Virus record (IMG/VR): IMGVR_UViG_2565956717_000009
Span: 1 to 37,482 of that record
Length of the DNA: 37,482 bases
Direction: 5' to 3' (one strand)
Origin: a virus
Taxonomy: Duplodnaviria > Heunggongvirae > Uroviricota > Caudoviricetes
Part shown: positions 1-37,482 of the stretch, one piece after another
How the letters are laid out: each line of letters begins with the position of its first letter
Position numbering within the stretch: the first letter of the stretch is position 1
Program-made: the position numbers and the translations under genes
Notes under the pieces: model-generated
What the model was told of the DNA's origin: nothing
The model's input: only the letters and a program-made list of their open reading frames with translations
The model's database searches: none

Positions 1-2946
1 TTAGTGCTTCCCTTCTATTAAGTCTAACCTAGCTTTTATTCTTTCTATTTCTCTGCGCTGCCATGCCGCCTCGATATAGAATAAGAGATCAGGTCTGACC
101 CCCCATCTAGATCCTGCTGGCGTTATTTCAACGCGCTCAATGATGTCTTCCATTACCATCACTGGATTATCATCCTCATCAACAATGATGCTCCCGTCAT
201 TATCAGTCAGCGGCATTTCCCTTTGGCCAGTAATGACGTCATCATATACTGCGGGATAATCGTCATAGCAAAGAAAGGCATAGCGGCATGTTGTGCTTTC
301 TTCTTCCATGAGTCCGTGAGAAATAAGAACATCACGAAGTTGCTGCGCGATTACACCATGATGTATCCTCGCCCCTTCTTCCCCCTTTATAGCGACAGCG
401 TTCAGCCATTTATAAGCGATATACCTGACGTCACCCCAGGCATCCAGCAATGCTTCGTCAGGAGAGACCGGCTCTGTCTTTAATGTTCCGTCACTGGTAA
501 CCACAGGATTGGAGCCAAGATAAACTGTCGAGAACCTGTTTCCCGGACCACCAAGAGCATTTACATTATCAAGATAAGGTTTAACATCTCCGTTCTCAAA
601 AAGATGTTCGAGTGCGTTATATACCGCGCGACGTGGAGTACTGCTTCCGGAACCATGCAACGTTATCATTGCACCATCTGCTGAAGACGTTGTTTCACCG
701 CCGCTAACGATTAATCTCTGAGCGGTAACATCATCAGACGGTACTTTCTTCGCAATAATGGCGTAATTACCCTCAAGTTTGACTTCCGCGCGAACTTGTC
801 CTGATGTACCTGCATGGACAGTCAGTGACTGGACGGCAACATCATCTGTGAAATCAACGGGTACAGGAACCGTCCTCACGCCTGACGTCGACATAAAAGT
901 AGGAAGCGTTCTGTTAGGAGTGGCTCCGTAGACAAAATCCCTTGAAACAAATTCTTCCTGTTTAATTTTCACCCTGAAACAATACAAATCAGCCGGGTGA
1001 CCATCGTGAACATAAGGATATTTTCTGTTGTTATCCCCTATGCTCCATGGGTTTAGAAAGTCTTCCCCACCGAAAATGTAGTACAGCCAGTTGTCTTTGA
1101 TACAAACTGAACCAACACCAACCGCAGAGTTAACTATTCCGCCCTGATAAATCTGATCAGTAACATTAACCCACTCTACATTATCCAGACTCCACTCATT
1201 GACGTTAACTCTGGTCATAAATGTTCTTGGATAATTTCCTGCATAACGGTTATCAGGTTCTCCTCCTTCCCACTCACCAAATGCGCGCTCACTGCCAAAA
1301 ATAATCAGCTCATCGCCAACTTTGGCAAAAGGAAAGTTTGAGTGATGAACATTATTTGGGAAGCGAAGAGAATTCCATGATGTACCTAAATCAGAGCTTC
1401 TGTGCAATGAACTACCGGGTTGAGTACTTAATGTCCCCCTGGTCGTCAGATACAGAATGCCATCATAATATTTTACACATGGCTCAGATGCATTCGCCTC
1501 ATATTCTGCAGGTATGCGTCTGCGAACAAAGCTACCAGGAGAACCGAAAGCATCAGAGAAATAGAGTATCCCAAGCTCGCGTGGACCAATATCACCATTA
1601 TGGTAGCCAACAGCAAAACTGTTATCGCTAATCGTCGCAAAACTGTGAATCTCAGTAACAGGAGTGCTTCCGTCAACAAAAGAAGGAATAGTTCCAAGAC
1701 TGGTTTTTCTCCATGGTGAAGAGTGAAATGATGTACCAAAACTCCAGTATCTACCCTCGTTATTCTGATCCACATCCTGGGTATTTTGCGTCGTAACTGT
1801 AAAAGTATTTTTATCAATAACAGTAGTCACCGTCATATTCCCGGTAACACCTGTAACACCAGAGTTTGAGAAGTTGACAAAATCACCAGCAAATAATCCG
1901 TGATCAGTAATGCGAATATAAGCGACTTGCTGATTTGCTGCTTTCGTTATACCACCATAAACGCGAAGGCTGCGACTCATTGGGCGATCCCACAACTCTG
2001 CAACCTGCAGTTTATTTCCGCTCACGGTCCGCGTCTCAATTACAGCAAAAAGGCGATTTCTGACAACCCCCATACACATGCAGTGATAGTTAACTGTGGG
2101 ATAGTTTTCATGTAAATCTGTAAGCCATTCCGGCGTTGTCCAGGTCTTCCCGTCATCTCCTGAGCGAACCCATGCAACATGGAGGTTATTTACACCATGG
2201 CGGTCTCCAGCCATAAAAGGCGCATAGATGACATTGTCATATACAAACGTTTTATCCTGCGTCCAGGCGTTGTACCACGGTGTATCTGTAATTTTAAATA
2301 ACTCTCCCTGGATAAAATCTTCAGAAGCATAAAAAAGAGGCTGACCCGGTATTCTCTCAAATAAAAAACGAGCATTTTTAAATCGACTGACATCTGGAAG
2401 AGTTGATACTTTAAAAGTAAGCCCTCGCCCATCTATCTTTTCACCACCTGTTGCAACAGAAAGTAATTCTGATAGAGCTGATGTATCATCATGAACACCA
2501 TCACCAATAGCCCCCCAACCTCTTACATCATAACTGTCTCTCCATCTTGCTATCTGAAGTTTTGGGTATTTATTCGCTCCATCTGGGTCTTCTAATTGCT
2601 GCCGTAACTGATCAGGATCATACTTCAGCACATTAGGAAAATAGAACTGCTGTGTACCATACGCATCATAAACAGCCATAGAATGGCCTTGCACGGTTAC
2701 GAATTTGGCAATCTGTCCGTTATATACCGGATATCCAGCAGCGTTAATCATTATTGGTTGCGAAACAGGAATGTGAGAACCGTCTTCGTTCTCTACATAA
2801 ACCTGAATCTGGTTTTCAGGATTTACCGGGTCAGTGTCAATTTTACCGATATAAATTTTGCCATTGGCTACGGCTTTAAAAGAACGCGCCATAGTGAAGA
2901 GTTGCGAAGGCATACTCACTACAACATTGGCTGTAATGTCTGTCAT
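1..2946 (-). CDS. Tailspike: P22 gp9-like head-binding N-domain + sialidase-fold (endosialidase-like) receptor domain + C-terminal intramolecular chaperone (peptidase S74-like)
   Basis: N-terminus [11 protein letters not shown]...[11 protein letters not shown]...LKYDPDQ matches recalled P22 gp9 head-binding domain; two Asp-box motifs ([16 protein letters not shown]); C-terminal ...[16 protein letters not shown]... resembles endosialidase/tail-fibre chaperone domain; 981 aa ORF. Confidence 0.88.
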
Positions 2947-3013
2947 TTAATTTGCTCCAGATACAAGGAATCGCCGCAGCATTGCCACAGTGATGCATTA
3001 TTAATCAAACAAA

Positions 3014-3028
3014 GAGACCGCTGTGGTC
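3014..3028. promoter_or_regulatory. Palindrome AGACC-GCTGT-GGTCT in tailspike/mnt divergent intergenic region; candidate operator
   Basis: Perfect 5-bp inverted arms with 5-nt spacer in the 146-bp divergent region; architecture loosely resembles recalled P22 Omnt. Binding protein not established. Confidence 0.25.
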
Positions 3029-3092
3029 TTATTGAGGATGCAACCAGCAGATAATAAGATGCCGATCCACTCACAAAAGCGAGGCATCAAGA

Positions 3093-3344
3093 ATGGGAAG
3101 AGATGACCCGCAATTTAATCTGCGGCTACCTTACGAATTAAAGGAAAAACTAAAACAGCGAGCCAAATCCAATGGCCGCTCTCTTAATTCAGAATTAGTT
3201 CAGATAGTGACTGATGCTGTATCAAAGCCATCCAAAATTTCAGGCTATCGAGACGATGCGGAACGCATCGCTGATGAGCAGTCAGAGCTTGTTAAGAAGA
3301 TGGTGTTTGATACGCTGAAGGATTTGTACAAAAAACCCACCTGA
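3093..3344 (+). CDS. mnt: Mnt-like ribbon-helix-helix repressor
   Basis: 83 aa; MGRDDPQFNLRLPYELKEKLKQRAKSNGRSLNSELVQIV...AERIADEQSELVKKMVFDTLKDLYKK closely matches recalled P22 Mnt; GAGG RBS 8 nt upstream. Confidence 0.8.
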   Translation: MGRDDPQFNLRLPYELKEKLKQRAKSNGRSLNSELVQIVTDAVSKPSKISGYRDDAERIADEQSELVKKMVFDTLKDLYKKPT

Positions 3345-3360
3345 AGGTGGGTTAATTTTT
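3331..3360 (+). terminator. Hairpin terminator at mnt 3' end (cccacc-tgaa-ggtggg + T-rich tail)
   Basis: 6-bp GC-rich stem at 3336-3341/3346-3351 flanked by A-run upstream and ttaattttt downstream; mnt stop codon lies in the loop. Confidence 0.55.
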
Positions 3361-3443
3361 GCATTTACCTGGGCCATATTGACTACTTATAAAATGAGAT
3401 CAATATTTAATCGCCCAATAACGGGTGTATGTTGAGGTATATC

Positions 3444-3623
3444 ATGGCGAAAAAACCAGGTGAAAACACAGGAAAAAACGGCGGAATATACCAAGAAGTT
3501 GGCCCACGCGGCGGTAAGAAAGACAATTTTGCAACCGTCAAGGACAACGAAAGGCTTCCACCAACAACAAAGCCAGGTCATGGCTGGGTATTGGATAAGC
3601 GAACTCCAGACAGCAAAAAGTAA
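3444..3623 (+). CDS. Small Gly/Lys-rich protein, YjzC-like (recollection)
   Basis: 59 aa from ATG 3444 with GAGGT RBS 5 nt upstream; KPGE..G.Y.EVG pattern; possible -35 TTGACT at about 3389. Confidence 0.5.
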   Translation: MAKKPGENTGKNGGIYQEVGPRGGKKDNFATVKDNERLPPTTKPGHGWVLDKRTPDSKK

Positions 3624-3628
3624 TAATC

Positions 3629-3651
3629 AAGCCGGGTCACTCCGGCTTTTT
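3629..3651. terminator. Bidirectional hairpin terminator between convergent genes
   Basis: aagccgg-gtcact-ccggctt followed by ttttt; sits between the 3' ends of 3444..3623 (+) and 3637..4002 (-). Confidence 0.55.
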
Positions 3652-4002
3652 GATATGTCGCTCGCAGAACTCAACAAGCCTGCTCATTAAGTAGCAGTAA
3701 GTCTCGTTGGCTCTTCCTGGTTCAACATCAACACCTACCCTTGAGCAGATATCGAATGCCATGTGAGCGCACTCATGGGCAATAGTAGATAGTTTGCCAT
3801 TGAACACGCCTATCACATGCAAAACACCATTCTCGCTACTCATTGTATGAGACGCTCCGTTGGCGTCCGAGTCATGCACGTCAACGCCAAGTTTTTGATG
3901 CAGGCGTTGCCATTCTGGAAAGTCTCTACAAAACACAATTGTACCGCTCTCAAAGAGCGGAACGAGCATCTTTGGTACTTTTCCAATGTTAACTTTTTTC
4001 AT
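3637..4002 (-). CDS. Small HExxH-motif protein (putative zinc metallopeptidase-like; ImmA/IrrE-like is a guess)
   Basis: 121 aa; HECAH at residues 76-80; AGGA upstream of ATG; A+T-rich coding sequence; no transmembrane segment evident. Confidence 0.5.
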   Translation of the reverse strand: MKKVNIGKVPKMLVPLFESGTIVFCRDFPEWQRLHQKLGVDVHDSDANGASHTMSSENGVLHVIGVFNGKLSTIAHECAHMAFDICSRVGVDVEPGRANETYCYLMSRLVEFCERHIKKPE

Positions 4003-4032
4003 GGTATCCTGCGTAAAACTAAGGAGGTTGGT

Positions 4033-4455
4033 GTGTTTGGTATATTAAAGAAAAGCAAGATAAAAAAATTAAGGGCAGAACTCGCCGAAACACAAAAACT
4101 GGCTTCACATTTTTACAAAATGAAATACGACGCTGAAGAGCGTGCATTCGTTGAGTTATGCGATTTATCTATTCGTATGGGAGTAGAGCCAGATGTAGCG
4201 GCAAAAACTCAACAAGGCATTGATATACTTGCAGATGTTGTTTTAAACAGGCAATATGCGTTTTATCTAAACGAGAAGGCCATTCAGATTTACTCGCAAA
4301 TCTTCCTCCTAGAAAAAAGAAGAGGAACTCACGATCGAGAAGAGTGGTTAAATGAAGTTGTTAAAAAATCTGGCTGGGAAGTTGTTTCATCAGAACTACC
4401 TCTTATTTGTGCTGATTTAATCGAAGAGGCAAAAGAGCGCCTATCCGATGGCTAG
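4033..4455 (+). CDS. Hypothetical alpha-helical protein, divergent from the HExxH gene
   Basis: GTG start at 4033 preceded by AGGAGG (4022-4027) at 5-nt spacing; in frame with ORF-track 3817..4455 but the long form has no RBS and overlaps the minus gene; 140 aa. Confidence 0.5.
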   Translation: MFGILKKSKIKKLRAELAETQKLASHFYKMKYDAEERAFVELCDLSIRMGVEPDVAAKTQQGIDILADVVLNRQYAFYLNEKAIQIYSQIFLLEKRRGTHDREEWLNEVVKKSGWEVVSSELPLICADLIEEAKERLSDG

Positions 4456-4458
4456 ACG

Positions 4459-4474
4459 AATCCATCCGTGGATT
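4459..4474. other. Hairpin (aatcca-tccg-tggatt) between convergent genes; no T-run
   Basis: 6-bp inverted repeat between the end of 4033..4455 and the gp16-like stop at 4480. Confidence 0.3.
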
Positions 4475-4479
4475 ACTAA

Positions 4480-6636
4480 TTACTCCTGTGCCATTCCGCT
4501 TAGCGATGCCACAATTCCAGCTCTTGCTAAACGCTGGAACTCTTCGTTTCCTAGTGCCTCGCGTATTGCCTTTACGGCGGCCTTATTTGCCATAAATCTG
4601 CGTTCCGCCGCCGCTAATGCACCATCACTTGCCCCAACCTTAACTGCCTTTGTTGCCTCTTGAACAGCCTTTTCAATAGCGTAACGACCACTGCGGGATG
4701 CAGCTAACTTTTCTATCGTCCCTTTAGCTATAGATCCAGAAACAGCCCCTACAACACCGCCAACAATCCCTCCACCAGTAGTACCAACAATAGCCCCTGA
4801 TGTTGAATTGCCTATTGCATTGAGAACTGTCATGACAGCTTTTGGCAGTCCTTGCTCAAGAGAGTTAATTGCCGGTATAGAGCGCCCCGTATGCTCTACA
4901 TATCGCAGTGGTCTGGTTGCTGCTCTGGCAAGGTCGCTGTATGCCCTAGCAATCTTACCCATTTCTGGCGAGTGCCTACTAATGGCAGTAATGTTCTGCG
5001 GCGTAAGGATCGACGCTATATGGAATACGCCAGCAGACTCTGATTTACCGCCACGCACCCCTTGCGATACCGCATCTTGTAATATTGATGCAATTGCAGG
5101 AGATCGCTCAGACTCTGGCAGCGCGCCAATAATCTGATGAAACTTTCCTGTCCCACTTTTTGATGAATTTTGCAAGGCTTTAATACCATCAGTGACTAAC
5201 TGATCAGTTGCAAGGTTTCTAAACGCTGCTTCAGCCTGTTCTTGTGCTGTAAATCTTGCTTTTGACAGATCATTAGCTTTTTGCCAGTCATCAAGAAAAC
5301 CGCCATTTTGAGCCATTATGCGCATATCTTCCGTTGCTGCATCACGAAGCTCCGCCATGCGCCTTGCCGTATTTGCCTCACCAGACCTTATATACTTCTG
5401 CTCAGCGTCAGCAAGTTTACTTCGCCATGCCTTCATGGCATCAAACGTGATTCCTTTTTTACCAGTTTTAGCATAAGCAGATGCAAATTGTTTCATCTCA
5501 GGAGTTAGCGGCATGCCAGCCAAAATATCACCCTGAATTGTAGCGTTCAGGTTTGACATTCTGGCCTTTGCGTCAGGCATCGTGGAGCGGACGCTATCCC
5601 ATGCTGCCTTTTCTGAGTTCTTCATTTTATCAATACTTGCTAAAACCCTTTGTTTTATGGCTGCACTTTTTTCTGATGCAGATCCAGCCTCAGCACCAAG
5701 TTCATCAAGTGCTGAGTGGAATTTCGACTGTATTTCACTAAAAGCCCTAGTATGTGCATCCTGAACAATTCCTGGTTCGGATGCCAATATCCCTTCGGCT
5801 TGTGCAATTCCACGACTTCCAGATCGCATTCCTGGTGTTAATGCGTTTATATCAATTCCAGCAGACTCAGCTGCTTTTGCTACATCTTCGGACACATTAG
5901 CGGCCTGACTGGCAATTGACTGACGCCCAGCACCTGACTTTGCCATCCTGGAAACATCATTAGCAGAATTCAGTGCTGCACCACCAAGAGCCTGTGAAAC
6001 CTTTGGCGCAATAACGCGCCCGACACCTGAAAGAACGCCTTGAGCACCAATATTGATACCACCGTTAATGGCAGCATTTTGTGCAAAATCACCCTCCTGA
6101 TTTGCAGCATCAGCAAGAGAACCGGCAATCATGTTTCCTGCGGAACCGATGTCTCCTGCGAGCTTTGCTGGCGCTCCAGCAGCTTTTGCCGCTGTGCCAA
6201 TTGGCAGGAGATACCCACCAATTGTTTCACCGGCTTGTGCGTAAGAGTCTGTCGGTCGATCGACTGGACGATAGACATCATCCAAAACCTTGGGGCCACC
6301 AAGCCCCTGGCTGATTGCATTAATCAGACTTGCGCCACCCTGCAATACGTCAAATGGTATGTTTACCAGACCACGACCAGCCTGTTCTGCAATTTGCCCT
6401 GCACTTTGACCACCAGTGAGCCAATCGCCAGCTTGTTGCATCAATGATGGTTCTTCTTTCTGCTGCTGAGGCGGATGGTATGCTGCATAAAACTGATCTC
6501 TTGCTTCAGCCCATTTGTCACCAGCCTTAGGGGCAACAACCTCATCAAAATATTGCGCTTGAGCCTGTGCTTTCTGTTCTTCAGTTAACGCCTGATACTG
6601 TGGAGAGGCGATAACATCTTTCCATGCTTTAGCCAT
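4480..6636 (-). CDS. Ejection (DNA transfer) protein, P22 gp16-like
   Basis: 718 aa, Ala/Gly/Gln-rich; position and order 7-20-16 immediately upstream of the immI region as in P22. Confidence 0.7.
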
Positions 6637-7985
6637 TAATCACCCCATAAAGACGAGAAACCGGACTTATTGCTGTCGCTTCCTGATTTTCGCTCACTAA
6701 CATATGTGTCATAACCTGATGAACTATATCCCATTGATTCAGCCTCCCTTGCTGCAACCTTTTGAAATACAGAATATTGCGATCGGATTTCAGATAACTG
6801 TTTTCTGACGACCTCTTCAGGCTGTGTTATATCGAGTTTCGCGATAAGGTTTTCCAGTTTTTGTCCTTCAGCATTGGAGAGGCTACCCATACCTCGCATA
6901 GTCTGCACGTTCTGGACAAACGCACCCGACTTTAATTCTTCTATCGCATTACGGTTTGCAAGCCCTTCAGCACTTGTGAAGCCATCTATATTTCTTCCTT
7001 CGAAGCGACCGATACCTTCAAGCTCCTTCTTACCAAGCAAAGAATCTATTTTCTCTATCCCTCGCTCACCAGTAATCAACGCATTGTTGTAATTATTGTT
7101 GCCATCAAGCCATCTCTTAGCCTGAGACATTCTGGCTGACGTTGCAGCTTTACCGGTTAGCGGATCAATTCCCGTCGCTGCTATCTGTGAGTTAAGAGAC
7201 AAAACATCCATATCCTGAAGTTGTCCTGCTCTTTCAAGGGCCGCCTGTGACTGCTTAAACACATACTTGTCGTGATTCAGTCTTGCCATTTGAGCCTTAT
7301 AGGAAAGATCCTGCCCCCTAATAGCCCTCGCATTCGTCATGTCATTATTGCGAATGGTTTCGTTAATTCTTTGCTGCTCCTGCTGGCGACCAACCATCTT
7401 GTCCTGAACAGCAAACGCCTTTTCTGGTCCAAGCGCACCGAGAGACATAGTAGTCAGCATGTGTGATAGCTGCTCTGGATTCTGGATACCTGTCTGAATC
7501 ATCCAGTCAGCATTAGCACCAACGCGATTTAACCTGTCCTTGTTGTCAGTAATGAATTTACTGTAGGCTTCCGGTCCCTGAGAAAGAGCGACGTTAGCCC
7601 TCATGGCTAAATCGCCCATATCGTTGCGTTGCTGATCATTAAGACCTGAAAACGCCTGTTGTGCCTGTGCAACAAACGCTGGATTTTCCTGGGCAAACTT
7701 AAATAGTCCCGATGGATCACCAGAAGCCCATGCATCAGCATGAACCTTATTGAACGCACTAATCGCTTTCTGTTGCTGTTCCTGCTTATAAATATCAGCA
7801 ACTCCAGCCAGACCACGTAACGCGGTCAGACCAACGTTATTTGCACCTGAGCGAGCCAGTTCATTGTTTTCGCGGATCAGACCAAGCGTTGCGTTAATGT
7901 CGCTTGCCTTTGGCGCATTCTCATTTTGCGCACCGATGCCAGCAAGAAACCCACCAGAATTAATACCCTGTTGCCACGTAGCCAT
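6636..7985 (-). CDS. Ejection protein, P22 gp20-like
   Basis: 449 aa; ATGA overlap with downstream gene; conserved order. Confidence 0.7.
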
Positions 7986-7995
7986 TGATTACCCC

Positions 7996-8688
7996 TTAAA
8001 ACAACGAGCCAAGCAGACCAAGACCAGCACCGATACCAGCACCCCACGGAGTTGATAGCTCGAGAGCACTGGCTATGCCACCACCCAAAAGTGCACCGGA
8101 TGCAGCACCACTAACCCCCTGCTGCAATGCTGACGGTCGGTTGGCGTTTGCCGCAGCCAGCGCCGCGCTTTGCTGTGAAATCTGACTCATGTTGTTGGCA
8201 TATGTCTGCCCGGCGTTTGCCTGTCCCTGAAGAGCGCCAAGACCGATATTTGCCAGGTTGTTGTAATTGTTCATTTGTCCAGATAGCCATTGCTGACCAA
8301 GCGTTGGTGCGATTGTTGCTAACTGATTACTGGTTGCGGTGGAACCCAATCCACCTGTTGCTTCCGCTGCCGCCAGACTCTGATAGCGAGCCTGACCAGC
8401 AAGATCTTTGTACTGCTGAGAGTTGTAATACTGGTTAAGTGCCTGACCTTGCCCCTCCAGAGACGATAAGTTCTCGAGGCTGCCGACATACTTCTCAGCC
8501 AGAGGAGTAAACGGTTTCAGGTTGTTCATGATGGTGTTGAACTGCTGATTTTGCAGGTCTGCGGCATACTTCTGAGCTTCTGCTGCATACTTTGCGCTTT
8601 TATCAGAACTGCCACCTTTCCCGCCTTTTTCAGGGCAATAAGGTTCCTCGCCGCGCAGTTTTCTGCCCAGCTTAAATGCATATAACAT
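7996..8688 (-). CDS. Ejection protein, P22 gp7-like
   Basis: 230 aa (recalled P22 gp7 is about 229 aa); Gln/Ala-rich; conserved position. Confidence 0.7.
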   Translation of the reverse strand: MLYAFKLGRKLRGEEPYCPEKGGKGGSSDKSAKYAAEAQKYAADLQNQQFNTIMNNLKPFTPLAEKYVGSLENLSSLEGQGQALNQYYNSQQYKDLAGQARYQSLAAAEATGGLGSTATSNQLATIAPTLGQQWLSGQMNNYNNLANIGLGALQGQANAGQTYANNMSQISQQSAALAAANANRPSALQQGVSGAASGALLGGGIASALELSTPWGAGIGAGLGLLGSLF

Positions 8689-8690
8689 GG

Positions 8691-9146
8691 CTATCTCCCG
8701 TGCTTCAGGAAGTCGATTAGTTCTTCGCGTGTGGCGCTGTAAAACGTCACGTCATCCACGCCTTTGAAGTATTTCTTGATGGTTCCTACACGCTTAAGGC
8801 CAATCATTGCGCAGTACATCTGCCCGTGGCGGAATTTGCGTGCAGCGAACGATGTGACGCACTGAACGGTGGTGTTAGTCAGAATGTATCGCCAGAACGC
8901 CAGCCCGATTTCCTTGCTGAAGCCGCGAATCTCTGGCAGGTACATGGCGTGGCAATCAAAGGTCAGCGGCTGAATCTCCTGATAGTAAACAATTCCGCCG
9001 AACTGCCCGTGCACGTTCACCTCAAAGTAACGGCATTCAGGTTTGTAGTCGTATCCATCACCGTTGTTGCTCCCGGCGATAATGTCAGGGTGATTTCCTA
9101 CGGCTTCTATCAGGTCGATGTTTCGCGTTGGTTTGAATGTAATCAT
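8691..9146 (-). CDS. P22 gp14-like protein (by position)
   Basis: 151 aa between tail needle and gp7 homologues; start overlaps the gp26 stop. Confidence 0.55.
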   Translation of the reverse strand: MITFKPTRNIDLIEAVGNHPDIIAGSNNGDGYDYKPECRYFEVNVHGQFGGIVYYQEIQPLTFDCHAMYLPEIRGFSKEIGLAFWRYILTNTTVQCVTSFAARKFRHGQMYCAMIGLKRVGTIKKYFKGVDDVTFYSATREELIDFLKHGR

Positions 9147-9847
9147 CAGTCAATCAGCCCATGTAATCTAAGTGCCGTTTCAAGCGCCAGAATACGCTGC
9201 CGCGCCTGCTGCAAACCTGTAGCGAGGGCTGCGACTTCGGATTGTGTGTACGTAGTGCCGACTGTGTATGACTGGTTAGCGTTGAATGAGCCAAGAAGAG
9301 GTGTACCTGTGGCTGCAGTCCATCCGGTATTTCTTGCTCCAACAACCTGAATTCCATCAACTGAATATGATGTTTTTACATCCAGCGGTGACTCAAGAGA
9401 CTGCAATTCGGTTACGGTTTTCGATACGTAATCACTCTTAATGCCAGAGACATCGTTTTCTACCTCATCCAGTCTTTGGTCAACAGTGACCAGATGCGCC
9501 TGAATATCGATAACCTCATCCAGCAAGTAATCAACATCGCTACGCAGTACGACTATCTTCCCTTCGGCAGTTGTTAACCTGACCTCAAGTAGATTTATCG
9601 CTTTTGTGTTTGCGGTGATTCTTGCGTCGTGATCAGCCAGTTCGACATCCTGTTCATCGTTTTTTACCTGGGCATCGTAAGCGCCCTGACCAGCCTGATT
9701 TGCCTTCCCGGCAATTGCGCCGACATCAGCCCCCTGATTAATGACATACAGCAGGTAAGACTGGCTGAATATATTGCGTGGAAGGATTGATGTATCGAGT
9801 CGTGTAGCCTGGATGATTACCGGCACATTGAGATTCGAATCAGCCAT
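9146..9847 (-). CDS. Tail needle protein, P22 gp26-like
   Basis: [25 protein letters not shown]... and C-terminus ...[45 protein letters not shown] match recalled gp26; start at internal ATG 9847 with GGAGG 7 nt upstream. Confidence 0.85.
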
Positions 9848-10385
9848 TAACATGCCTCCACGATTTACCAGACTGGATATTGTGAATCACCGTCTGACTG
9901 ACACAGTATTTTTTAGCAAGCTCTCTTTGATTAACTCCCTTTGATTTCTTTATTTCTATTACTTGCTCATATGATAGCTTTGAAATTGGATTATTTTCTC
10001 CTTTTAAAGCCGGAAACTTCACCCTGCCTTGAGATGAGCAATGCTTCATATTCTCCTTTTGAGTACACCACTCTAAATTAGAAGCATTATTATTTTTTCG
10101 GTTGTTATCTATGTGATTTATGAACGGCTTGCCTTCTGGATTGGGGACGAAAGCAAGAGCGACAAGCCTATGCACAAGCCATTTTACTTTAACTCCATCA
10201 ACACTAAGTGGCAAATATAGATAACCTTTATTATTCTCGTGTTGTTTTAGCCACCGCCCCTTTCTGAGTTGCGTGCTGCCATGCGCAGCTTTAACAACAC
10301 GTGAGTGAGAATATACTCGCCCATCCTCTGTTACGGCATATAAACCTTCATATCCAGGAATATCTTTTGCGTTTTCACTCAACAT
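9840..10385 (-). CDS. HNH homing endonuclease (NUMOD4-like N-motif + HNH + C-terminal HTH)
   Basis: [18 protein letters not shown] (NUMOD4-like), [12 protein letters not shown]...[24 protein letters not shown] (HNH), C-terminal [22 protein letters not shown]; strong AAGGAG RBS; A+T-rich. Confidence 0.85.
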
Positions 10386-10406
10386 ATCTACTCCTTTAGT
10401 TTCGAT

Positions 10407-11825
10407 TTATGTTACACGAATAGAAAGGCCTGATAATGTAACAGGACCTTTTGCAATAACTCTGAATTTAAATCCAATGAGGCGTCTAACTCGACCAACT
10501 TTTCGCCATAAAACGCGATTGTCATATACAAATGGTTTTTGTAATACGACCATTTGCTCACGACCGTAACTAATTCCATCTGTAGTGGCTGATATAAATA
10601 TTTTATCTATTCTATCACACACGCCGCCCGATGTTTCTAATTCAAGGTCATTTATTAAAGCGTTATCTGCCTTTATTAAAGGAGAATATAAAATATGTTC
10701 CTGCTGCTTGTCGTACTGGCTGCTGATATCGAACTGCAATTTCCCGGTCACCGATTCCAGCTTATCGCCGCACGTTATCTGATTGCCTTCGTAAATGAAG
10801 TCGATAGCGCGGTACACATCGTCATACAGGCCTGTTTTCAGCACACACCATTGCGGACCATTGGCGCTTGAAGATGCGTCGTACACGAGAACATGGCGCG
10901 GAAGGTGGATAATCAGCAACTCATGAGCATCAAATCGCAGCGATTCCATCACACCATCAGCCAGTTCATCAGCAGTGTAGGAGCGGAGGATTTTCTCAAT
11001 GCTCGCGCTGGCGATTGGTGACACCTGACCGGAACCGATGATGTACACAGACGGCGCACCTGTTGCCGGATTGCTGATGAACGCATACGAATCAGCAAAC
11101 GGCGTTTTGCAGTAAGTCCCGGCAATGCCTTTCTGCACCATCAGCGATGGCTGTGCGACATACAAAGCAGCACCAACTGTGGTTGCACCAGTCAGGGAGA
11201 AATATTCAATCGTCGATGAGCCAAAGCAGACGATGAAGTCTCGCCATGTTCCGATGCCGATGATGCCGTCAGGCTGTGATTCTGCCCGATATTGTGCGCT
11301 GTAGCGGTCAGGATGCGATTCGTCTTCAAGATCAGTGATAAACCATGAATCAGTACCGTCTTTTGACCACGCATAACGCCCACGTAAGCGAGTAATGTCA
11401 CGAACCGAACCTAATTCATACTGCGTAAATCCGCTGTCTGCAGGCCAGTTTGAGACGGTTTTAACCGTGCCATCATAGCGATACTCGAAAAGTTGACCAT
11501 TAACGCCTACCGCCTGTGATGTCCGACCATGCGCCATTGATACGCGACCACTTCCGGCAACATCACCGACTTCACTTTCTCCTTTGTACAGCTTGCCACC
11601 ACACACGCGATAAACAGCATTCTGCGCCATGTTGTACTCGACGCCTCGAGATACACCGTTCACATCAGAACGTTTTGCAATGCCCGGGAATGAGCGAAGA
11701 TATCCGCTGCTGTTAAGGATTTCTTTGGGTGTAGCCAACATATTTACTGGCAGATAGTCGATATAGTCGGCGTTTCGAAAGTCTTTGCCGACACCTTTCA
11801 TAAGCGGAAGTTGCTGAATCGGCAT
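10407..11825 (-). CDS. Tail accessory/hub protein, P22 gp10-like
   Basis: 472 aa, same length as recalled P22 gp10; conserved position. Confidence 0.75.
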   Translation of the reverse strand: MPIQQLPLMKGVGKDFRNADYIDYLPVNMLATPKEILNSSGYLRSFPGIAKRSDVNGVSRGVEYNMAQNAVYRVCGGKLYKGESEVGDVAGSGRVSMAHGRTSQAVGVNGQLFEYRYDGTVKTVSNWPADSGFTQYELGSVRDITRLRGRYAWSKDGTDSWFITDLEDESHPDRYSAQYRAESQPDGIIGIGTWRDFIVCFGSSTIEYFSLTGATTVGAALYVAQPSLMVQKGIAGTYCKTPFADSYAFISNPATGAPSVYIIGSGQVSPIASASIEKILRSYTADELADGVMESLRFDAHELLIIHLPRHVLVYDASSSANGPQWCVLKTGLYDDVYRAIDFIYEGNQITCGDKLESVTGKLQFDISSQYDKQQEHILYSPLIKADNALINDLELETSGGVCDRIDKIFISATTDGISYGREQMVVLQKPFVYDNRVLWRKVGRVRRLIGFKFRVIAKGPVTLSGLSIRVT

Positions 11826-11834
11826 TTATTCACC

Positions 11835-12296
11835 TCACGTACTCGGATCATCTTTCTCGATGTAAAACCGATTCCACGTAAACGCGCTTTTGTTACCACT
11901 ACCGCGAGGCATGTCATTTCGTCGCTCAAGTGGTGGTATTTTGGTTAAAGCGATACAGATTGTCTGATATGCACTGTCAGCAGCGGTAAGGAGAGCGTCT
12001 GACGGCTGAATGACGTTATCCATGCACACTTGCACAGCGAGTTTCAAAGCGACGCCATCATTTGCCCATGCAGGGATACCTGAATCATCGTCAGGTAACG
12101 GCATGATGCCGTTTTCTGTATCAGCAAACTGATACCCAAGCTCGATACCTTTAGCCTGCCATGCTGCCATCATGTCTTCGAGGTCATTAATGGCATCTTC
12201 AATTGCCTGAGGGTCAGCATCTGTCAACGTGGCATTGGAATACAGCCCGGCTTTTCGTAAAGCCTTAAGAACGAGATCACCCTTCGTTTTCGCCAT
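11835..12296 (-). CDS. Tail accessory protein, P22 gp4-like
   Basis: MAKTKGDLVLKALRKAGLYSNATLTDADPQAIEDAINDLEDMMAAW resembles recalled gp4 N-terminus. Confidence 0.75.
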   Translation of the reverse strand: MAKTKGDLVLKALRKAGLYSNATLTDADPQAIEDAINDLEDMMAAWQAKGIELGYQFADTENGIMPLPDDDSGIPAWANDGVALKLAVQVCMDNVIQPSDALLTAADSAYQTICIALTKIPPLERRNDMPRGSGNKSAFTWNRFYIEKDDPST

Positions 12297-12465
12297 CTTC
12301 TTCCGCCTTAGCCACTTTTTGCTTCGTTGCGGTTTCTTCAGGAGTTTTTACCCAGCCTTTTTTCAGGTGAGATTTAACTTCTTCGTCATCAACAATGATG
12401 TAATCGACAGCAAACTGACCACAGGTGATCATGTTGCCAGGCTTATAGAGCATTGTTCGTGCCAT
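12277..12465 (-). CDS. Small hypothetical protein with acidic C-terminal tail
   Basis: 62 aa from ATG 12465 with GGGAG RBS at 6-nt spacing, just after the coat terminator; overlaps gp4 start by 20 nt. Confidence 0.35.
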   Translation of the reverse strand: MARTMLYKPGNMITCGQFAVDYIIVDDEEVKSHLKKGWVKTPEETATKQKVAKAEEDGENEG

Positions 12466-12476
12466 TGTCTTCTCCC

Positions 12477-12500
12477 AATAAAAATGGGGCCGAAGCCCCA
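12477..12500 (-). terminator. Hairpin + T-run immediately downstream of the coat gene (partial terminator)
   Basis: On the minus strand TGGGGC-TTCG-GCCCCA followed by TTTTTATT, starting 7 nt after the coat stop. Confidence 0.5.
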
Positions 12501-12506
12501 CCAAAA

Positions 12507-13760
12507 TTACTGCCCGGCAATAACGATGCCCGTATATTCAGGAACCAGTACAGAGCAACCGTACAGAGTGGTGAAACGTGCAGTGGTTACGCCTTTGATG
12601 TGGTCGAAGGCGTAAGACATGATCAGCGTAGCGCCCTGCTCGGTGGTTGCTGTCATTACCTGTGGCCCCTGACCAGTCGGGAATGCCAGTTTGCCGTACA
12701 TCAGTTCAACAGAACCATCAGCCCAGAACAGGTTAGCCGGTGCGGCATTTTTGTTGAGAATGGTAATTGCTGCACCATTTGCCGCGTTAGCATCAACGTT
12801 TGCATATGGACGGCTGGCGACATCCGCGTTGTCAGGCGGCAAAATTTTCGGGGAGATAGTTACTGTCGTTCCGCTAACTGCCAGAACGCGGAATACCTGC
12901 GGCTGCCCGGTGGTGTCTTTGGTGATCTGGTGTACAGAATTCACCCCTGCAATGGTAAATGCATCGCCAACCTGCAAACCAGATGCAGATACCGTAATGG
13001 TCCCCTGTCGGTTATCCACTGGCATATCGTTGGCGTCTTTCGCTTCAACCTTGTGCGCAGGTTCGGCCGCCAGCGTAATGGAAGTCGCAGTCCCTTTCGG
13101 AACACGACCAGAAATATCGGTCTTGTAGCTATCAAAGGAAGCAATCGGAGGGATCTGCGCTTTTTCGTATGCTGTCAGGGTTGCGCCCTGAGCGTAGGCA
13201 CGGTGACCAAGCTCGCCAGCAAGGTCTTTGTAGTTGAAGGGGTTCCAGAAAGAGCGACGGTTGATACCCTGCGGTACACCAATCGCCGTCATGGTGGCAT
13301 CAATACCTGCCGCACAGTTCCACAAATCACGGCCCTGTGAACCAGTGGTTGAGTCAGCCATTGTGATCACGTTAGTAGCACGCTGCGTGACCATGGAAAT
13401 CAGGTCAGAGTCAATCTGTGCAGCAAGGCGCATACCTGCGGCGCGACCAGCTTCAGTTTTATGTTCCGGGTCACGCATTTCACGCGCATCCAGAGTGTAC
13501 AGAATGTTTTTAGGCTCCTTGAACACAGAAGGAACAAGGCGCTGAACCAGTGCTGTTGGCGTTTTGCTGCTGAGGTCGAGGCCTTCCTCAATGTTCATGT
13601 GGTAATGCTGCGGACGATACAGAACATCACCTGCTCGCTGCATTGCTGTATCACCGGGACGGAATTTTTTAGCGTTACGGGAAACTACGCAGGCGGCCTC
13701 AAAGCCTTCAACGTAGTTTTCGAACATGATTTCAAGGTCTTTTGCTAATTGGTTAGCCAT
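12507..13760 (-). CDS. Major coat protein (P22-like HK97-fold)
   Basis: 417 aa between scaffold and gp4; P22 gene order. Confidence 0.85.
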   Translation of the reverse strand: MANQLAKDLEIMFENYVEGFEAACVVSRNAKKFRPGDTAMQRAGDVLYRPQHYHMNIEEGLDLSSKTPTALVQRLVPSVFKEPKNILYTLDAREMRDPEHKTEAGRAAGMRLAAQIDSDLISMVTQRATNVITMADSTTGSQGRDLWNCAAGIDATMTAIGVPQGINRRSFWNPFNYKDLAGELGHRAYAQGATLTAYEKAQIPPIASFDSYKTDISGRVPKGTATSITLAAEPAHKVEAKDANDMPVDNRQGTITVSASGLQVGDAFTIAGVNSVHQITKDTTGQPQVFRVLAVSGTTVTISPKILPPDNADVASRPYANVDANAANGAAITILNKNAAPANLFWADGSVELMYGKLAFPTGQGPQVMTATTEQGATLIMSYAFDHIKGVTTARFTTLYGCSVLVPEYTGIVIAGQ

Positions 13761-13778
13761 GCTTAATGCTCCGATAGG

Positions 13779-14672
13779 TTATTTTTTTGCCTTTTTAGCG
13801 GCGAAATACGGCGTCCAGTCACCAGTTTCCAGCGCCTTGGCTTTCAATTTGTCGAGGTTGTTGATAACTGCGCCGTTGCTCCCCTTAACTGTCGGGGTTG
13901 TGGCTGCCGTGGTTTTTGCTTTTGGCATGATTCTGGCCTTCGATTCGATACGTTCCAGCAGACGACCAATTGCTACGGGGTTGGTAGCTTCTGCCAGTTG
14001 CTTGCGCAGTTCAGCGTTGCGACCGAGTGCCAGAACAACGATTTCCGGCTTCTCTGACTCAAACAGGATCGCGTTTTGTGTCTCGATGGGGATTTCCTCG
14101 AGTACGGCCTGTTCTGCTTCCTGATAGCCAGGAACCTTGAGAGCCTTAACACGTTGCTGATATTTGGATAATCGCTCTTGATAGGCAGCCTGAAGCTCCT
14201 GCTCCTTCTGCTTGCGAGCTATCTCCTGTTGCTGGTACTTGCCGTTATCCTCTGCCCACTTAGCCATGCGTTGCTGATAGATTTCTTCATCGAAACCGAT
14301 GTCCTCATCATCCAGTTTTGGCATTCGCGGTGGTTGAGTGATTACCGGCTGCTGCTCGACGGGTTTCTGAGACTGACGCATCAGCTCTTTCAGCTCGCGG
14401 TCTTTCTCTTTAATCGTCTTGCGCAGGTGTTTTACCAGTCCATGCTCTGCGCTATCTTCGCTGGTTGGCGAATCCAGCTTTTCGTCACCAAAGTAGAATT
14501 CCTGTTCTGATTCGTCGTCATCAGTGTCAGTAGCTTCCTCTGCATCATTTCCTGAGGACTCACTGCCATCTGCTGTTTCGACTTCTTCAGCCAGTTCGAC
14601 ATCATCAGGAATCTGCTCTGACGCGTCGGTTTCGATTTCAACTTCTGGTGTGTTTTCTGCCATCTGGTCCAT
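13779..14672 (-). CDS. Scaffolding protein
   Basis: 297 aa, highly acidic N-terminus, helical Lys/Glu-rich C-terminus; between portal and coat. Confidence 0.75.
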   Translation of the reverse strand: MDQMAENTPEVEIETDASEQIPDDVELAEEVETADGSESSGNDAEEATDTDDDESEQEFYFGDEKLDSPTSEDSAEHGLVKHLRKTIKEKDRELKELMRQSQKPVEQQPVITQPPRMPKLDDEDIGFDEEIYQQRMAKWAEDNGKYQQQEIARKQKEQELQAAYQERLSKYQQRVKALKVPGYQEAEQAVLEEIPIETQNAILFESEKPEIVVLALGRNAELRKQLAEATNPVAIGRLLERIESKARIMPKAKTTAATTPTVKGSNGAVINNLDKLKAKALETGDWTPYFAAKKAKK

Positions 14673-14762
14673 TTGTTACCCCTGTTTACTCGATGTTCAG
14701 CCCATCGGAAGGCAATAGGGTGCCAGGCCTCATAAAGACAGCCATTGCACGTTATGGGTTAA

Positions 14763-16961
14763 TTACTGCTGTGGTTGTTGCTGAGTTGATTTTTGTAGGA
14801 TGCTGCTGATGTCCATGCGCTGCGCATGACCCTGTGCCTGACTTTTCAGGACAAGCTCTGCATCAGCACGGGCATTGTCTCCTTGCTGTTGCTGGAACTG
14901 TCCGAGCAGTTTCAGAGCCTCGCGGATATCAGATTTCTGCTGACTATCGGCAGATGCGAGGATTTTCACAACATTTGCCGCAGCAACCTGAGCATCAGTC
15001 TGTGCCTGGAATGCTTTAACCTGAATGGCTGCCTGTTCGTTCTGCGCTTTCTGCAATTCAGCCTGACCAGCAAGAAGCTGACCTTGCGCTGCAACCATAG
15101 CCGGATCTGGCTGACTGGCCTGTTGTTGTTTCGCCTGCTCAACCATCTGCTGCTCTTCTGGCGTTCTCGGCTTGATAACTCCAGACAGAAGCAACTGATT
15201 GCGGTTGTATTCTTTAAGGTCATCCATCCCTTCGCCGTCCATATTGTCGAGAATCATCGACGATACAAGGTCGTGCTTCGGCGTTCCTGGTGGGATAAGT
15301 GCCAGCATGGAAAGTAACGACTTAACCGTTGCATCACGGCGAGTAGCGAACGACTGACCGACATCGACAGTCACTTCATAGTTACCCTGCGAAAGGTCGT
15401 TAAGCGCGATAACCTGCCCTGTCTGACGGTCAACCACTTCACCAGTCATCAGCGCCACGTCATCGCTGCCGTCCTCATTAACAATGCGCATTGGCGTATC
15501 GCTGCCATAGACTTCACGAGCCATAGAAAGCCACACGACGCCAGCGCGGCGCATGGATTTAGCCATGTTGTCCATGTAGATATAGGACTGCGTGTCCATC
15601 CGGTTAAAGATGCTATCAACGGTATCGGTAGCGACGTTGCTCGGCATATTCTCAAGCTGCGACGCACCTGTAATTTGCTGAATAGCCGTTCCGGTGTACT
15701 GCAATAGCCCGGCAAGAGCAGGAGGCATTTGTGTCGGAGGTGTATAACTGCTGACCTGAGCCTGCGCAGTAATATCTCCGTTTTTGTTTTTCAGACTTAC
15801 CATCGGCAGGAACGCCGGGCGCTTTTTGTTGCGCTCCGCCCAATGATTGGCGAGAGGACCAGGAATCATGTCAACATCAACTACAGGAATGCCATCACCG
15901 CCAGCCTGAGTAGCGTTATCTGCAATCATGGAAACCATCAGGTTCTCAAGACGCTGTGCATCCATCGCTTTTGCTGCGTGGCCTTCGATTCGCTCCTGAT
16001 TATCAACAAATGAGCGACGCCCATATACCGGGATGAGTGGAATATGTTCTCCCGGAATACGCTTTGGTTCTTCCAGCCATTCAGCGCCAGACAGAAGGCC
16101 GCAATAAACGCGGCGTTTCTTCACCGTTCGCTCACCAATCAGTTCGAATGCGCCATCGGTTAGCTCGTCGACAACATCTTTGATTTGCTCTTCATCATAG
16201 ATTGCCGTTTCTCCGCTAACAGGGTTGCGCCACGCCGTGAGCTTCACCTTCTCTATGCGAACTTCGTAGTAGCGTCCAACATAGATGGCATCGGGCGTTG
16301 ACCAGTCATATTGAGTGCCAGTGTCATCACGAGAAAGGCTTGCCGCGATGGAATCAGGGTATTCAGCCTCGAACGCTTTAGGCGTCATGGAGAACATTTC
16401 CATAGCCCACATAGCATCAGAGCGGTCATATTGCTTGCTGTCCTGATCGAAGAAGACGCATGTCGCTGGGTCGTAAACAGGAAGAAGGCTGATGCGTCGC
16501 TGCTCGTTACTCGGATCCATTTCATCTTCGTAATCAGCACACATGCGGAAACAACCGAATCCGCCCGTTACAGCATCATCAAATGCGTTATCACACGCTT
16601 CGCCACCGGATGTTTCCTGATAATCAGCGCGGAATTTGCCGTTCATCTTTTCGGCTAACGCTTCCGATGCCTTGTCATCCTTCGGCCTGAATTTAACGCT
16701 GATGCGATTCTGCCGATACTCGCCAATGATGCGATCACATTCACGGGAAATCTTATTCAGTTCAAAACGCGGATAATGCTCAAACCTGCCTTCATCAAAT
16801 GAGTAACCAGCGTTTGTGCTGCCTTCCCACTGTGCGCCGGACACCCGGACGAAACGTTGAGCCTCAATAATCTGCTCACGCATATCCTGCGTTGCTGACC
16901 AGGCATTATCAAAGTTGCACAGCACCTTGCGATGCCAGTCAGTCATCTTTTTTTCTGCCAT
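14763..16961 (-). CDS. Portal protein
   Basis: 732 aa (recalled P22 gp1 about 725 aa) with long C-terminal Gln/Ala-rich helical barrel; downstream of TerL. Confidence 0.9.
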   Translation of the reverse strand: MAEKKMTDWHRKVLCNFDNAWSATQDMREQIIEAQRFVRVSGAQWEGSTNAGYSFDEGRFEHYPRFELNKISRECDRIIGEYRQNRISVKFRPKDDKASEALAEKMNGKFRADYQETSGGEACDNAFDDAVTGGFGCFRMCADYEDEMDPSNEQRRISLLPVYDPATCVFFDQDSKQYDRSDAMWAMEMFSMTPKAFEAEYPDSIAASLSRDDTGTQYDWSTPDAIYVGRYYEVRIEKVKLTAWRNPVSGETAIYDEEQIKDVVDELTDGAFELIGERTVKKRRVYCGLLSGAEWLEEPKRIPGEHIPLIPVYGRRSFVDNQERIEGHAAKAMDAQRLENLMVSMIADNATQAGGDGIPVVDVDMIPGPLANHWAERNKKRPAFLPMVSLKNKNGDITAQAQVSSYTPPTQMPPALAGLLQYTGTAIQQITGASQLENMPSNVATDTVDSIFNRMDTQSYIYMDNMAKSMRRAGVVWLSMAREVYGSDTPMRIVNEDGSDDVALMTGEVVDRQTGQVIALNDLSQGNYEVTVDVGQSFATRRDATVKSLLSMLALIPPGTPKHDLVSSMILDNMDGEGMDDLKEYNRNQLLLSGVIKPRTPEEQQMVEQAKQQQASQPDPAMVAAQGQLLAGQAELQKAQNEQAAIQVKAFQAQTDAQVAAANVVKILASADSQQKSDIREALKLLGQFQQQQGDNARADAELVLKSQAQGHAQRMDISSILQKSTQQQPQQ

Positions 16962-16962
16962 A

Positions 16963-18378
16963 TCAACCTACACCACAAGGAATTGAGTAACTGGAATAGT
17001 CGGGTTGCGCAGCCGACTCCGGGCAATGCATACACATCATCAGCGCATCAGCCAGGTTAGGAGATGGAATACCGAGCTTCTGCTTCATTTCGACCTTAGT
17101 CATAAGCTCCAGCTTCCCGTTATTATTGAATTTGCGCTGAATCTGCGTCAGTTCTGCAAACAGCTTCTCCAGCATCTTCTCGCCTATCGCTTCTTTGTCG
17201 AAACTCAGCATGTCGTCGGGGTCTGCATACTCACCGTGGACAACCGCCCGATATGTCAGATACAGCCTGTCAGCCAGCGCGTAATAGAATTGCGCTCGCT
17301 TATTGCGGAATACATCGCCAATAGTGCGAACGTTGTCGCCCTGCACGACTTCATCAGCCCATGCTCCGGCCTGATATGGTGCATCTTCATCAAATGGCGA
17401 TTCGCTGCCCTTGAACATCGTAGCGGTGATTTTCTTACCGGAGAATGCTTCCGTTGTCTGTCTGCGTAGCCCTGCACCAACGCCATCGCCATCCCACAAG
17501 TAGTGGTCAGCGCCGTCTTCAATCGCCAGCGAAGTTGCCCAGTCAGCACCTTCATTGATGTCCATCAGCAGACCTTCGGCAATGCGCTTAACTACCGAAC
17601 CGTGGCGCGATGCATAACCTTTAGCATCCGGTCCTGTATCTGACGGGTCATGCGCAGAGACAACAGCGCCTTTCGCTTTCCATCCGAGTTTCTTGTGCGC
17701 ATCGGTTGCGGCTTCAAGCCATTCACGTTTGATGATTGCCATATCACTTGCGCTTACTGGCTCACCAAGCCAGATGTGACGATACAGTGTCGGATTTCTG
17801 CGTTTGCACTCTTCCATCTCCAGACGGAGAACTTCAGGAAAGTGCGGGTTGTCGGTGTAGTTCACCGTCAGCAGGCAAATATCATCGGGAGGATTTACGA
17901 CGAATCGCTGATAGGTATCGTCGAGGATGTTCTTCGGGTTAAAGCTCACCCATATTTCAGAGAACGGCTTACGGATGGTTGGGATCAGGATATCCCATGA
18001 TTCCTTCGTTACCGCTTCCGCTTCTTCCACCCAGCAGATATCAATGCCTTCGAGCGATTTAATCTTCGTCGGGTTGTTTTTTATGCCGTAGAACATGAAT
18101 TCAGCATTCGTTCCGAGATGACGAATCATTGAACGCTGAATTTCAAACTCAGCCGAATATCCTTCACGCTCGATGGTGTCTTCAAGCAGCCGGATTACCG
18201 AATCGCTGATACTGTTTTGCAGTTCACGAGCGCAGAGAATACGCACAGGCTGCCGACGCGCCGCTTCAACAAGCAGTCTCGCAATTGCCCATGATTTACC
18301 GCTACCTCGACCGCCTTTGGCGACTTTGTAGCGATGCGCCTCAATGAACGGTTCAAAGATAGGATTAATCGAGGTCAT
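16963..18378 (-). CDS. Terminase large subunit
   Basis: 471 aa; N-terminal P-loop KGGRGSGKS; overlaps TerS stop. Confidence 0.9.
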   Translation of the reverse strand: MTSINPIFEPFIEAHRYKVAKGGRGSGKSWAIARLLVEAARRQPVRILCARELQNSISDSVIRLLEDTIEREGYSAEFEIQRSMIRHLGTNAEFMFYGIKNNPTKIKSLEGIDICWVEEAEAVTKESWDILIPTIRKPFSEIWVSFNPKNILDDTYQRFVVNPPDDICLLTVNYTDNPHFPEVLRLEMEECKRRNPTLYRHIWLGEPVSASDMAIIKREWLEAATDAHKKLGWKAKGAVVSAHDPSDTGPDAKGYASRHGSVVKRIAEGLLMDINEGADWATSLAIEDGADHYLWDGDGVGAGLRRQTTEAFSGKKITATMFKGSESPFDEDAPYQAGAWADEVVQGDNVRTIGDVFRNKRAQFYYALADRLYLTYRAVVHGEYADPDDMLSFDKEAIGEKMLEKLFAELTQIQRKFNNNGKLELMTKVEMKQKLGIPSPNLADALMMCMHCPESAAQPDYSSYSIPCGVG

Positions 18379-18902
18379 TTTCCGAATAGAGTGCTCATCG
18401 GTGATGTTTCAATCTGGATTGCGCCGCCGTCTTTGCCTGTTAGTTCGTGAGAAGCTTGTTCTTTAAACGCCTGAACAGAAACATGCTTACCAAGAAGTTC
18501 GAGGTTTTTAACCTTATCAGGCCATTTGATTTTCTTCAGGAGTGCGGCGCTATCTGCGGATGCCATCTCCACGACATCCATTCCTGATAACGTTGTGCGC
18601 CATACCTTAGGCCAGTCTTTAATGGGTTTTAGCTCACCGTTTTGCAGGAGAATGTCAAGCACATCCATCTGGTCGATTTCAATAAGGCGATTAAGTACAT
18701 ATTCTGCATTAATACCAACAAGATCATTGCGTTGTGCTTTCAGTTCGGCGATTCTGAGTTGTATGTCAGGTTTTGACATGTTTTCGGACGCAGTACGGTT
18801 GGCTGTTTTTGCGCTGTACCCCGCCCGAATAGCCGCTTGCGTGGCGTTTAAATCGATGAGGTACTCGCGACAGAACATTTCTTGCTTGTCGGTGAGTGCC
18901 AT
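18375..18902 (-). CDS. Terminase small subunit
   Basis: 175 aa; LTDKQEMFCREYLIDLNATQAAIRAGYS typical of phage TerS. Confidence 0.85.
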   Translation of the reverse strand: MALTDKQEMFCREYLIDLNATQAAIRAGYSAKTANRTASENMSKPDIQLRIAELKAQRNDLVGINAEYVLNRLIEIDQMDVLDILLQNGELKPIKDWPKVWRTTLSGMDVVEMASADSAALLKKIKWPDKVKNLELLGKHVSVQAFKEQASHELTGKDGGAIQIETSPMSTLFGK

Positions 18903-18926
18903 TTAATTACCTTTGGGAGATGCCCA

Positions 18927-19460
18927 ATGAGTTTAGAAAAATTACTAATCAAAAACAGAAAGTGCGGTTCATGCTCTGTGTGCTGCACTTCGCTACGAAT
19001 TGAACAGCCAACGTTAAAAAAGTTGGCTGACATCCCATGCCAGCACCTTAAACATCAGGGAGGATGTGCAATTTATGATGAACGCCCTTCTGTTTGCCGC
19101 ACTTGGTATTGCGGATGGCGAATTCTGGATATAGGACCAGAGATGCGTCCTGATCGGAGTGGAGTTCTAATCCGTTATGATGGATCATCACTCTGCTTTC
19201 AACCCGTAGACAAAAACCGCGTATCTGCTTTGATCGAACCAGAGCCTCTGCGAATTTTGGGTGGCCTGATAGATCAAGGTATGAAAGTGGAAATATCGGT
19301 TCCAACAAAGGAAGGGTATTGCTCAGCCAATATTAATGTCACTGAGCATATGTCAGAGGTTGTAAAAAGCAGAGAGTATGTAAAAATGCGTTCGGCTCTT
19401 TTGGCGCTCATTCAATTCGCATCACGAGCAAAGACAGATCCAGTAGAACCGCTGGAATGA
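18927..19460 (+). CDS. YkgJ/UPF0153-family Cys-cluster protein (CxxCxxCC putative Zn/Fe-chelating domain)
   Basis: 177 aa from ATG 18927 with GGGAGA RBS at 6-nt spacing; KCGSCSVCC ... IPCQHL ... GGCAIYDERPSVCRTWYC matches the recalled PF03692 signature; opposite strand to the late operon. Confidence 0.7.
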   Translation: MSLEKLLIKNRKCGSCSVCCTSLRIEQPTLKKLADIPCQHLKHQGGCAIYDERPSVCRTWYCGWRILDIGPEMRPDRSGVLIRYDGSSLCFQPVDKNRVSALIEPEPLRILGGLIDQGMKVEISVPTKEGYCSANINVTEHMSEVVKSREYVKMRSALLALIQFASRAKTDPVEPLE

Positions 19461-19470
19461 TTATTCAGGT

Positions 19471-19492
19471 CGGGTTTAACACCCGGCTTTTT
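19471..19492 (+). terminator. Rho-independent terminator after the YkgJ-like gene
   Basis: cgggt-ttaac-acccg followed by gcttttt, 11 nt after the stop codon. Confidence 0.55.
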
Positions 19493-19735
19493 GAAATGGT
19501 ACTCATTGCATCGCTTAATTTTCTTTAAATGAGAAACGTCCTCTTTCTTAACTGAAGACATTAATTCTTTATCAGTTCGAACATTCATTTTTTTCCATTG
19601 CATGATCTTCGCTAATTTATAATTTGCAGTTCTCCTGCAACGATTTGTTATGTGATAGGATATCTCTCTTCGTTTGGCGGTCCATTACTTCAATATCGTG
19701 ATCATTAAGGTATAGGCTTTGTAATGCCTACATGG

Positions 19736-20215
19736 TTAAATGATTTGCCAGTCTTCAGCCATCAGGTCGCCAATGGATGGAGCCCATGTAGCAAGGCGGT
19801 TCTGTGAGTTTTTCAATACAAGCGTGTCATTGAAAGTTGGCTCGCCAACATATTCGCCAAAGCCATAACCCAACGCAGACGCTAATTTTTCTCCTTTCAC
19901 GAGATAAACAAACTGATCTTTCCCATTCCATCCTGCCCGCTGCAAACTTTTGCCCTGTTTTAACGCTTCCATGGCAAGGCCGAAACTTAGCCCTGATACC
20001 GGACGATAAGCCTTTTCGAATACTTCTTTTGGACTCCAGCTAACGTAGCCATCAAAGCGATCGGTGTTAGGTTTTCCGCCATCCAGATATTCAACCAGAT
20101 AGCCTTCGTCCTCGCCGTTTTCTCCGGCAGGAAGCTGCCAGCCACGAAAATCGTTATATGCCTGTCTCGTCATCGGAAAGGCGTTAATCAGTTTTACGCC
20201 AATATGCTGGGTCAT
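19736..20215 (-). CDS. DUF2829-like protein (Tad2-family candidate); in-frame upstream extension to 20338 possible
   Basis: C-terminal half contains AMEALKQGKSLQRAGWNGKDQFVYLV, matching the recalled DUF2829 signature; ATG at 20215 chosen over 20338 because the N-terminal 41 aa look non-protein-like. Confidence 0.5.
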   Translation of the reverse strand: MTQHIGVKLINAFPMTRQAYNDFRGWQLPAGENGEDEGYLVEYLDGGKPNTDRFDGYVSWSPKEVFEKAYRPVSGLSFGLAMEALKQGKSLQRAGWNGKDQFVYLVKGEKLASALGYGFGEYVGEPTFNDTLVLKNSQNRLATWAPSIGDLMAEDWQII

Positions 20216-20437
20216 AAAATTACCTATGGAGTTGGGAATAAAAAAACCCCGCGAATGCGAGGCTAAATCCTGGTGTTTGTGATGACTGGCTCTTATCTCA
20301 ACGCAGCCCCTTACCGCGCGCCAGATGCTCAATATCAAGCATCAGCAATGAGATGTTTAATCTGGATTCACTCCAGAAGTGATCACCACCCTGTCTACAG
20401 AGCCAGATGTGAAGGATGATGAGTAAAATTATCGTTA

Positions 20438-20875
20438 TCATCGAAGGCATTGCGCCCTGATGTACTCCTGCAGGTAGTTAACCTGCGCGGTTATTCTGTC
20501 GATTCCACTTCGTAGACGGTAATAATTGAGTTCAGCATCTGCTGTAAGTCTTGGGCTTTCTCCATCGCCCATGCTGCTGGCTCCGGTCGTTGACTTTGCA
20601 CAGGTGGCAGCGACTTGCAGGCGCTTACGACCAGCAGAAATATCAGCACGGAGACTTTCGATAGTCGCGTTAGCATCAGCAAGCTCCTTTGTATATCTGG
20701 CATCGAGTTCTGCTACATCACGTTGACGCTTCTGCATATCAGCGATTGTGGATGTGGCCTTATCGCGCTGCTCTTTGTAGGTAATGGCGTTATCACGGTA
20801 ATGATTAACAGCCCATGACAGACAGACGATGATGCAGATAACCAGAGCGGAGATAATCGCGGTTAACCTGCTCAT
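20438..20875 (-). CDS. Rz: Rz i-spanin
   Basis: [34 protein letters not shown] matches recalled lambda Rz; ATGA overlap with endolysin stop. Confidence 0.85.
20491..20676 (-). CDS. Rz1: Rz1 o-spanin lipoprotein, embedded in Rz in the +1 frame
   Basis: Signal peptide with lipobox (LVVSAC) followed by a Pro-rich segment, wholly inside Rz. Confidence 0.7.
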
Positions 20876-21375
20876 TGCTGCCCCCACAAACAGACTTCAC
20901 GCTCAATATCGCGACGGGTCATCAGCCCTTTCCATTGCTTACCGCCAGCGTATGTCCAGCGACGCAGCTGGTCACATGCGCCCTTGATATCGCCCTGGTT
21001 GATTTTGCGAAGAAGCGTCGATGTTCTGAAATTGCCAGCCCCCACGTTGTAGACGAACGAGTAAAGAGCGCCGCGCGTTGTTTCCGGTATATCGACTTTG
21101 ATGTACGGGTTAATTTGTCTGGCGACCGTGGCAAGGTCTTTGTTCAGGAGAGCTTTGCATTCTGCTTCGGTATACGTTTTACCGAGCATGATGTCTTTTC
21201 CGGTGTGTCCGTGACATACAGTCCATACACCAACAATATCTTTGTATGGTATGTAGCTGACACCTTCCAGACCATCGTTACCACTTGGTCCAGTGATTAA
21301 CACAGATGCTATAGCAATAGCCCCGCCACTTATCGCCGCTATTACGCTATTTCGTAGTGCCGGTGACATTGCCAT
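20872..21375 (-). CDS. SAR endolysin (T4-lysozyme-like, signal-anchor-release)
   Basis: N-terminal Gly/Ala-rich SAR helix ([20 protein letters not shown]) then lysozyme motif; very close to recalled phage 21 R. Confidence 0.9.
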
Positions 21376-21550
21376 TCAATCTGTCCTCGCGCTCTTTGCG
21401 CTTGTAGTACCAGTTGATGCCAAATGTGCCGACAGTACAAAGAATACCAATGATGACAGCCCAGTCATTCAGGGAGAGAATGCCACCCATCGCAGTCAGT
21501 CCTCCGAAGCTGTAACTGAACCATTCTCTGATTTTGTCCATACGGTACAT
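21347..21550 (-). CDS. Class II holin (pinholin-like) with dual-start motif
   Basis: 67 aa, two TMDs, MYRMDKI start (Met1/Met4 with Arg between), charged C-terminus; precedes SAR endolysin. Confidence 0.75.
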
Positions 21551-21556
21551 GCTCTA

Positions 21557-21572
21557 CCCCTTCATTGAGGGG
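21557..21572 (-). promoter_or_regulatory. sdi-like stem-loop over the holin translation initiation region
   Basis: cccct-tcattg-agggg hairpin immediately upstream of the holin start codons, in flanking sequence that matches the recalled lambda S-upstream leader. Confidence 0.35.
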
Positions 21573-21850
21573 ATTTGCTCTATTTAATTAGGAATAAGGT
21601 CGATTACTGATAGAACAAATCCAGGCTACTGTGTTTAGTAATCAGATTTGTTCGTGACCGATATGCACGGGCAAAACGGCAGGAGGTTGTTAGCGCAACC
21701 TCATGCCACCCGCTTTCACGAAGCCAGCCATTGCGCTGGTTTTCTTTTATGCAAAGCACACCGCACCGTAGCCACAGCGGATAAGGTGATTATTTTTGTC
21801 TGTCTGGTATTTGGTTTGATGTGCTTTCAGAAAGGCCGTGCTTAAAACGC

Positions 21851-21880
21851 AAAAAGCCCCGAGCTATTAACTCAGGGCTT
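21851..21880 (-). terminator. tR'-like terminator shortly downstream of pR'
   Basis: On the minus strand AAAGCCCTGAG-TTAATAG-CTCGGGGCT followed by TTTTT. Confidence 0.5.
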
Positions 21881-21914
21881 TATTTAACGAGTGCATTTAT
21901 CCATCGTTGAGTCA

Positions 21915-21943
21915 AATTTACCCAACTTTATTCAATAAGTCAA
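21915..21943 (-). promoter_or_regulatory. Late promoter pR' with Q-utilisation region (lambda-type)
   Basis: Minus strand reads TTGACT-17nt-TAAATT...GACTCAACGATGG, matching recalled lambda pR'/qut; directly downstream of Q. Confidence 0.7.
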
Positions 21944-21985
21944 TATTATGCCGTTAATATGTTGCCATCCGTGGCAATCATGCTG

Positions 21986-22609
21986 CTAACGTGTGACAGC
22001 ATTCAAAATGTTGTCTGCGATTGACTCTTCTTTGTGGCATTGCACCACCAGAGCGTCATACAGCGGCTTAACAGTGCGTGACCAGGTGGGTTGAGTAAGG
22101 TTTGGGATTAGCATCGTTACAGCGCGATATGCGGCGCTTGCTGGCATCCTTGAATAACCGACGCCTTTGCATCTTCCGCACTCTTTCTCAACAACTCTCC
22201 CCCACTGCTCCGTTTTGGCTATATCAACCGCACGGCCTGTACCGTGGCAATCTCTGCATCTTGCGCCCGGCGTCGCGGCACTACGGCAATAATCCGCATA
22301 AGCGAATGTTGCGAGCACTTGCAGTACCTTTGTCTTAGTATTTCCTTCAAGCTTTGCCACACCACGGTATTTCCCCGATACCTTGTGTGCAAATTGCATC
22401 AGATAGTTGATAGCCTTTTGTTTGTCGTTCTGGCTGAGTTCATGTTTACCACAGAATGCAGCCATTCCGAATCCGGCTTGTGATTGCGCCATCCCCATAG
22501 CAGCCATCACATCAGTACCGGAAAGAGAGTCAGAAGCCGTAGCCCGTGGTGAGTCGCTCATCATCGGGCTTTTTGGCGAATGAAATTTAGCTACACTTTC
22601 GAGTCTCAT
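21986..22609 (-). CDS. Q: Late antiterminator Q (lambda-type)
   Basis: 207 aa; MRLESVAKFHSPKSPMMSDSPRATASDSLSGTD... matches recalled lambda Q. Confidence 0.9.
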   Translation of the reverse strand: MRLESVAKFHSPKSPMMSDSPRATASDSLSGTDVMAAMGMAQSQAGFGMAAFCGKHELSQNDKQKAINYLMQFAHKVSGKYRGVAKLEGNTKTKVLQVLATFAYADYCRSAATPGARCRDCHGTGRAVDIAKTEQWGRVVEKECGRCKGVGYSRMPASAAYRAVTMLIPNLTQPTWSRTVKPLYDALVVQCHKEESIADNILNAVTR

Positions 22610-22794
22610 GGTCTACCCCTCTTGCCCTGTTTGACCATCAGGACGCCGTTAACTATTACGTGACGCTCACCTTTGCTGTCTCGGTTGTACTTGAGCACTG
22701 TTCCTCTTGCACAGGAAAGCATCCTCGCCACCTCGGTCTGATTGCCTCGTGTCTGGATAAGAAGCTCTGGTATCGTTTGAATTGTGGCGTTCAT
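22606..22794 (-). CDS. ninH: NinH-like protein
   Basis: 62 aa; ...GNQTEVARMLSCARGTVLKY... resembles lambda NinH; 4-nt overlaps with neighbours. Confidence 0.75.
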   Translation of the reverse strand: MNATIQTIPELLIQTRGNQTEVARMLSCARGTVLKYNRDSKGERHVIVNGVLMVKQGKRGRP

Positions 22795-23153
22795 GCGTTC
22801 TCCAGTTCGGTGATTTTTATTCCAAGCCGTCCGCCTGGTACTTTCACACCACGAATTACGCTAATGTCATCGAATTGCTCGTCGTCTTCCGCAAATCCGG
22901 CGTGGATAAGGGAATCGAGTAAACCTTTCAGGATGTTATCGAGGTCGCGGCGGCGGTAGTCTGGAACGTCTGCGATGACTTTGATGCGGAGTCGTGATTT
23001 GGTGAAAATATCTAACTTGAGTTGGTGGATGATTTGCTGAACGTCTTTTCGGTATTTCTGGCCTTTATGGCTGATGTAGTATTGGCTTCCCCGTCTTCGC
23101 CAGTAGGTATTCACCGACGGCGGGTATGGAAGCACAAACTGATATTCGTTCAT
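22791..23153 (-). CDS. rusA: RusA-family Holliday junction resolvase
   Basis: 120 aa; PPSVNTYWRR...DVPDYRRRDLDNILKGLLDSL...GGRLGIKITEL typical RusA. Confidence 0.85.
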   Translation of the reverse strand: MNEYQFVLPYPPSVNTYWRRRGSQYYISHKGQKYRKDVQQIIHQLKLDIFTKSRLRIKVIADVPDYRRRDLDNILKGLLDSLIHAGFAEDDEQFDDISVIRGVKVPGGRLGIKITELENA

Positions 23154-23440
23154 GACTTAATCTTCCCCTCCTTCAGCAGTATCGCCTGCGTCCTGATTAC
23201 GCCTTCGAGGTGGTAAAGTCTGGCGTCTTTGTTGTCGAGATTATGGGTGCGTCGGTCGATTTCATCGTGACACGCGCTACAAGCCCATGCGCCGATCAGG
23301 TCGTCAGGTTTCATTCCCGTTCCGCAAATTCCAGCCATCCGGTAATGTGCCAGAACTGTAGTTTCAGGATTACCATTGCATACGCCGTAAATACGTACCT
23401 GGCATTCTCTGCCGCGCGCTTCTTTGCGTAGGTTAGCCAT
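23150..23440 (-). CDS. YbcO-like (DUF1364) putative nuclease
   Basis: 96 aa, Cys-rich; position between Rha-like and RusA as in DLP12-type nin regions (recollection). Confidence 0.6.
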   Translation of the reverse strand: MANLRKEARGRECQVRIYGVCNGNPETTVLAHYRMAGICGTGMKPDDLIGAWACSACHDEIDRRTHNLDNKDARLYHLEGVIRTQAILLKEGKIKS

Positions 23441-24162
23441 TAAGCAGCCTCCCCTGTTACTTTCAGCATTCCGTTATCGAGCAGCTTTCTGGTCAGCCAC
23501 TGTTGACCACGCCCGGTGATTTTTGTGGTGAACGATATCTGTATTCCGTGATTTGTGTTGACCGCTGTTTCTTTCACTGTGAAATAGCCGCGATCCATAT
23601 ATTCCTGCATTGGCACATTTCGCCGGGAACCTGAAGCAATAAGGATTTTGTGATCGCGCATCCACGCAAACAGTTTGTTTGGACCAATTCCAACAACCTT
23701 TGCAAAGTTTCCAATCAAAATTCCGCTGGCCTCGCCAACGCGATCGGCAAACTCAACTTTAGGTGCGGCAATTGCGAGCTGGTTTTCCAGTTGCATTTTC
23801 TGCTCAGCAAGATCAGCAGCAAGGCGCAACGCTTCCGGTAGCGTTTTGGGGATATTAACCGCAGCTTCTTCAAGCTCTCGCCAGCGGTCAACAAGGCGAG
23901 CGGTGAATTCCGGCGACAACTGGGCAACAACAACAATACTATCTCGCTTACCTTGTTCGCCTTCGAAGACGTAATGCTCGTACTGAACATTGAACCCTAA
24001 GTTATTGATTCTTTCGGAAACCTCAATTTGAGGAAGCCGGATAACACCATTTTTAGCCAGCGTTTCGATGGTACGTTTCACATTGTCATGACGCTTACCC
24101 ACCAACTCAGCGATTTCAATGCTTGTCATTTTGATGGCATTGCCATTTATTAACTCATTCAT
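23440..24162 (-). CDS. Rha-family regulatory protein with antirepressor-like (KilAC) C-terminal domain
   Basis: N-terminal MTSIEIAELVGKRHDNVKRTIETL; C-terminal FADRVGEASGILIGNFAKVVGIGPNKLFAWMRDHKIL. Confidence 0.7.
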   Translation of the reverse strand: MNELINGNAIKMTSIEIAELVGKRHDNVKRTIETLAKNGVIRLPQIEVSERINNLGFNVQYEHYVFEGEQGKRDSIVVVAQLSPEFTARLVDRWRELEEAAVNIPKTLPEALRLAADLAEQKMQLENQLAIAAPKVEFADRVGEASGILIGNFAKVVGIGPNKLFAWMRDHKILIASGSRRNVPMQEYMDRGYFTVKETAVNTNHGIQISFTTKITGRGQQWLTRKLLDNGMLKVTGEAA

Positions 24163-24325
24163 CGTCTTCTTCCTCGTACATTGAGCTATTCGGATCGCTC
24201 ATCAGTTCTGCACAGCAGTGCTCACACACGTGAACTTCCAGCACATGCAGCTTCTGACCGCAATTAGCGCACGTTAAAGCCCGCTCGACGCTTTCTTGTT
24301 CGTAACTTCGATTTTGGTCAATCAC
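24155..24325 (-). CDS. ninF: NinF-like protein (GTG start)
   Basis: ...[39 protein letters not shown]... matches recalled lambda NinF; GTG with GAGGAA RBS overlaps NinE stop (GTGA). Confidence 0.7.
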
Positions 24326-24504
24326 CTTGTTTTCCTCGCACGATGTCTTAGCCACCGGATATCCCACAGGTGAGCCGTGTAGTTGAAGGTTTTTACGTCA
24401 GATTCTTTTGGGATTGGCTTGCGGTTATTTCTGGAGCGTTTCGTTGGAAGGTATTTGCAGTTTTCGCAGATGATGTCGGTGATACTTCGTCGCTGTCGTC
24501 TCAT
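24322..24504 (-). CDS. ninE: NinE
   Basis: 60 aa; [26 protein letters not shown]... matches recalled lambda NinE. Confidence 0.85.
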
Positions 24505-24911
24505 TCGTACCTCCTGTCGGTAAATCTGACACCCTTACCAATAGCCCATGCTGTCGTGTACTCAATCAGACTTGCCATACGCTTCACGCTCATCTGTGCG
24601 CTGCTCTCACGAATGTTGACGTATTCGCCTTCAAGCCCGGGCAAAACATCAGCTTCCTGCTTTGTCGCCACTGCATGACCGCTTATCAACAAAACCTTCC
24701 ATTGTTCTGGTTTTAACCATTTATCGCACCATTGAACCTGACGTGCGATATCCGCCAGCATCGCGTGAAATTTTGCGTTCTGGTCAAGGTTGCGCTTGTA
24801 GTCAGTAATGCGGATGGTGACTGGCTTGTCTTTATCGAGTGGTGTTGCGAGGATGGCATTTATTGCAGCTTGCTGTTGTTGCTTAGTTCGGAGGAAGATT
24901 GTTTGCTTCAT
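24501..24911 (-). CDS. ninB: NinB (Orf-family recombination mediator)
   Basis: 136 aa; ...[27 protein letters not shown]... resembles lambda NinB. Confidence 0.8.
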
Positions 24912-25198
24912 CGAAAATTCTTCTCTTTAATTCCAGCGGCTCTGATAGCTTTCATTACTGCAATTACCGTTTTGTCACGCCCATCCTCATAACCCATCGC
25001 ATAAGCACCTTCTTCACCATCTTTCCAAAAGTCGTCATTCGATTCGGGCCAGTCGATATCCAGTTCAATAGCTGCTCGCGATGCCTGCCATGCCTCCCAT
25101 GCAATCTCGACCTTGATGTGCATAATCTTCATCACGTCACTTGAAACGTGATATTTGTTTTTAAACCATTCTTCAAACTGCTTTCTTGATTCGTCCAT
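24908..25198 (-). CDS. Hypothetical nin-region protein
   Basis: 96 aa, 4-nt overlap with NinB start; acidic/Trp-rich; family not recognised. Confidence 0.45.
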   Translation of the reverse strand: MDESRKQFEEWFKNKYHVSSDVMKIMHIKVEIAWEAWQASRAAIELDIDWPESNDDFWKDGEEGAYAMGYEDGRDKTVIAVMKAIRAAGIKEKNFR

Positions 25199-25215
25199 CG
25201 ATACTTACCCTCAGT

Positions 25216-25422
25216 TCAACTCACAAAACGCCACGCCATTTTTGCTACAGCGACAGGCGCAACACCGATAATCACCCACAGGAGAATGCTACCGAAAAGC
25301 ACACCCACCAGGTCTTTACCTTCGCCTACCAACCGGACAAAACAGCCAGCAACCACAATGAACGTCGCCACCATCCACAGAGCACCGAGAAGCCTCAATG
25401 CAGAGAAAATCAACTCAACCAC
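25216..25422 (-). CDS. Small membrane protein (two predicted TM helices), GTG start
   Basis: 68 aa, hydrophobic throughout; sits directly after the terminator hairpin. Confidence 0.4.
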   Translation of the reverse strand: MVELIFSALRLLGALWMVATFIVVAGCFVRLVGEGKDLVGVLFGSILLWVIIGVAPVAVAKMAWRFVS

Positions 25423-25440
25423 GATTTACTCTCCCCCAAA

Positions 25441-25468
25441 TAAAAAGGCCTGCGATTACCAGCAGGCC
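25441..25468 (-). terminator. tR2-like rho-independent terminator in the nin region
   Basis: Minus strand GGCCTGC-TGGTAATC-GCAGGCC followed by TTTTTAT. Confidence 0.45.
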
Positions 25469-25494
25469 TGTTACAAGCTCAGTGATGTAGATGG

Positions 25495-25764
25495 TCATTG
25501 CTTCATCTCCCTTTCCATTTCATCAATGTCAACGTCATCAGGAAGATGGGAGCAATACGCCTCTATACCATGATGATTTATCTCATACCCTTTGAACGTT
25601 ACCATCTGGCGCGTAATCTCAACTTCGTTCAGGAATCCGTCATCGCATAACTGCCTGGCTATTTTCGATTTGGTCTGGATTATTGGTAGTGCCTGTTCTT
25701 TCAAAGCGCATGATATTTGTGCATCCCATGCCTTTTCGAGAATGGCTAATTGTTTTTTATTCAT
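25495..25764 (-). CDS. Hypothetical protein downstream of helicase
   Basis: 89 aa, start overlaps helicase stop; not recognised. Confidence 0.45.
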
Positions 25765-27137
25765 ACGTCAGCCCCTTGTGCATATCGTCTGCCACGCGCA
25801 GCAGGTGCATTTGATGCTGTGCAAATCTGTCTGGCTTCATCCTGGTCACATGCAACAAAGTGTCCGTTGCAGAACCGCTGGTAAACCGTACCAAGTGAGC
25901 CAAAACGGTTTTTCGTCACAATGATTTCAGCAAATGGCGCGGCGCTACTGTTCTCGTCATATACCGCTTCCCGATAGAGCATGATGATTGAGTCTGCGTC
26001 CTGCTCAATGCTTCCTGAATCACGCAAATCTGCGTTTGTCGGGCGTTTGTTTGGTCGCTTCTCAACATCGCGTGAAAGCTGACTCAGGGAGATAACAGGC
26101 GTTTTCAGGTCTTTCGCCATCGCCTTCAGGCTTCCGGAGATGTGAGCAATTGCGAGGTCGTTGCGATCTGCTTTCGGCTTCTCAATCAGGCCAAGATAAT
26201 CCGCCATGATGAGTGACAGGTTTGGATTTTCCTGTTTGTGCCGTTCTGCGATTGAGCGTATTTCTTCGACCGATAACCGCGAGGCATCGACTACCCATAC
26301 ATCCAAATCTGCAAGCTGACTCATGCCGTTAGCAACGCGCGCCCAGCCTTCGTCATCCATCGATGCAGGATTTCGCAGCACGCTAACCGACATCCTCCCG
26401 GCGTTGGCAATGCTTCGCTCTGCAATCTGCAATGCGCTCATTTCCATCGAGAAAATCAATACTCCGCGCCGGACGTCAGAACCAGGAATAACGCGGCTTG
26501 CAACGCCTTCGGCAATCTTCAGCGCCAGTTCGGTTTTCCCCATACCAGGACGAGCGGCGATAATCACCAGGTCTTCCGCGTTCATCCCTCCGGTGATGGC
26601 GTCAAGTTCTTCGATTCCGGTCTTCAGGGTATCGGACTCTTCTCCGTTCCTCAGACGCCTGTCAAGCGTGTCAGTGTAGTCAGTGATGATTTCCCCTAAC
26701 CGTACAGGTTTAACCTCGTCACGGGGCTTTCTGATGGCTGAAAGACGCTTTACGAGCTCGTCCATCGCCTGACTCGATGTATCGATGGTTCCGCTCTGAA
26801 TTGGTTCACGCATTTCATCCATGATTTCCAGCACCAGACGGCGGTGATAGTTATCCGCGACCATTCCGGCATATCCCTTCAGGTTTGCGGCACTCGGGCA
26901 GTTTTTGCTGGTCATCAGGATTGACGTGAAATGCTCCTCTCCGCACGCCTCGGCAACCATCAGCGCGTCGATTAGGTTTCTGTTTCGCGCCTGCTTGCGG
27001 ATAACCTCGAAGGCTTTCCGGTAGAGCGGAATTGAAAACGCTTCCGGCTCCAGCGTTGCCAGAACGTCGCTGGCGGTTGGTGTTAATCCACCAATCAGCA
27101 GGCCACCGATAACGCTCGCTTCGATATCCTGTTTCAT
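25761..27137 (-). CDS. Replicative DNA helicase (DnaB-like, P22 gp12-type)
   Basis: 458 aa; Walker [18 protein letters not shown]; DnaB-like N-terminus; ATGA overlap with O-like gene. Confidence 0.9.
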
Positions 27138-28081
27138 GCAATCCCCCTGTCTGCAAACTTCCCTTCCCGTACTCCCGTTAACGAGTCTTCCCTCAGCAGG
27201 TAATCAAAATCTGCCGTCCAGCCCGTGTCGTTGTCTCCGAAGTAAAACGGCTTGGCCTGATGCACAAACGCCCTGACATACGCTCTGAAACCGTCCACGT
27301 TTGGCGTTTTCAGTTGCGGGATGATTTTCTTCAGGCGGCGTTTGCGTTTCTCGTTGACCGCAACAGCGTGTGGCAGTCTGTCACCGACTTCGGTGTTGTA
27401 GGCGTTCAGGAAGGATTCGTAGTCGATTCGTTCTGCCTTGCGACGTTCAGGTTTAACCTGCCCATCGCCTCCCCCATTGGGGGGTAGGGGGGTATTATTT
27501 ATATTCTTGTTAATACCTTCTTGTTCATGATGTGCGGTTGTTTGTGCGGCATCATGTGCGCTTTCATGTGCGGCATGTACGCTGAAAGCCGCGCCATTAC
27601 TGGCTTCATCATGTGCGGCATCATGTGCGGTTGTTTGTGCGGCATCATGTGCGGGTGAATTGTCCATTTTTTGAGCGTATTCATGGTAATTTGTGATGGT
27701 GATCACACGACCTTTTTGCTTCTCTCCATCAATGGTGATCATCCCCTCTTTCACAAAAACCTGAAGCATCCGCTCAACCTGATCACGGCTTGCCGGCTTG
27801 CCATGCCTGTCGCATAACTGAAGACCTAAATCAGCTGCTGTCACAACCAGTTGACCGGGTTGCAGATGCCATTCATGACCTTTGAAATTCGCTTTGTATG
27901 GCTTTCTGGCGGCATTCAGGAGAAGGTTTTCCCACAGGGTGCGAAGATAAACATCTTTCGCCCATGACTGTTTCAGAATGCTCCGGTACAACGGAATGTA
28001 ACCAGTTTTCTGGTTCTCCATCCTGTTGCTCCTGCGCTCGTGTGCGGCGCTGAAATCGTAGATTTTTGCTGTATTGCTCAT
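27134..28081 (-). CDS. Replication initiator, lambda O / P22 gp18-like, with internal origin
   Basis: [13 protein letters not shown]... resembles lambda O N-terminus (MTNTAKILNF...); central low-complexity HDAA repeats encoded by DNA iterons. Confidence 0.8.
27520..27660. repeat. Tandem direct repeats (candidate ori iterons) inside the O-like gene, next to an A+T-rich tract
   Basis: Repeated atcatgtgcggc / ttgtttgtgcggc units; adjacent A+T-rich stretch 27489-27517 (tattatttatattcttgttaatacc), as in the lambda ori layout. Confidence 0.5.
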
Positions 28082-28083
28082 AA

Positions 28084-28356
28084 CTACCTGCCTTGACGAA
28101 AGACCTTAAGAACATCGTTAAACTGACTTACGGATATGTCTTCTTTGAGCAGCTTTTCCAGAAATGCGTTTGGAATGAACGTATATCCCTCCTCTTTTGG
28201 TAGAGACGGGAGCAACGCCCTCGCCTCAGCCTTCAGAAGCTCAGTTCTGGCAACTTTCACAAAAGAGATTTGAGTTCTTTCATCAATGGAACGAAGGAAG
28301 CGCAAACGCTTAACTTCTTTGTGTGTATCAGGTGGATTAAAGCCTTTGTTTCGCAT
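28084..28356 (-). CDS. Hypothetical protein inserted between cII/oop and the O-like gene
   Basis: 90 aa from ATG 28356 with GAGGT RBS at 7-nt spacing; ends 2 nt before the O-like start. Confidence 0.45.
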   Translation of the reverse strand: MRNKGFNPPDTHKEVKRLRFLRSIDERTQISFVKVARTELLKAEARALLPSLPKEEGYTFIPNAFLEKLLKEDISVSQFNDVLKVFRQGR

Positions 28357-28357
28357 A

Positions 28358-28437
28358 TAATTACCTCGCTGGATGTTGTTAAAATTCCATTTGTATTTGA
28401 TCAGAACGCTCGGTCTTGCACACCGGGCGTTTTTTAT
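28358..28437 (+). ncRNA. oop: OOP-like antisense RNA overlapping the cII 3' end
   Basis: Plus strand gatcagaacgctcggtcttgcacaccgggcgttttttattggtgag matches recalled lambda oop 3' end/terminator; 5' end not mapped. Confidence 0.5.
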
Positions 28438-28678
28438 TGGTGAGTCCATCAAGCGCATACTTAAAAGCCCTGCTAATCGGACTGATGTCTGATGCCATTC
28501 CGAAAGCACACAAGACCGAAGCAATAAATCTCCAGTCCGTTCTGCTTATCTTCGATTCATGACAGCCAATCATCTTTGCCAGACCGCGCTTGGTAAGCGT
28601 TGACAGGTTGATGAGTAAATCAGTTTCAGCGCGATCAATTTCTCGCTGTGTTGGCTTGCTGTAACTTGCTTGTGTCAT
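28379..28678 (-). CDS. cII: CII-like transcriptional activator
   Basis: 99 aa; C-terminus ...TNKKRPVCKTERSDQIQMEF matches recalled lambda CII tail; N-terminal region diverges. Confidence 0.75.
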   Translation of the reverse strand: MTQASYSKPTQREIDRAETDLLINLSTLTKRGLAKMIGCHESKISRTDWRFIASVLCAFGMASDISPISRAFKYALDGLTNKKRPVCKTERSDQIQMEF

Positions 28679-28762
28679 TTGTTAATTTTCCAATAGTGAA
28701 TAGTTAGTTGAAAGGTATGCGTGGAAACGCATATGTCCTTAGTTGGTCAGATATCTTGGGAC

Positions 28763-28777
28763 TCGCTTTGTCAGCGA
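28763..28777 (-). promoter_or_regulatory. nutR boxB-like hairpin (P22 type)
   Basis: Minus strand UCGCUGACAAAGCGA, same GACAA loop as nutL boxB; between cro and cII. Confidence 0.4.
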
Positions 28778-28815
28778 CGTAGGACGAATGTCCATTGTGA
28801 AAATAGCGGTGTTAC

Positions 28816-29025
<210 letters not shown>

Positions 29026-29042
29026 TTAGTACATGCAACCAT

Positions 29043-29106
29043 TATCACCGCTAGAGGTAAAATAGTCAACACGCACGGTGTTAGATATTTATCCCTTGCG
29101 GTGATA
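29043..29106. promoter_or_regulatory. Operators OR1-OR2-OR3 with divergent PR and PRM (lambda-type)
   Basis: OR1 29043-29059 tatcaccgctagaggta, OR2 29067-29083 caacacgcacggtgtta, OR3 29090-29106 tatcccttgcggtgata; PR -35 TTGACT and -10 GATAAT on the minus strand. Confidence 0.8.
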
Positions 29107-29113
29107 GATTTAA

Positions 29114-29830
<717 letters not shown>

Positions 29831-29837
29831 CACGTAA

Positions 29838-30275
29838 ATGATTAAAGAACGTATTTCTTATATCATTCCGATTGCGATGGATGAAGGCAACCCAGTAACT
29901 CCAGTTCTTATCTATGAAATGGATAAAGACTCCCATGAAGTGGATCTATCATTTGGCGCTTTTTTTATCGGCCTTAAGGCTACAAAAAAATATTCCATAG
30001 GCATTGAGGTTTTCAATGCTCAAGAAATACCGATACCAATTGACACAAAACTGTACTCCAACCATAAGTTTTTTACGGTAGCAGAAGCCAACGATGGAGA
30101 AACCATCGTATCAACTTCTATGAGAATTAACTTCCCAAGGGTGAAAATTATCAAGCCTGGGATATTCGAAGTTAGAGCATCACTGGTTAATCCTGATAAA
30201 GGCGAAGTAATTGATGTAAAAAGTTCGTTTTTTGACGTGAAGATAACAGGATCGGTTCGCGATGAGTTTAGATAA
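29838..30275 (+). CDS. Hypothetical protein, first gene of the cI-downstream (rex-position) cassette
   Basis: 145 aa, starts 7 nt after the cI stop; visibly A+T-rich; no recognised motif. Confidence 0.6.
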   Translation: MIKERISYIIPIAMDEGNPVTPVLIYEMDKDSHEVDLSFGAFFIGLKATKKYSIGIEVFNAQEIPIPIDTKLYSNHKFFTVAEANDGETIVSTSMRINFPRVKIIKPGIFEVRASLVNPDKGEVIDVKSSFFDVKITGSVRDEFR

Positions 30276-30633
30276 CAAGGTTGCTCAGCTTCGTCCAAAT
30301 CAAAACATATCTCGCCCAATTGGACACTATTCCACTGATGATGCATACTCACGGCATGCTGGAGGAAACGGCGGAGGTAACATGCTTGAGGCTAGAGTTG
30401 CAAAGCTAGAGTCTGATGTTGAATACATCAAGCGCGATCTCGCTGAAGTAAAGTCAGATATAAAATCTGTAGATTCTCGTCTGTCAGGTATTGAGACAAG
30501 CATTAGCTCAGCAAAAATCACCATCAAGGCATCTGCGGTCGTTGTCAGTTTCGTGTTCGCATTTTGCGCCTACATTTTTGGAAGTTATGTTTCCAAAATC
30601 CTTGATGCCTTAAACGGACTCGTTCTTAAGTAA
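30262..30633 (+). CDS. XhlA-like tail-anchored membrane protein (coiled coil + C-terminal TM), second gene of the rex-position cassette
   Basis: 123 aa; Gly-rich N-terminus, heptad-like LEARVAKLESDVEYIKRDLAEVKSDIKSVDSRL, C-terminal hydrophobic ASAVVVSFVFAFCAYIFGSYV; 14-nt overlap with upstream gene. Confidence 0.6.
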   Translation: MSLDNKVAQLRPNQNISRPIGHYSTDDAYSRHAGGNGGGNMLEARVAKLESDVEYIKRDLAEVKSDIKSVDSRLSGIETSISSAKITIKASAVVVSFVFAFCAYIFGSYVSKILDALNGLVLK

Positions 30634-30638
30634 CACAC

Positions 30639-30666
30639 AACCCGGCCTCAGCGCCGGGTTTTCTTT
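30639..30666 (+). terminator. t_imm-like rho-independent terminator ending the cI operon
   Basis: aacccggc-ctcagc-gccgggtt (8-bp stem) followed by ttctttg, 6 nt after the stop at 30633. Confidence 0.65.
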
Positions 30667-30823
30667 GCCTCACGATCCCCTTCACCCAATAACACATAAC
30701 CAATTGTATTTATTTGAAAATTAATAGATACAACTCACTAAACATCGCAATTCAGATCTCTCGATCACCTCCCAAGCCACACACCCCTGCAAAAAAATAA
30801 ATCTATATAAAAAACATACAGAT

Positions 30824-30886
30824 AACCATCTGCGGTGATAAATTATCTCTGGCGGTGTTGACATAAATACCACTGGCGGTGATACT
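30824..30886 (+). promoter_or_regulatory. Operators OL3-OL2-OL1 with PL (lambda-type)
   Basis: aaccatctgcggtgata (30824-30840), tatctctggcggtgttg (30844-30860), taccactggcggtgata (30868-30884); -35 TTGACA 30858-30863, -10 GATACT 30881-30886. Confidence 0.8.
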
Positions 30887-30954
30887 AAACACATCAGCAG
30901 GACGCACTACTCACCAGGGCGGTGAATATACAACGATTCGAATATGAATCTACG

Positions 30955-30969
30955 GCGCTGACAAAGCGC
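30955..30969 (+). promoter_or_regulatory. nutL boxB (P22 type)
   Basis: GCGCTGACAAAGCGC matches recalled P22 boxB; lies in the PL leader upstream of N. Confidence 0.5.
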
Positions 30970-31134
30970 AATAACCAAAGTGAACTTTGGGGTGTGGTGA
31001 AGGGTTCATGGACGGGAATATGTCGCACGTAAAGCGGCGAGGCCTGCGGGACTATTGCCGAATTGAAGTAGGCCGAAACAGGTCGAAATGGGTCTCCCAC
31101 CTACCACACCACCAAAGTTCATCAGGAGGTCTAT

Positions 31135-31518
31135 ATGACACGCAGAACTCAGTTCAAAGGCAATTCACGTTCTCGTCGTCGTGAGCGTTTAAAGGCAAAG
31201 GCATTAGCTAACGGCGTACTGGCCCGCGAAGAAGCAATAAGTTCAGAAGTATTACACCGCCCTACTCTAAGCAGAGCGCAGATTCAGGCTAAAGGTACTC
31301 ACGAAACGCCTGAGCGCATAGAAGACGCTAAGCCAATTAAGTTCATGGCACAGGACGTGATCTGGCAACAGAAAGAATACAGACGCAATCTGGAGAGAGC
31401 GGCCATTGTGTACGCGAATGAGTTTGGACATAAGCAACCAGAAACTGGTGTATGTCTTCCAAATGTAGCTCTTTACGCAGCAGGCTACCGGAAATCAAAA
31501 CAACTGACGGCGAGGTAA
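31135..31518 (+). CDS. N: Antiterminator N (P22 gp24-like)
   Basis: 127 aa; Arg-rich N-terminal motif GNSRSRRRERLKAKA; C-terminus ...LPNVALYAAGYRKSKQLTAR resembles recalled P22 gp24; GGAGG RBS. Confidence 0.75.
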   Translation: MTRRTQFKGNSRSRRRERLKAKALANGVLAREEAISSEVLHRPTLSRAQIQAKGTHETPERIEDAKPIKFMAQDVIWQQKEYRRNLERAAIVYANEFGHKQPETGVCLPNVALYAAGYRKSKQLTAR

Positions 31519-31520
31519 TT

Positions 31521-31892
31521 ATGGGTCAGGAAGAAAAATATGAGCTTAAAAAGCTCATTGGAGAAGACGCCATAGAAGAAATTGCAGCATTAACAACAGC
31601 TATAAAGAATATTAGGTATGCGCTAAATACGCTTATCTCCTCATGCGACAAAAATAGCAGGGAATTTTTGATACTTGGCGCAGCTCTAGGAATAGTTGAT
31701 GCGGCAACGCTTCACCTAATTACTCATGACGATATTCTTATTGAGCCGTATGAAACATTACTGCTTGTCAGGAAAAAAATGGCTGATGCCGCAGCAAATG
31801 GAGACCTTCAACTTTACATCGACTTAAGGAAAGTATTAAGGCGAATGGTCAGAACTGAAGGAGATATCCCCCCTGACAAAATAAGGGGGTGA
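31521..31892 (+). CDS. Hypothetical protein directly after N (sieB/ral position)
   Basis: 123 aa from ATG 31521, 2 nt after the N stop; A+T-rich; no recognised motif. Confidence 0.55.
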   Translation: MGQEEKYELKKLIGEDAIEEIAALTTAIKNIRYALNTLISSCDKNSREFLILGAALGIVDAATLHLITHDDILIEPYETLLLVRKKMADAAANGDLQLYIDLRKVLRRMVRTEGDIPPDKIRG

Positions 31893-31984
31893 GAGGATTT
31901 TACTATTTTTCTCGCTGTAGGGGTACACGAGAACCACCGAGCCTGATGTGGTTAAAAGACAGGCATACTAATAAACACTGCACT

Positions 31985-32012
31985 GTGTATTCATTCCAAC
32001 GAGTGAATACAC
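31985..32012 (+). other. Long imperfect inverted repeat (RNA hairpin) in the 228-bp noncoding stretch
   Basis: gtgtattca...tgaatacac, extendable to about 13 bp with one mismatch. Confidence 0.4.
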
Positions 32013-32073
32013 GGAGCAATGTCGCTCGTAACTAAACAGGAGCCGACTTGTTCTGATTATTGGAAATCTTCTT

Positions 32074-32099
32074 TGCCCTCCAGTGTGAGGGCGATTTTT
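32074..32099 (+). terminator. tL1-like rho-independent terminator
   Basis: gccctc-cagtgt-gagggc followed by gatttttta. Confidence 0.55.
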
Positions 32100-32120
32100 T
32101 ATCTATGAGGATATGAATAG

Positions 32121-32489
32121 ATGTCAAACATCAAAAAATACATCATTGATTACGACTGGAAAGCATCAATAGAAATTGAAATTGACCATGACGTAATGAC
32201 AGAGGAAAAACTTCACCAGATTAATAATTTCTGGTCAGACTCTGAATACCGACTCAATAAACACGGCTCTGTATTAAATGCTGTATTAATCATGCTGGCG
32301 CAACATGCTCTGCTTATAGCAATTTCAAGCGACTTAAATGCATATGGTGTTGTGTGTGAGTTCGACTGGAATGATGGAAATGGTCAGGAAGGATGGCCTC
32401 CAATGGATGGTAGTGAAGGAATAAGAATTACCGATATCGATACATCAGGAATATTTGATTCAGATGATATGACTATCAAAGCCGCCTGA
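32121..32489 (+). CDS. Ea10-like protein (by size and position; recollection)
   Basis: 122 aa between the N-proximal gene and cIII, as for lambda ea10. Confidence 0.45.
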   Translation: MSNIKKYIIDYDWKASIEIEIDHDVMTEEKLHQINNFWSDSEYRLNKHGSVLNAVLIMLAQHALLIAISSDLNAYGVVCEFDWNDGNGQEGWPPMDGSEGIRITDIDTSGIFDSDDMTIKAA

Positions 32490-32564
32490 GCGCGGCTTTA
32501 TCGCATACCAATGATGCTTCACCAGAGGCATTTTCGTTATGCAATCAAACAGAAGGAGTTACCC

Positions 32565-32699
32565 ATGATGCACTTTCAGCTCGCGGGTAGCGGCGTCATG
32601 TCCGCTTTCTACCCGCACGAATCTGAATTATCACGCCGAGTTAAACAATTAATCAGAGCAGCAAAGAAACAACTGGAGGCCTTATGCGCAATGAAATAG
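32565..32699 (+). CDS. cIII: CIII-like protein (FtsH inhibitor)
   Basis: 44 aa from ATG 32565 with AAGGAG RBS at 6-nt spacing; amphipathic ESELSRRVKQLIRAAKKQLEAL resembles the CIII core helix. Confidence 0.55.
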   Translation: MMHFQLAGSGVMSAFYPHESELSRRVKQLIRAAKKQLEALCAMK

Positions 32700-32836
32700 C
32701 CATTAATCACCAGATGCTTCGTGCTGCACAAAACAAAGCAGTAATAGCCAGATTTATTGGTGATTCCAAAATGTGGCTTGAAGCAAATAAAGCGATGAAA
32801 TCAGCTATCAACCTTCCATGGTATCGCAGGAAATGA
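32684..32836 (+). CDS. kil: Kil-like small protein
   Basis: 50 aa, below the ORF-track cutoff; GGAGG RBS; ...IARFIGDSKMW... resembles recalled lambda Kil; overlaps the cIII end. Confidence 0.45.
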   Translation: MRNEIAINHQMLRAAQNKAVIARFIGDSKMWLEANKAMKSAINLPWYRRK

Positions 32837-32940
32837 GTTTTACAGATAACTGGTCAGACGAAGAGTTCATTCGTCAGATGAACAAAATGCTCAATCAGCA
32901 CAAAGAACAGGAGAAAGATGATGATTCTGACTCTGAATGA
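32833..32940 (+). CDS. Small acidic hypothetical protein, ATGA-coupled to the Kil-like gene
   Basis: 35 aa (MSFTDNWSDEEFIRQMNKMLNQHKEQEKDDDSDSE); could be non-coding. Confidence 0.25.
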   Translation: MSFTDNWSDEEFIRQMNKMLNQHKEQEKDDDSDSE

Positions 32941-33229
32941 TAAGCGTGAAATATCGCAAATAATCGCAAGTTTTACTGATGAAGATTACGAACGAATCAA
33001 CAGTGAAGTTGATCGCCTCTGCAAACGTTGCGACCCAATAAGCGAAATGCTTCGCTCATATAAACCAGATGAACACACTAAGGACGCTATCGACTGGCTG
33101 GAAGATGCTGACTGTAACTATCAGGAAAAAGCCGCTGAATGGTTCTGGGATGCAATAACCGAAAGAGTTAAGGCTGAATATGCCTTCGCAATATTCAAAC
33201 GCAGACACATTTATGGAGAAGCAGCATGA
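32918..33229 (+). CDS. Hypothetical protein immediately upstream of recT
   Basis: 103 aa; AGGAGA RBS; 4-nt overlap with the recT start. Confidence 0.5.
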   Translation: MMILTLNDKREISQIIASFTDEDYERINSEVDRLCKRCDPISEMLRSYKPDEHTKDAIDWLEDADCNYQEKAAEWFWDAITERVKAEYAFAIFKRRHIYGEAA

Positions 33230-34128
33230 GCAATATCGTTGAATTCGTTAAACAGCAGGAGCAGTTATTCTGCGGAGCATTGACTGAACAGACGGTGACA
33301 TGGGCTAAGGAAAGCCAGTTTGCAATTCAGTATTTCCAGAAAAACGATTACCTGGCTAAAACAGCACTGGCAAACCCAACCAGCGCACAGAACGCCATCA
33401 TCAATGTTGCGGCGATCGGCATCACCTTAAACCCGGCCAGCAAACTTGCTTATCTAGTTCCGCGCGACGGCATGGTTTGCCTTGATATCAGCTATATGGG
33501 ATTACTTCACCTTGCGCAATCGACAGGTTCTATTAAGTGGGGGCAATGCAAACTGGTGTACTCAAACGACACTTATGAATCAAATGGCCTTGATTCAGCA
33601 CCAACCCACAAATACAACGCATTTGGTGAGCGAGGCTCTATTGTTGGTGGTTATTGCACGGTTAAAACAGCAGATGGTGACTACCTGACTGAAGAAATGA
33701 GTCTGGCAGAAATTAAAGCAGTGGAAGCAACGAGCAAGGCAAAGAATGGACCGTGGAAAACATTCTGGGAAGAGATGGCGCGTAAAACAATAGTTAAACG
33801 CGCCAGCAAATACTGGCCTAAAGCCCAGCGACTGGATAATGCCATTCACCTGCTTAACGAAGATGAAGGTATGCATCAGGAACCAGTTATGCCGCACAAA
33901 TCAGAGGAAGATATCCACGAAGATGAACGGAAACGCCAGCAGGAAATAACGGATAAAGCACAACTTCTTTGTGATGAAATGGCCCAGGCTGAAAACATGG
34001 ATGATTTGAAGCGATATTTTGCAGAAGCATATCGCCTGACATCTGGAATGAAATTGCAGCAGAACGTACAAGCCATTTACATAGAATGCAAAGCGAAACT
34101 GGAGGTTGCCAGTGAGCAAACTATATGA
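33226..34128 (+). CDS. recT: RecT-family single-strand annealing recombinase
   Basis: 300 aa; ...KNGPWKTFWEEMARKTIVKRASKYWP... matches recalled E. coli RecT (NGPWVTHWEEMAKKTAIRRLFKYLP). Confidence 0.9.
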   Translation: MSNIVEFVKQQEQLFCGALTEQTVTWAKESQFAIQYFQKNDYLAKTALANPTSAQNAIINVAAIGITLNPASKLAYLVPRDGMVCLDISYMGLLHLAQSTGSIKWGQCKLVYSNDTYESNGLDSAPTHKYNAFGERGSIVGGYCTVKTADGDYLTEEMSLAEIKAVEATSKAKNGPWKTFWEEMARKTIVKRASKYWPKAQRLDNAIHLLNEDEGMHQEPVMPHKSEEDIHEDERKRQQEITDKAQLLCDEMAQAENMDDLKRYFAEAYRLTSGMKLQQNVQAIYIECKAKLEVASEQTI

Positions 34129-34594
34129 AATAGCCAATGAATACGCAAAATTGATGGATTCAGATTTAGAGCCAGAGATGATTGCTGACACAATAGAAGG
34201 CATGGAAGGAGAATTTACCGATAAAATAGAGCAACTTCTCGCCATTATTAAAAATGAATCTGGTTATGCTGAACGCCTCAAGGACGAGGCAAAGTCACTG
34301 AATGAACGAGCCGCAGTAATTCAAAATAAGATTGACAGCATTATGGCGTATATAGCGTCATCGCTTGAAATGGTTGGCAAGAAAAAGATTCGAGCAGGTA
34401 TCCACCAGGTAACAATCCGCAAACCGTCAGAAACTGTAGAAATCATCGACTCAAGCGCCCTTCCTCAAGAATACGTTGAGTTTGAAACGACAATTAAAGC
34501 CGACAAACTGGCAATCAAACACCAACTAAAAGCAGGAATAAATATCCCCGGCGCTCAACTCAAAGTTGGGAAACCTTCACTTCTTATCAAATAA
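34112..34594 (+). CDS. Gp157-family-like protein (recollection), GTG start
   Basis: About 160 aa, coiled-coil N-terminus; GGAGG RBS 6 nt before GTG 34112; overlaps the recT 3' end. Confidence 0.45.
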   Translation: MSKLYEIANEYAKLMDSDLEPEMIADTIEGMEGEFTDKIEQLLAIIKNESGYAERLKDEAKSLNERAAVIQNKIDSIMAYIASSLEMVGKKKIRAGIHQVTIRKPSETVEIIDSSALPQEYVEFETTIKADKLAIKHQLKAGINIPGAQLKVGKPSLLIK

Positions 34595-34605
34595 CGGTAT
34601 CGCCT

Positions 34606-34920
34606 ATGAAAAAGACTCCATGGGAGAAATGGGAAGTCGATTTCTTGCGCGAAGTAGCGGCGACAATGCCAGTTGAAGTTATCGCTGAAAAACTGGAAAG
34701 GACTGAAAAAGCAGTAATGGCGAAAGCAACAAGGATTGGCGCTGACATTGTTAGCCGACTTCGTGGAAGACGATGGACAAGAGCCGAAGTATCACTTTTC
34801 GGTAAGTTCTCCGCAGAAGAAATAGCAATTGCAACCTGCCGCTCAATTTATTCAGTAAGAGCTATGCGATACAAGCTAAAAAAACTCGATGAAGAAAGAG
34901 CAGGCATACGAATAAATTAA
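34606..34920 (+). CDS. Hypothetical protein
   Basis: 104 aa; basic; possible HTH-like segment (WTRAEVSLFGKFSAEEIAIAT); family unknown. Confidence 0.45.
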   Translation: MKKTPWEKWEVDFLREVAATMPVEVIAEKLERTEKAVMAKATRIGADIVSRLRGRRWTRAEVSLFGKFSAEEIAIATCRSIYSVRAMRYKLKKLDEERAGIRIN

Positions 34921-34936
34921 CATGGAGTAATTAACA

Positions 34937-35218
34937 ATGAAGCTAAACATCGACCTCGGCAAATACGTTATTACTGGAACAAAACGCGACCTGATTCTTA
35001 ATGAAAGAGGAATTATCAAAGAAGGTGAGAATGCAGGGAAAGAAACACTAAGCCGTATCGGTTATTACAGCAAGTTTGAGCATCTGGTCAAAGAGTTATG
35101 CAACCGTGAAATCCTGTTATCTCAGGCGCAGACGCTACAGGATATTCAGCAGCATATCGAAACTTTAGGTATGTCACTTAGCATGGCTATTGACCAGTTC
35201 GTGGAGAGTAAACCATGA
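34937..35218 (+). CDS. Hypothetical protein
   Basis: 93 aa ORF in the early-left operon. Confidence 0.45.
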
Positions 35219-35382
35219 GAGGACTTGCATACAATCCCGGCATTCTTCCGGCAGAAATGATTATTCGCCAACGCGTAAAGCCAATGCCATCGAGAGAGGA
35301 ATTGCTTAAAAGAAAGAGTTTCGGTTCTGTTAATGACAACAAATATCTGAATGCTATGTGGCGCAAAGGAGGCAACCAGTGA
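35215..35382 (+). CDS. Small hypothetical protein
   Basis: 55 aa, ATGA-coupled to the upstream gene; below the ORF-track cutoff. Confidence 0.3.
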
Positions 35383-35633
35383 GTAATTCAGCACGACTAC
35401 AGCTTGGTTTTTCACCGCTATCAAAAACTATCATGCTGGCAAAAATGCGCGATGTTGAAGGTGGACGTATGCGCGTTGGCAATGATCCAGGTCGTGATGT
35501 TACCAATGAGGCTGCTCAATTGGTGTGGCGACTGGTCATGGCTGAAGGTGGTGAGATCGCGCGGGAGCTGGATGATGGTTCTCGCATGGTGTTGAAGGCA
35601 GAAAAGCAGGAGGCAACCAGTGAGCCAGATTGA
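35379..35633 (+). CDS. Hypothetical protein bounded by a duplicated 16-bp junction sequence
   Basis: GTG start 6 nt after AAGGAGG; the RBS/start motif GGAGGCAACCAGTGAG recurs at 35609-35624. Confidence 0.4.
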
Positions 35634-36064
35634 TTATCAGGCACTGCGTGCTAAGGCAGAAAAAAGCAACGTGTGGCGAGTGGTCGCTCGAATATGGAGA
35701 GGGCCGATTTGATGGTGATGATGCGCTAATTCATCGCGAGGCTGCTGGATATATTCCTATTTGCAGAATTGAAGGAGCGCATCCAGAAAGCGGTTTCGAT
35801 GAAGATTTCCAAATGGAACAGCAGGCCAATGCTGAATTCATCGCCGCAGCCAATCCGGCTACCGTGCTGACACTGCTGGACGAGCTGGAAGCAGCAAAAA
35901 AGCGCATTGCAGAACTGGAAGCACGGGAAATATCGCTCCCAGAACGTAGCAGCATGCTTCATCGAACAGATTTTCACGAGGATTACCAAACGGTAATGGC
36001 ATACAAAGTTTCTGAGGTCATCGCTGCAATCCGCGCCGCTGGCATTCGCATCAAAGGAGAGTGA
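35620..36064 (+). pseudogene. Ea22-like protein with an apparent +1 frameshift at an A6 tract (35660-35665)
   Basis: GTG 35620 opens frame 1 ([15 protein letters not shown]...), which stops at 35710-35712; frame 2 continues (...ATCGEWSLEYGEGRF...MEQQANAEF...IRIKGE) to 36064; removing one A joins them into a single roughly 148-aa protein. Confidence 0.3.
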
Positions 36065-36065
36065 G

Positions 36066-36257
36066 ATGAACGGACAAATCTCAATTGTTCGACCGGGAGC
36101 ATGTGACGATCGCGAGATACGAATGATTATTCGTCTGGCGATGGGGAAAACAATAACAGCTCTCATTACTCCAGAAAATCTCGCATTAGCTTTAACCGGA
36201 AAGTCAGACCTGCCAGTGGAGCTAAAACTGCGAAATGTTGAGATTAAGGTGAAATAG
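36066..36257 (+). CDS. Hypothetical protein
   Basis: 63 aa; AAGGAGA RBS 6 nt upstream. Confidence 0.5.
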   Translation: MNGQISIVRPGACDDREIRMIIRLAMGKTITALITPENLALALTGKSDLPVELKLRNVEIKVK

Positions 36258-36259
36258 CC

Positions 36260-36874
36260 ATGACCACTATTACCAAAGAACGTATTGAATTGTTCATTAA
36301 AGATCCGCTTGAAAACGGGCTTACTCGTGGCGAACAAATGGAACTGGCACGAATTGCACTGGCATCACTGGAACGCGAACAGATTCGCCACGAGCATGCC
36401 AAATGGTCTGACTCCACATTTGGCTGCGTTGGCCCCATTGGTCCGCTGAAACATCTCTCAAAAGAGGCTCTGGAAGCCGCAGCCGAACCTGACGATCTCA
36501 GCGAGTGGGCTGATATGCAGTTCCTGTTGTGGGATGCACAGCGCCGTGCTGGTATCAGTGATGCTGAAATTACCGCTGCTATGGAAGATAAATTGAAGAT
36601 CAACATGAAGCGCCAGTGGCCTGAACCAAAAGATGGTGAGCCTCGCTTGCACATTAAAGAACCCGGCAACTCTCCGGTAACTCCGGATGGTTGGATAAGC
36701 TGTAGTGAGCGAATGCCAAGCGAAGAAGATGTTTTGGTTTATTGCTCAGACACAAAAGAGCAGATGGTAGGGTTTCACAAAGGTAAAGGGTTATTTCAAT
36801 TCTTTTACATGAATGGTGTTGAGGGGGTATGTGAGCCGTCACACTGGATGCCGCTACCAGAGCCTCCACTTTGA
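36260..36874 (+). CDS. DUF550/DUF551-type prophage protein (recollection)
   Basis: 204 aa; C-terminal ...PDGWISCSERMPSEEDVLVYC...HWMPLPEPP resembles DUF551. Confidence 0.5.
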   Translation: MTTITKERIELFIKDPLENGLTRGEQMELARIALASLEREQIRHEHAKWSDSTFGCVGPIGPLKHLSKEALEAAAEPDDLSEWADMQFLLWDAQRRAGISDAEITAAMEDKLKINMKRQWPEPKDGEPRLHIKEPGNSPVTPDGWISCSERMPSEEDVLVYCSDTKEQMVGFHKGKGLFQFFYMNGVEGVCEPSHWMPLPEPPL

Positions 36875-36970
36875 AAGCGAAGCTTATACATATCTTTTAC
36901 ATCAGCAATCTATTGTTAATCTCCAATCAATGTTACGTTGTCATCTCACTCATGCTTTGGAGGTAGTGAT

Positions 36971-37150
36971 ATGTCTTGTCCAAAATGCGGTTCTGGAAAT
37001 ATTGCAAAAGAAAAAACAATGCGTGGATGGTCTGGTGATTATGTGTGCTGCGATTGCGGATACAACGACTCTAAAGACGCATTTGGAGAGCGTGGTAAAA
37101 ACGAGTTTGTTAAAATTAATAAAGAACGCGAAGGCAACGAAAAAAGCTAA
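36971..37150 (+). CDS. Zinc-ribbon protein
   Basis: 59 aa from ATG 36971 with GGAGG RBS at 7-nt spacing; CPKCG...CCDCG pairs. Confidence 0.5.
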   Translation: MSCPKCGSGNIAKEKTMRGWSGDYVCCDCGYNDSKDAFGERGKNEFVKINKEREGNEKS

Positions 37151-37213
37151 TTTATTTATTCATATATTAAAACAATGTAACCAATATTCGAATTGAAGAA
37201 CTGAAAGAACACC

Positions 37214-37236
37214 AAGCCGCCTGATGGCGGTTTTTT
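37214..37236 (+). terminator. Rho-independent terminator
   Basis: gccgcc-tgat-ggcgg followed by tttttt. Confidence 0.55.
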
Positions 37237-37281
37237 ATTGCCTGATTTGCAGGTTCGATTCCCTATTCGGAGATAGCACTC

Positions 37282-37482
37282 ATGCAACACGAACTACAAC
37301 CTGATTCACTGGTTGATTTGAAATTCATCATGGCTGATACTGGCTTTGGTAAAACCTTCATCTACGACCGGATTAAGTCCGGCGACCTGCCTAAAGCCAA
37401 AGTTATCCACGGTCGAGCAAGATGGTTATATCGTGACCATTGTGAATTCAAAAATAAGCTCTTAAGCCGCGCCAATGGGTAA
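37282..37482 (+). CDS. AlpA/excisionase-family small DNA-binding protein
   Basis: 66 aa; ...LVDLKFIMADTGFGKTFIYDRIKSGDLPKAKVIHGRARW... resembles AlpA/Xis-type winged-helix proteins; stop is the last codon of the window. Confidence 0.55.
   Translation: MQHELQPDSLVDLKFIMADTGFGKTFIYDRIKSGDLPKAKVIHGRARWLYRDHCEFKNKLLSRANG

Follow-up and report, generated by a model that had tools for sequence, protein, structure and literature searches.

The first 2,946 nucleotides of the window, as we call the whole 37,482-nucleotide stretch of DNA that was analysed, hold a complete gene on the minus strand (1-2946) that is almost certainly the endosialidase tailspike gene of a CUS-3-like, P22-like (Lederbergvirus) temperate phage. 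Indeed, over its full length the gene is 99.0% identical at the nucleotide level to siaK1 of Enterobacteria phage CUS-3 (CP000711, ABQ88383.1), whose GenBank record names the product "endosialidase tailspike protein" and refers to a direct assay as evidence of its endo-alpha-sialidase activity (Stummeyer et al. 2006, PMID 16689790). The CUS-3 SiaK1 protein has the same length (981 amino acids) and the same domain order, differs by 11 amino acid substitutions and no indels, and is encoded in a genome whose P22-like backbone the window has in common. Because it is 99% identical to a published gene, the tailspike is an ordinary, already characterised feature: it is the known CUS-3-type K1 endosialidase, whose modular origin was published in 2006. 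Nothing that was tested contradicts this explanation, and the CUS-3-like prophage guessed at in a preliminary description of the sequence is borne out by the same identity. The full-length nucleotide identity to the tail fibre gene of vB_EcoP-720R6 is 99.5%, and among 5,426 complete E. coli genomes 181 carry the gene in full length, with identities of up to 99.8%.

The open reading frame runs from an ATG at position 2946 to a stop codon at positions 1-3 and, according to the ORF list and its translation, specifies a precursor of 981 amino acids and 109.3 kDa. The coordinates given for it in the preliminary description were right; the strand, which is minus, had been omitted. Six Pfam domains lie in order along the protein, each scoring over its curated cutoff, and all of the coordinates that follow refer to the minus strand. 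The N-terminus is a P22-type head-binding (virion attachment) domain (amino acids 1-113, 2608-2946), matched by PF09008 Head_binding over all 113 profile positions with an E-value of 1.6e-66 and by PDB entries for the N-termini of Sf6 gp14 and P22 gp9 at 1e-64 to 1e-44, so that the particle-binding domain of P22 gp9 type previously read in the first 110 or so residues is indeed present. A linker outside any Pfam domain (amino acids 114-145, 2512-2607) leads from it into the endosialidase N-terminal extension (End_N_terminal, PF12218, E=8.8e-37; amino acids 146-212, 2311-2511). The catalytic body is a six-bladed sialidase beta-propeller (End_beta_propel, PF12217, 1-367 of 367 profile positions, E=2.4e-232; amino acids 213-662, 961-2310), within which a beta-barrel domain is nested (End_beta_barrel, PF12195, 1-83 of 83, E=1.2e-46; amino acids 324-406, 1729-1977). 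The propeller is followed by the stalk, a triple beta-helix or tailspike domain that is matched over its full length (End_tail_spike, PF12219, E=7.6e-78; amino acids 663-817, 496-960). Finally, the last 164 residues, of 18.7 kDa, form a C-terminal intramolecular chaperone or autoprotease (amino acids 818-981, 4-495), as assigned by Peptidase_S74 (PF13884), which scores 41.5 bits at amino acids 818-878 against a cutoff of 22, together with a match to the PDB entry 3gw6.

Comparison with solved structures places the active site within this framework. The catalytic fragment of the K1F endosialidase endoNF (PDB 1v0e, 3gvl and mutants) aligns with amino acids 145-817 at an E-value of 0, and the phi92 endosialidase 4hiz is matched at 1e-271. 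The residues H350, R549, E581, R596 and R647 of the K1F enzyme are reported to be catalytic or substrate-binding (PMC12632334). In our alignments endoNF numbering equals the chain index plus 244; under this conversion E581, R596 and R647 land on E, R and R, and the R647A crystal mutant has Ala at the last of these positions. All five residues are conserved in the 1v0e/3gvl alignments, as H250 (codon 2197-2199), R456 (1579-1581), E488 (1483-1485), R503 (1438-1440) and R554 (1285-1287), again on the minus strand. Both canonical Asp-boxes noticed at the outset, SGDDGKTW (amino acids 262-269, nucleotides 2140-2163) and SSDLGTSW (amino acids 517-524, nucleotides 1375-1398), are encoded on that strand as well and fall inside the propeller profile match. 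The proposal of a sialidase-fold receptor domain thus stands as to fold, which is that of an endosialidase (1v0e/3gvl, E=0), but needs correction as to function, since the domain is a receptor-destroying endo-N-acetylneuraminidase and does not merely bind its receptor.

The C-terminus resolves equally well. The endoNF chaperone construct 3gw6 matches it at 8e-95 to 1e-68, reaching amino acid 979, which together with the Peptidase_S74 match upholds the suggestion that this end of the protein resembles a self-cleaving chaperone. Endosialidase chaperone domains cleave themselves by means of a Ser-Lys dyad (PMC3742443), and here S818 (nucleotides 493-495, minus strand) aligns with the 3gw6 position that is Ala, having been mutated in the crystal construct, while K823 (nucleotides 478-480, minus strand), five residues on, aligns with Lys. 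The cleavage serine and the dyad that had been sought are therefore present at the aligned positions. The crystal chains of mature endoNF stop at a Thr that aligns with T817, and the mature protein is likewise predicted to end at T817, which would give a 90.6-kDa mature subunit (amino acids 1-817) and an 18.7-kDa chaperone (amino acids 818-981). That the central domain might instead belong to a non-sialidase propeller or to a beta-helix family, with a C-terminus devoid of an autoproteolytic dyad, found no support and is vanishingly improbable: the endosialidase-specific Pfam profile is matched over its full length (E=2e-232), the generic BNR_2 profile stays far under its cutoff, and S818 and K823 align with the endoNF dyad. 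This candidate was rejected on the Pfam, endoNF and 3gw6 alignments.

Three substitutions set this allele apart from its relatives. I66M is absent from CUS-3, 720R6 and HK620, and two changes in the propeller, S291C and L538F, are absent from CUS-3, 720R6, ZX5 and endoNF, which agree with one another at both positions; none of the three lies at a known catalytic position. One might take the two propeller changes, at positions otherwise identical in those four proteins, as signs of an enzymatically dead or decaying allele of the same fold, carried by a cryptic prophage and yielding a binding-only or non-functional tailspike, the more so as int and neuO lie outside the window and the integrity of the prophage is thereby left unjudged. 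We regard this as very unlikely, given that the reading frame is intact, that conservation extends to every known catalytic residue, to the two Asp-boxes and to the Ser-Lys dyad, and that just 11 amino acids separate the protein from the active CUS-3 enzyme. Moreover, the virion genes checked near the tailspike (4480-10385) are intact open reading frames with strong family matches, which likewise speaks against decay.

The module boundaries of this tailspike are visible in the DNA, in keeping with the domain shuffling that had been supposed. At the N-terminal end, homology to HK620 gene 9 extends from 47 nucleotides before the ATG to nucleotide +354 (amino acid 118) at 92.8% identity by blastn and then ends; the corresponding protein, HK620 gp9, is 90% identical over amino acids 1-124, and the tailspike comparison found no similarity to it past amino acid 124. 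The 47 nucleotides directly upstream of the ATG (2947-2993, minus strand) constitute a conserved leader, and its outer edge is the left module boundary at which CUS-3 and HK620 homology begins. By blastn this left breakpoint falls at sense position 108, equivalent to window position 2993, and the match to HK620 is also apparent on direct reading. CUS-3 homology likewise starts at -47, at the annotated boundary sequence bsq1 of CUS-3. The leader and the head-binding domain (amino acids 1-118) are held in common with the Lederbergvirus tailspike genes for P22 gp9, Sf6 gp14 and HK620 gp9, whereas the receptor domains of those three tailspikes are right-handed beta-helix O-antigen endoglycosidases that lack a cleaved chaperone.

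The remainder of the protein has its relatives elsewhere. The K1F endoNF aligns end to end through propeller, beta-barrel, stalk and chaperone (amino acids 145-979), but it bears an N-terminal adaptor of T7 gp17 type in place of the P22-type domain found here (PMC5380687). Relative to endoNF, a seven-residue insertion in the window tailspike, FVDGSTP (amino acids 423-429), is the only indel over amino acids 145-817, and the mid-chaperone domain is more diverged. The same division has been described for CUS-3 itself, whose N-terminus is common to P22, Sf6 and HK620 and whose catalytic part is common to K1F (PMC5380687, a review citing Stummeyer et al. 2006). A third combination is seen in the tail fibre gene of vB_EcoP_ZX5 (ZX5; MW722083), an epsilon15-like Uetakevirus, which is 99.5% identical at the nucleotide level from nucleotide +522 to +2914 (amino acids 175-971). 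At the protein level homology to ZX5 covers amino acids 134-980 at 96% identity; its 192-residue N-terminus is a different one, suited to an epsilon15-like virion, and it also departs over roughly the last 10 residues. Therefore, the breakpoints with HK620, CUS-3 and ZX5 reveal one endosialidase-plus-chaperone cassette mounted on virion adaptors that vary from one phage genus to another. The 99.5% identity of the cassette in ZX5 points to a very recent exchange between two podovirus genera, with breakpoints that can be mapped. A search for literature on phage ZX5 and its endosialidase returned nothing relevant.

Upstream of the tailspike lies a compact intergenic region. A gene of the mnt/Arc repressor family (3093-3344, plus strand), matched by Arc-like PHROG families at 3e-37 to 3e-19, is divergent from the tailspike and begins 146 nucleotides from its ATG, with neither ant nor arc intervening. 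In CUS-3, by contrast, ant and two mnt genes precede the tailspike, as opposed to the single mnt of the window; the 146-nucleotide spacing recurs in 720R6, SCU-124 and CUVET21-H2. Within this interval, 69-83 nucleotides upstream of the tailspike ATG (3015-3029, minus strand), we noted the palindrome AGACCACAGCGGTCT with a T-rich tail, a terminator-like match whose position equals that of the annotated tANT of HK620. It is a candidate for a tANT-like terminator and might alternatively be an operator, although by its position and T-rich tail it fits a Mnt operator more poorly than it fits the HK620 tANT terminator. When 2800-4600 was scanned for promoters, no convincing sigma-70 site came up ahead of the tailspike.

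Apart from the tailspike gene, the window has the make-up of a mosaic, P22-like (Lederbergvirus) genome. The late genes are arranged as a P22-like late operon and show 96% identity to CUS-3 across 73% of the first 25 kb, and the late-operon DNA also matches HK620 and Sf101. The early genes form a mosaic common to Kapi1, HK97 and Stx phages. The tailspike region is followed downstream by homologues of ejection proteins, of the tail needle and of a head-morphogenesis protein, then by head-closure/DNA-stabilisation genes, and among these are the partners that a P22-type head-binding domain needs. None of the complete E. coli genomes searched matched positions 25,001-37,482 over at least 80% of their length, and no phage record covered at least 80% of either half; along the full window, scans for tRNAs and Rfam families gave no hits.

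With the tailspike stop codon as its first three positions, the window contains no neuO, int or host DNA, so that neuO and int, which adjoin siaK1 in CUS-3, lie outside it. The closest chromosomal relatives, in SCU-124 and CUVET21-H2, have the argW tRNA, intS, a neuO-like acyltransferase and then the tailspike, an arrangement in line with what has been published on CUS-3 and neuO (PMC8653822). The acyltransferase is annotated at either 882 bp or 336 bp in these relatives, which is consistent with phase variation. SCU-124, the only host checked for a full capsule locus, has a complete kps/neu locus at pheV (kpsMT-neuD-neuB-neuA-neuC ... kpsSCUDEF). The neuE-neuS stretch from this locus is found in 329 of the 5,426 genomes, and at least four of the best 15 of the 181 tailspike-bearing genomes (SCU-124, A42, Ecol_AZ159 and M21816) are among the 60 of these 329 carriers that were listed. 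The other listed carriers have this region labelled as an alpha-2,8-polysialyltransferase family protein, and some carriers are typed O2:K1. In SCU-124 itself the neuE-neuS stretch has no open reading frame longer than 100 amino acids and is 45 nucleotides longer than in other genomes; assembly indel errors are the probable cause, and we did not use the anomaly as evidence of capsule loss.

Association with K1 capsule loci is thus a feature of the relatives, and because neuO, int and host DNA lie outside the window, its own K1 host is deduced from those relatives only. The window comes from a CUS-3-like prophage, and the bacterium that carried it was most probably a K1 E. coli. The E. coli K1-like host that had been suggested is, in this way, supported for the relatives, whose hosts carry kps/neu loci, and is an extrapolation for the host of the window. 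Since K92 strains also make use of neu genes such as those seen in the hosts of the relatives, and since the window itself is free of host information, it might be asked whether the enzyme prefers some other sialic-acid polymer, such as the alternating alpha-2,8/2,9 polymer of K92 or a heavily O-acetylated K1 polymer, in a non-K1 host. The gene is nevertheless 99% identical to the one for the endosialidase of CUS-3, a K1-specific phage, a region with an alpha-2,8-polysialyltransferase family annotation is present in the hosts of the closest relatives, and some carriers of that region are O2:K1, all of which makes such a preference highly improbable.

By homology to P22/Sf6 and to K1F endoNF, the following mechanism can be proposed, in which cleavage, enzymatic activity and host range are predictions for this particular allele. 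The 981-residue precursor would trimerise with the aid of the C-terminal 164-residue intramolecular chaperone. After folding of the triple beta-helix stalk, S818, helped by K823, would cut the T817-S818 bond, and this cut would free the chaperone to leave the 90.6-kDa mature subunit. The N-terminal 113 residues would plug the trimer into a P22-type tail hub, and homologues of its partner proteins, namely the tail needle gp26, gp10 and gp4, are encoded downstream in the window. On encountering a host, the propeller, through H250, R456, E488, R503 and R554, would bind the alpha-2,8-polysialic acid of the K1 capsule and cleave it endolytically, and this cleavage would let the virion get to the outer membrane.

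Beyond this mechanism, we consider it unlikely, taken jointly, that S291C and L538F alter how active the enzyme is or which substrates it tolerates (O-acetylated polysialic acid made through the linked neuO, for instance) and that the ant-less immI region puts tailspike expression directly under Mnt control. Endosialidases of the CUS-3/K1F type are used as polysialic acid reagents and have been considered as anti-K1 agents, and to these the window tailspike adds only one more near-identical allele. The gene is a textbook case of modular tailspike evolution, and tailspike genes such as this one mark K1-capsule-specific temperate phages that are linked to neuO-mediated O-acetylation of the capsule.

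Upstream of the tailspike gene, the immI region of the window (2947-3344) is cut down to a single mnt/Arc-family gene on the plus strand (3093-3344), which 146 nt separate from the ATG of the tailspike gene, and neither ant nor arc is present in this region. A palindrome, AGACCGCTGTGGTCT, occupies 3015-3029 and is followed, on the strand of the tailspike gene, by a T-rich tail; HK620 has an annotated tANT terminator at the matching position. This palindrome is a putative terminator or a putative operator. Farther along, between mnt and the ejection-protein gene (3429-4455), are small conserved ORFs of unassigned function, namely a 64-aa phrog_3202 ORF on the plus strand and a 121-aa phrog_1365 ORF on the minus strand. 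An additional plus-strand ORF of 212 aa (3817-4455) is probably not a gene across its full length, because a search for a PHROG match to it returned none and it overlaps the 121-aa ORF.

Within the late genes, the window carries a 181-aa HNH/NUMOD4 endonuclease ORF that CUS-3 lacks. This minus-strand ORF (9840-10385; PHROG HNH families, E=3e-58) is flanked by the tail needle gene (9146-9853) and a gp10-like head-closure gene (10407-11825), and probably encodes a free-standing homing endonuclease. Among 50,697 phage records only HZ41 has it at full length; among 5,426 complete E. coli genomes 16 do, SCU-124 and A42 being two of them.

Just beyond the window edge, the tailspike gene of the related prophages adjoins a neuO-like acyltransferase gene, annotated as 882 bp in SCU-124 (L005 4966-5847) and as only 336 bp in CUVET21-H2 (L006 5120-5455). 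These differing lengths fit the phase variation through heptanucleotide repeats that has been described in neuO of CUS-3. In the K1 capsule locus of SCU-124, the neuE-neuS part (L007 33200-35700) contains no ORF longer than 100 aa. Compared with all other genomes it has 45 extra nucleotides and shares only 97.2% identity, and the annotation marks neuD as frameshifted. Homopolymer errors made in assembling AT-rich sequence are the likely explanation; the alternative reading is a capsule locus that has decayed in a CUS-3 lysogen.

The tailspike itself shares an endosialidase-plus-chaperone cassette (aa 175-971) with the tail fibre gene of phage ZX5, an epsilon15-like Uetakevirus, and our literature search found no paper on this sharing. 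Window positions 34-2424 are 99.5% identical in nucleotide sequence to positions 1501-3893 of the ZX5 record (MW722083); the ZX5 fibre has a different N-terminal adaptor. Such identity implies that the cassette was exchanged very recently between two temperate podovirus genera.

Follow-up and report, generated by a model that had tools for sequence, protein, structure and literature searches.

An orphan mnt gene with a putative Omnt-type operator beside the tailspike gene of a CUS-3-like phage

The interval between gene 16 and the tailspike gene

The window, i.e. the whole stretch of 37,482 nucleotides analysed here, is a CUS-3-like member of the P22-like prophages. Its closest whole-genome relative is CUS-3 (CP000711), which aligns with 73% of its first 25 kb at about 96% identity, a likeness that includes the endosialidase tailspike and the virion genes. 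Near one end of the window, an mnt gene for 83 aa is divergent from the tailspike gene at a distance of 146 bp (spacer 2947..3092), as described in the initial annotation. The following features were identified in this region.

2946..1, minus strand: tailspike gene (gene 9 homologue), 981 aa, with P22 head-binding, endosialidase and C-terminal chaperone domains
2947..2985, minus strand: gene 9 leader with Shine-Dalgarno GGAG (2955-2958, minus strand), common to P22 and all orphan-mnt loci
3014..3030, no strand: candidate operator of the Omnt type, GAGACCGC-T-GTGGTCTT, core GACCAC-N-GTGGTC, in positional homology to P22 Omnt
3032..3060, plus strand: Pmnt-like promoter, -35 TTGAGG (3032-3037), 17-nt spacer, -10 TAAGAT (3055-3060)
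3081..3084, plus strand: mnt Shine-Dalgarno GAGG, read from the sequence, in a GTGAGGCATCA block conserved in alignment A1
3093..3344, plus strand: mnt, 83 aa, ribbon-helix-helix (RHH) repressor with C-terminal tetramerisation domain
3334..3353, no strand: bidirectional intrinsic terminator directly after mnt, perfect 8-bp stem
3379..3407, plus strand: promoter-like site TTGACT-17-AATATT upstream of orf59a
3444..3623, plus strand: orf59a homologue, 98% identical to P22 orf59a
3629..3648, plus strand: terminator after orf59a, at the t-mnt position in P22
3637..4002, minus strand: hkcC-like gene (PHROG 1365), oriented as the late operon and located between the mnt block and gene 16
4480-6636, minus strand: gene 16 homologue

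The product of mnt belongs to the Mnt family, as both the N-terminal RHH domain and the C-terminal coiled-coil tetramerisation domain are present. It matches Arc (PF03869, E 2.8e-22) and Repressor_Mnt (PF11423, E 2.2e-18, residues 53-80) in Pfam and, among PDB entries, 1MNT (E 2.8e-34, residues 3-77) and the tetramerisation domain 1QEY (E 3e-12); identity to P22 Mnt is 76% over all 83 residues. The gene is a mosaic, in that the DNA from about 3246-3268 onward through orf59a (to 3700) is 97% identical to P22, while the 5' part of mnt and the operator are of a different (Gln6) type. The switch falls at about codon 52-58, which is the boundary between the RHH and tetramerisation domains, so that the recombination junction is located at a domain boundary. 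The tailspike on the other side of the spacer is 96% identical to that of CUS-3 and contains the Pfam domains Head_binding, End_N_terminal, End_beta_propel, End_tail_spike and Peptidase_S74.

In P22, gene 9 is followed by ant, sar, arc, Omnt/Pant/Pmnt, mnt, orf59a, sieA and gene 16; the initial annotation, which gave mnt as divergent from arc-ant and placed ant between it and gene 9, had this layout right. In the window, the same interval holds mnt, orf59a, the hkcC-like gene and a 140-aa ORF; with mnt and small genes present and neither arc nor ant, it is a mnt-only 'ant moron' of the type found in phages L, ST64T and ST104. With the Arc and Ant proteins of P22 and the Ant protein of CUS-3 as tblastn queries, the 37.5-kb window gave no match besides mnt itself, the only Arc-like match, and Oarc is absent from the spacer. 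The elements by which a P22-type immI would be recognized, namely ant, arc/Oarc and a strong Pant overlapping Omnt, are all missing from the window. The claim that arc and ant are absent is thereby confirmed for genes of the P22 type, none of which lies elsewhere in the window, and it holds for the immI module with a caveat concerning one further protein. Among the early-region ORFs screened with Pfam and PHROGs, a Roi-like Rha/KilAC protein was the only one found:

23440..24162, minus strand: Rha + KilAC protein with the Pfam domain named 'ANT', 240 aa; PHROG 63 'anti-repressor Ant'

It is encoded inside the nin operon in a Roi-like position, after ninB and ninE-like/ninF-like ORFs. It is no Ant of the P22 type, and it lacks both an arc partner and a Mnt-operator-like site in its vicinity.

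The 140-aa ORF (4033-4455, plus strand) occupies the sieA slot of P22 and E. coli EC931, and has a GTG start preceded by a strong Shine-Dalgarno, AGGAGG (4023-4028). It had no Pfam, PHROGs, PADLOC or NCBIfam match, and similarity to the phage database ends near 4040. The ORF may represent prophage-expressed cargo for exclusion or defence that has yet to be described. PADLOC and NCBIfam likewise gave nothing for the neighbouring small ORFs, nor did Rfam match anywhere in the window.

Operator, mnt promoter and Mnt specificity

The initial annotation drew attention to a perfect palindrome, AGACC-N5-GGTCT, in the spacer. The palindrome exists, although its coordinates are 3015..3029 and not 3014-3028, i.e. 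they were one base off. On its own it is at chance level, with 68% of 2,000 dinucleotide shuffles of the 146-mer containing an equal or better inverted repeat (arms no shorter than 5, loop no longer than 8), and we have therefore drawn its significance from homology and conservation. The proposed alignment to P22 Omnt identifies the palindrome as the positional homologue of that operator: the P22 counterpart, AGGTCCAC-C-GTGGACCT, is followed by ATTGAGA-(17 nt)-TATCAT, and the window element, GAGACCGC-T-GTGGTCTT, by ATTGAGG-(17 nt)-TAAGAT. The 17-bp element thus abuts the mnt promoter -35 in an identical register in P22 and the window, while the 5' UTR of mnt is 62 nt in the window and 57 nt in P22, so that the distance from operator to ATG differs by 5 nt. 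The Pmnt-like promoter has the register of P22 Pmnt (TTGAGA-17-TATCAT) and scores 8/12, under the scan threshold of 9. Alignment A1 shows its -35 and its -10, the latter together with a downstream block, to be conserved along with the operator and the mnt Shine-Dalgarno.

Across 65 distinct related loci, the operator core GACCAC-N-GTGGTC is kept in 62; all four bases are seen at the centre and the two outermost left bases vary, the commonest allele being GAGACCACTGTGGTCTT with 7-bp arms. The window itself carries a private G3020 in place of the common A, the sole difference from E. coli EC931 across 551 nt, and this base falls in the core of the left operator half-site. The perfect palindrome of 5+5 noticed at first is therefore what a private point mutation has left of a 7+7 one. 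G3020 may weaken Mnt binding; alternatively, it could be a sequencing error. Further Mnt operators were not found in the window at up to three mismatches, apart from two 3-mismatch matches that both lie in coding regions and are at chance level (0.92 expected).

Judging from homology and conservation, the palindrome is very probably where Mnt binds. Of the earlier proposal that Mnt acts there, what can be upheld is a putative site, homologous to P22 Omnt and conserved together with the N-terminal strand of Mnt across diverged lineages. From the P22-like geometry, we infer that Mnt autoregulates at Pmnt. A second inverted repeat, GATGCC...GGCATC (3058-3063 and 3083-3088), is present in all orphan-mnt lineages, the 18-19 nt between its arms being variable; it overlaps the -10 and discriminator of Pmnt and the bases right after the mnt Shine-Dalgarno.

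The DNA-facing strand of window Mnt has R2, Q6, N8 and R10, and P22 Mnt differs from it in H6, with R2, N8 and R10 conserved. Mutagenesis in the Sauer laboratory reportedly showed Arg2, His6, Asn8 and Arg10 to be the DNA-contacting beta-strand residues of Mnt, and work by Youderian, Knight and Sauer reportedly identified residue 6 as a specificity determinant. Because Q6 is accompanied by a changed operator half-site, the change from His6 to Gln6 in window Mnt looks like altered specificity rather than loss. Pairs of Mnt strand and operator collected from other loci are as follows.

Strand RDDPHFNFR, operator GGTCCAC-N-GTGGACC: P22, E. coli MS198-1, Pluralibacter and Pectobacterium (the latter with left half-site AGTCCAC)
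Strand REDPQFKLR, operator TGAACCAC-G-GTGGTTCA: E. coli STEC383
Strand RDDPQFNFR, operator ATATCAC-C-GTGATAT: Ca. Phlomobacter

All share the inner CAC-N-GTG, and the outer bases change with the DNA-facing residues. The Phlomobacter pair, in which a Q6/F9 Mnt faces ATATCAC-C-GTGATAT, indicates that residue 6 alone does not set the half-site. The STEC383 locus (L212, 2236-2640), which belongs to a P22-like prophage and is a third immI specificity pair with the strand SREDPQFKLR, also has a consensus TTGACA Pant, arc and ant, and a YafO-family toxin gene lies nearby.

Relative to P22 immI, then, the window is alike in the two-domain architecture of Mnt, in the register of the 17-bp operator to the Pmnt -35/-10 and in having orf59a and its terminator. 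It differs by being without arc, sar, ant, Oarc and a functional Pant, by the half-site GTGGTCT as opposed to GTGGACC in P22, by Gln6 as opposed to His6, and by the 5 additional nucleotides in the 5' UTR.

Distribution of mnt-only loci and complete modules

The mnt-only arrangement is common and already described, and its presence in the window is not unusual. The interval between genes 16 and 9 was named the 'ant moron' by Villafane et al. (2008; PMC2629481), who noted that it turns over quickly and is absent entirely in Sf6, and the mnt-only form is in print for ST64T, ST104, Para1 and L (PMC2629481, PMC8022706). It is also annotated in many phage records; those with mnt directly beside gene 9 are ST160, SE1, ST104, ST64T, L, SPN9CC, Gally and vB_EcoP-720R6. 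Of 5,426 complete E. coli genomes, 101 (~2%) contain the stretch from the tailspike start across the spacer to mnt (coverage at least 80%). In IMG/VR, 64 of 80 loci have the mnt-only arrangement: all 64 with a Mnt protein at least 92% identical to that of the window carry mnt alongside gene 9 and neither arc nor ant, while the 16 loci with a P22-type (His6) Mnt all keep ant and an Arc-like ORF. A scan of IMG/VR for the operator pattern retrieved 120 stretches, 47 of them beside an Mnt homologue, although it required an exact AGACCAC-N-GTGGTCT and is thereby biased toward operator conservation. Among these 47 are more diverged orphan lineages, with Mnt proteins 60-76% identical to that of the window (L111, L158/L162, L189 and the ST104/L/ST64T type), all of them with DPQFNLR and all abutting a gene 9 homologue.

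The closest counterparts of the window locus are found in the Salmonella phages L, ST64T, ST104, ST160 and SE1 and the E. coli phages Gally and vB_EcoP-720R6, which are alike in position, in a divergent mnt that directly adjoins gene 9 across a spacer of 135-146 bp, in the operator core GACCAC-N-GTGGTC, in the Mnt strand GRDDPQFNLR and in the bidirectional terminator after mnt. Across 99% of window positions 2800-3700, ST160 and SE1 match at 88% identity; for vB_EcoP-720R6, the stretch made up of tailspike start, spacer and mnt is 99.3% identical. From these mnt-only phages the window differs in its tailspike body, which is an endosialidase of the CUS-3 type and not an endorhamnosidase, in the P22-like C-terminal half of Mnt with orf59a, in the private G3020 and in the unrelated 140-aa ORF in the sieA slot. 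In spite of its overall similarity, CUS-3 has a moron composed of ant, a tandem pair of Arc/Mnt-family genes, the second one being of the His6 type, and hkcB. One group of mnt-only loci (L023, L034, L050-L054, L059, L063 and L068) forms a sub-lineage in which mnt and gene 9 stand about 424 bp apart; this spacer holds a 20-codon 5' fragment of gene 9, a scar of a tailspike swap.

Complete immI modules of the Q6 type were found only in three metagenomic, siphophage-like contigs of uncertain host, L085, L138 and L149. These share with the window the strand (ARDDPQFNLR) and an identical AAGACCACGGTGGTCT operator, but there the operator lies downstream of a consensus TTGACA promoter leading to arc and a P22-type ant, the C-terminal domain of Mnt is unrelated and a tape-measure gene is adjacent. 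BLAST detected no Q6-type full immI module in the 5,426 E. coli genomes; a search of E. coli for an L138-like mnt-operator-arc arrangement recovered only the His6 type and the third (Gln6-Lys8) type. A scan of genome contigs with the L138 Mnt-like protein gave no match, and an alignment-based scan gave four loci only. SPN3UB and Oslo-type Salmonella siphophages were also checked for a Gln6 module, and SPN3UB has an unrelated Arc-like repressor.

Possible roles of the orphan repressor

Sequence divergence among the orphan lineages suggests that mnt is maintained. Pairwise dN/dS is 0.08-0.42 wherever dS is measurable, and elsewhere dS is saturated with dN of 0.2-0.4; moreover, 107 of the 109 ORFs retrieved are full length. 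Being under purifying selection, the orphan gene is probably functional, and we consider Mnt to be probably kept for a function rather than decaying. Decay does occur, and damaged copies, with truncated Mnt, substitutions in the conserved NGRS motif or mutated operators, cluster in the sub-lineage with the ~424-bp spacer. The phage L paper lists a relic of immI as one possibility for its mnt and reports that phage L genetically lacks a functional P22-type immI (PMC8022706). Applied more generally, this would make mnt and its operator leftovers of a degrading immI that persist only because they are placed between essential late genes, and the core mutation in the window operator, along with the few damaged loci, can be read in that way. 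The low dN/dS at saturated synonymous sites, the near-complete set of intact ORFs and the conservation of operator and promoter blocks while their flanks vary argue against it, and, as the moron turns over quickly and was lost in Sf6, neutral retention over such divergence would be unexpected. We regard this account as unlikely, and the lack of P22-type immI function in phage L would also fit altered operator specificity.

The initial annotation suggested that Mnt at the palindrome regulates tailspike transcription, the downstream cargo, or both, rather than an antirepressor, and neither target is favoured by the comparison. Repression of a tailspike promoter, be it a retargeted Pant, or gating of late transcription into gene 9 has several points in its favour: the operator descends from the P22 one that overlaps the Pant start site, deletion of arc-ant puts gene 9 in the place of arc, the operator sits on the path of late read-through only 68 nt before the gene 9 ATG, and orphan mnt is always next to gene 9. 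Villafane et al. also noted a possible effect of the P22 ant moron on the frequency with which late transcripts extend to gene 9, in which Mnt and Arc may be involved (PMC2629481). The adjacency to gene 9, however, is a trivial consequence of the moron's fixed position, and the hexamers at the position of P22 Pant (TTGACA-17-TATATT) have degraded to TCGGCA-17-TGCATC, in which neither the A at -11 nor the T at -7 remains. Every orphan lineage has an unvarying C at -7, since this base pairs with the invariant G in the TTGxGG of the mnt -35, and Pant thus appears, from these alignments, to be uniformly lost. A consensus-based scan, which weak or activator-dependent leftward promoters could escape, found no sigma-70-like promoter on either strand of the spacer. 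Two minus-strand candidates, TATTAT near 3052 and AATAAT near 3001, were discarded as they have no usable -35 and are not conserved in the ST160/L types. The operator register is fixed to Pmnt and not to gene 9: within the spacer, conservation is lowest between operator and gene 9 leader, and the spacer length is 135 bp, 146-148 bp or, in the one sub-lineage, about 424 bp, and the distance from operator to gene 9 ATG is 57-69 nt in most loci and about 350 nt in that sub-lineage. A role of Mnt in tailspike expression is accordingly improbable in our estimate, and a main role in driving or limiting prophage-expressed cargo from Pmnt, i.e. orf59a onward, seems equally so. The P22 record places the mnt terminator after orf59a, which implies co-transcription, and the 3' end of mnt travels with orf59a as one block 97% identical to P22. 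Yet in the window a perfect 8-bp-stem terminator stands between mnt and orf59a, and orf59a is preceded by a promoter-like site of its own; many orphan-mnt loci are entirely without orf59a, no second operator was found, and a convergent gene and a further terminator come before the ORF in the sieA slot.

We therefore favour, at a probability of roughly 60%, that the locus represents a mnt-only form of the hypervariable ant moron (immI region) lying between gene 16 and gene 9 that is autoregulated, with the tailspike being reached by read-through. The window has lost arc, sar, ant and Pant and has kept a full-length Mnt with a single Mnt-type operator at the mnt -35, as in P22; loss of these elements has brought the operator to 68 nt from the tailspike ATG. 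The Mnt tetramer is predicted to bind GACCAC-N-GTGGTC and to autoregulate Pmnt in the lysogen. The literature (PMC8022706) assigns phages of this kind one late promoter, subject to Q/gp23 antitermination, and gene 9 is the end of the late operon, which passes gene 16 and the hkcC-like gene and then runs antisense through orf59a and mnt. Tailspike expression is thus most likely by late-operon read-through, and transcription would come from gene 16 under Q/gp23 antitermination, across the bidirectional terminator and antisense through mnt, and not start in the spacer. The strong hairpin at 3334-3353 is capable of termination on both strands, and late transcription has to traverse it to reach the tailspike, and its stem, which has two mismatches in P22, is restored to full pairing in the window by substitutions at 3336 and 3348. 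Phage L has the same layout, with terminators annotated on both strands after mnt.

The comparison frames the question of why an orphan repressor with one operator stays selected after its target genes are gone. With one operator and strand class for all orphans, full mnt-arc-ant modules elsewhere and Pant uniformly lost, the published question of 'remnant or new function?' can be recast. Beyond autoregulation, the most plausible role, although speculative, would be in trans, with Mnt repressing the ant promoter in phages that enter the lysogen or already reside there and that use this operator type, and it is suggested by the L085, L138 and L149 modules, in which this operator is combined with arc and ant. 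Such repression could protect the lysogen from antirepressor-mediated induction. We tentatively raise the possibility, to which we assign well below even odds, that orphan Mnt and its operator constitute a self-contained 'anti-antirepressor' module of immunity, maintained in P22-like prophages that belong to one immI specificity class (GACCAC-N-GTGGTC). If so, constitutive Mnt in the lysogen would shut the ant promoter of superinfecting or co-resident phages with the same operator, e.g. L138-like siphophages, and prevent induction of the resident prophage. The immI specificities (His6/GGTCCAC, Gln6/AGACCAC, Gln6-Lys8/GAACCAC and others) would then represent a second, exchangeable layer of immunity between phages.

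A conserved 'boundary' element is present upstream of gene 9 (2975-2996); it reads GCAGCATTGCCACAGTGATGC in the window and occurs twice in P22 (locus L002, 2447-2470 and 2556-2578) as GGCTACGGTGAATTTT. It has a CAC-N-GTG core recalling the operator centre, and slippage of 11 bp between GCCGCAG repeats distinguishes its variants. It is probably a hotspot for module exchange, and CUS-3 has 'bsq' boundary sequences annotated at the same place.

Follow-up and report, generated by a model that had tools for sequence, protein, structure and literature searches.

The interval between mnt and gene 16 of a P22-like prophage: a probable local version of the variable ant moron region with a predicted zincin-type metallopeptidase

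Three compact genes lie between mnt and the gene 16 homologue of a 37,482-nt tailed-phage genome (IMG/VR record IMGVR_UViG_2565956717_000009, the whole of which we call the window), and the question that they raise is whether they form one cargo cluster, as had been proposed from the sequence of the window. In P22-like phages, the stretch that separates gene 16 from the tailspike gene, the ‘ant moron’ or immI region, is known to be variable (Villafane et al. 2008, PMC2629481). We consider it probable that the interval from mnt to gene 16 is a local version of this fast-changing region, in which three units are inherited and exchanged separately. Its first two genes are orf59a and hkcC, both present in P22, and the third, orf140, is a rare Escherichia coli orphan in the sieA position. 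What is new here is the gene combination; the kind of region has already been described, and the interval is no new system. All three reading frames are real, and their coordinates are collected in Table 1 with those of the neighboring features.

Table 1. Features of the interval and its borders, in window coordinates
Feature	Position	Strand	Description
mnt	3093..3344	+	Arc/Mnt-type ribbon-helix-helix (RHH) repressor (Pfam Arc, E = 2.8e-22; Repressor_Mnt, E = 2.2e-18); left border
Hairpin after mnt	3334..3353		Bidirectional, terminator-like; 8-bp stem, 5 GC pairs, T-runs on both sides, -13.2 kcal/mol
Candidate orf59a promoter	3379..3407	+	TTGACT, 17 nt, AATATT
orf59a (HK620 HkcD)	3444..3623	+	59 aa, pI 10.4, Gly/Pro-rich, putative remote YjzC-like protein; antisense to late operon
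Shared orf59a/hkcC hairpin	3629..3648		Terminator hairpin common to the two convergent genes; T-run on + strand only, -12.6 kcal/mol
hkcC	3637..4002	-	121 aa, predicted minimal zincin-like metallopeptidase (H76, E77, H80, E100); on the strand of the late operon (gene 16 to gene 9)
Linker	4002..4039	+	Conserved, ~37 nt, left recombination joint of the sieA slot; identical in the window, P22, HK620 and ST160
Candidate extended -10 of linker	4002-4010	+	TGGTATCCT; putative promoter element
Linker RBS	4022-4028	+	AAGGAGG; followed by GTG start at 4033 and next two codons
orf140	4033..4455	+	140 aa, GTG start, sieA slot; soluble acidic orphan, predicted all-helical
Weak hairpin	4459..4474		Between the convergent orf140 and gene 16 stops; AATCCA-TCCG-TGGATT, -5.2 kcal/mol
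Gene 16 homologue	4480..6636	-	718-aa ejection protein; right border

Layout and relatives of the interval

The interval shares its location with the ant morons of P22, HK620, ST64T/ST160, and CUS-3, and mnt, orf59a, and hkcC are shared with these phages at 92–97% nucleotide identity. The order in P22 is orf59a, the hkcC reading frame, and sieA, which starts at the GTG that orf140 uses in the window; in HK620 it is HkcD, hkcC, hkcB. The proposal that all three genes take the place of sieA therefore holds for the third gene and fails for the first two, whose P22 copies sit in the same place at 97% nucleotide identity. The names orf59a and hkcC date from 2000–2001, when both genes were listed as ‘ant moron’ genes of unknown function. 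The genes can be regarded as accessory: no role in the virion or in regulation is known for them (PMC2629481). Of the three, orf140 alone bears out the expectation of A+T-richness, with a GC content of 0.385 at the 2nd percentile of 420-nt windows; orf59a (0.469) and hkcC (0.459) are at the mean of the whole stretch (0.469).

At the left border, mnt is indeed an orphan: arc and ant are both missing, and only 146 nt separate mnt from the start of the tailspike gene. This mnt-only immI layout is also that of ST160/SE1, with mnt beside the tailspike gene, and the arrangement has been reported for ST64T/ST104 (PMC2629481). A sar RNA was absent from the Rfam results for positions 2700–4800, as expected since arc and ant are missing, and the search of this range gave nothing but sub-threshold terminator-like matches. 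The hairpins that had been noticed around the genes were recovered, the third being weak; a terminator scan yielded 10 terminator-like sites, as compared to 1.9 expected. The HK620 annotation places a ‘tMNT’ terminator, called an mnt remnant, shortly upstream of HkcD. The hairpin shared by orf59a and hkcC is labelled t-mnt in P22-pbi and tORF59A in HK620, and a hairpin is kept at its position in all eight diverse loci that we compared. Having a T-run on the + strand only, it should terminate transcription from orf59a and mnt, with only a weak effect on late transcripts.

At the right border, the gene 16 protein is 99% identical to that of the UMNK88 prophage and 85% identical to HK620 gp16; identity to P22 gp16 is 70% over 155 aa, and to gp16 of the orf140-bearing CUS-3-like prophages it is only 21%. 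The window combines an ST160-like mnt-59a-hkcC block with orf140 and gene 16 of the UMNK88 type and with an endosialidase tailspike of the CUS-3 type. Among 5426 complete E. coli genomes, the backbone at 3345–4039 occurs in 167 and orf140 in 30, the two never together, and the gene combination of the window is absent both from these genomes and from 50 697 phage records. The window itself holds no second copy of hkcC or orf59a.

HkcC, a predicted minimal zincin

HkcC is 98% identical to HK620 HkcC and to a P22 reading frame that has gone without annotation in two P22 reference records (BK000583 and NC_002371). It matches phrog_1365 (E = 2e-39), and its family comprises 517 clusters at 50% identity (E ≤ 0.001). 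The HExxH motif noticed in the 121-aa protein is present as HECAH at residues 76–80, within a predicted helix (71–88). When 84 diverse relatives (22–44% identity) were aligned, the only invariant columns were H76, E77, H80, and E100, the last lying 20 residues past H80 and opening a second predicted helix (100–117). The AF2 model (mean pLDDT 88.8) runs in the order strand (11–13), strand (21–25), helix (28–37), strand (49–56), strand (59–66), the HExxH helix, and the E100 helix. This predicted topology agrees with the published zincin core, which consists of an HExxH helix, a third zinc ligand on the next helix, which is Glu in gluzincins, and a small beta-sheet backed by an N-terminal helix (Iyer et al. 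2017, PMC5512222), so that the suspected fit to a zincin fold is borne out at the level of the model. From the invariant residues and the confident model together, HkcC is most likely a minimal zincin-type zinc metallopeptidase, in which the zinc ligands would be H76, H80, and E100, with E77 as the general base.

Placement within a named family is looser. HkcC has no Pfam or NCBIfam match and falls under every curated family threshold; the anticipated SprT relationship was not found for HkcC itself, and appeared as weak matches to the Pfam SprT-like family (PF10263) in 13 of the 84 relatives, with a best E-value of 1e-4. With both SprT-like proteins and the metallopeptidase (MPTase) domain of polyvalent proteins (PMC5512222), HkcC shares the HExxH helix, a Glu on the next helix, the small beta-sheet, and an N-terminal helix, but the MPTase domain sits in a large protein whereas HkcC stands alone at ~120 aa. 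A structure search of BFVD gave 26 matches at E ≤ 1e-3, and the named matches among those listed (to E = 3e-3) are only SprT-like, Metalloprotease, and PolyVal metallopeptidase, with E-values from 4e-5 to 3e-3. The third ligand in SprT and Wss1 is His, not Glu. Sequence matches of the HkcC profile to the PDB were weak (E ≥ 0.03), and all eight are metzincins, aligned on a strand and the HExxH helix.

Two other readings of HkcC would have it either as a non-enzyme, the HExxH being a structural or metal-binding remnant, or as an ImmA/IrrE-like anti-repressor protease that acts on Mnt or another repressor. They could draw on the lack of any significant match between HkcC and solved structures in the PDB, zincins included, on the position of hkcC in the immunity region near mnt, and on a faint Peptidase_M78 match in one relative. 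Yet conservation across the 84 diverse sequences is absolute for just those four residues that would serve in catalysis and as ligands, which argues for an enzyme. The ImmA/IrrE profile, Peptidase_M78 (PF06114), is essentially negative, with no match to HkcC and a single touch among the 84 relatives (E = 0.099). Nor does hkcC adjoin an XRE-type repressor gene: the nearest regulator is Mnt, an RHH protein rather than an XRE-type one, with orf59a between its gene and hkcC. Elsewhere, relatives of HkcC are encoded far from repressor genes and adjoin tail or lysis genes; some are neighbors of a tape-measure gene, and others have lysis genes on one side and terminase genes on the other. We therefore hold these two readings to be quite improbable and retain the assignment of HkcC as a zincin-type metallopeptidase.

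No conserved promoter accompanies hkcC, which runs on the late-operon strand. Late transcripts of P22-like phages are known to read through into the tailspike gene (PMC2629481), and the orientation of hkcC suggests that it is probably translated from such a read-through transcript on its way to that gene.

orf59a and its linkage to hkcC

The 59-aa protein is 98% identical to that of P22 orf59a and matches phrog_3202 (E = 7e-31). Its original description as YjzC-like goes further than the Pfam model allows, for it scores 19.4 bits against YjzC (PF14168), under the gathering threshold of 25 for that family (E = 0.0013; 46 of 55 model positions covered). YjzC proteins are small proteins of Firmicutes and their phages, to which orf59a is similar in length and in a Gly-rich ‘GGIY.E.G’ plus ‘PPT’ pattern. 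A profile of orf59a homologues matches the region of Clostridium phage phiCT9441A annotated in RefSeq as ‘YjzC family protein’; the match (2.8e-7) falls on a reading frame that overlaps the annotated gene, and tblastn gives E = 4e-4. Judged by these profile comparisons, orf59a is likely a remote homologue of YjzC.

The promoter-like motif attributed to orf59a was found by our scan as a single occurrence, as compared to 3.1 expected, and is not significant on its own. Its position is conserved in unrelated genomic contexts: ahead of the orf59a homologues of P22, Xenorhabdus, Rosenbergiella, and other prophages, both hexamers and the distance between them are kept, with variable spacer and flanking sequence. 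Following the definition of a moron as a gene that has been inserted in a phage operon and is expressed independently (PMC2629481), we examined orf59a for a promoter, a terminator, and presence or absence among syntenic relatives, and found all of these, the promoter being a predicted one. By this comparison, orf59a is an autonomous moron, whose candidate promoter and terminator are conserved in unrelated contexts. It would be expressed in the classical manner, from a sigma-70 promoter to a terminator, giving a 59-aa basic YjzC-like protein. From its orientation, antisense to the late operon, and from published knowledge of P22, this protein is probably made from the prophage.

The moron orf59a usually lies tail-to-tail with hkcC, in siphovirus-type prophages as well, though not always, and this raises the alternative that the two are a functional module that travels as a unit, a late zincin paired with a prophage-made basic protein serving as its substrate, inhibitor, or antidote. 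The convergent pair, 12–37 nt apart around the hairpin, is found in 69 of 80 P22-like IMG/VR loci. It recurs in five siphovirus-type prophages, Klebsiella and Rosenbergiella among them, in the stretch from the tail-chaperone region to the tape-measure gene, and also in Xenorhabdus, Proteus, a Pasteurellaceae genome, and metagenome contigs, with HkcC identity down to 44%. Divergence in one gene correlates with divergence in the other (r = 0.83 for 21 non-independent pairs), a correlation that tight linkage alone would yield. In the other 11 of the 80 loci, however, hkcC is kept at 98–99% identity while orf59a is swapped out for a reading frame encoding a ~74-aa predicted membrane protein, the joint falling in the last orf59a codons. 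Conversely, orf59a occurs in other operons too: hkcC is missing from all three loci that an orf59a query retrieved, and the two whose reading frames were read (L116 and L118) are in lysis regions. Relatives of hkcC (39–48% identity) also occur without orf59a, in Kluyvera, Citrobacter, Mixta, Atlantibacter, and Moraxella. Obligate coupling of the two genes was downgraded on the strength of these loci that carry one gene without the other, and we regard a two-gene functional module as unlikely, preferring separate exchange. Still, a linkage commoner than expected in a high-flux region, joint transfer to siphovirus-type prophages, and correlated divergence mean that speaking of three independent units may understate a functional tie between hkcC and orf59a.

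The sieA slot and its occupant orf140

Beyond hkcC, the window, P22, HK620, and ST160 have the same linker until two to three codons past the GTG, after which their sequences are unrelated. The linker is also found where the left neighbor is not hkcC, and at least 11 unrelated cassette families stand behind it at 70 loci. Ten of 11 cassette families encode an N-terminal hydrophobic segment, orf140 being without one. Pfam searches of the other slot cassettes returned a YobH-like match for one and otherwise coiled-coil noise. The way in which unrelated genes are sampled at the sieA slot is accounted for by this conserved linker.

The third gene has hardly any relatives: 5.8 billion proteins contain three near-identical orf140 clusters, and the sole one with a source name is from E. 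coli. No match was found in PHROGs, PADLOC, or the 50 697 phage records, and Pfam and NCBIfam gave sub-threshold noise only (DUF6435 at residues 1–26, E = 0.016, and E = 0.21, respectively). It is a real gene, as its pN/pS of 0.09–0.11 indicates. In keeping with the helical nature first ascribed to the protein, the AF2 model, of moderate confidence and built from a single sequence (pLDDT 76), is all-helical, with helices at 2–49 and 60–95. Homology of the orf140 region to CUS-3-like loci stays within 4002–4471. To the right, orf140 is followed by one or the other of two gene 16 types that are mutually 21% identical, and its presence in a minority of genomes between sharp joints is of the moron type. 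On these comparisons, orf140 is a separate and rare cassette, spanning 4002–4471 of the window, that occupies the sieA slot by way of a portable linker.

The original prediction also saw hkcC and orf140 as a divergent protease/partner or toxin/regulator module within a single three-gene cargo cluster. The starts are indeed divergent and 30 nt apart (hkcC ATG at 4002, orf140 GTG at 4033), and HkcC resembles a protease. The spacing is, however, part of the linker common to all the slot cassettes, and hkcC likewise adjoins SieA, HkcB, and at least eight other unrelated cassettes, making at least ten partners other than orf140. In none of the 30 complete E. coli genomes that bear orf140 is it adjacent to hkcC. 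The pairing is unsupported, since outside the window orf140 lies beside a P63C or Panacea-domain gene and never beside hkcC. Searches of PADLOC, Pfam, and NCBIfam gave no toxin–antitoxin or defense match, nor one to ImmA/IrrE, for any of the three proteins. We judge such a module, and the single cargo cluster with it, to be extremely improbable, and return to orf140 as an independent occupant of the sieA slot.

In this P22-like prophage, orf140 is flanked by the homologues of gene 16 and gene 9, as sieA is in P22, and it shares with sieA the slot, the RBS, the GTG, and the orientation antisense to the late operon, but there is no sequence similarity between the proteins. SieA crosses the inner membrane several times and carries the motif FxRYPxEAxxFNK (Leavitt et al. 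2024, PMC10883804). This motif is missing from orf140, which has no transmembrane segment and a maximal 19-residue Kyte–Doolittle hydropathy of 0.75, as compared to 2.60 for P22 SieA. Being soluble, unlike nearly all other slot occupants, orf140 cannot work as the inner-membrane protein SieA does. Its position and orientation suggest that it is probably an accessory protein expressed from the prophage; that it serves in exclusion or defense is possible, by guilt by position, with no homologues found outside E. coli.

A broader scenario can be drawn for the whole region, which we offer as speculative and rather improbable. HkcC, as a late minimal zincin, would cleave or neutralize the prophage-made orf59a protein, and the pair would move as a unit between the late operons of podovirus- and siphovirus-type temperate phages. 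The linker would be a portable expression platform that makes the sieA slot a hot spot for exclusion or defense genes, with orf140 as its first soluble and mechanistically different occupant.

What looked like a three-gene cluster is thus a set of units, each mobile on its own, that lie side by side in a variable region already described. Much as P22 has been studied, hkcC and orf59a have stood without a proposed function for 25 years. With its likely identity as a minimal zinc metallopeptidase, hkcC now has a testable assignment that extends to a family of >500 clusters over many phage groups. The sieA slot behind the conserved linker is a place where new exclusion or defense proteins could be mined, and orf140 is an unusual soluble candidate among them.

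Layout of the interval and its known counterparts

Four small genes, mnt, orf59a, hkcC and orf140, lie between the tailspike and ejection-protein genes of the window, a P22-like (Lederbergvirus-type) prophage or phage. As an observation, the original prediction of a three-gene cluster here is largely real: the three ORFs, the HECAH motif, the hairpins (a scan found 10 terminator-like sites against 1.9 expected) and the divergent spacing, 30 nt from the hkcC ATG to the orf140 GTG, are present as described. Its claims on composition and on the sieA position are correct for one gene and wrong for the other two. Only orf140 is A+T-rich (GC 0.385, 2nd percentile among 420-nt windows), whereas orf59a (0.469) and hkcC (0.459) are at the window mean (0.469); likewise, orf140 does replace sieA, but P22 also has the other two.

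Features of the interval and its surroundings
Feature	Position	Strand	Remarks
Tailspike gene, 981 aa	1-2946	-	
mnt	3093-3344	+	Pfam Arc E = 2.8e-22, Repressor_Mnt E = 2.2e-18
Terminator-like hairpin	3334-3353		
Promoter-like TTGACT-17-AATATT	3379-3407		Upstream of orf59a
Motif TCGCCCAATA(A/T)CGG	3408-3430		Just 3' of the orf59a -10
orf59a, 59 aa	3444-3623	+	
Terminator-like hairpin	3629-3648		
hkcC, 121 aa	3637-4002	-	HECAH at residues 76-80
Candidate extended -10 TGGTATCCT	4002-4010		In linker; sequence fit
RBS AAGGAGG	4022-4028		In linker
Start codon GTG	4033		In linker
orf140, 140 aa	4033-4455	+	From the GTG
Weak hairpin	4459-4474		
Ejection-protein genes 16, 20, 7	4480-8688	-	
181-aa ORF	9840-10385	-	Among virion assembly genes

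Positions 3246-4039 are 97% identical to P22 (megablast). The P22-pbi annotation calls the 59-aa gene orf59a and places the mnt terminator after it, and its sieA start corresponds to window 4033; P22 also carries the 121-aa hkcC ORF (98% protein identity), left unannotated in BK000583 and NC_002371. The HK620 annotation names the same three positions HkcD (orf59a), hkcC and hkcB, and ST160 and SE1 share the layout in which mnt immediately adjoins the tailspike gene. 'Ant moron' is the published name of the stretch that separates genes 16 and 9; ten moron types were counted among sixteen genomes, and late transcripts were noted to read across it into the tailspike gene (Villafane et al. 2008, PMC2629481). 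The whole interval is a new combination inside this known 'ant moron' of P22-like phages.

Cassettes exchanged behind a short linker

When the window, P22, HK620 and ST160 are aligned, they are identical through the RBS, the GTG and two or three codons, and unrelated beyond. This shared stretch, a linker of ~37 nt that runs from TGGTATCCTGC to the GTG, likewise lies 5' of orf140 in CUS-3-like loci, whose homology to the window is limited to 4002-4471; homology of the UMNK88 prophage to the window also starts at 4002. Across 70 linker-bearing loci, 11 unrelated protein families follow the GTG (SieA, HkcB, the ST160 type and eight others), and ten of these have an N-terminal hydrophobic segment, a membrane anchor or signal peptide. 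The exception is orf140, which shares its GTG start position with SieA but has a maximum 19-residue hydropathy of 0.75, compared to 2.60 for SieA.

The linker looks like a recombination joint that would also supply a candidate extended -10, RBS and start codon, and these three elements would form a portable expression platform. A conserved linker with at least 11 exchanged unrelated cassettes was not found in the literature searched. The full stretch TGGTATCCTGC..AAAACTAAGGAGGTTGGTGTG (4002-4039) is kept in loci L001-L003 and L004-L012 and in about 60 IMG/VR loci; while the cassette families vary to its right, its left side is occupied by hkcC, a P63C gene or, judged from where homology starts, a Panacea-domain gene.

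Of 5426 complete E. coli genomes, 167 have the backbone (3345-4039) and 30 have orf140, and none has the two together. No match to orf140 was obtained among 50,697 phage records, and 5.8 billion proteins yielded only three near-identical clusters, the sole source-named one from E. coli. The divergent neighbour of orf140 is a 322-aa P63C-domain gene in CUS-3-like prophages, the gene nearest upstream in UMNK88 is the Panacea-domain gene, and to the right stand two gene 16 types with a mutual identity of only 21%. The suggestion that hkcC and orf140 form a divergent module is contradicted by the distribution of both genes; orf140 fills the sieA slot as an independent cassette. Sequence variation also marks it as a real gene, with 19-20 synonymous and 6-8 non-synonymous changes separating two alleles (pN/pS 0.09-0.11). 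A single-sequence model predicts an all-helical protein in which helices 2-49 and 60-95 form a long hairpin (pLDDT 76).

HkcC and its partial linkage to orf59a

Close relatives of HkcC are found only in Enterobacterales. A profile search of 1.84 billion representatives retrieved 517 clusters with E <= 0.001; nearly every one of the 150 listed is a protein of about 60-190 residues that stands alone. When 84 of these relatives, 22-44% identical to window HkcC, are aligned, no columns other than H76, E77, H80 and E100 are invariant. The confident AlphaFold2 model (mean pLDDT 88.8, pTM 0.84) comprises strands 11-13 and 21-25, helix 28-37, strands 49-56 and 59-66, and helices 71-88, bearing HExxH, and 100-117, opened by E100. 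The zincin core is described as having HEXXH on its first C-terminal helix and, on the second, a Glu that is a zinc ligand together with the two His (Iyer et al., PMC5512222), and the predicted HkcC structure fits this description. Established families are matched weakly. The window protein matches no Pfam or NCBIfam family; 13 of the 84 relatives give a SprT-like match (best E = 1e-4), and a sequence profile search of the PDB returned metzincins only, at E >= 0.03 and aligned over a strand and the HExxH helix. Among predicted viral structures, 26 match at E <= 1e-3, with TM-scores reaching 0.83; they belong to phages of Pseudomonas, Ralstonia, Erwinia and Eggerthella, crAss-like viruses and others. 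Named matches in the table, which runs to E 3e-3, are limited to 'SprT-like', 'Metalloprotease' and 'PolyVal Metallopeptidase'. We conclude that HkcC belongs to a widespread, uncharacterised family of small phage zincin-like proteins. Its four invariant residues and predicted fold make the suspected zincin credible, and HkcC is very probably a minimal one, with catalysis predicted. Both the assignment and the size of the family are absent from the literature searched.

Because hkcC lies on the late-operon strand and its upstream sequence is whichever cassette fills the slot, with no conserved promoter seen there, the simplest inference is that it would be expressed from late transcripts that read through. 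HkcC-like HExxH proteins also form a second, paralogous clade (about 39-43% identity), encoded at other places in lambdoid and P22-like genomes, close to lysis, terminase or portal genes; this clade includes phage records H105-H113 (epsilon34 gene 70, phage L Orf129, ST64T orf-129, ST104 ORF47) and loci L102-L106 and L109. ST160, UAB_Phi20 and Phi75 carry both hkcC and the paralogue, the window hkcC alone.

The product of orf59a matches phrog_3202 (E = 7e-31) and, below threshold, Pfam YjzC (19.4 bits, cut-off 25); its homologue profile matches an ORF overlapping the RefSeq 'YjzC family protein' gene of Clostridium phage phiCT9441A. Its promoter-like element is conserved in position, with varying spacer and flanks, in P22-like, Xenorhabdus, Rosenbergiella and other prophages, and the terminator hairpin 3' of the gene is present in all loci compared. 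We thus regard orf59a as an autonomous moron, often linked to hkcC. The motif TCGCCCAATA(A/T)CGG is conserved across otherwise unrelated contexts, partly repeats the -10 region's CAATAT and may serve as an operator or leader element.

That hkcC and orf59a travel as a pair is favored by the convergent orf59a homologue that follows, at 12-37 nt, hkcC homologues of as little as 44% identity, and by correlated divergences (r = 0.83, computed over 21 non-independent pairs). The pair occurs in five siphovirus-type prophages, between the tail-chaperone region and the tape-measure gene, and in Xenorhabdus, Proteus, a Pasteurellaceae genome and metagenome contigs. Yet, in 11 of 80 P22-like IMG/VR loci (L021, L023, L061, L065, L067, L069, L078, L083, L084, L090 and L098), hkcC is 98-99% identical while orf59a is swapped, over about 260 nt 3' of hkcC, for a sequence with a putative ~74-aa two-pass membrane ORF (hand translation). 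Moreover, hkcC is missing from all three loci retrieved with orf59a as query (orf59a lies in a lysis region in both whose ORFs were read), and more distant hkcC relatives (39-48% identity) lack orf59a, being sited close to genes for lysis, terminase or portal in Kluyvera, Citrobacter and Atlantibacter and 3' of a head-morphogenesis gene in Moraxella. The link is not obligate, and we therefore rank a functional HkcC-Orf59a pair as an unlikely, minority hypothesis. The replacement joint lies at the last orf59a codons, beside the shared hairpin, which makes the place of orf59a a second slot for swaps. The literature searched has no mention that hkcC and orf59a often move together from one phage type to another. 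In metagenome contigs L013 and L014, the pair adjoins a second zincin-type gene (1330-1968 in L013, 1229-1867 in L014), encoding a 212-aa PhageMetallopep protein (PF18894).

Mosaic surroundings

The window tailspike is 99.4% identical to that of CUS-3-like prophages. The tailspikes of these prophages combine P22 head-binding, endosialidase (End_N_terminal, beta-propeller, beta-barrel and End_tail_spike) and Peptidase_S74 chaperone Pfam domains, and from this identity the phage probably targets the K1 polysialic acid capsule. Unlike the CUS-3-type tailspike, gene 16 is of the HK620/UMNK88 type, which makes the window a three-way mosaic. The 181-aa ORF is 56% identical to an ORF of locus L009 with NUMOD4 and HNH_3 domains, and is probably a homing HNH endonuclease inserted into the morphogenesis operon. 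All functions named here are predictions. Some CUS-3-like ant morons (L009 and L011, 4111-4895) have an Arc/FitA-like RHH gene with a 178-aa ClpP-family protease gene immediately after it and the P63C gene next, and a siphovirus-type prophage (L112) carries the hkcC-orf59a pair with antirepressor, Arc and P63C genes adjoining its tape-measure gene; ant-moron genes are therefore common to podovirus-type and siphovirus-type late operons.

Follow-up and report, generated by a model that had tools for sequence, protein, structure and literature searches.

The free-standing homing endonucleases of phage T4 cut DNA hundreds of base pairs away from their own genes and co-convert the flanking sequence; their genes are promoterless and contain the expression signals of the essential gene downstream, and MobA, MobE and I-HmuI are enzymes that nick one strand (PMC2988022). 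A study of Skunavirus phages (PMC12724721) describes free-standing, I-HmuI-like HNH genes that cluster by insertion site and adjoin polymorphic core genes, and also names the catalytic residues of I-HmuI. Here we analyze a gene of this type that lies between the tail genes gp10 and gp26 of a P22-like phage, in a stretch of DNA of 37,482 nucleotides, the whole of which is referred to below as the window (Table 1). Our search of the literature yielded no description of an HNH gene at gp10/gp26, with an earlier one possible in Casjens and Thuman-Commike 2011 or in Casjens and Grose 2016. Under the reading that we prefer, to which we assign a probability of about 0.7, this is an I-HmuI-type homing endonuclease gene, intact, free-standing and with predicted activity, that would spread by gene conversion together with a co-converted end of gp10, in the manner of the seg and mob genes of T4.

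Table 1. Features of the gp10-gp26 region, in window coordinates.
Feature	Position	Strand	Basis
gp26 tail needle gene	9146..9847	-	phrog_1219 match, 1.1e-112
Free-standing HNH endonuclease gene, 181 aa	9840..10385	-	ORF, Pfam and phrog_59 match
Whole foreign block, ~846 bp (~850) in place of ~290 bp of the empty allele	9850..10695	-	base-level alignment to HK620, APC_JM3.2 and UPF_BP1
gp26 Shine-Dalgarno sequence GGAGG, within the last HNH codons (..W R H V N G *)	9855..9859	-	read from sequence
HNH ORF body, exchanged as a sub-module between alleles	9862..10345	-	30-nt identity scan against O111, K56 and KE40
Leader between gp10 stop and HNH start (ATCGAAACTAAAGGAGTAGAT), 21 nt	10386..10406	-	read from sequence
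Alternative A+T-rich gp10 3' end, codons 378-472 and stop, travelling with HNH	10407..10695	-	identity drop and GC
gp10 body (tail hub), ordinary allele as in empty-site relatives	10696..11825	-	nucleotide identity, Pfam

The HNH ORF runs from an ATG at 10383-10385 to a TGA stop at 9840-9842, on the minus strand, which corrects the first-pass annotation. That annotation had proposed an endonuclease gene between gp10 and gp26 with NUMOD4, HNH and helix-turn-helix parts. The gene itself was confirmed, and two of the parts lie well above their Pfam cut-offs: NUMOD4 at residues 7-60 (2.4e-11; 44.1 bits against a cut-off of 23.4) and HNH_3 at residues 70-113 (1.7e-10; 40.8 bits against 24.8). The third fared less well, as HTH_3 matched weakly (E = 0.0048; 17.3 bits, below the cut-off of 23) and HTH-only proteins gave Foldseek E-values above 0.3, although the AF2 model (mean pLDDT 91.2) has three helices (139-147, 153-160 and 164-171) in the C-terminal domain, residues 139-171. 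Beta-strands are placed at residues 6-70, that is, in the NUMOD4 part, and the model suggests a beta-strand DNA-binding domain (NUMOD4) followed by a nuclease of the HNH beta-beta-alpha-metal kind and then by a putative C-terminal helix-turn-helix. The protein is also matched by phrog_59, 'HNH endonuclease' (3.3e-58), and by the PADLOC homing-endonuclease model (8e-27); a search of NCBIfam gave no match, and RefSeq already labels the gene 'NUMOD4 domain-containing protein'.

The sole significant sequence match of the protein is I-HmuI (2.3e-12), the enzyme of Bacillus phage SPO1 (PDB 1U3E). The same structure, 1u3e_M, is the only Foldseek match to the model with E <= 0.001 and aligns over the full length (182 columns; E = 1.4e-8; probability 1.00), with TM-scores of 0.52 and 0.54 and an rmsd of 9.4 Å, a high value that is expected because an elongated multi-domain protein was modelled without DNA. 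Residues H91, N103 and N112 align with H75, N87 and N96 of I-HmuI, and the consensus residues N90-H91, N103 and N112 recur in 111-112 of the 112 homologues compared. Where I-HmuI has the metal ligand Asp74, the protein has Asn (N90), which is also the residue found in 111 of the 112 subfamily members.

A strong ribosome-binding site of the HNH gene's own, and a gp26 ribosome-binding site and start embedded in the 3' end of the HNH gene, had both been noted at the outset, and both were borne out. The Shine-Dalgarno sequence AAGGAG lies inside the leader (10391-10396, minus strand), 5 nt before the HNH ATG, and the gp10 stop codon, TAA at 10407-10409 (minus strand), is 21 nt upstream of this ATG; the same spacing and a near-identical leader precede the HNH gene in L015, L017 and L019. 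On the other side, the gp26 ATG (9845-9847, minus strand) follows 7 nt after GGAGG, and the HNH stop TGA overlaps gp26 by 8 nt (ATGGCTGA); the WRHVNG* ending is common to all three HNH alleles at the gp10/gp26 junction. The real start of gp26 is at 9847 (MADSNL..., as in relatives), whereas the ORF list had placed it at the ATG at 9853.

The HNH gene forms a separate ORF that initiates translation by itself and lies in neither an intron nor an intein. It has no intron, given that no Rfam family, whether an intron or another structured RNA, reached significance within 9300-11200; an intron-encoded endonuclease, as I-HmuI itself is, was accordingly rejected, with no intron match and with complete gp10 and gp26 ORFs on either side. 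This agrees with the initial description of a free-standing HNH endonuclease, to which its intact state and its I-HmuI type can be added. No promoter of its own was recognized for the HNH gene, as promoter-like sites did not exceed the number obtained from shuffled sequence (5 found against 5.8 expected), and a search for transposon-like terminal repeats found none.

To judge from the alignments, the foreign DNA exceeds the HNH ORF. The first-pass annotation had described this ORF as A+T-rich compared with its neighbors and as a mobile insertion at the gp10-gp26 junction. Its GC content is low (0.394, against 0.469 for the whole window), but the A+T-rich stretch continues through the last 289 nt of gp10, to ~10695; likewise, the gene is optional (see below), but what separates occupied from empty alleles is not a simple 546-bp insertion, as the block replaces the end of gp10 as well. 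The GC content of the gp10 tail is 0.349, against 0.507 in the gp10 body, and GC3 is 0.20 against 0.51. When the window was sampled throughout in 834-bp segments at 50-bp steps (mean GC 0.470, sd 0.036), every segment exceeded the GC content of the block at 9862-10695 (0.374). The last 95 codons of gp10 share ~55% nucleotide and ~63% amino acid identity with ordinary alleles, compared to ~95% nucleotide identity for the rest of the gene. Throughout the gp10 body, identity to HK620 and APC_JM3.2 is 90-100% per 60-nt block, and the encoded protein is invariant at most columns of the alignment; the complete gp10 ORF (10407..11825, minus strand) matches Phage_stabilise with an E-value of 7.9e-283. 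On the gp26 side, homology to the empty site picks up again at TAATGGCTGA.

In five backgrounds (the window, KE40, L015, L017 and L019), gp10 codon 377/378 marks the left edge of the tract, and GC content steps there from 0.53-0.57 to 0.37-0.41; in the O111-type, the edge lies ~30 nt further left. Neither a second HNH copy nor a leftover ordinary gp10 tail was found within the window, and no donor with a wholly A+T-rich gp10 of the cassette type was found among phages. Besides HZ41, the best phage matches to the gp10 tail are in Proteus phages (67.7% amino acid identity), hardly ahead of P22 (65.6%), and the gp10 tail of Providencia rettgeri is not especially close to that of the window, despite the presence of the cassette at the same site. 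The fixed left edge may correspond to a protein-domain boundary of gp10.

The mobile-insertion reading had been made to depend on empty-site alleles, and these are abundant. The junction is empty, with gp10 and gp26 overlapping as TAATG, in HK620, APC_JM3.2, CUS-3 and other phages and in ~800 E. coli P22-like prophage genomes, so that the HNH gene is optional; the empty-junction probe itself matched ~815 E. coli genomes, possibly including up to 16 with the 683R2-type insert. The cassette is present in ~6% of junctions, and the HNH gene is missing from roughly 90% of close relatives. Of 5426 E. coli genomes, 56 have the A+T-rich gp10 tail, the same number as is obtained by adding up the genomes with the three divergent HNH alleles (16 + 36 + 4), an agreement of counts and not an established match between the two sets of genomes.

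Nor is the site the unusual one that had been suggested. Four different HNH genes, namely three NUMOD4-HNH alleles and one HNH-AP2 gene, occupy the gp10/gp26 junction in ~72 of the 5426 E. coli genomes. The three NUMOD4-HNH alleles are only distantly related within a single family, although their first and last codons are conserved, and relatives with 85-61% identity occupy the same junction, 21-nt spacing included, in Providencia rettgeri as well as in other divergent P22-like prophages. A scan of species-representative genomes for close relatives returned only a Vibrio fragment with 41% identity. At the other end of gp10, LD39-1 carries a second-site HNH gene preceded by the same leader, forming a mirror-image cassette in which the leader and the HNH gene are followed by a recoded gp10 5' end.

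The HNH gene is under purifying selection. The dN/dS ratio is 0.04-0.07, a value given for the closer pairs only, dS being saturated for distant ones, and the 4 differences between the HNH genes of the window and HZ41 are all synonymous. Between the same two genomes, the cassette differs at 9 of 856 positions and the gp10 body at 46 of 978 (p = 3e-6). The cassettes of O111-type carriers are likewise less diverged than the gp10 body (p = 1e-6 to 1e-9), and in four carrier pairs the difference is 4-6-fold (p = 3e-6 to 8e-9). In distant carriers, dS in the gp10 tail (1.0-1.4) is only moderately below that in the gp10 body (1.6-2.1), with both values near saturation. Judged by this divergence, the cassette copies are younger than their flanks, although the lower divergence could also stem from ordinary mosaic recombination among P22-like phages. 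The first-pass annotation had called the insertion recent; this holds for the copies, but the association of the HNH family with the junction is old because the alleles are only 44-56% identical in protein. The window and the O111-type allele are ~50% identical in nucleotide sequence across the HNH ORF body and ~98% identical on both sides of it, with gp10 tails that differ by a dS of 0.077 and a dN of 0 and HNH proteins that are 51% identical, and one HNH allele was found linked to different gp26 types.

Taken together, these observations suggest the following mechanism. The cassette is a promoterless unit of ~850 bp within a P22-like (pro)phage's late operon, comprising in order the recoded last 95 codons of gp10, the leader with its ribosome-binding site, and the HNH gene, in whose 3' end lie the ribosome-binding site and start of gp26, an essential gene. 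When cassette-bearing and cassette-free P22-like genomes meet in one cell, the predicted enzyme would nick or cut the ordinary allele, either at the junction with gp26 or somewhere in the 3' part of gp10, and recombinational repair would then copy the cassette from the carrier genome. The recoded gp10 tail would always be co-converted with the nuclease gene because its homology to ordinary tails is too low for recombination. This tail is probably cleavage-resistant: it probably lacks the target site, such that carriers would be protected from cutting. We infer endonuclease activity, target position and the immunity of the recoded tail, and the strict linkage between the gp10 tail and the HNH gene could follow from the lack of homology inside the block, with no immunity function.

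The same lack of homology figures in a different explanation, namely that the block is a passive mosaic module, exchanged by ordinary homologous recombination at conserved flanks, with the HNH gene playing no part in its spread and its product perhaps inactive on phage DNA. Linkage of the tail to the HNH gene is expected of any non-homologous block, and the gp26 genes of P22-like phages, too, come as alternative types that have recombined past a conserved 5' end. We nevertheless consider passive exchange unlikely, given that the HNH gene, its catalytic motif intact, is under strong purifying selection, that the HNH family is of the classical homing type, that four HNH genes have converged on one junction with a related one at the other end of gp10, and that the left tract edge falls at the same codon in each of the five backgrounds. 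Some of this evidence also bears on the view of the gene as a decaying, functionless remnant of an old insertion. Copies elsewhere are damaged in some cases (IS1 lies within the matched region in strain M160133), and truncated relatives, such as the 113-aa P0073, do occur; the copy in the window, by contrast, is full length and has all motif residues, and its low dN/dS and exclusively synonymous differences from HZ41 already contradict such decay, to which we attach hardly any credence.

A nuclease of this kind might also be kept mainly as a weapon, for damaging or converting the genomes of superinfecting or co-resident P22-like rivals by marker exclusion or interference competition, in which case it would benefit the phage or lysogen that carries it and would not be purely selfish. 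Free-standing endonucleases are documented to cause marker exclusion in T4 (PMC2988022), as are the HNH genes of Skunavirus (PMC12724721); the target would be an essential virion gene, and potential rivals are common, P22-like prophages being matched in 914 of 5426 E. coli genomes at up to 4 places per genome. However, homing would produce the same present data, and the low share of occupied junctions gives no sign of a strong advantage; we judge a role in competition to be quite improbable. A packaging function, with the HNH protein helping terminase to cut DNA, has precedents, such as the GVE2-like 'HrdP' that every Skunavirus encodes between TerL and portal (PMC12724721). However, ~6.6 kb separates the gene analyzed here, at the gp10/gp26 junction, from the large terminase gene (at about 16963-18378 of the window, by mapping onto SCU-124), and its product is of the NUMOD4/HNH_3 I-HmuI type rather than of the packaging type. 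The gene's patchy distribution already contradicts this function, given that the majority of close relatives lack the gene and package normally, and we regard a packaging role as exceedingly improbable.

Returning to homing with a co-converted gp10 end, a more speculative extension can be offered tentatively, as a possibility that we would not expect to hold but take seriously: the cassette may be a two-part module directed against the tail-hub gene, in which the HNH enzyme cuts the ordinary gp10 of rivals and the recoded gp10 end serves as the immunity determinant. If so, an arms race would be under way on gp10, also driving the exchange of the needle and spike genes, and its marks would be the three HNH alleles behind one tail, the unrelated HNH-AP2 gene at the junction and the mirror-image cassette. 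In the Sf6 hub, the N- and C-terminal extensions of gp10 join and fold into a single apical domain (PMC9728967), and it is these extensions that the two recoded ends of the gene specify.

If the proposed mechanism holds, temperate P22-like phages harbor actively homing endonucleases inside the tail operon. Virion assembly and genome mosaicism have these phages as a classical model, and some of the mosaicism at gp10/gp26 would then be endonuclease-driven and not due to chance recombination. The pair of an HK620-type empty allele and a window-type occupied allele would, moreover, provide a simple system for work on nick-induced homing, and on immunity of the target site, in a temperate enteric phage.

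Among known systems, I-HmuI is similar to the HNH protein in domain order (a NUMOD4 region, an HNH beta-beta-alpha-metal core and C-terminal helices) and in the alignment of the catalytic His and two Asn residues. The differences are that I-HmuI is encoded in a group I intron of a DNA polymerase gene, whereas the HNH gene is free-standing between tail genes; that sequence identity is only 27%, with Asp74 of I-HmuI replaced by Asn; and that nicking has been demonstrated for I-HmuI, whereas the HNH protein is known from its sequence and a model. The terminase-associated HNH proteins share the HNH nuclease motif and the location in the phage late region, but they belong to another HNH subfamily, are universal in their phage groups and adjoin the terminase gene.

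The free-standing HNH genes of Skunavirus encode the same type of protein and resemble the gene analyzed here in their variable presence, their clustering by insertion site and the unusually polymorphic core genes next to them; however, the phages are siphoviruses that grow lytically on Gram-positive hosts, the replication module holds most of the copies, and a recoded gene-end cassette is not described in the portion of the study considered here (PMC12724721). The 'intronless homing' genes of the T4 type, those of MobE, MobA, SegF and SegG, share with this cassette the promoterless organization in an operon between essential genes, the presence/absence polymorphism, the co-conversion of a diverged piece of the neighboring gene, the expression signals of the downstream essential gene inside the endonuclease gene, and a cleavage site expected away from the gene (PMC2988022). 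They differ in that the present cassette resides in a P22-like podovirus or prophage of temperate lifestyle, that virion tail genes are affected instead of nucleotide-metabolism or replication genes, that the Seg enzymes are GIY-YIG and not HNH proteins, and that co-conversion here reaches an extreme, taking in an entire gene end of 95 codons with ~55% nucleotide identity; furthermore, experiments have demonstrated homing by the T4 enzymes, whereas here it is predicted. The HNH cassette is an ordinary example of a well-understood class of genes spreading among related viruses. In relatives of T4, SegH and Hef reportedly replace mobC and mobE at the same locus, and there, as at the gp10/gp26 junction, different endonuclease genes occupy one site in related phages, although three of the four occupants here are distant alleles of a single family.

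The junction between gp10 (tail hub) and gp26 (tail needle) holds an HNH open reading frame in the window, and the gp14, gp7 and gp4 genes around this block follow the usual P22 order. The first-pass annotation had placed a NUMOD4/HNH gene with its own ribosome-binding site here, and the Pfam matches, the AAGGAG motif and the neighboring genes all agree with it; the GGAGG and start codon of gp26 can indeed be read within the 3' end of the HNH gene, as it had claimed. The feature was thus real and correctly recognized, but its delimitation was incomplete: the gene is encoded on the minus strand, the start of gp26 is 9847 and not 9853, and low GC extends over a larger region than described. For gp26, the mechanical ORF list selects ATG 9851-9853 (MLMADS...), whereas the start annotated in relatives is the ATG of the table (MADS...), from which GGAGG stands at the proper distance. 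The HNH gene, stop codon included, overlaps gp26 by 8 nt.

Features of the gp10-gp26 region in the window, and the second HNH site, at the opposite gp10 end, in loci of relatives (L-numbers, with positions in each locus)
Feature	Position	Strand	Basis or detail
gp10 tail-hub/DNA-stabilisation gene, upstream neighbor	10407..11825	-	Pfam Phage_stabilise, 7.9e-283
gp10 stop TAA	10407-10409	-	read from sequence
AAGGAG in the 21-nt leader 3' of gp10 stop	10391-10396	-	read from sequence; 5 nt before ATG 10383-10385
HNH ORF, 181 aa	9840..10385	-	ORF list
gp26 GGAGG	9855-9859	-	read from sequence; within final ORF codons (W R H V N G stop)
gp26 ATG	9845-9847	-	read from sequence; 7 nt beyond GGAGG
gp26 tail needle, downstream neighbor	start 9847	-	phrog_1219, 1.1e-112
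Second HNH site, L010	2056-2782		
Second HNH site, L007	3867-4592		
Second HNH site, L009	3867-4592		
Second HNH site, L004	3713-4297		

Compared with empty alleles, that is, P22-like genomes without the HNH gene at this junction, gp10 of the window shows about 95% nucleotide identity up to nt 1130 but only about 55% (about 63% in protein) from nt 1131 to the stop, and homology picks up again at TAATGGCTGA, the gp26 start. Hence, about 290 bp of the empty allele give way to about 846 bp (9850-10695) in the window. The simple ORF insertion initially proposed holds insofar as the gene is optional, but the exchanged block, hereafter the cassette, includes the gp10 3' end. The A+T-richness attributed to the HNH gene likewise spans the entire cassette: the recoded gp10 tail has a GC content of 0.349 (GC3 0.20) against 0.507 (0.51) in the gp10 body, and the GC content of 9862-10695 is below that of all 834-bp stretches taken from the window every 50 bp. 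Neither a remnant of the ordinary gp10 tail nor a second HNH copy was found anywhere in the window. Terminal repeats were looked for at the cassette and none were found, and promoter-like sites in its region do not exceed the frequency obtained with shuffled sequence. A GC-rich hairpin with a T-run behind it (12485-12500, minus strand), immediately 3' of the major capsid gene, occupies the position of the annotated HK620 terminator tGP5.

The HNH protein matches NUMOD4 (2.4e-11) and HNH_3 (1.7e-10) above the Pfam cut-offs, along with a weak HTH_3 match under the cut-off; the PADLOC homing-endonuclease model also matches (8e-27), and NCBIfam has no model for it. Of solved structures, only I-HmuI (1U3E) resembles it significantly in sequence (2.3e-12). 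An AlphaFold2 model built from 77 homologues (mean pLDDT 91.2) has beta-strands at the N terminus, a beta-beta-alpha core and, at the C terminus, three helices, and in a Foldseek search of the PDB, I-HmuI was again the sole significant match (E 1.4e-8, probability 1.0, 182 aligned columns). In the alignment, H91, N103 and N112 correspond to H75, N87 and N96 of I-HmuI, whose catalytic residues are given as D74, H75 and N96 in PMC12724721. The consensus at these three positions is matched in 111-112 of 112 homologues; because 111 of the 112 have Asn at the position of Asp74, this residue is the norm of the family. Motif, domain order and predicted fold are those of the I-HmuI-like NUMOD4/HNH_3 family, to which we assign the protein. 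Wherever dS could be measured, the dN/dS ratio of the gene is 0.04-0.07, and the four differences from Escherichia phage HZ41 are all synonymous; therefore, the gene is intact and selection maintains it.

HZ41 is the sole carrier of the window's arrangement among 50,697 phage records. Empty-site alleles, the absence of which would have spoken against a mobile insertion, clearly exist: in about fifteen close relatives (HK620, APC_JM3.2, CUS-3, IME10 and others), both flanks match across a span about 560 bp shorter, and in these relatives the gp10 stop and gp26 start overlap as TAATG. A 300-bp probe of the HK620 junction was covered at least 80% in 815 of 5,426 complete E. coli genomes, up to 16 of which may have a different small insert.

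The prophage of E. coli SCU-124 adjoins tRNA-Arg, intS and yfdC and is 99.65% identical to the window over 7387-24504 and 99.7% over 1-4035. The two differ in about 4036-7386 (the ejection-protein gene region) and over the greater part of the early region beyond 24504, so the window is a mosaic relative of this prophage rather than the same one. Between the small terminase and lysis genes, the SCU-124 annotation places, on the opposite strand, a gene for a YkgJ-family cysteine-cluster protein (L012 29228-29761, mapping to about window 18927-19460, plus strand), which looks like an accessory ('moron') gene.

The A+T-rich gp10 tail is present in 56 E. coli genomes, and the junction behind it is occupied by one of three alternative NUMOD4-HNH genes, whose carriers, compared by count rather than genome by genome, add up to the same number: the window type (16 genomes), the O111 type (177 aa, 36 genomes) and the KE40 type (181 aa, 4 genomes). 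Pairwise identity among these proteins is 44-56%, and they share the MLSE start and the WRHVNG-stop end, the stretch that holds the gp26 signals. The gp10 tails of the window and O111 types are nearly identical (dS 0.077, dN 0), whereas their HNH bodies share only about 50% of nucleotides, with sharp boundaries near 10345 and 9860; therefore, the nuclease gene has been swapped inside the cassette. Other relatives of the HNH protein (85, 75, 68 and 61% identical to that of the window) occupy this junction, again at 21-nt spacing, in divergent P22-like prophages, one in Providencia rettgeri, and in three of them GC content is 0.53-0.57 in the gp10 body but 0.37-0.41 in the last 290 nt. An unrelated fourth gene at the junction (HNH_3 plus AP2, 164 aa; phage 683R2 and 16 E. 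coli genomes) follows an essentially ordinary gp10 tail.

In vB_EcoP-683R2 (L003 2348-2842), this fourth gene is annotated 'endolysin', begins 2 nt past a slightly recoded gp10 end (..SIRLE*) and ends in a copy of the ordinary gp10 terminus (AGGATTGAGTAATGG, ..RIE*); the insert has thus retained the normal end of gp10 as its own tail. In the stretch of E. coli M160133 that is homologous to window 9750-10900 (NZ_CP022164.1, around 1922916-1924842), the cassette region matches in two pieces with an IS1A transposase annotated inside the span; the cassette or its neighborhood looks disrupted by an insertion sequence. E. coli ETEC6334 (NZ_CP122604.1, 1548376-1548844) matches the O111-type HNH in two places; one of these, annotated 'HNH endonuclease | hypothetical protein', reaches just 90% query coverage and may be a second or rearranged copy.

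Salmonella phage UPF_BP1 and 18 E. coli genomes have a second HNH site at the opposite end of gp10; the corresponding gp4/gp10 junction of the window (~11826-11834) is empty. There, 93 nt remain of the ordinary gp10 5' end, and after them come the same leader (ATCGAAACTTTAAGGAGTAGAT ATG) and a 194-aa NUMOD4-HNH gene, the 3' end of which overlaps a new, recoded A+T-rich gp10 start (first ~120 nt: GC 0.41, ~60% identity to ordinary alleles). This arrangement mirrors the window cassette. The 47 N-terminal HNH codons of the window (10245-10385) encode nearly the same residues as the second-site genes of L010, L007 and L004, with about 88-89% nucleotide identity over 132 nt, and beyond residue 47 the proteins are about 40-50% identical, which suggests that an N-terminal DNA-binding module was shuffled between the endonucleases of the two gp10 sites.

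Between the window and HZ41, the cassette differs at 9 of 856 positions compared to 46 of 978 in the gp10 body (p = 3e-6), and in three O111-type carriers by 0.8-1.8% compared to 5.3-7.2% (p = 1e-6 to 1e-9); furthermore, one HNH allele occurs with different gp26 types. Thus, the cassette copies are younger than their surroundings, as would be expected of a horizontally spreading element, although ordinary mosaic recombination could also yield this pattern. The left edge of the tract falls at one and the same codon (Q-E-H; GAACAT ATT TTA) in the window, KE40 and three divergent carriers, and about 30 nt further left in the O111 type. A structural boundary in gp10 may alternatively cause this fixed edge: an apical domain that docks on gp4 unites the C-terminal extension of gp10 with the N-terminal one (PMC9728967). 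An intron-encoded endonuclease was ruled out, since no Rfam family is significant in the cassette region and there is, therefore, no intron around the gene; a packaging HNH was also rejected.

We favor homing because the cassette agrees with the established pattern of T4-type free-standing endonucleases, which are promoterless cassettes in an operon, cleave hundreds of bp away from their genes with obligatory co-conversion of the intervening sequence, and contain expression signals of the downstream essential gene, favoring their retention (PMC2988022). The HNH members MobA and MobE make single-strand nicks, as does I-HmuI (PMC2988022). By this analogy, the predicted enzyme would nick or cut ordinary alleles of gp10, either in the final ~100 codons or at the junction, and repair would copy the whole cassette, unavoidably co-converting the recoded gp10 tail, which is probably resistant to the enzyme.

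At the sequence level, the gene has every hallmark of a free-standing homing endonuclease gene, and its RefSeq annotation is already 'NUMOD4 domain-containing protein'. We found no published account of it at the gp10/gp26 junction in a search outside of which the two main P22-like comparative papers lay. What is mildly unusual is limited to the cassette with its recoded gene end, the swapping of alleles and the mirror-image second site; very similar population patterns have recently been described for the I-HmuI-like genes of lactococcal Skunavirus phages (PMC12724721).

What the first reader, a model, noticed from the sequence alone, without database searches (positions are those of the whole stretch)
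18903..19492. YkgJ-family CxxCxxCC gene encoded antisense to the late operon, between terS and the lysis module
A 177-aa protein with the UPF0153 cysteine cluster is encoded on the opposite strand from all surrounding late genes, with its own RBS and a downstream terminator; its start is only 24 bp from the divergent terS start. The late transcript must read about 830 nt antisense through it. This looks like a moron, and the arrangement implies reciprocal antisense regulation (expressed in the lysogen, silenced during late transcription).
Basis: partly seen in the sequence, partly recalled or inferred. Interest (0 to 1): 0.6.

Follow-up and report, generated by a model that had tools for sequence, protein, structure and literature searches.

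The report
Antisense accessory gene in prophage late operon
A real, conserved gene for an eight-cysteine metal-binding protein of unknown function sits backwards inside the late operon of a P22-like E. coli prophage; it is a mobile accessory ("moron") cassette placed like lambda's bor gene, which is an ordinary arrangement, but this copy has lost the promoter-like block its relatives carry.

Summary
The gene runs ATG 18927 to stop 19460 on the + strand and encodes 177 aa. It has a GGGAG ribosome-binding site, lies 24 bp from the divergent terS start, and is followed by an intrinsic terminator at 19469-19492. About 830 nt must be read antisense by the late transcript.

The gene is under purifying selection (dN/dS 0.13). 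All eight cysteines are conserved, and the AlphaFold model is confident (pLDDT 93.6). Its Pfam match to CxxCxxCC/YkgJ is below threshold, and no solved structure or defence-system model matches it.

Comparison shows a mobile, low-GC cassette. In at least 10 different lambdoid prophage backbones of Enterobacterales it always lies between the lysis and packaging genes, antisense to the late operon. Lambda's bor occupies the same position and orientation. So "moron" is supported.

The expression claim is weaker. Close relatives share a roughly 85-nt upstream block with promoter-like hexamers and a 5' hairpin. In this window terS replaces that block, leaving only a weak promoter-like site inside terS. 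Reciprocal antisense regulation is inferred, not shown.

Two new points emerged. A conserved 58-aa convergent ORF (19412-19588) travels with the gene, and a spanin-gene fossil (19617-19727) marks where the cassette came from.

Verdict: a new member of a known kind, of moderate interest.

The parts
18927..19460 (+). ykgJ-like gene: 177-aa protein with eight cysteines (C13, C16, C19, C20, C38, C47, C57, C62)
   Evidence: ORF and sequence. Start fixed by the homologue alignment A1. PF03692 E=5e-4, 21.1 bits, below the cut-off of 23. dN/dS 0.13. AF2 pLDDT 93.6. RefSeq WP_001525208.1.
18915..18919 (+). Shine-Dalgarno sequence GGGAG, 7 nt before the ATG. It lies back to back with the terS ribosome-binding site (AAGGT on the - strand, about 18910-18914).
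   Evidence: Sequence. GGAG(A/G)T is kept in all close relatives.
19469..19492 (+). Intrinsic terminator of the ykgJ-like gene: a 7-bp G+C-rich stem, 5-nt loop and U5. It acts in one direction only, because the - strand has no U-tract after the hairpin.
   Evidence: Folding, about -13 kcal/mol for the 46-nt stretch, z=-2.3. The hairpin recurs with compensatory changes in L002, L031, L038, L039 and L006.
18914..19727 (.). Extent of the imported cassette. The left edge is where homology to Citrobacter and lambda-like copies begins. The right edge is the end of the spanin fossil.
   Evidence: blastn: window 18914/18917-19677 is 91% identical to L002 and L004. P22-like backbone homology resumes at about 19712 (H1). 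GC 0.42 against 0.51 in flanking structural genes.
19412..19588 (-). Conserved 58-aa ORF (MNVRTDKELM...) on the late-operon strand, convergent with the ykgJ-like gene. Its last 49 nt overlap that gene's 3' end, and it contains the terminator hairpin.
   Evidence: The motif [ST]DxxLM plus LxKxK..FxF is kept with different codons in 22 of 28 viral loci, 0 of 53 chromosomal loci and 1.2% of random windows. It is called as a hypothetical protein in databases. It lies next to the 177-aa gene in 6 of 6 contexts. dN/dS is about 0.55. AF2 pLDDT 62. The start at 19588 rather than 19603 follows from an indel in the A-run in L022 and L004.
19617..19727 (-). Fossil of the last 36 codons of an o-spanin gene, provisionally LysC-type (the Pfam LysC match of the intact L018 copy is weak, E=0.071). 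It has no start codon or lipobox here.
   Evidence: Translation ...LYLNDHDIEVMDRQTKRDILSHNKSLQENCKL* matches the intact lipoprotein ORF of L018 (6729-6977) and shorter fossils in L002 and L004. Weak LysC Pfam hit for the intact copy.
18773..18799 (+). Best sigma-70-like candidate promoter upstream of the gene, inside the terS coding sequence: TTGACA, 15 nt, TACGGT. Weak and untested.
   Evidence: Own weight-matrix scan: top 0.009% of window positions, about 0.15 expected by chance in the 330 nt scanned. Not reported by the consensus scan.
18375..18902 (-). terS (small terminase subunit), the first packaging gene of the late operon, divergent from the ykgJ-like gene
   Evidence: PF03592 E=3e-39. 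Annotation.
19736..20215 (-). DUF2829/Tad2-like late-strand gene, the last backbone gene before the cassette
   Evidence: PF11195 E=2e-21. phrog_872. Annotation.

Best explanation
The region is a horizontally mobile accessory cassette (a moron). It was inserted at the junction between the lysis and packaging genes of a P22-like E. coli prophage, in the orientation opposite to the Q-dependent late operon. Lambda's bor has the same position and orientation.

The cassette encodes a 177-aa cytoplasmic protein with two predicted four-cysteine metal sites (Fe-S or Zn). The protein belongs to a distinct, uncharacterised subfamily at the edge of the CxxCxxCC/YkgJ superfamily.

In its native form the cassette is a self-contained transcription unit: promoter-like block, 5' hairpin, Shine-Dalgarno sequence, ORF and intrinsic terminator. 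It would therefore be expressed independently of the late operon, most plausibly in the lysogen. Late RNA polymerase must read through it in antisense during lytic growth.

In this window, the recombination that joined the cassette to terS removed the promoter-like block. Expression here depends on a cryptic promoter inside terS, or is low.

Shown: gene reality, conservation, mobility, orientation, terminator, and loss of the upstream block. Inferred: lysogen expression, antisense occlusion by late transcription, and metal binding. Guess (about 20%): the protein is a group-transfer or redox enzyme acting on a host or incoming-phage macromolecule. The only two characterised relatives of the superfamily, FliB and DpdM, are methyltransferases.
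For: Real gene:
- Homologues found.
- Eight conserved cysteines plus W64, R74 and D76.
- dN/dS 0.13.
- AF2 pLDDT 93.6.

Mobile and accessory:
- Present in 5 of 5426 complete E. coli genomes.
- No DNA match in sequenced phages across the gene.
- 91% DNA identity to copies in Citrobacter HK97-like and lambda Nu1-type prophages, confined to 18914-19677.
- GC 0.42 against 0.51.
- The spanin fossil shows import from another lysis cassette.

Position and orientation:
- All gene-called prophage contexts place it between lysis and terminase genes, antisense.
- By a crude ORF call, 32 of 36 IMG/VR loci have both flanks on the opposite strand.
- Chromosomal homologues show no such bias.

Transcription unit:
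- Terminator with covariation.
- Conserved upstream block in relatives.
- In 7 of the 8 other contexts scanned, a promoter-like site among the top three candidates ends 42-76 nt before the ATG.

Analogy:
- Lambda bor lies immediately after Rz on the opposite strand.
- lom and bor are expressed in lysogens, and antisense placement is described as typical of morons (PMC7067206).
- The same window has other + strand genes (an Arc/Mnt-family gene and neighbours) embedded among - strand late genes.

Superfamily function:
- FliB is a [4Fe-4S] methyltransferase (PMC8598068).
- DpdM is a YkgJ-like dPreQ1 methyltransferase (bioRxiv 10.1101/2023.04.13.536721).
Against: - There are no expression data of any kind.
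- This copy lacks the promoter-like block of its relatives, and the only candidate promoter is weak.
- The promoter-like block in relatives is itself a poor match to consensus (TTCCAA / TATTGT; score in the top 0.17% only).
- Pfam membership is sub-threshold.
- Similarity to E. coli YkgJ itself is limited to 16 columns (hhalign probability 46%).
- Neither FliB nor DUF3109/DpdM models match.
- There is no structural neighbour in the PDB, no PADLOC hit and no conserved chromosomal neighbour. The biochemical role therefore rests on loose analogy.
- A conserved convergent small ORF suggests the unit may be more than a single-gene moron.
Confidence: 0.6

Rival explanations
1. The gene is actively expressed in this lysogen from a promoter inside the terS 5' coding region. 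It is switched off by convergent late transcription, which gives reciprocal antisense regulation.
For: - The ribosome-binding site and terminator are intact.
- There is a TTGACA hexamer with a TAnnnT -10 at 18773-18799.
- The ORF is intact in all five complete E. coli genomes and in Shigella L022.
- Antisense RNAs and genes in P22-like late regions are documented (PMC7067206).
Against: - The candidate promoter has a 15-nt spacer and a poor -10. About 0.15 such hits are expected by chance in the region scanned, and the consensus scan found none.
- The upstream block conserved in relatives is missing here.
- Copies with this junction are nearly identical, so an intact ORF says nothing about selection.
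Confidence: 0.3
2. A two-gene convergent module. The YkgJ-like protein is an effector made in the lysogen, for example for exclusion of other phages or modification of a host target. The 58-aa protein, made only from the late transcript, is its partner or antidote. The overlapping 3' ends couple the two.
For: - The small ORF is conserved at protein level with different codons in 22 of 28 viral loci, against 1.2% by chance and 0 of 53 chromosomal homologues.
- It accompanies the 177-aa gene in six different backbones.
- The 3' overlap of 47-65 nt recurs.
Against: - dN/dS of the small ORF is about 0.55, similar to out-of-frame controls.
- Part of the ORF is dictated by the terminator hairpin.
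- The AF2 model has low confidence.
- There is no family match.
- One Kosakonia prophage keeps the small ORF without the big gene.
- There is no PADLOC hit.
- The motif was defined after seeing some of the loci.
Confidence: 0.12
3. In this prophage the gene is a silent passenger. It was cut off from its promoter by the recombination that created the terS junction, and it is on its way to decay.
For: - The conserved upstream block is lost.
- One contig has a frameshift in the A-run at 19016 (L025).
- Defective prophages retain only the 3' half (L023 and L024).
- The junction is recent.
Against: - The ORF and ribosome-binding site are intact in most copies.
- The junction keeps both ribosome-binding sites exactly abutting.
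- The single frameshift could be an assembly error.
Confidence: 0.2
4. The functional product is an antisense RNA. It would act against the terS 5' end or the late transcript, as STnc6030 does in phage BTP1. The ORF would be incidental.
For: If transcription starts inside terS, the 5' end of the RNA is complementary to the terS start region. An antisense RNA with an exclusion function exists in a P22-like prophage (PMC7067206).
Against: - The protein is under strong purifying selection, with conserved cysteines.
- In native contexts the promoter-like block lies in intergenic DNA and the transcript does not overlap the upstream gene.
Confidence: 0.04
5. A spurious ORF on the antisense strand of late-operon DNA.
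For: None beyond its position.
Against: Homologues reach down to 30% identity with conserved cysteines. dN/dS is 0.13. The fold prediction is confident.
Confidence: 0.01

Closest known systems
Lambda bor (and the neighbouring opposite-strand ORF lambdap78)
   Same: It lies directly downstream of the spanin genes, upstream of the packaging genes, on the strand opposite to the late operon. bor is expressed in the lysogen (PMC7067206). It is an accessory gene, not needed for lytic growth.
   Different: There is no sequence relationship. Bor is an outer-membrane lipoprotein, whereas this is a cytoplasmic cysteine-cluster protein. lambdap78 happens to be 177 aa too but is not homologous (hhalign probability 0.1%).
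Morons in the sense of Juhala, Hendrix and colleagues (promoter + gene + terminator inserted between phage genes); for example STMMW_20121 of Salmonella prophage ST64B, antisense to lytic genes
   Same: Presence/absence polymorphism, distinct base composition, own terminator, and antisense placement described as typical of accessory loci.
   Different: This copy lacks an identifiable promoter. The family shows an unusually strict insertion position and orientation across many backbones.
E. coli YkgJ / Pfam PF03692 (CxxCxxCC, formerly UPF0153)
   Same: An N-terminal CxxCxxCC motif, four further cysteines, and a GCxIYxxRPxxCR segment.
   Different: The score is below the Pfam gathering cut-off. 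The protein is 177 aa against 109 aa, with an extra conserved YCGWR...RPDRSGV segment and a C-terminal alpha/beta domain. Only 16 columns align to YkgJ itself.
FliB (Salmonella flagellin lysine methyltransferase) and phage DpdM (dPreQ1 methyltransferase)
   Same: These are the only characterised enzymes with related cysteine motifs. FliB binds a [4Fe-4S] cluster. DpdM is predicted to have two four-cysteine sites split in the same way, three motif cysteines plus one distal and the fourth motif cysteine plus three others.
   Different: The motif spacing differs (CX4CX3CC and CxxxCxxCC against CX2CX2CC here). There is no hit to NCBIfam or DUF3109 models. There are no 7-deazaguanine genes or flagellar genes nearby.
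P22 immI-region genes (mnt and, from memory, sieA) embedded antisense in the late operon
   Same: Lysogen-expressed genes lie on the strand opposite to late genes in P22-like phages. This window has such + strand genes near the tailspike gene (Arc/Mnt family).
   Different: The location differs (between the ejection-protein and tailspike genes), and so do the proteins. That P22 sieA/mnt are expressed in the lysogen is from my own knowledge and was not tested here.

Membership tests
Pfam PF03692 CxxCxxCC / YkgJ family | N-terminal CxxCxxCC motif | tested here: met
   C13-x2-C16-x2-C19-C20, at least 90% conserved in 44 homologues.
Pfam PF03692 CxxCxxCC / YkgJ family | Further conserved cysteines, giving eight in all | tested here: met
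   C38, C47, C57 and C62 are invariant.
Pfam PF03692 CxxCxxCC / YkgJ family | Score at or above the curated gathering threshold of the family model | tested here: not met
   21.1 bits against a cut-off of 23, E=5e-4. 19 of 44 homologues match at E<0.01, with a best E of 2e-4.
Pfam PF03692 CxxCxxCC / YkgJ family | Detectable homology to E. coli YkgJ itself | tested here: inconclusive
   hhalign of A1 against YkgJ: 16 aligned columns, probability 46%.
Pfam PF03692 CxxCxxCC / YkgJ family | Binds zinc or iron | not testable with these tools
   Needs purified protein (ICP-MS, UV-vis, EPR).
Moron (independently transcribed accessory gene in a prophage) | Present in some and absent from other closely related phages | tested here: met
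   Present in 5 of 5426 complete E. coli genomes. Absent from Kapi1, CUS-3 and other P22-like phages.
Moron (independently transcribed accessory gene in a prophage) | Base composition differs from the flanking phage genes | tested here: met
   GC 0.42 for the cassette (GC3 0.37) against 0.51 for terL and portal.
Moron (independently transcribed accessory gene in a prophage) | Own terminator | tested here: met
   Hairpin plus U5 at 19469-19492, with covariation in relatives.
Moron (independently transcribed accessory gene in a prophage) | Own promoter | tested here: inconclusive
   Relatives have a conserved promoter-like block. The window lacks it. Only a weak candidate exists at 18773-18799.
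Moron (independently transcribed accessory gene in a prophage) | Expressed from the repressed prophage | not testable with these tools
   Needs RNA-seq or 5'-RACE of lysogens.
FliB flagellin lysine methyltransferase | CX4CX3CC motif and a match to the FliB family model | tested here: not met
   The motif here is CX2CX2CC. There is no NCBIfam hit at E<=0.1. The FliB motif is taken from PMC8598068.
DpdM / DUF3109 dPreQ1 methyltransferase | DUF3109 domain and linkage to dpdA/queuosine-precursor genes | tested here: not met
   Only PF03692 was found by Pfam. No such genes exist in the prophage.
Known anti-phage defence systems (PADLOC-DB 2.0) | Match to any defence-protein model | tested here: not met
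   No hit at E<=0.1.
Lambda Bor family | Sequence homology to Bor lipoprotein | tested here: not met
   The Pfam scan returns only PF03692. The resemblance is positional only.

The most novel reading that the evidence does not exclude
The unit may not be a single-gene moron. It may be a previously undescribed convergent two-gene prophage module. One part is an Fe-S/Zn YkgJ-like enzyme made in the lysogen. The other is a 58-aa protein encoded on the late strand, overlapping the enzyme gene's 3' end, and made only when the resident phage enters lytic growth. The small protein, or the RNA duplex, would neutralise the enzyme so that the resident phage escapes an activity that blocks superinfecting phages or modifies the host. 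The strict position and orientation at the lysis-packaging junction would then be part of the mechanism, timing by late transcription, rather than an accident of insertion.
Probability: 0.12. Interest if true: 0.7.

Novelty: new member of a known kind. Interest (0 to 1): 0.4.

Why it matters
Accessory genes at the lysis-packaging junction of lambdoid prophages, such as bor, are a classic source of lysogenic conversion and defence functions. This family is widespread in Enterobacterales prophages. One partner-ORF cluster alone is indexed in 267 blocks of the assembly collection. The family has no experimental characterisation and no solved structure.

It belongs to a cysteine-cluster superfamily whose only two studied members turned out to be unconventional metal-dependent methyltransferases. 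If the protein modifies a host or phage macromolecule, it would add a new activity to the prophage accessory repertoire.

For this particular window the practical message is more modest. The gene is real and mobile, but this copy has lost its native upstream block. It is therefore a poor choice for expression studies. The Citrobacter and Enterobacter copies are better models.

Tried and rejected
- **Sequence search of the PDB with the profile.** Nothing found.
- **PADLOC and NCBIfam.** No hits. PHROGs gave only phrog_9155, of unknown function.
- **Rfam over 18300-20600.** No RNA family found.
- **Gene neighbourhood of 53 chromosomal homologues** (Alphaproteobacteria, Burkholderiales). Orientation is mixed and neighbours are heterogeneous (PurD, a PP2C phosphatase, a portal protein and others). 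No functional hint came from this.
- **A late-strand terminator-like hairpin inside the gene (19044-19026).** It is not conserved in homologues, so I treat it as chance.
- **The alternative TTG start at 18882 (192 aa).** Rejected because all homologues start at M1 of the 177-aa form.
- **The 105-aa 'truncated' database entries (P0012 and similar).** The L022 copy is an internal-start call on an intact gene. L025 carries a 1-nt frameshift at 19016. L023 and L024 are deletion remnants in defective prophages.
- **L043 as a diverged copy of the terS junction, to measure selection after promoter loss.** It differs only by homopolymer indels and is uninformative.
- **Lambdap78, which has the same length and position in lambda.** It is not homologous.
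- **A pattern search of viral contigs with the small-ORF alignment.** It failed because no stretch was conserved enough.
- **Literature search** for YkgJ, PF03692, COG0727, UPF0153 and 'cysteine cluster protein' with prophage. Nothing was found on this family beyond FliB and DpdM.
Full report
**What the window is.** The window is a P22-like prophage of E. coli. It is 99.3-99.7% identical over most of its length to a prophage of strain SCU-124. The late genes lie on the - strand in this order: antiterminator (21986-22609), holin, lysozyme, Rz, a 50-aa ORF, a DUF2829/Tad2-like gene (19736-20215), terS (18375-18902), terL, portal, and so on. In P22-like phages all of these are read from one Q/gp23-dependent late promoter. 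That is established knowledge and was not tested here.

**Check of the observation.**
- The mechanical ORF list gives 18882-19460 from a TTG. All 43 aligned homologues begin at the methionine encoded by ATG 18927, so the product is 177 aa.
- GGGAG lies 7 nt upstream of the ATG. The terS start codon is at 18902 on the other strand, which leaves 24 bp between the two starts.
- The two ribosome-binding sites (AAGGT for terS, GGGAG for this gene) abut back to back.
- Eight nucleotides after the stop codon there is a G+C-rich hairpin followed by UUUUU (19469-19492). The 46-nt stretch around it folds at about -13 kcal/mol, z=-2.3. On the - strand the same hairpin has no U-tract, so it would terminate only + strand transcription.
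- The distance that late transcription must cover between the Tad2-like gene and terS is 833 nt.

**Is it a gene?** Yes.
- A single-sequence search found 57 relatives and a profile search at least 1445, nearly all 176-244 aa.
- C38, C47, C57 and C62 are invariant. C13, C16, C19 and C20 are at least 90% conserved. K32, G46, Y50, R53, W64, R74 and D76 are also invariant.
- Against the 91%-identical copies in L002 and L004, dN/dS is 0.13 (25 synonymous against 12 non-synonymous differences).
- AlphaFold2 with this alignment gives pLDDT 93.6 and pTM 0.88. The model has an N-terminal cysteine-rich part and a C-terminal alpha/beta domain.
- RefSeq already names it 'YkgJ family cysteine cluster protein'.

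**Family assignment.** The label is loose.
- The Pfam CxxCxxCC model scores 21.1 bits, below its cut-off of 23. Of 44 homologues, 19 match at E<0.01 and none match better than 2e-4.
- A profile comparison with E. coli YkgJ aligns only the GCxIYxxRPxxCR segment (probability 46%).
- NCBIfam and PADLOC give nothing. PHROGs gives one family of unknown function.
- I file it as a distinct subfamily at the edge of the CxxCxxCC superfamily.
- The only characterised proteins with related motifs are two methyltransferases. FliB is a [4Fe-4S]-dependent flagellin lysine methyltransferase with a CX4CX3CC motif (PMC8598068). The phage enzyme DpdM is a DUF3109/YkgJ-like dPreQ1 methyltransferase predicted to have two four-cysteine sites (bioRxiv 10.1101/2023.04.13.536721).
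- Eight conserved cysteines here fit two such sites. Neither family model matches this protein, and the prophage has no deazaguanine or flagellar genes nearby.

**Comparative context: a mobile cassette with a fixed position and orientation.**
- The gene is in only 5 of 5426 complete E. coli genomes, each time with the same junctions. Megablast found no phage match across it.
- Close copies occur in very different prophages. These include Citrobacter HK97-like phages with HNH/Terminase_4 (L002, L003, L005), a lambda-like phage with Nu1 (L004), Rahnella (L006), Providencia (L009), Enterobacter phages with a Hendrixvirinae-type terS (L013-L015), and others (L010, L018/L019, L160-L165).
- In every one it lies between the lysis cassette and the packaging genes, on the strand opposite to all neighbours.
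- Of 36 IMG/VR contigs with a full-length homologue, 32 have both flanks predominantly on the opposite strand by a crude longest-ORF call. Only one is clearly co-directional.
- Distant homologues (30-43% identity) in Alphaproteobacteria, Burkholderiales and Dyella are chromosomal. Their orientation is mixed and they have no conserved neighbour.
- DNA homology between the window and L002/L004 (91%) is confined to 18914/18917-19677.
- The cassette has GC 0.42 (GC3 0.37), against 0.51 for terL and portal.
- Lambda's bor occupies the same slot and orientation, directly after Rz on the opposite strand. bor is one of the few lambda genes expressed in lysogens, and antisense placement is described as typical of accessory loci (PMC7067206).
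- The window itself has other + strand genes (an Arc/Mnt-family gene and neighbours) embedded among - strand late genes near the tailspike.
- 'Moron' is therefore well supported, and the arrangement is of a known kind.

**Origin of the cassette.** On the late strand, 19617-19727 encodes ...LYLNDHDIEVMDRQTKRDILSHNKSLQENCKL*, with no start codon or lipobox. This matches the C-terminus of an intact lipoprotein ORF in L018 (MYSRLLTICLATMLIASC...QTKKDILAHNKALQANC...). I read that ORF as an o-spanin, provisionally of the LysC type, because its Pfam LysC match is weak (E=0.071). Shorter fossils of the same tail sit in L002 and L004. The cassette was therefore lifted from a position immediately downstream of such a spanin gene and carried a piece of it along. 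The P22-like backbone resumes at about 19712 (H1).

**The promoter problem.**
- L002, L004 and nine further non-identical IMG/VR copies of L029-L041 (75-95% protein identity) share a conserved block ending about 65-85 nt upstream of the ATG (TTTTTATCAGGATWCCAAAC). The L039-L041 copies (68% identity) carry a different upstream sequence with its own hairpin.
- After the shared block come a -10-like TATTGT or TATTTT, then a short hairpin whose sequence differs between cassette groups while pairing is kept, then GGAG.
- With my weight-matrix scan, 7 of the 8 other contexts have, among their top three candidates, a promoter-like site ending 42-76 nt before the ATG (L004 has none). None is strong.
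- In the window this block is absent. Homology starts 10-13 nt before the ATG, and terS coding sequence takes its place.
- The consensus scan finds no + strand promoter upstream. The best matrix hit is TTGACA-15 nt-TACGGT at 18773-18799. About 0.15 such hits are expected by chance in the region scanned.
- All copies with the terS junction are essentially identical: the five complete genomes, Shigella L022, L025-L028 and L043. Their intact ORFs therefore say nothing about selection since the junction arose. One copy has a frameshift in an A-run, and defective prophages keep only the 3' half.
The copy in this window may be weakly expressed or silent.

**A conserved partner ORF.**
- Gene callers repeatedly place a 56-67-aa ORF on the late strand, convergent with the gene and usually overlapping its 3' end by 8-65 nt. 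In the window this is 19412-19588, MNVRTDKELMSSVKKEDVSHLKKIKRC....
- The DNA is not alignable between cassette groups. The products nevertheless share [ST]DxxLM and, about 12 residues later, LxKxK-x5-FxF. Serine is encoded by AGC, AGT or TCA and leucine by TTA, CTG or CTT.
- An ORF with the first motif is present in 22 of 28 viral loci, in 0 of 53 chromosomal loci, and in 1.2% of random 410-nt windows of the same contigs. The motif was defined after inspecting some of these loci, and many loci are related, but at least nine distinct sequence groups carry it.
- Database clusters exist for it as hypothetical proteins. One of these (P0150) lies next to the 177-aa gene in six different backbones.
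- Evidence against a strong functional claim: dN/dS of window against L004 is about 0.55, no better than out-of-frame controls. Part of the ORF is fixed by the terminator hairpin. The AF2 model has low confidence, with two short helices and then disorder. There is no Pfam, PHROG or PDB match. One Kosakonia prophage keeps the small ORF without the large gene, apparently after a deletion.
- I report it as a real but unexplained companion. It is the basis of the most novel reading.

**How it most likely works.**
- Shown: a self-contained, mobile gene with a ribosome-binding site and terminator, oriented against the late operon at a recognised accessory-gene hotspot, encoding a conserved eight-cysteine protein.
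- Inferred: in native contexts it is transcribed from its own promoter in the repressed prophage. During lytic growth, Q-modified RNA polymerase ignores terminators and reads through it from the other side. That would occlude its promoter and create complementary RNA. The protein binds two metal centres.
- Guess: it is an enzyme, by analogy to FliB and DpdM perhaps a group-transfer enzyme, acting on a host or foreign macromolecule to the lysogen's benefit.
- I put 0.6 on the moron-cassette explanation as a whole and about 0.2 on the enzymatic guess.

**Comparison with what is known, and verdict.** The arrangement works like lambda bor and like other antisense morons, but the gene is not a member of the Bor family. 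The protein is a peripheral relative of YkgJ/CxxCxxCC, not a member by the curated threshold, and not a FliB or DpdM. A gene already annotated in RefSeq, sitting in a known type of locus, counts as a new member of a known kind. What lifts it slightly above routine is the strict positional and orientational conservation across many backbones, the unexplained small partner ORF, and the complete lack of functional data for a widespread prophage-borne metalloprotein family. Interest 0.4.

Noticed in passing
window 19412-19588 (-): A 58-aa ORF on the late strand, convergent with the ykgJ-like gene and overlapping its 3' end by 49 nt. The motifs [ST]DxxLM and LxKxK..FxF are conserved at protein level with different codons in 22 of 28 viral loci carrying the gene, in none of 53 chromosomal homologue loci, and in 1.2% of random windows. 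It matches no known family, and its AF2 model has low confidence.
   Followed up: partly
window 19617-19727 (-): Fossil of the last 36 codons of an o-spanin gene, provisionally LysC-type (weak Pfam match, E=0.071). The gene is intact in L018 6729-6977, and shorter fossils sit in L002 and L004. It marks the cassette's previous location next to another phage's lysis genes.
   Followed up: yes
window 19736-20215 (-): A DUF2829/Tad2-like gene (PF11195, E=2e-21) lies between the lysis genes and the cassette. Homologues in phages Huey and Louie are annotated 'anti-CRISPR protein'. It is a candidate anti-defence gene (Thoeris anti-defence 2-like domain).
   Followed up: no
window 18375-18902 (-): The terS is a rare type for P22-like phages. 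The best matches among sequenced phages are only 78-80% identical at protein level (Cronobacter ES2, Erwinia Midgardsormr38). Kapi1 and CUS-3, which share terL, carry a different terS. This is another mosaic joint right next to the cassette.
   Followed up: partly
window 20245-20264 (-): A good terminator-like hairpin (8 pairs, 5 G-C, T7) lies on the late strand between the 50-aa ORF after Rz and the Tad2-like gene. Presumably Q-modified polymerase reads through it.
   Followed up: no
L002 5920-6000, L004 2547-2628, L029-L038 (about 85 nt upstream of the gene): Relatives share a conserved upstream block (TTTTTATCAGGATWCCAAAC), a -10-like TATTGT or TATTTT, and a 5' UTR hairpin whose stem sequence differs between cassette groups while pairing is kept. 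In the L002 group, TTATCAGG upstream and CCTGATAA downstream form an inverted repeat around the putative promoter.
   Followed up: partly
L159 4001-4195 (Kosakonia sp. H7A prophage): The small partner ORF is present without the ykgJ-like gene. Its last 10 residues (HKEVAWWQHK) repeat the C-terminus of the upstream 486-aa protein. This suggests a deletion between duplicated junction sequences that removed the ykgJ-like gene.
   Followed up: partly
window about 9840-10385 (-) (L001 10961-11506): A NUMOD4-domain gene (homing-endonuclease-like) is inserted among the head and DNA-stabilisation genes of the late operon.
   Followed up: no
L166 2543-3076 (lambda 47042-47575, - strand): Lambda has a second opposite-strand ORF (lambdap78) between bor and cos. 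It is 177 aa, the same length as the protein studied here, but has no cysteines and is not homologous (hhalign probability 0.1%).
   Followed up: yes
window 19026-19044 (-): A terminator-like hairpin plus T6 lies on the late strand inside the ykgJ-like coding sequence, about 125 nt before terS. It is not conserved in homologues, so it is probably chance.
   Followed up: yes

Follow-up and report, generated by a model that had tools for sequence, protein, structure and literature searches.

Control of holin synthesis from two adjacent start codons is reportedly established for lambda S, P22 13 and phage 21 S21. In its record, phage 21 is annotated as encoding an antipinholin (S21-71), a pinholin (S21-68) and the SAR endolysin R21, for which structures have been solved in both the membrane-tethered and the released states. 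In experiments, the hol product of Haemophilus phage HP1, prototype of the PF16080 holin family (TC 1.E.7), acted as a pinholin alongside a SAR endolysin (PMC7312051), and among the spanins the phages PS34, Emek and P22 have been placed together in the HK97 o-spanin family (PMC6139136).

Here we compare with these systems the lysis region of a 37,482-nucleotide stretch of DNA, hereafter the window. The cassette and its control features all lie on the minus strand, within or next to positions 20438-21575, and follow one another in the order Q, pR', tR', a leader with a hairpin, holin, endolysin, and Rz with embedded Rz1; the holin, endolysin, Rz/Rz1, Q, pR' and hairpin named in the original prediction are all present. 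The cassette is of an ordinary, already catalogued type, belongs to a P22-like E. coli prophage and is of low interest as such. More specifically, it is most likely the lysis cassette among the late genes of a P22-like prophage integrated at an E. coli tRNA-Arg gene, a mosaic that databases already contain as the PS34/PS119/ST104/Emek type.

Late control and the lambda-type leader

The late antiterminator Q (207 aa; 21986-22609, minus strand) matches lambda Q at 205 of 207 residues (99% aa) and P22 gp23 at 201 of 207, and scores 192 bits against PF03589. A promoter scan places the pR' and qut region at 21901-21943 on the same strand, with the hexamers TTGACT-17-TAAATT at 21943-21915; the AACGAT pause element is conserved relative to lambda and P22, and alignment with these two phages reveals between the hexamers a single substitution relative to lambda, which is common to P22. 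Further downstream, the intrinsic terminator tR' (21853-21881, minus strand), made of a 13-bp stem and a T run after it, aligns to the P22 t-late terminator at a place where lambda has ~240 extra nt, and the short 6S-like RNA of the window is shorter than that of lambda. The Q orthologue, promoter hexamers, pause element and downstream terminator together assign the region to the lambda-type Q/pR'/qut systems. The lambda-type Q/pR' control proposed earlier holds for Q and pR', which match lambda, but not for tR' and the distal leader, which are P22-type. Given the near identity of the two Q proteins and the conserved promoter elements, Q would be expected to modify RNA polymerase at pR'/qut, and the modified polymerase, no longer stopped by tR' or by the leader hairpins, to transcribe the lysis genes (holin, endolysin, Rz/Rz1) and the virion genes. 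No Rfam family matched anywhere in 19000-23500 at E<=1.

The holin is preceded by a lambda-type proximal late leader of ~170-175 nt (21551-21723, minus strand), which its match to lambda and its recurrence mark as a separate mosaic unit. Window positions 21723-21555 are 96.5% identical in nucleotide sequence to lambda 45015-45181, and homology therefore reaches to 5 nt short of the holin ATG. The same unit is present in 185 phage records. It has been retained ahead of no fewer than two holin types that are unrelated to each other, namely the class I holins of lambda and P22 and two HP1-family class II variants, and likewise downstream of a pair of unrelated Q systems, one being lambda Q and the other a Q21-type Q with tRNAs; the second arrangement is that of SPN9CC.

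The fold of the whole leader has a z-score of -3.3. It includes a terminator-like inverted repeat (21678-21707, minus strand), GGCAUGAGGUU...AACCUCCUGCC followed by GUUUUG, whose helix was recovered by RNAalifold with three compensatory pairs across eight leaders. Immediately upstream of the sdi-like hairpin described below, the leader also holds conserved alternative pairings: the invariant segment GGAUUUGUUC (21613-21622) finds its complement both upstream (21645-21653) and downstream (21571-21580), the latter copy overlapping the 5' arm of the hairpin, and can pair with either. In phage mEp235 a natural deletion has removed the first two of these three segments. Partition-function probabilities for the competing helices flip among homologues, from 0.01 to 0.92, and do not indicate the fold in use; we found no description in the literature of these pairings beside the start-site hairpin. 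It is a speculative and rather doubtful idea that the leader is a portable translational-control module in which the GGAUUUGUUC structural switch could tune the antiholin:holin ratio. This leader, conserved ahead of many lambdoid holin genes, is the one point that could reward further study.

The lysis proteins and their lineages

The holin gene (21347-21550, minus strand) encodes a 67-residue class II protein that begins MYRMDKI, with in-frame ATGs at 21550 (Met1) and 21541 (Met4), as had been foreseen. It falls in the HP1 holin family (PF16080, Phage_holin_2_3), with 75.1 bits against a cutoff of 28.8 over model positions 1-49 of 56, and in phrog_20, a holin family (E=3.5e-25). Assignment to the phage 21 S holin family (PF04971, Phage_holin_2_1) was rejected at 19.5 bits against a cutoff of 26. 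A BLASTP comparison of the holin with S21 was not significant (E=0.27), and hhalign aligned the two at 96.4% (E=1.2e-9, 28% identity over 58 columns); by these comparisons, S21 is only a remote, colinear homologue. The protein has two uncharged stretches, residues 10-28 (mean Kyte-Doolittle hydropathy 0.78, 9 of 19 residues G/A/S/T) and 30-49 (mean 1.34), followed by a charged C terminus, a layout resembling those of S21 and HP1 Hol. A hydropathy scan firmly calls only the second stretch as transmembrane, and a single-sequence AF2 model places helices at residues 4-21 and 28-64 with low confidence (pLDDT 69.5).

The endolysin (20872-21375, minus strand), which overlaps the holin by 29 nt, is an R21/RrrD-type GH24 lysozyme of 167 residues, or 165 if it starts at Met3 (PF00959, 155 bits; PDB matches 3HDE, 3HDF and 4ZPU at E=1e-94 to 1e-107). 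It is identical to R21 at 155 of 167 residues (93% aa), with 86% nucleotide identity starting 5 nt into the gene. Its SAR segment, residues 11-27 (9 of 17 G/A/S/T), is nearly identical to that of R21, with R8 upstream, and the catalytic triad E37-D46-T52 (E-8x-D-5x-T), read off the translation, is kept. The R21 homology, the N-terminal segment and the triad all speak for the predicted SAR endolysin, which probably escapes cleavage by signal peptidase and is released on depolarization. The endolysin of SPN9CC is identical at 158 of 167 residues, and a review attributes to Lim et al. 2014 the finding that the activity of the SPN9CC enzyme is due to its N-terminal SAR region (PMC8532960).

Rz (20438-20875, minus strand; PF03245, 127 bits), whose start overlaps the endolysin stop (ATGA), is a P22 gp15-type i-spanin of 145 residues from the ATG, 130 of which are shared with gp15. 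The o-spanin lipoprotein Rz1 (20491-20676, minus strand; 61 aa; PF06085, 67 bits) lies entirely inside it in the +1 frame, with a VSAC lipobox (Cys20), a Shine-Dalgarno sequence AAGGAG 7 nt upstream, and 54 of 61 residues in common with P22 Rz1; the anticipated embedding of Rz1 in Rz is thus borne out. With 90% and 89% aa identity to P22 versus 57% and 33% to phage 21, Rz and Rz1 form an embedded two-component spanin of the P22/HK97 type.

All five proteins have Pfam and PHROG matches; NCBIfam offers the holin and Rz1 no model of their own and matches the other proteins only below threshold. Percentage identities to the lambda, P22 and phage 21 proteins, combined with the DNA comparison, yield a mosaic map in which, as judged from sequence, Q and the proximal leader are of lambda lineage, tR' and the spanins of P22 lineage, the endolysin of phage 21 lineage and the holin of the HP1 family. 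The label of a phage-21-type cassette thus fits the endolysin only, the holin being of the HP1 family and Rz/Rz1 of the P22/HK97 type. In RefSeq the same prophage is annotated with lysozyme RrrD, a lysis protein and a holin named only as "phage holin family protein"; Rz1 is absent from that annotation. The importance of the cassette is small beyond correct annotation; it offers a clean case of lambdoid mosaicism at gene-boundary resolution, and a reminder that a class II dual-start holin beside an R21-like lysozyme should not be taken as S21.

Dual start, start-site hairpin and mode of lysis

Directly 5' of the first holin start, alignment and folding identify the sdi-like hairpin CCCCUCAAUGAAGGGG (21557-21572, minus strand; stem CCCCU/AGGGG), the 3' arm of which is the G-rich Shine-Dalgarno sequence of Met1, 6 nt upstream of the ATG. 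It aligns exactly to the position of the lambda hairpin CCCCUUAUUGGGGG, where the P22 hairpin also lies, in agreement with the stem-loop previously noted at the lambda sdi site; its placement, its Shine-Dalgarno-bearing 3' arm and its conserved position are those of an sdi-type hairpin. The hairpin sits in sequence continuous with that of lambda as far as the ATG. Its significance derives from comparison with other leaders and not from its own stability: when the last 30 nt were shuffled by mononucleotide, 12 of 1000 permutations reached its ΔG of -10.0 kcal/mol, a value only moderately unusual when taken alone, and within 71 nt of context its z-score is just -1.08. In a 205-nt context its predicted probability is 0.29 (0.17-0.54 in homologues), low because a competing helix can form.

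A hairpin of -8.5 to -12 kcal/mol extending into the Shine-Dalgarno region is found in all nine dual-start holin leaders examined; weaker hairpins, at -1.5 to -5.4 kcal/mol, precede three single-start family members. Among the lambda, window, P22, L023 and L091 types, the stems at this position differ by compensatory changes (CCCC/GGGG, CCCCU/AGGGG, CCUCAC/GUGAGG and CCUCC/GGAGG). These variants were compared by per-sequence folds rather than by pair counts on the MAFFT alignment, because loop-length differences push the 3' arms out of register there; for the same reason, RNAalifold on the eight leaders recovered the upstream helices and not the sdi hairpin. The coincidence of a Shine-Dalgarno-covering hairpin with a dual start in nine lambdoid and enterobacterial holin leaders thus supports conserved start-site control, a long-known theme. 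The earlier suggestion of dual-start control conserved across a module swap accordingly gains comparative support and restates what lambda S, P22 13 and S21 had established; full-text searches (sdi/dual-start; PS34/PS119) found nothing on the regulation of this cassette. The hairpin might have arrived with the holin instead of with the leader, since a CCCC/GGGG stem also precedes a Yersinia holin relative whose leader is unrelated; the lambda-continuous sequence around the window's hairpin speaks for the leader.

At the protein level, the M1-Y-R-M4 arrangement gives the long form alone an extra positive charge, Arg3, as is characteristic of S21-type dual starts. By analogy with lambda S107/S105, P22 13 and S21 71/68, translation of the holin mRNA would begin at both Met1 and Met4, the 5-bp G-C-rich hairpin that holds the Met1 Shine-Dalgarno sequence in its 3' arm limiting initiation at Met1; the predicted products are a 67-aa antiholin with the additional Arg3 and a 64-aa holin. 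At a set time the holin, with its weakly hydrophobic segment 10-28 and strongly hydrophobic segment 30-49, would most likely form small depolarizing holes, as do S21 and HP1 Hol. The endolysin, to judge from its likeness to R21, would until then be exported by Sec and tethered in an inactive state via its N-terminal SAR segment, to be freed and activated by depolarization, and once the murein is broken down the Rz/Rz1 spanin complex would disrupt the outer membrane, as proposed from P22 and lambda.

It could be argued that only one of the two starts is used, the Met1/Met4 pair being incidental and the hairpin an inherited element that sets the overall translation level or acts as a recombination linker. 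HP1 hol, APSE-7 and mEp515 family members indeed have single starts, the hairpin could be a passive passenger because it lies inside sequence 96% identical to lambda, and its predicted occupancy in the long context is low. However, Met pairs of the form M-x-(x)-M with an intervening Lys or Arg recur in other holins: besides MYRM in the window, they include MKNM in the L023-type and Enterobacter MII001 holins, MTRM in HK225, MTKM in Kp4882-1, MKM in Yersinia 210.17, MRM in Morganella and Providencia, and MKSM in S21. Several of these holins sit behind unrelated leaders, each with its own differently sequenced Shine-Dalgarno-covering hairpin, and we therefore regard use of a single start as improbable and favor two.

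How the holin permeabilizes the membrane can be weighed along similar lines. SAR endolysins can also work with large-hole holins and do not require pinholins, so that the 67-aa protein might be a canonical large-hole class II holin and the SAR endolysin be freed when large holes collapse the membrane potential. In mean Kyte-Doolittle hydropathy its first segment exceeds the S21 counterpart (0.78 vs. 0.52), and the L023-type and APSE-7 relatives precede lysozymes without a SAR segment or other N-terminal hydrophobic segment; family membership alone is therefore no proof of a pinhole mechanism. Against this, both of those cassettes have an additional holin-like gene whose product might act for the soluble enzyme, and six of seven newly sampled relatives, a small set hand-picked from the BLAST list, precede an endolysin whose N terminus includes an uncharged, G/A-rich segment, a feature also of the HK225 and HP1 endolysins. 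Both studied relatives, S21 by record annotation and HP1 Hol by experiment, behave as pinholins, which makes a pinholin the reasonable inference and a large-hole holin unlikely, if slightly less so than use of a single start. Far less probable than either is that the cassette is a decaying remnant of a cryptic prophage that has lost its function: nothing specific points that way beyond its location in a chromosome-borne prophage, while its ORFs are intact with conserved overlaps, plaque-forming phages (Emek, SPN9CC and ST104 among them) carry a holin 100% and an endolysin 95% identical to its own, and the prophage as a whole has a complete P22-like gene set.

Occurrence and comparison with known systems

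The holin agrees at every residue with gp13 of PS119, ST104, Emek and SPN9CC, is likewise 100% identical in SE1 and at least 99% identical in 31 phage records, and leader and holin occur together in 82 of 5426 complete E. coli genomes. At the DNA level, the stretch from Q to Rz is 93-97% identical to phiKp_30, Emek, VSe13 and PS34 over 90-94% of the 2.4-kb query. The closest counterparts are the gp13-gp19-gp15 cassettes of the Salmonella phages PS34, PS119, ST104, SE1, Emek and VSe13 and that of Klebsiella phage phiKp_30, which have the same gene order and types, holins 98.5-100% identical to that of the window, and the same lambda-type leader and hairpin. They differ in that Emek and PS34 contain an extra ~86 bp ("orf30") between endolysin and Rz, which the window is without, and in that the window lies in an E. 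coli prophage and has different sequence downstream of Rz.

With lambda S and P22 13 the window shares the leader, the hairpin position, a Shine-Dalgarno sequence in the 3' arm 6 nt from Met1, and a basic residue between the two Met codons; the hairpin loop is 6 nt, compared with 5-6 nt in lambda and P22, and the window stem has an added U-A pair. The proteins behind these leaders are nonetheless different, lambda S being a three-TMD class I holin of 105/107 aa and the window holin an unrelated class II protein with 17% identity to it.

Phage 21 resembles the window in its endolysin, including the SAR segment and triad, in the size class, two-segment layout and M-x-x-M-D-K-I dual start of its holin, with 12 identical nucleotides (ATGGACAAAATC), and in a Shine-Dalgarno-covering hairpin upstream of the holin. 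Its Q (14% identical), pR' and leader, which contains tRNA genes, are however unrelated, its holin is remote by BLASTP and the PF04971 cutoff, and its Rz and Rz1 are divergent. HP1, finally, has a holin of the same Pfam family followed by an overlapping SAR endolysin, but its hol product is 78 aa long and ~25% identical to the window holin, is made without a dual start or a strong upstream hairpin, and belongs to a P2-like myovirus with other late-gene control.

The lysis locus and its neighbors

The lysis region is carried on the minus strand of a prophage of P22-like type; over its first 24.5 kb the window matches, at 99.6% identity, a prophage that adjoins a tRNA-Arg gene and intS in E. coli SCU-124 and A42. 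All features named in the original prediction are present, and all on the minus strand: Q (21986-22609), the pR' promoter (TTGACT-17-TAAATT, 21943-21915), a leader-terminal hairpin, CCCCUCAAUGAAGGGG (21572-21557), a 67-aa holin ORF with an MYRMDKI start (21550-21347), a 167-aa endolysin ORF (21375-20872) overlapping the latter by 29 nt, Rz (20875-20438), which shares an ATGA overlap with the endolysin gene, and Rz1 (20676-20491), which is nested within Rz in the +1 frame and has its own AAGGAG Shine-Dalgarno sequence and a VSAC lipobox. An intrinsic terminator (21881-21853, minus strand) follows the promoter. Each of the five proteins scores well over threshold against the Pfam and PHROG families expected of it, and we are highly confident that the identity and general mode of action of the cassette are as described.

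Overlapping the end of Rz by 13 nt is a 50-aa ORF (20298-20450, minus strand) whose product starts with a hydrophobic stretch; RefSeq lists it as hypothetical in E. coli SCU-124, Pfam gives no match, and it is absent in Emek and phiKp_30, where similarity stops at the Rz stop. Just downstream of the cassette, past a terminator-like hairpin (20264-20245), is the gene for a 160-aa protein (19736-20218, minus strand) with a C-terminal Tad2-like/DUF2829 domain (PF11195, 77 bits; phrog_872), possibly an anti-Thoeris gene in the position of a moron, or accessory prophage gene. A YkgJ/CxxCxxCC cysteine-cluster protein, encoded on the opposite strand (18927-19460, plus) in the interval from the small terminase gene to the lysis region, is probably a moron, and an HNH homing-endonuclease-like gene (NUMOD4, HNH_3 and HTH; 9840-10385, minus strand) is inserted amid the P22-like virion genes.

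Endolysin, holin and probable mode of action

The designation of the cassette as phage-21-type holds for the endolysin but neither for the holin, which falls into PF16080 and not PF04971, nor for the P22-type Rz/Rz1 pair, such that the first interpretation is right in outline and wrong in extending the label to the whole. The endolysin is 93% identical to R21, the SAR endolysin of phage 21, with matches to 3HDE, 3HDF and RrrD 4ZPU at E about 1e-106; it retains the E-8x-D-5x-T triad (E37, D46, T52), and its SAR segment (residues 11-27), the membrane tether expected from the outset, is nearly the same as that of R21. Given this identity, a cleavable signal peptide would be very unlikely. The SPN9CC endolysin, 158/167 identical and encoded behind a 100% identical holin, is described in a review (PMC8532960), citing Lim et al. 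2014, as dependent on its N-terminal SAR region. The window endolysin begins M-A-M (21360-21375, minus strand), with two possible starts and a GAGGA Shine-Dalgarno sequence 8 nt ahead of Met1; Met1 (167 aa) is used in the PS34 and Emek records and Met3 (165 aa, like R21) in RefSeq.

The holin scores 75 bits against PF16080, the HP1 holin family, and 19.5 bits against PF04971 (P21 holin S), under that family's cut-off of 26, and BLASTP gives no significant match to S21, the phage 21 holin (E=0.27). When seven HP1-family members are combined in a profile, S21 aligns with it colinearly at 96.4% probability, and the window holin and S21 have M-x-x-M-D-K-I in common, with 12 nucleotides identical at the second start. 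Taking the null BLASTP result, the profile alignment and the common start motif together, we therefore regard S21 as a remote relative of the same superfamily but a different family.

Two transmembrane domains (TMDs) are expected of a class II holin, and the holin does contain two uncharged stretches, residues 10-28 (mean hydropathy 0.78, half Gly/Ala/Ser/Thr) and 30-49 (mean hydropathy 1.34), with one Asp between them and a highly charged tail after, in the same layout as in S21 and HP1 Hol. A plain hydropathy scan calls firmly the second stretch alone, both here and in S21, and a single-sequence AlphaFold model, of low confidence, has helices at 4-21 and 28-64. Hydropathy, layout and model thus point neither to an absence of two TMDs nor cleanly to their presence.

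By analogy with its relatives, the window holin would probably act by a pinhole mechanism. HP1 Hol, whose gene lacks a dual start, has been characterized as a pinholin working with a SAR endolysin (PMC7312051); 6/7 newly sampled relatives are found upstream of SAR-type endolysins, and the HK225 and HP1 endolysins also feature a SAR-type N-terminal segment. Speaking against it, the L023-type relative (78 aa, MKNM start), which falls between S21 and the HP1 family, is followed by a lysozyme without a hydrophobic N-terminus and a further two-TMD ORF, and in APSE-7 the genes after the single-start member encode a holin of the lambda type and a soluble lysozyme.

The late leader and the dual start

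The stem-loop proposed at the place of lambda sdi, which covers the Shine-Dalgarno sequence of the dual-start holin S, aligns exactly with lambda CCCCUUAUUGGGGG and P22 CCUCACGGUCGUGAGG. In lambda S, P22 13 and S21, a hairpin of this kind sets the ratio of the two products. The window hairpin is only modestly unusual (12/1000 shuffles reach its stability; z = -1.08 in 71 nt), and the case for its putative coupling to the dual start is carried by the comparative pattern rather than by this hairpin alone. A scan of the viral collection with a 14-mer of the shared leader recovered 14 distinct variants with five stem types at the hairpin position (CCCC/GGGG, CCCCU/AGGGG, CCUCAC/GUGAGG, CCUCAC/GUGGGG and CCUCC/GGAGG), all 14 of which fold (-6.5 to -10.2 kcal/mol) and precede a dual start (MKM, MYRM, MKKM or MKNM). 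Superfamily holins with unrelated leaders, namely those of phage 21, HK225, Klebsiella Kp4882-1, Yersinia 210.17 and Morganella IME1369, likewise have a G-C-rich hairpin that extends into the Shine-Dalgarno region, combined with an M-x-(x)-M start in which Lys or Arg lies between the Mets. In this small, hand-picked sample, the single-start members HP1, APSE-7 and mEp515 have weak structures, at -1.5 to -5.4 versus -8.5 to -12.0 kcal/mol in the dual-start leaders.

The whole 186-nt leader folds better than 200/200 shuffles (z = -3.3). Three conserved segments occupy 21571-21653 (minus strand): GAACAAAUC (21645-21653), its complement GGAUUUGUUC (21613-21622) and GAGCAAAUCC (21571-21580). RNAalifold, run on eight leader variants, pairs GGAUUUGUUC with GA[G/A]CAAAUCC (21571-21580) in a 10-bp helix, the arms of which do not vary between lambda-, P22- and L023-type leaders and the ~30-nt loop of which is wholly different among them; the 3' arm of the helix extends over the first two C in the 5' arm of sdi, and pairing takes these from the sdi hairpin. 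The middle segment alternatively pairs with the upstream copy in a local hairpin kept, with differing details, in lambda- and P22-type leaders, and the predicted occupancies of these competing helices flip between homologues. The alternative pairings may be a switch that influences which start is chosen, an element of transcript stability or a linker for recombination. A terminator-like inverted repeat inside the late leader (21678-21707, minus strand), GGCAUGAGGUU...AACCUCCUGCC followed by GUUUUG, is likewise recovered by RNAalifold, shows three compensatory pairs among the eight leaders and is common to lambda (around 45035-45065). The viable lambdoid isolate mEp235 (L143, about 440-502) carries a natural ~70-nt late-leader deletion that removes the first two conserved segments and retains the sdi hairpin.

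Mosaic composition and relation to known phages

Comparison with lambda, P22 and phage 21 resolves the region into a mosaic. Q is identical to lambda Q at 205/207 positions and to P22 gp23 at 201/207, and unrelated to Q21 (14%); together with a promoter and qut stretch common to lambda and P22, whose one base change between the hexamers is that of P22, this supports the proposed lambda-type Q/pR' control. The terminator and following ~130 nt are P22-type, with ~240 additional nt at the same place in lambda, and 21723-21555 is 96.5% identical to lambda 45015-45181, ending 5 nt short of the holin start codon. The leader-holin junction falls at the start codon or within the loop of the hairpin: all sequence up to and including the 5' arm is that of lambda, and the 3' arm, spacer and ATG are lambda-like too (GGGGUAGAGCAUG vs. 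GGGGUAAGACAUG). Neither lambda nor P22 nor phage 21 has a counterpart of the holin ORF. Similarity to phage 21 DNA (86%) begins 5 nt into the endolysin gene and extends to the first third of Rz, and the remainder of Rz, like the whole of Rz1, is P22-type (95% nt; 90% and 89% aa), whereas the phage 21 Rz and Rz1 proteins are only 57% and 33% identical. Kongari et al. (PMC6139136) assign the PS34, Emek and P22 o-spanins to the HK97 family, and the lambda and phage 21 o-spanins to a different one.

In SPN9CC (L137, 319-1300), the same ~170-nt leader and 100% identical holin stand behind a Q21-type antiterminator and tRNA-Asn/tRNA-Thr genes that are 87% identical to phage 21. The proximal leader is therefore a separate unit of the mosaic, and this phage shows the leader-holin unit moving independently of Q. 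In HK225 and Klebsiella phages, behind a different Q and a different leader, the C-terminal half of the holin matches that of the window holin (aa 25-63; HK225 74%), and the start of the overlapping SAR endolysin (MAMSP.L.NSVIAAI) matches too; hence the holin 3' part and endolysin start travel together. Another lysis cassette lies behind the same late leader at L023 (minus strand of the locus, oriented 234-1574) and L138, ordered as a 78-aa MKNM dual-start class II holin, a lysozyme without SAR, a 76-aa two-TMD ORF and spanin genes that partly overlap rather than being embedded.

Proteins 100% identical to the holin occur in PS119, ST104, SE1, Emek, SPN9CC and others, and 31 phage records have one that is at least 99% identical; the whole Q-to-Rz arrangement recurs at 93-97% identity in phiKp_30, Emek, VSe13 and PS34, and the leader and window holin occur together in 82/5426 complete E. 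coli genomes. Public phage and E. coli records already contain the cassette many times over, and its components come from families that have been studied. Among six P22-like phages of Salmonella, Casjens and colleagues (PMC2629481) distinguished three holin types without homology to one another and three types of lysin; they also described a lambda-like Q and qut in epsilon34.

Follow-up and report, generated by a model that had tools for sequence, protein, structure and literature searches.

A candidate replication origin of 12-nt direct repeats inside the O-family initiator gene of a lambdoid prophage

Lambdoid phages as a rule carry repeats and an A+T-rich tract between the domains of their replication initiator, within its own gene (PMC7466680, PMC8022706). 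The separation of origin specificity from partner specificity in this group is classical (cited in PMC2629481 and PMC8022706). In lambda, four 18-bp dyad-symmetric iterons (ITN1-4), spaced 20, 24 and 23 bp and followed by an A+T tract, lie in the initiator gene downstream of pR, between the parts encoding the origin-binding N-terminal and the partner-recruiting C-terminal domains. HK97 O contains four palindromes of ~19 bp (ATTAGCCGACTTGGCTAAT), spaced 23, 24 and 20 bp. P22 gene 18 has four repeats of ~20 bp, and in gene 18 of Salmonella phage L six imprecise 11-bp repeats (TGTCCAACGGA) have been proposed as the origin from sequence only (PMC8022706). The HK97-type replication module of Stx phages, "Eru2", is described in PMC8044961 without mention of an origin.

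Here we analyzed a 37,482-nt stretch of viral DNA (the window), in which eight short direct repeats interrupt the region between the two domains of an O-like initiator. We consider it very probable, from the comparison of related sequences, that these repeats are the replication origin of a lambdoid (P22-like/CUS-3-like) prophage, located within the O-family initiator gene of that prophage, in the part that encodes the linker.

The initiator gene and its operon

The repeats sit in the early-right operon of a lambdoid prophage, on the minus strand:

29117..29830, plus strand: lambda-type cI
29041..29069, minus strand: pR-like promoter (TTGACT-17-GATAAT), from a consensus scan only
28816..29016, minus strand: cro
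28379..28678, minus strand: cII (Pfam Phage_CII)
28084..28356, minus strand: 90-aa ORF
27134..28081, minus strand: O-like replication initiator gene, 315 aa (Pfam Phage_rep_O, phrog_345)
25761..27137, minus strand: DnaB-type replicative helicase gene, 458 aa, overlapping the initiator stop codon

The pR-like promoter would drive cro, cII, the 90-aa ORF, the initiator gene with the origin inside it, and the helicase gene. The initiator matches Pfam Phage_rep_O (PF04492) at aa 20-132 (E 3.7e-15; 56.7 bits, cut-off 28.7) and, over its full length, phrog_345, "replication initiation O-like" (E 9e-100). The N-terminal Pfam family is thus common to lambda and the window; pairwise, the N-terminal domain resembles lambda O weakly (32% over 69 aa). 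The neighboring helicase (Pfam DnaB_C, E 9e-78; DnaB, E 3.9e-13; phrog_19) is presumably the partner of the initiator C-terminal domain, whereas the partner in lambda is P, through which DnaB is loaded.

Dozens of Stx2a-converting phages, as well as CUS-3, JEP4, Gally and HF4s, have an initiator gene 98-99% identical to this one, with no annotation there beyond that of a replication protein. The N-terminal half with its repeats was found in 275 of 5426 complete E. coli genomes (~5%) and is also carried by the plaque-forming CUS-3 and HF4s.

Two repeat arrays beside an A+T-rich tract

Between the N- and C-terminal domains, the gene has the following layout, given in the direction of transcription:

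27656..27676, minus strand: left edge of the DNA-conserved region, GCTCAAAAAATGGACAATTCA, with an A6 tract
27608..27655, minus strand: left iteron array, units U1-U4, CCCGCACATGAT GCCGCACAAACA ACCGCACATGAT GCCGCACATGAT (U1 27644-27655; U2 27632-27643; U3 27620-27631; U4 27608-27619)
27575..27607, minus strand: inter-array spacer, 33 nt, GAAGCCAGTAATGGCGCGGCTTTCAGCGTACAT, encoding 11 aa
27527..27574, minus strand: right iteron array, units U5-U8, GCCGCACATGAA AGCGCACATGAT GCCGCACAAACA ACCGCACATCAT (U5 27563-27574; U6 27551-27562; U7 27539-27550; U8 27527-27538)
27494..27526, minus strand: A+T-rich tract, 33 nt, GAACAAGAAGGTATTAACAAGAATATAAATAAT, 21% G+C, encoding 11 aa
27460..27493, minus strand: G+C-rich block bounding the A+T tract

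The first-pass annotation had described tandem units of about 12-13 bp inside the initiator gene. Their presence is evident in the sequence itself and in two repeat searches, and their length proved to be exactly 12 nt. Tandem Repeats Finder, which had been suggested as a check, recovered period-12 repeats at 27543-27576 and 27607-27654 and a period of 24 at 27526-27653; the same repeat families came out of the second search. On the plus strand the units read CATCATGTGCGG and TTGTTTGTGCGG, and on the coding (minus) strand they follow the pattern xCC GCA CA(T/A) xxx. All eight are in frame, share the core CCGCACA(T/A) and together occupy codons 143-185 of 315. U6-U8 are close to a copy of U1-U3, and the last 9 nt of the spacer are a degenerate unit copy (AGCGTACAT).

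Exact CCGCACA occurs seven times in the 124 nt at the arrays and ten times in the whole window on both strands. Shuffled windows contain 5.1 copies, or an expected 0.017 per 124 nt, so that chance is excluded as the source of the seven (Poisson P ~8e-17). The three copies outside the arrays are isolated. The core copy close to the gene's 5' end, at 28041-28047, was not counted as part of the origin because the residues it encodes are not conserved in relatives. An inverted match to a two-unit stretch at 27262-27279 was judged to be chance, as it lies in the unrelated HK97-type module with 78% complementarity. No DnaA boxes were found near the region; the window has three TTWTNCACA matches, all far off and no more than expected by chance.

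The repeat search found no inverted repeats within the arrays. All units point the same way and the 8-nt core is asymmetric, which suggests head-to-tail binding with one domain per unit, unlike the symmetric dimer that binds each lambda palindrome. The classical iteron of about 18-20 bp, dyad-symmetric, usually in four copies about two helical turns apart, describes lambda and HK97 and does not describe the window. The iterons of lambda and HK97 are 18-19 bp long and dyad-symmetric, and with units so different the mode of binding cannot be carried over directly from those phages. Direct asymmetric sites next to an A+T-rich unwinding element and read by winged-helix domains are a feature of plasmid iteron origins (RepA, pi and TrfA type), typically with 17-22-bp iterons outside the rep gene and with initiators of other families. 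The window resembles these origins in its direct asymmetric repeats and A+T-rich element, and the initiator has no Rep_3-type Pfam match.

Among phages, the precedent for short units is phage L. It shares with the window short repeats (11-12 bp) that are more numerous than in lambda, in an O/gp18-like gene of a P22-like phage. The comparison, made by description only, shows a different repeat sequence, and the phage L initiator is distantly related according to PMC8022706.

The A+T-rich tract noted beside the repeats was borne out. It follows the repeats directly on the promoter-distal side, is the lowest-G+C 33-mer region of the gene, falls in the lowest 0.4% of the window and is the presumed DNA-unwinding element. 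Annotated lambda has this same order of repeats followed by an A+T tract. The G+C-rich block beyond it belongs to the HK97-type C-terminal module and is also found in HK97. G+C reaches 0.73 over 27457-27493, with a palindrome CCCCC-ATT-GGGGG at 27471-27483 (plus strand); any role for the block is conjectural.

A His-rich shadow ORF had been reported across the repeats at 27499..27684. It exists, with 61 aa, on the same minus strand as the initiator gene and shifted by one base. As a gene it was rejected: stops fall in this frame, within the repeat region, in 18 of the 49 relatives compared below, and the frame is broken even in the closest Klebsiella relatives. The shadow ORF is a by-product of the repeats.

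Conservation of the repeats as DNA and the link to residue 100

To collect relatives, one genome per species was scanned with the N-terminal domain, which gave 53 Enterobacterales loci, in genera that include Xenorhabdus, Yersinia, Enterobacter, Citrobacter, Pantoea, Morganella and Tatumella. The 49 genes analyzed comprise 45 of these loci, the window and three phage genes, with N-terminal identities of 60-85%. Repeats are present in all 49 and follow one plan: LPAH-xx-AH-xx-AH, a spacer of approximately (D/N)E(A/P)SNGAAS, AAH-xx-AH-xx-AHHEQ and an A+T tract rich in Asn, Lys and Ile codons. This last segment occupies the same position in every relative and in lambda.

The geometry is fixed to the nucleotide. 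Within arrays, every one of the 235 spacings is exactly 12 nt; from one array to the next, 45 genes have a start-to-start distance of 45 nt and the remaining four one of 57 nt. Unit number varies, with 4+4 in 20 genes, 3+3 in 22 and a few cases of 4+3, 3+4, 3+2 or 2+3; proteins with 98% identical N-termini carry 3, 4, 8 or 9 units. In the 3-unit form, at locus L060, 93 nt between U1 and U6 are cleanly deleted and the reading frame is kept. The prophage that carries it has repressor, cro, cII, initiator, helicase and nin genes, a set that looks intact, so three units next to the A+T tract may be enough for function. This is reminiscent of lambda, in which the two iterons nearest the A+T tract are reportedly sufficient in vitro (cited in PMC7466680).

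Such shifts in number, which arise by recombination between units, would also fit a role in the protein alone. On that account the repeats encode a flexible Ala/His-rich linker, perhaps metal-binding, and the units resemble one another through recent duplication and the concerted evolution that unequal crossing-over brings. Every relative does have its units in frame, encoding a regular (x-A-H-x)n peptide, and beyond aa 141 the pLDDT of the AlphaFold2 model described below drops under 50, which predicts a disordered linker. The pattern of variation argues otherwise. Over codons 20-135, which encode the N-terminal domain, amino-acid entropy in the 49 genes is 0.70 bits and third-position entropy 1.24 bits; over codons 136-195, which encode the linker, the values are 1.26 and 0.71 bits (Mann-Whitney P = 1e-7 for third-position entropy, linker against N-terminal domain). 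The N-terminal domain thus behaves as ordinary coding sequence does, and the linker in the opposite way. The residues flanking Ala-His vary freely. In the codon before each Ala, the amino acid has an entropy of 1.6-2.4 bits and the first base is variable, and the third base is an invariant C.

Codon choice in the units is nearly absolute and divides the genes into two classes. When units are identified in the protein sequence alone, as A with H or Q after it, their Ala codons in class A (19 genes, including the window) are GCA 119 times and GCG once, while those in class B (30 genes) are GCG 128 times and GCA twice. Neither GCC nor GCT is ever used in a unit; the GCT codons counted all come from a YAQK motif outside the repeats. 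Outside the units, these genes use all four Ala codons to about the same extent. The His codon in the units is CAT by 102:1 and 158:6, against about 1:1 elsewhere in the same genes. In class B, with core CCGCGCAT, a third of the units have GAG (Glu) for GCG (Ala), and the "silent" G stays fixed.

Conservation extends to the flanks. At the left edge, third-position entropy in the 49 genes is 0-0.3 bits at codons 137, 138, 140 and 141, and at the junction of array and A+T tract it is zero across CAT-GAA-CAA-GAA. The promoter-proximal two thirds of the spacer are kept across the family in an alignment made by eye, with third-position entropies of 0.3-0.9. One of our unit lists was selected by a DNA pattern and so overstates its information content; the alignment entropies and the protein-defined codon counts are the unbiased measures, and since the 49 sequences are related, part of the conservation reflects shared descent or linkage. 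Gene conversion among units would have homogenized the variable 4 nt of each unit as well, and those differ. A purely protein-level role is therefore highly unlikely in our view. The codon evidence points to a DNA word, CCGC(A)CAT or CCG(C/A)GCAT at a 12-nt pitch, as the selected element, with the peptide as passenger, and by these sequence measures the repeats are conserved as DNA and not as protein.

If the units are sites for the initiator, its N-terminal domain would be the reader:

27662..28081, minus strand: predicted winged-helix DNA-binding domain at the N terminus, aa 1-140 (folded over aa 30-140)
27782-27784, minus strand: codon of Asp100, in the predicted recognition helix (aa 99-111)

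An AlphaFold2 model built from a 39-sequence alignment has a mean pLDDT of 71, with 83-93 over aa 40-130. It places helices at 82-88 and 99-111 and wing strands at 115-120 and 124-129 (a beta-hairpin over 115-129). Foldseek against the PDB returned winged-helix proteins throughout, as generic, weak matches (E >= 0.01) that we use as support for the fold class only. A sequence search of the PDB gave nothing useful, with one match at E 0.45.

Within this domain, residue 100 separates the two repeat classes completely. Asp100 accompanies class A (GCACA) in 19 of 19 genes and His100 accompanies class B (GCGCA/GAGCA) in 30 of 30, an association across all 49 genes that in part reflects shared descent or linkage. 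Residue 82 splits the classes equally well (49/49; Ala versus Ser, Thr or Leu), and in the model the two helices of the helix-turn-helix begin at residues 82 and 100. Residues 117, 118 and 125, in the wing, are further good discriminators. A neighbor-joining tree of the domain, made without residues 82 and 100, requires at least four class switches, and residue 100 tracks each of them. In independent database proteins, 31 of 32 with Asp100 lack Glu units and seven of eight with His100 have them. Codon 100 lies just ~130-250 nt from the repeats, a distance over which linkage or recombination could contribute, so that we regard this as an association and not as proof of contact. In the window, Asp at residue 100 probably recognizes base five of the core as written CCGCACAT, an A that is the third base of the Ala codon.

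The association also bears on a possible element in the RNA, such as an mRNA structure or a motif for a protein or sRNA, governing how the initiator-helicase transcript is translated or how stable it is. The region folds slightly better than shuffled versions (z = -2.27; 7 of 200 shuffles as good), and A-R-N triplets abound in the A+T tract. However, repeats in direct orientation do not base-pair among themselves, no compensatory pattern is evident, and there is no Rfam match anywhere in the window. An RNA element would also leave the residue-100 association and the fixed 12-nt and 45-nt geometry unexplained, and we regard it as extremely improbable.

The DNA conservation and the covariation with the DNA-binding domain speak for binding sites rather than for initiation as such. 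The sites, bound by the initiator or by a host factor, could in principle serve autoregulation, copy control, handcuffing or exclusion of related phages while replication starts elsewhere, and plasmid-borne lambda iterons do take part in a replication-inhibition phenotype (PMC3349717). Yet the units abut a conserved A+T-rich tract, as in lambda, and they lie where every characterized O-type initiator has its origin (PMC7466680, PMC8022706). The core is otherwise limited in the window to its three stray copies, and regulatory roles would add to a role as origin and not exclude it. The adjoining A+T tract and the precedent of the family lead us to favor the origin, and we think binding sites of some other function unlikely.

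Exchange of modules and the proposed origin

A sensitive DNA search divided the initiator gene in two. Positions 27134-27508 match the O genes of HK97, ST104, BTP1 and many Stx phages at ~96% identity, and positions 27498-28034 share 75-80% identity with O genes from Klebsiella and Yersinia phages. The proteins, when aligned, give the same split, with the C-terminal 130 aa 95% identical to HK97 O. In a three-way DNA alignment the sequence is of the Klebsiella type up to ...AAGAATATAAAT and that of HK97 from AATACCCCCC, which places the joint at the distal end of the A+T tract, at about 27494-27508. The HK97 palindromes lie directly beside this joint. The gene is, as these alignments indicate, a mosaic of an N-terminal domain and origin cassette of its own type fused to an HK97/P22-gp18-type C-terminal domain. 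With HK97 it shares the C-terminal 130 aa, the 458-aa DnaB-type helicase gene that follows and the G+C-rich block; its N-terminal domain and repeats are, in contrast, unrelated in sequence to those of HK97. The P22 gene 18/HK97 O type, called "Eru2A" in Stx phages, goes with a phage DnaB-type helicase (gp12 in P22).

The Klebsiella and Yersinia phages have the same N-terminal domain and repeats, followed by a lambda-type C-terminus and then a lambda-P-type gene. This is the common arrangement, as a lambda-O-type C-terminus with a P-type loader gene occurs in 46 of the 49 loci; in this respect most relatives of the cassette resemble lambda. An HK97/P22-type C-terminus with a DnaB-type helicase gene is found in the window and at locus L013, and locus L045 has a third C-terminal type. 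At least two more types are present in database proteins (P0017, and P0031/P0047). Across the 49 loci the C-terminal type covaries with the type of the downstream gene, and each domain tested matches its partner. In every case the joint between modules is at the A+T tract, and this conserved junction acts as the point of exchange between them.

The first-pass annotation had proposed a lambda-style origin within O that uses other iterons. That proposal is supported by the O family assignment, the position, the order relative to the A+T tract, the conservation as DNA and the inheritance of the cassette as a unit. The likeness to the lambda origin holds for position and order and fails for architecture, as two arrays of 12-nt direct, asymmetric units stand in place of four palindromes of ~19 bp. 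Because position, order and modular logic are shared, the element in the window fits the lambdoid kind of origin without its long palindromic iterons.

We infer that initiator binding, unwinding, helicase recruitment and the start of replication all take place here. The initiator would be expressed by transcription from pR, and its N-terminal winged-helix domain would bind the eight units in their two arrays of four, 45 nt apart. The resulting nucleoprotein complex, analogous to the "O-some", would destabilize the adjoining 33-bp A+T-rich tract. The C-terminal domain, of the HK97/P22 gp18 type, would then recruit the phage's own DnaB-type helicase, encoded next door.

A broader reading combines several of these points, and we offer it tentatively, as a possibility that we would not yet bet on. 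Head-to-tail arrays with an 8-bp core would have replaced the palindromes, essentially one contact, of Asp100 with A or of His100 with G at the fifth base of the core, would set origin specificity, and crossover at the A+T tract would have joined the cassette to at least five partner domains. If so, the contact has switched several times and produced two specificity groups that do not cross-react.

The literature that could be searched (on iterons, P22-like phages, CUS-3 and Stx replication regions) yielded no description of the CCGCACAT repeat type, and searches with the repeat strings themselves returned unrelated papers only. By this search the iteron type is previously undescribed; the replication module that carries it is common, already sequenced and ordinary in kind. 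The lambda paradigm is extended by it and not overturned, with moderately interesting details in the 12-bp pitch of direct units, the 45-bp distance from array to array and the candidate specificity switch from Asp/His to A/G.

For the biology of these phages, the analysis provides a testable origin for a module present in ~5% of complete E. coli genomes, in the K1-specific phage CUS-3 and in many Stx2a-converting phages. In the latter, replication drives toxin gene dosage. The family is also an unusually clean natural experiment, in which an initiator and its sites co-evolve within one stretch of DNA. It offers a candidate one-base/one-residue switch, variants with 3-9 units, and a fixed joint at which helicase-recruitment domains are swapped.

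Early genes and immunity region next to the initiator gene

The genes preceding the initiator gene were annotated together with the signals around them, as follows.

28084-28356, (-): 90-aa ORF between cII and the initiator gene, matching phrog_2519 (E 2e-57), a family of unknown function
28403-28433, (+): strong terminator-like hairpin with T-run, on the opposite strand to cII and overlapping the cII 3' end
29069 to 29041: pR-like promoter, TTGACT-17-GATAAT

A gene of the same size occupies the position of the 90-aa ORF in the loci L060-L062. The hairpin gave no Rfam match, and its position and orientation are as expected for an oop-like antisense RNA, for which it is a candidate. The immunity region (window 28816-29830) appears to be of the lambda type, with cI (29117..29830) and cro (28816..29016) products that appear nearly identical to those of lambda. 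The replication module of the window, by contrast, is not that of lambda. Phage CUS-3, with which the window has its replication genes in common, carries a different cI/cro/cII set.

Sequences between and beside the arrays

The spacer between the two arrays, GAAGCCAGTAATGGCGCGGCT (window 27587-27607, (-)), has a fixed length, 45 nt start-to-start, and its DNA is fairly conserved across genera; it showed no recognisable match to a known binding motif. On the other side of the A+T-rich tract, two further features were identified.

27460-27493: G+C-rich block, approximately 73% G+C, directly after the A+T-rich tract
27471-27483: palindrome CCCCC-ATT-GGGGG, inside the G+C-rich block

The block is part of the HK97-type module and is found in HK97 too. 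Lambda has an inverted repeat at the equivalent place. With its palindrome, the block could serve as a clamp at the border of the unwound region.

Repeat-like matches elsewhere in the initiator gene

An additional exact CCGCACA core lies at window 28041-28047 (-), within codons 12-14 (TCGTGTGCGGC on the + strand), some 390 nt from the arrays on their promoter-proximal side, and here too it encodes Ala-His. Since the residues at this site are not conserved among relatives, this copy may be due to chance or may be an auxiliary site specific to the lineage. In the HK97-type C-terminal coding part, window 27262-27288 contains a 12-nt tandem duplication (ACAAACGCCCTG x2.1) and an 18-nt stretch with 78% complementarity to a segment of the arrays two units long. 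The latter was judged a chance match, because the HK97-type module and the origin cassette do not share common descent.

Natural variation in unit number and sequence

Compared with window 27440-27720, the prophage locus L060 (3300-3520) retains three units, the result of a loss of exactly 93 nt from unit 1 to unit 6. Such three-unit forms of the initiator occur naturally in prophages of E. coli and Shigella whose replication modules appear otherwise intact, and naturally occurring four-unit and nine-unit forms of it also exist. Unit sequence varies as well. Among loci L006-L054, roughly one-third of the units in class B origins are CCGAGCAT (Glu-His) in place of CCGCGCAT, whereas the base concerned is invariant in class A origins (C in 124/124). 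Hence classes A and B of the initiator seem to be distinguished not only by the preferred base but also by their tolerance.

Follow-up and report, generated by a model that had tools for sequence, protein, structure and literature searches.

A Selected 90-Codon Gene between cII and the Replication Initiator

An open reading frame (ORF) of 90 codons separates cII from the replication initiator gene in the window, by which we mean the whole 37,482-nt stretch of viral DNA that was analysed. We conclude with high confidence that this ORF is a genuine gene that belongs to the replication module, is maintained by selection, and derives from the head of an O-type initiator.

The minus strand of the window carries an early-right region of lambdoid type, to which the ORF belongs. 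The cI gene is found at 29117–29830 (plus strand) in a lambda-like immunity region, the cro gene (28816–29016, minus strand) encodes a protein with 65 of 66 residues identical to lambda Cro, and the promoter pR (29069–29041, minus strand; TTGACT-17-GATAAT) was found by a strict sigma-70 scan. The cII gene (28379–28678, minus strand; Pfam Phage_CII, E = 5.5e-35) ends at 28379 and is followed after 22 nt by the ATG of the ORF, which occupies 28084–28356 on the minus strand and consists of 90 codons and a stop. A GAGG Shine-Dalgarno sequence (28364–28367, minus strand) lies 7 nt upstream of this ATG. The initial annotation had described a 90-aa ORF with a good ribosome-binding site between cII/oop and the initiator, and this description (GAGG-N7-ATG) was confirmed. 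Two nucleotides after the ORF stop begins the gene of an O-like initiator of 315 aa (27134–28081, minus strand; phrog_345; Phage_rep_O, E = 3.7e-15, residues 20–132), whose first 10 residues match MTNTAKILNF of lambda O. Its downstream partner in the replication module is a DnaB-type helicase of 458 aa (25761–27137, minus strand; DnaB_C, E = 9e-78). By its make-up, an O-like protein together with a 458-aa DnaB-type helicase, the module resembles Eru2 of Stx phages (PMC8044961). Located downstream of pR, the ORF is presumably transcribed from that promoter and, judging from its position, should be silent in lysogens.

Coding signal in relatives, on which the initial annotation had made the reality of the ORF depend, proved to be strong. 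Homologues for which the DNA could be recovered, at 71–81% aa identity, came from Scandinavium, Salmonella, and metagenome assemblies. Pairwise Nei-Gojobori comparisons with diverged relatives gave dN/dS values of 0.06–0.14, at dS values from 0.5 to saturation. Among seven diverged homologues, the first, second, and third codon positions were variable at 27, 25, and 78 of 90 sites, respectively, that is, at 28–30% of the first and second positions and at 87% of the third, and only the annotated frame was open in all seven. The 90-aa ORF was intact in all 80 IMG/VR loci, and 278 of the 279 E. coli genomes with the gene contain a stretch that spans 80% or more of it. The protein has the same size (86–93 aa) across lineages down to 51% identity, and the distant members (51–63% identity, 90–93 aa) retain both the size and the conserved motif described below.

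Distribution and Catalogue Entries

A homology search with the 90-aa protein returned a partial match to Phage_rep_O and a full-length match to PHROG 2519, a family with the database label "function unknown" (E = 2.2e-57, positions 1–90 of 90). The catalogued members of this family, with 97–99% aa identity and the same order of cII, ORF, O, and DnaB-type helicase, showed no material difference from the window copy. One of these is Kapi1_024 of phage Kapi1 (QOC59542.1), a hypothetical protein whose notes cite PHROG 2519 and CDD Phage_rep_O, and the Kapi1 gene order (cII / ORF / O / DnaB) is the same as that of the window. Hypothetical proteins are also annotated in TL-2011a, JEP4, HF4s, and Gally, and PGAP likewise calls the gene as hypothetical. 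The gene is thus already known as an annotated hypothetical protein of published phages, and its novelty is lower than the initial annotation had implied. The literature yielded no functional data, experiment, or publication on the gene, and searches of NCBIfam and PADLOC gave no meaningful match for the protein.

By tblastn, the ORF was detected in 57 phage records, including 49 of Stx2a-converting phages; the other records include CUS-3, TL-2011a, JEP4, HF4s, Gally, and two others. The records of CUS-3 and of 48 of these 49 Stx2a phages contain the gene without an annotation. Among complete E. coli genomes, 279 of 5426 (about 5%) contained the ORF, while only 2 of 185,579 species-representative genomes did. 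A word-indexed search of 5.8 billion proteins recovered 34 clusters, and 15 matches emerged when 1.84 billion representatives were searched exhaustively with a profile; they were always located between cII and the initiator and, leaving aside two large proteins of several domains and ORFs that were fused or called wrongly, were 52–93 aa in length. PHROG 2519 is a small family, confined to the prophages of Enterobacteriaceae. The gene matters in that it occupies the core early region of prophages carried by about one in twenty complete E. coli genomes and by the Stx2a-converting phages mentioned above; it has been proposed that virulence depends crucially on how efficiently Stx phages replicate (PMC8044961).

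The oop Region and the Comparison with Lambda

In lambda, cII ends at 38653 and O starts at 38686, so that the gap measures 32 bp, in agreement with the approximately 30 bp given in the initial annotation. The homology of the window with lambda covers the 3' end of cII and oop, breaks past the cII stop, and resumes at the initiator start codon (window, ATGAGCAATACAGCAAAAAT; lambda, ATGACAAATACAGCAAAAAT). Since the homology resumes exactly at the O start, approximately 275 bp (the ORF plus 2 nt) appear to have been inserted precisely there relative to lambda, which bears out the earlier description of the ORF as extra.

A transcript from pO in lambda runs leftward and ends at tO, with 52 bases overlapping cII, and cleavage of the OOP-cII hybrid has been linked to RNase III (PMC5869508). 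The corresponding RNA predicted for the window is approximately 70 nt long (28368–28437, plus strand, with the 5' end deduced from the −10 element) and complementary to the spacer between cII and the ORF and to the last ~59 nt of cII. The alignment of window positions 28382–28436 to the 3' 52 nt of lambda oop contains two small gaps and few mismatches, while the 5' third of the RNA (~25 nt) is not conserved with lambda. As in a lambda-type OOP module, an intrinsic terminator lies opposite cII, within the cII 3' end: a tO-like hairpin of 12 pairs, 6 of them G-C, followed by a T-run (28403–28433, plus strand). The predicted RNA fold had a free energy of −20.3 kcal/mol (z = −2.35). The hairpin was kept in all 13 phages compared (the window, 11 relatives, and lambda), with compensatory double changes at 3 of the 12 pairs, and the oop patch was conserved across cII types. 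The claim that an OOP-like antisense RNA is conserved together with its terminator therefore held for the 3' end and the terminator of the predicted RNA. A scan of positions 26000–31000 against Rfam gave no relevant family, the sole match being a chance miRNA match.

The initial annotation had expected the oop promoter to fall inside the ORF, and a candidate was found there, at about the position that a pO some 70–77 nt upstream of tO would have. Its −10 element is a consensus TATAAT (28356–28361, plus strand), the first base of which is the complement of the A in the ORF ATG, and its weak −35 element, TGGATT (28333–28338, plus strand), lies inside ORF codons 6–8 at a spacing of 17 nt. The motif around the −10 element, AATTATATGCGAAA, was invariant in 13 loci, as was the combination of GAGG and AATTATATG conserved in 13 of 13 loci, and the −35 element was variable among loci. 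The strict sigma-70 consensus scan that called pR did not call the candidate pO site. In lambda, the −10 element of pO (CATAAT) covers the O ATG, and the −35 element (TTGAGT) lies in early O codons; the −10 element of the window is thus the stronger and its −35 element the weaker of the two. The predicted 5' end of the OOP-like RNA falls just short of the ORF Shine-Dalgarno sequence, as it likewise does in lambda. The two systems share the 3' 52 nt of oop, the terminator, the overlap with the cII 3' end, and a −10 element over the start codon of the gene following cII, and differ in that the gene under the candidate pO is the 90-aa ORF in the window and O in lambda. Judged from sequence, the oop/pO arrangement is the lambda layout with the ORF start in place of the O start, and no new interaction is apparent. 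Promoter activity, an RNA 5' end at about 28368, and any regulatory effect would follow from this layout as predictions. The earlier suggestion that the gene and the antisense RNA influence each other thus stood in part: the candidate pO does lie on the ORF start, but no evidence was found of an interplay beyond that of lambda O. LexA boxes (CTGT-N8-ACAG, at most one mismatch) were absent near pO and the O start, and their total in the window was at chance level.

The immunity region of the window is lambda-like, and the overall identity of CII to its lambda counterpart is only 40%, except in the C-terminal tail, which is near-identical where oop overlaps. This combination of a lambda-like Cro and pR with a divergent cII carrying a conserved tail makes the oop patch look like a crossover point between modules.

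The Junction between the ORF and the Initiator Gene

At the junction of the ORF and O (GGCAGGTAGTTATG; 28079–28092, minus strand), the ribosome-binding purines of O are located within the last codons of the ORF, followed by TAG, 2 nt, and the O ATG. The form GGCAGGTAG-NN-ATG was common to all close loci, and TAG-NN-ATG was present in all 80 IMG/VR loci; in the two divergent loci L018 and L019, the ORF and O overlap by 4 nt. An ORF stop that precedes the initiator ATG by 2 nt or overlaps it, with the purines in the last ORF codons, suggested that translation of the initiator is probably coupled to that of the ORF. The RNA at the junction folded no better than its shuffled versions (z = −0.70), and no structure masking the O start was found. 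A −1 frameshift fusion of the ORF and O was considered and rejected: no X XXY YYZ heptamer was present, and going upstream from the O ATG, its frame stays open over 8 codons only.

Short leader ORFs coupled to rep genes under the control of an antisense RNA are known from plasmids, namely, tap/repA with CopA in IncFII and repY/repZ with Inc RNA in IncI. The window shares their topology of an upstream antisense RNA, a short ORF, and a stop abutting the initiator start. It differs from them in three respects. The ORF of the window has 90 codons and is under selection at the protein level (dN/dS = 0.06–0.14), which is not what a leader peptide of no importance would show; the predicted antisense RNA leaves the ORF ribosome-binding site uncovered; and an inhibitory RNA structure at the initiator start was not found (z = −0.70).

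The Encoded Protein and Its Relation to the O Head

The 90-aa protein is basic, with 18 Lys and Arg residues against 12 Asp and Glu residues, and the excess positive charge is in its N-terminal half. An AlphaFold2 model built from 19 sequences (pLDDT 82.9) predicted helices at residues 10–23, 26–51, 63–71, and 76–87 and a short hairpin at residues 54–59. The first two helices form a predicted basic helical hairpin (residues 10–51) that is specific to the family and precedes a conserved core at residues 55–88, G(Y/F)xFIPNxFxxxLLKxDxSVxQFNxxLxxF, in which I61-P62-N63, F79, L83, and F86 are invariant in the family.

This core resembles the N-terminal part of the O-type head. The Phage_rep_O profile (PF04492) matched the protein at profile positions 6–39 of 95, with a score of 14.6 bits (E = 0.047) that lies below the Pfam gathering score of 28.7 bits for the whole domain. 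The same part of the profile was matched by 16 of 19 family members, all below threshold, with a best E value of 5.2e-5. A match to the O-like family phrog_678 (E = 0.009) and a BLASTP alignment with residues 26–59 of lambda O (29% identity, E = 5e-4) were also obtained, and the homology to the O head spans approximately 35 residues. The motif in common with PF04492 and lambda O 26–59 is GY..(IPN)...L....DLS..QF..L..(F/L)R, in the same register. A profile-profile comparison with the O heads encoded by the same loci was not significant (E = 0.4), though it was in the same register. These comparisons suggested that the core is homologous to the first strand and the first two helices of the O-type winged-helix head.

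The complete winged helix, with its recognition helix and wing, is absent, as the protein ends at about profile position 39 and only two helices follow the short hairpin in the AlphaFold2 model. With the remaining two-thirds of the domain missing, the protein should not bind iterons as O does. Unlike O-type initiators, it has neither the remainder of the head domain with its recognition part nor a linker or a C-terminal domain, while its 54-residue basic N-terminal hairpin region was found in no initiator; a profile search of 1.84 billion representatives gave no full-length parent initiator carrying these 54 residues. Fold and PDB searches with the protein gave nothing informative: a sequence search of the PDB yielded no match, and a first AlphaFold2 model, built from 12 sequences (pLDDT 63), had no Foldseek match in the PDB and none in BFVD.

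Linkage, Recombination, and the Variable cII–O Slot

Across lambdoid phages, 17 distinct loci were compared at this junction, and each has the 90-aa ORF between a CII-family gene and the initiator. The loci otherwise vary: their cI and cro genes differ, the O heads fall into two subtypes, and the initiator is followed by a DnaB-type helicase in some and by a lambda-P-type loader in others. Among the 80 IMG/VR loci in which the ORF is 98–100% identical to that of the window, the O head was at least 98% identical in every case. Their cII genes were of two types, 22 being approximately 89–96% identical to the window cII and about 56 being 34–41% identical. A constant O next to a changing cII suggested that recent exchange breaks at the conserved oop patch and leaves the ORF on the replication side. 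When more distant loci are compared, the ORF has recombined with both neighbours, and freely so with the O-head subtype. A breakpoint inside the 90-aa gene itself was observed in L016, where nucleotides 1–135 are 76% identical and nucleotides 136–273 are 87% identical to the window; the initiator adjoining this recombinant gene is 98–100% identical to that of the window.

The same O type also occurs without the 90-aa ORF, in Klebsiella and Yersinia phages. In Klebsiella phage Mulock (L020), the slot holds a gene for a 265-aa ParB-HTH protein (positions 1204–2001 of that locus), and in Yersinia phage vB_YenM_210.17 (L021), it holds a 59-aa ORF and a gene for a Rha/KilAC antirepressor-like protein (positions 1068–2001); in both phages, the gene nearest to the initiator shares 4 nt with its start. 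A further ORF of 84 aa is present in the slot of L015 (positions 3442–3696). The occurrence of the same O type with other genes in the slot suggested that the 90-aa gene is accessory and that the slot is variable.

Possible Origin and Function

Most likely, the gene would have arisen by recombination or duplication at the oop/pO/O-start patch, which is conserved, so that the 5' portion of an O-type gene came to lie ahead of an intact O-type gene; selection would then have retained this fragment and shaped it into a separate protein. The product may assist or modulate the initiation of replication without being essential, either by using the O-head surface that it retains to contact other proteins or by using its basic hairpin to contact nucleic acids. 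We see little room for doubt about the reality of the ORF, the selection on it, its place in the catalogues, its fixed neighbours, the geometry of its coupling to O, and its partial homology to the O head. The role as a modulator is put forward only tentatively, and the explanation as a whole, in which the identity of the gene and its proposed role are blended, seems on the whole probable. Weighing against it are an O homology of only some 35 residues that scores below the Pfam cut-off, a profile-profile comparison without significance, a profile search that gave no full-length O-type parent, the uninformative outcome of the fold searches, the occurrence of this O type without the gene in Klebsiella and Yersinia phages, and the free recombination between the ORF and the O-head subtype.

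A somewhat doubtful alternative is that the gene is accessory cargo unrelated to replication and that the cII–O junction is a permissive insertion slot. The protein would then have some other early function, for example, in the lysis-lysogeny decision via CII/FtsH, in host takeover, or in competition between phages. Phages of the same O type hold unrelated genes in this position (Mulock and 210.17), with a 4-nt overlap with the O start in each, L015 has its additional 84-aa ORF, and the 90-aa gene is dispensable for this O type, so that the slot may be no more than a site for cargo. Against this, the segment conserved throughout the family is the O-head-like one, and recent alleles travel with O rather than with cII. 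Matches of note in PADLOC and NCBIfam are also absent, and the position of the gene downstream of pR, where it should be silent in lysogens, likewise speaks against cargo.

It is unlikely, in our estimate, that an initiator head has here been turned into a decoy or regulator, which would bind the O head or its partner, tune or license initiation, and might poison a co-infecting lambda-type O. The 90-aa protein is closer to the lambda-type O head than to the O head of its own neighbour. With its start codon in the candidate pO −10 element and O translation coupled to it, the synthesis of OOP, of the mini-protein, and of the initiator would be mechanically linked. If this reading were true, the cII/OOP lysis-lysogeny switch would be tied to replication.

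We consider it quite improbable that the ORF serves mainly as a translational-coupling device, which would deliver ribosomes to a poorly served O start and carry pO while its peptide is of little importance, as has been likened above to the plasmid rep leader ORFs. The stop located 2 nt before the O ATG or overlapping it in every locus, the O purines in the last ORF codons, and the overlap of unrelated slot genes with the O start would all be expected of such a device. Purifying selection acts, however, on the amino-acid sequence over its whole length, homologues as distant as 51% identity preserve both the length and the motif, the O start is not sequestered by any RNA structure (z = −0.7), and lambda O works without a leader. 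A non-functional scar, that is, a decaying 5' fragment of O left by mosaic recombination, would account for a homology that ends about one-third into the O-head domain and for a site that is a known mosaic boundary flanked by conserved patches, but it is highly improbable and effectively refuted by the selection tests (dN/dS of 0.06–0.14 at saturated synonymous sites, 87% variable third positions against 28–30% at the first and second, a single frame open in all homologues, a constant size of 86–93 aa down to 51% identity, and intact copies in 80 of 80 IMG/VR loci, with 278 of 279 E. coli genomes at no less than 80% ORF coverage).

Under the preferred reading, that of an O-derived accessory or modulator, a selected mini-protein derived from an initiator and coupled to the initiator would exemplify how a gene fragment becomes a regulator at a mosaic junction. 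The gene is at present a catalogued hypothetical protein whose relationship to oop is the ordinary lambda layout; its interest, which would rest on the idea of an initiator-derived mini-regulator coupled to its initiator, appears to be modest.

Additional Features of the Initiator Gene

The first 21 codons of the initiator gene (28019–28081, minus strand) were 83–100% identical at the DNA level in most loci and 65–74% identical in L018 and L019, while the flanking ORF and O body were only 59–78% identical in the same loci. Third positions in this stretch vary at 8 of 21 codons, compared with 78 of 90 codons of the ORF. Its homology is to codons 1–10 of lambda O, the site of lambda pO, and it may serve as a recombination patch or contain a DNA or RNA signal that has so far gone unrecognised.

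An in-frame internal ATG at the end of this stretch corresponds to initiator Met21 (28019–28035, minus strand), with AGGAG located 7 nt before it, and in related loci several gene callers choose it as the initiator start, 60 nt downstream of the one adopted here. From its sequence context, a second, shorter initiator isoform starting at Met21 and independent of the upstream ORF is possible.

Further inside the initiator gene, at 27524–27666, repeats with a period of 12 nt (CATCATGTGCGG / TTGTTTGTGCGG) encode a His/Ala-rich linker. By analogy with the lambda iterons, which likewise lie inside O, these repeats are candidate iterons of the replication origin.
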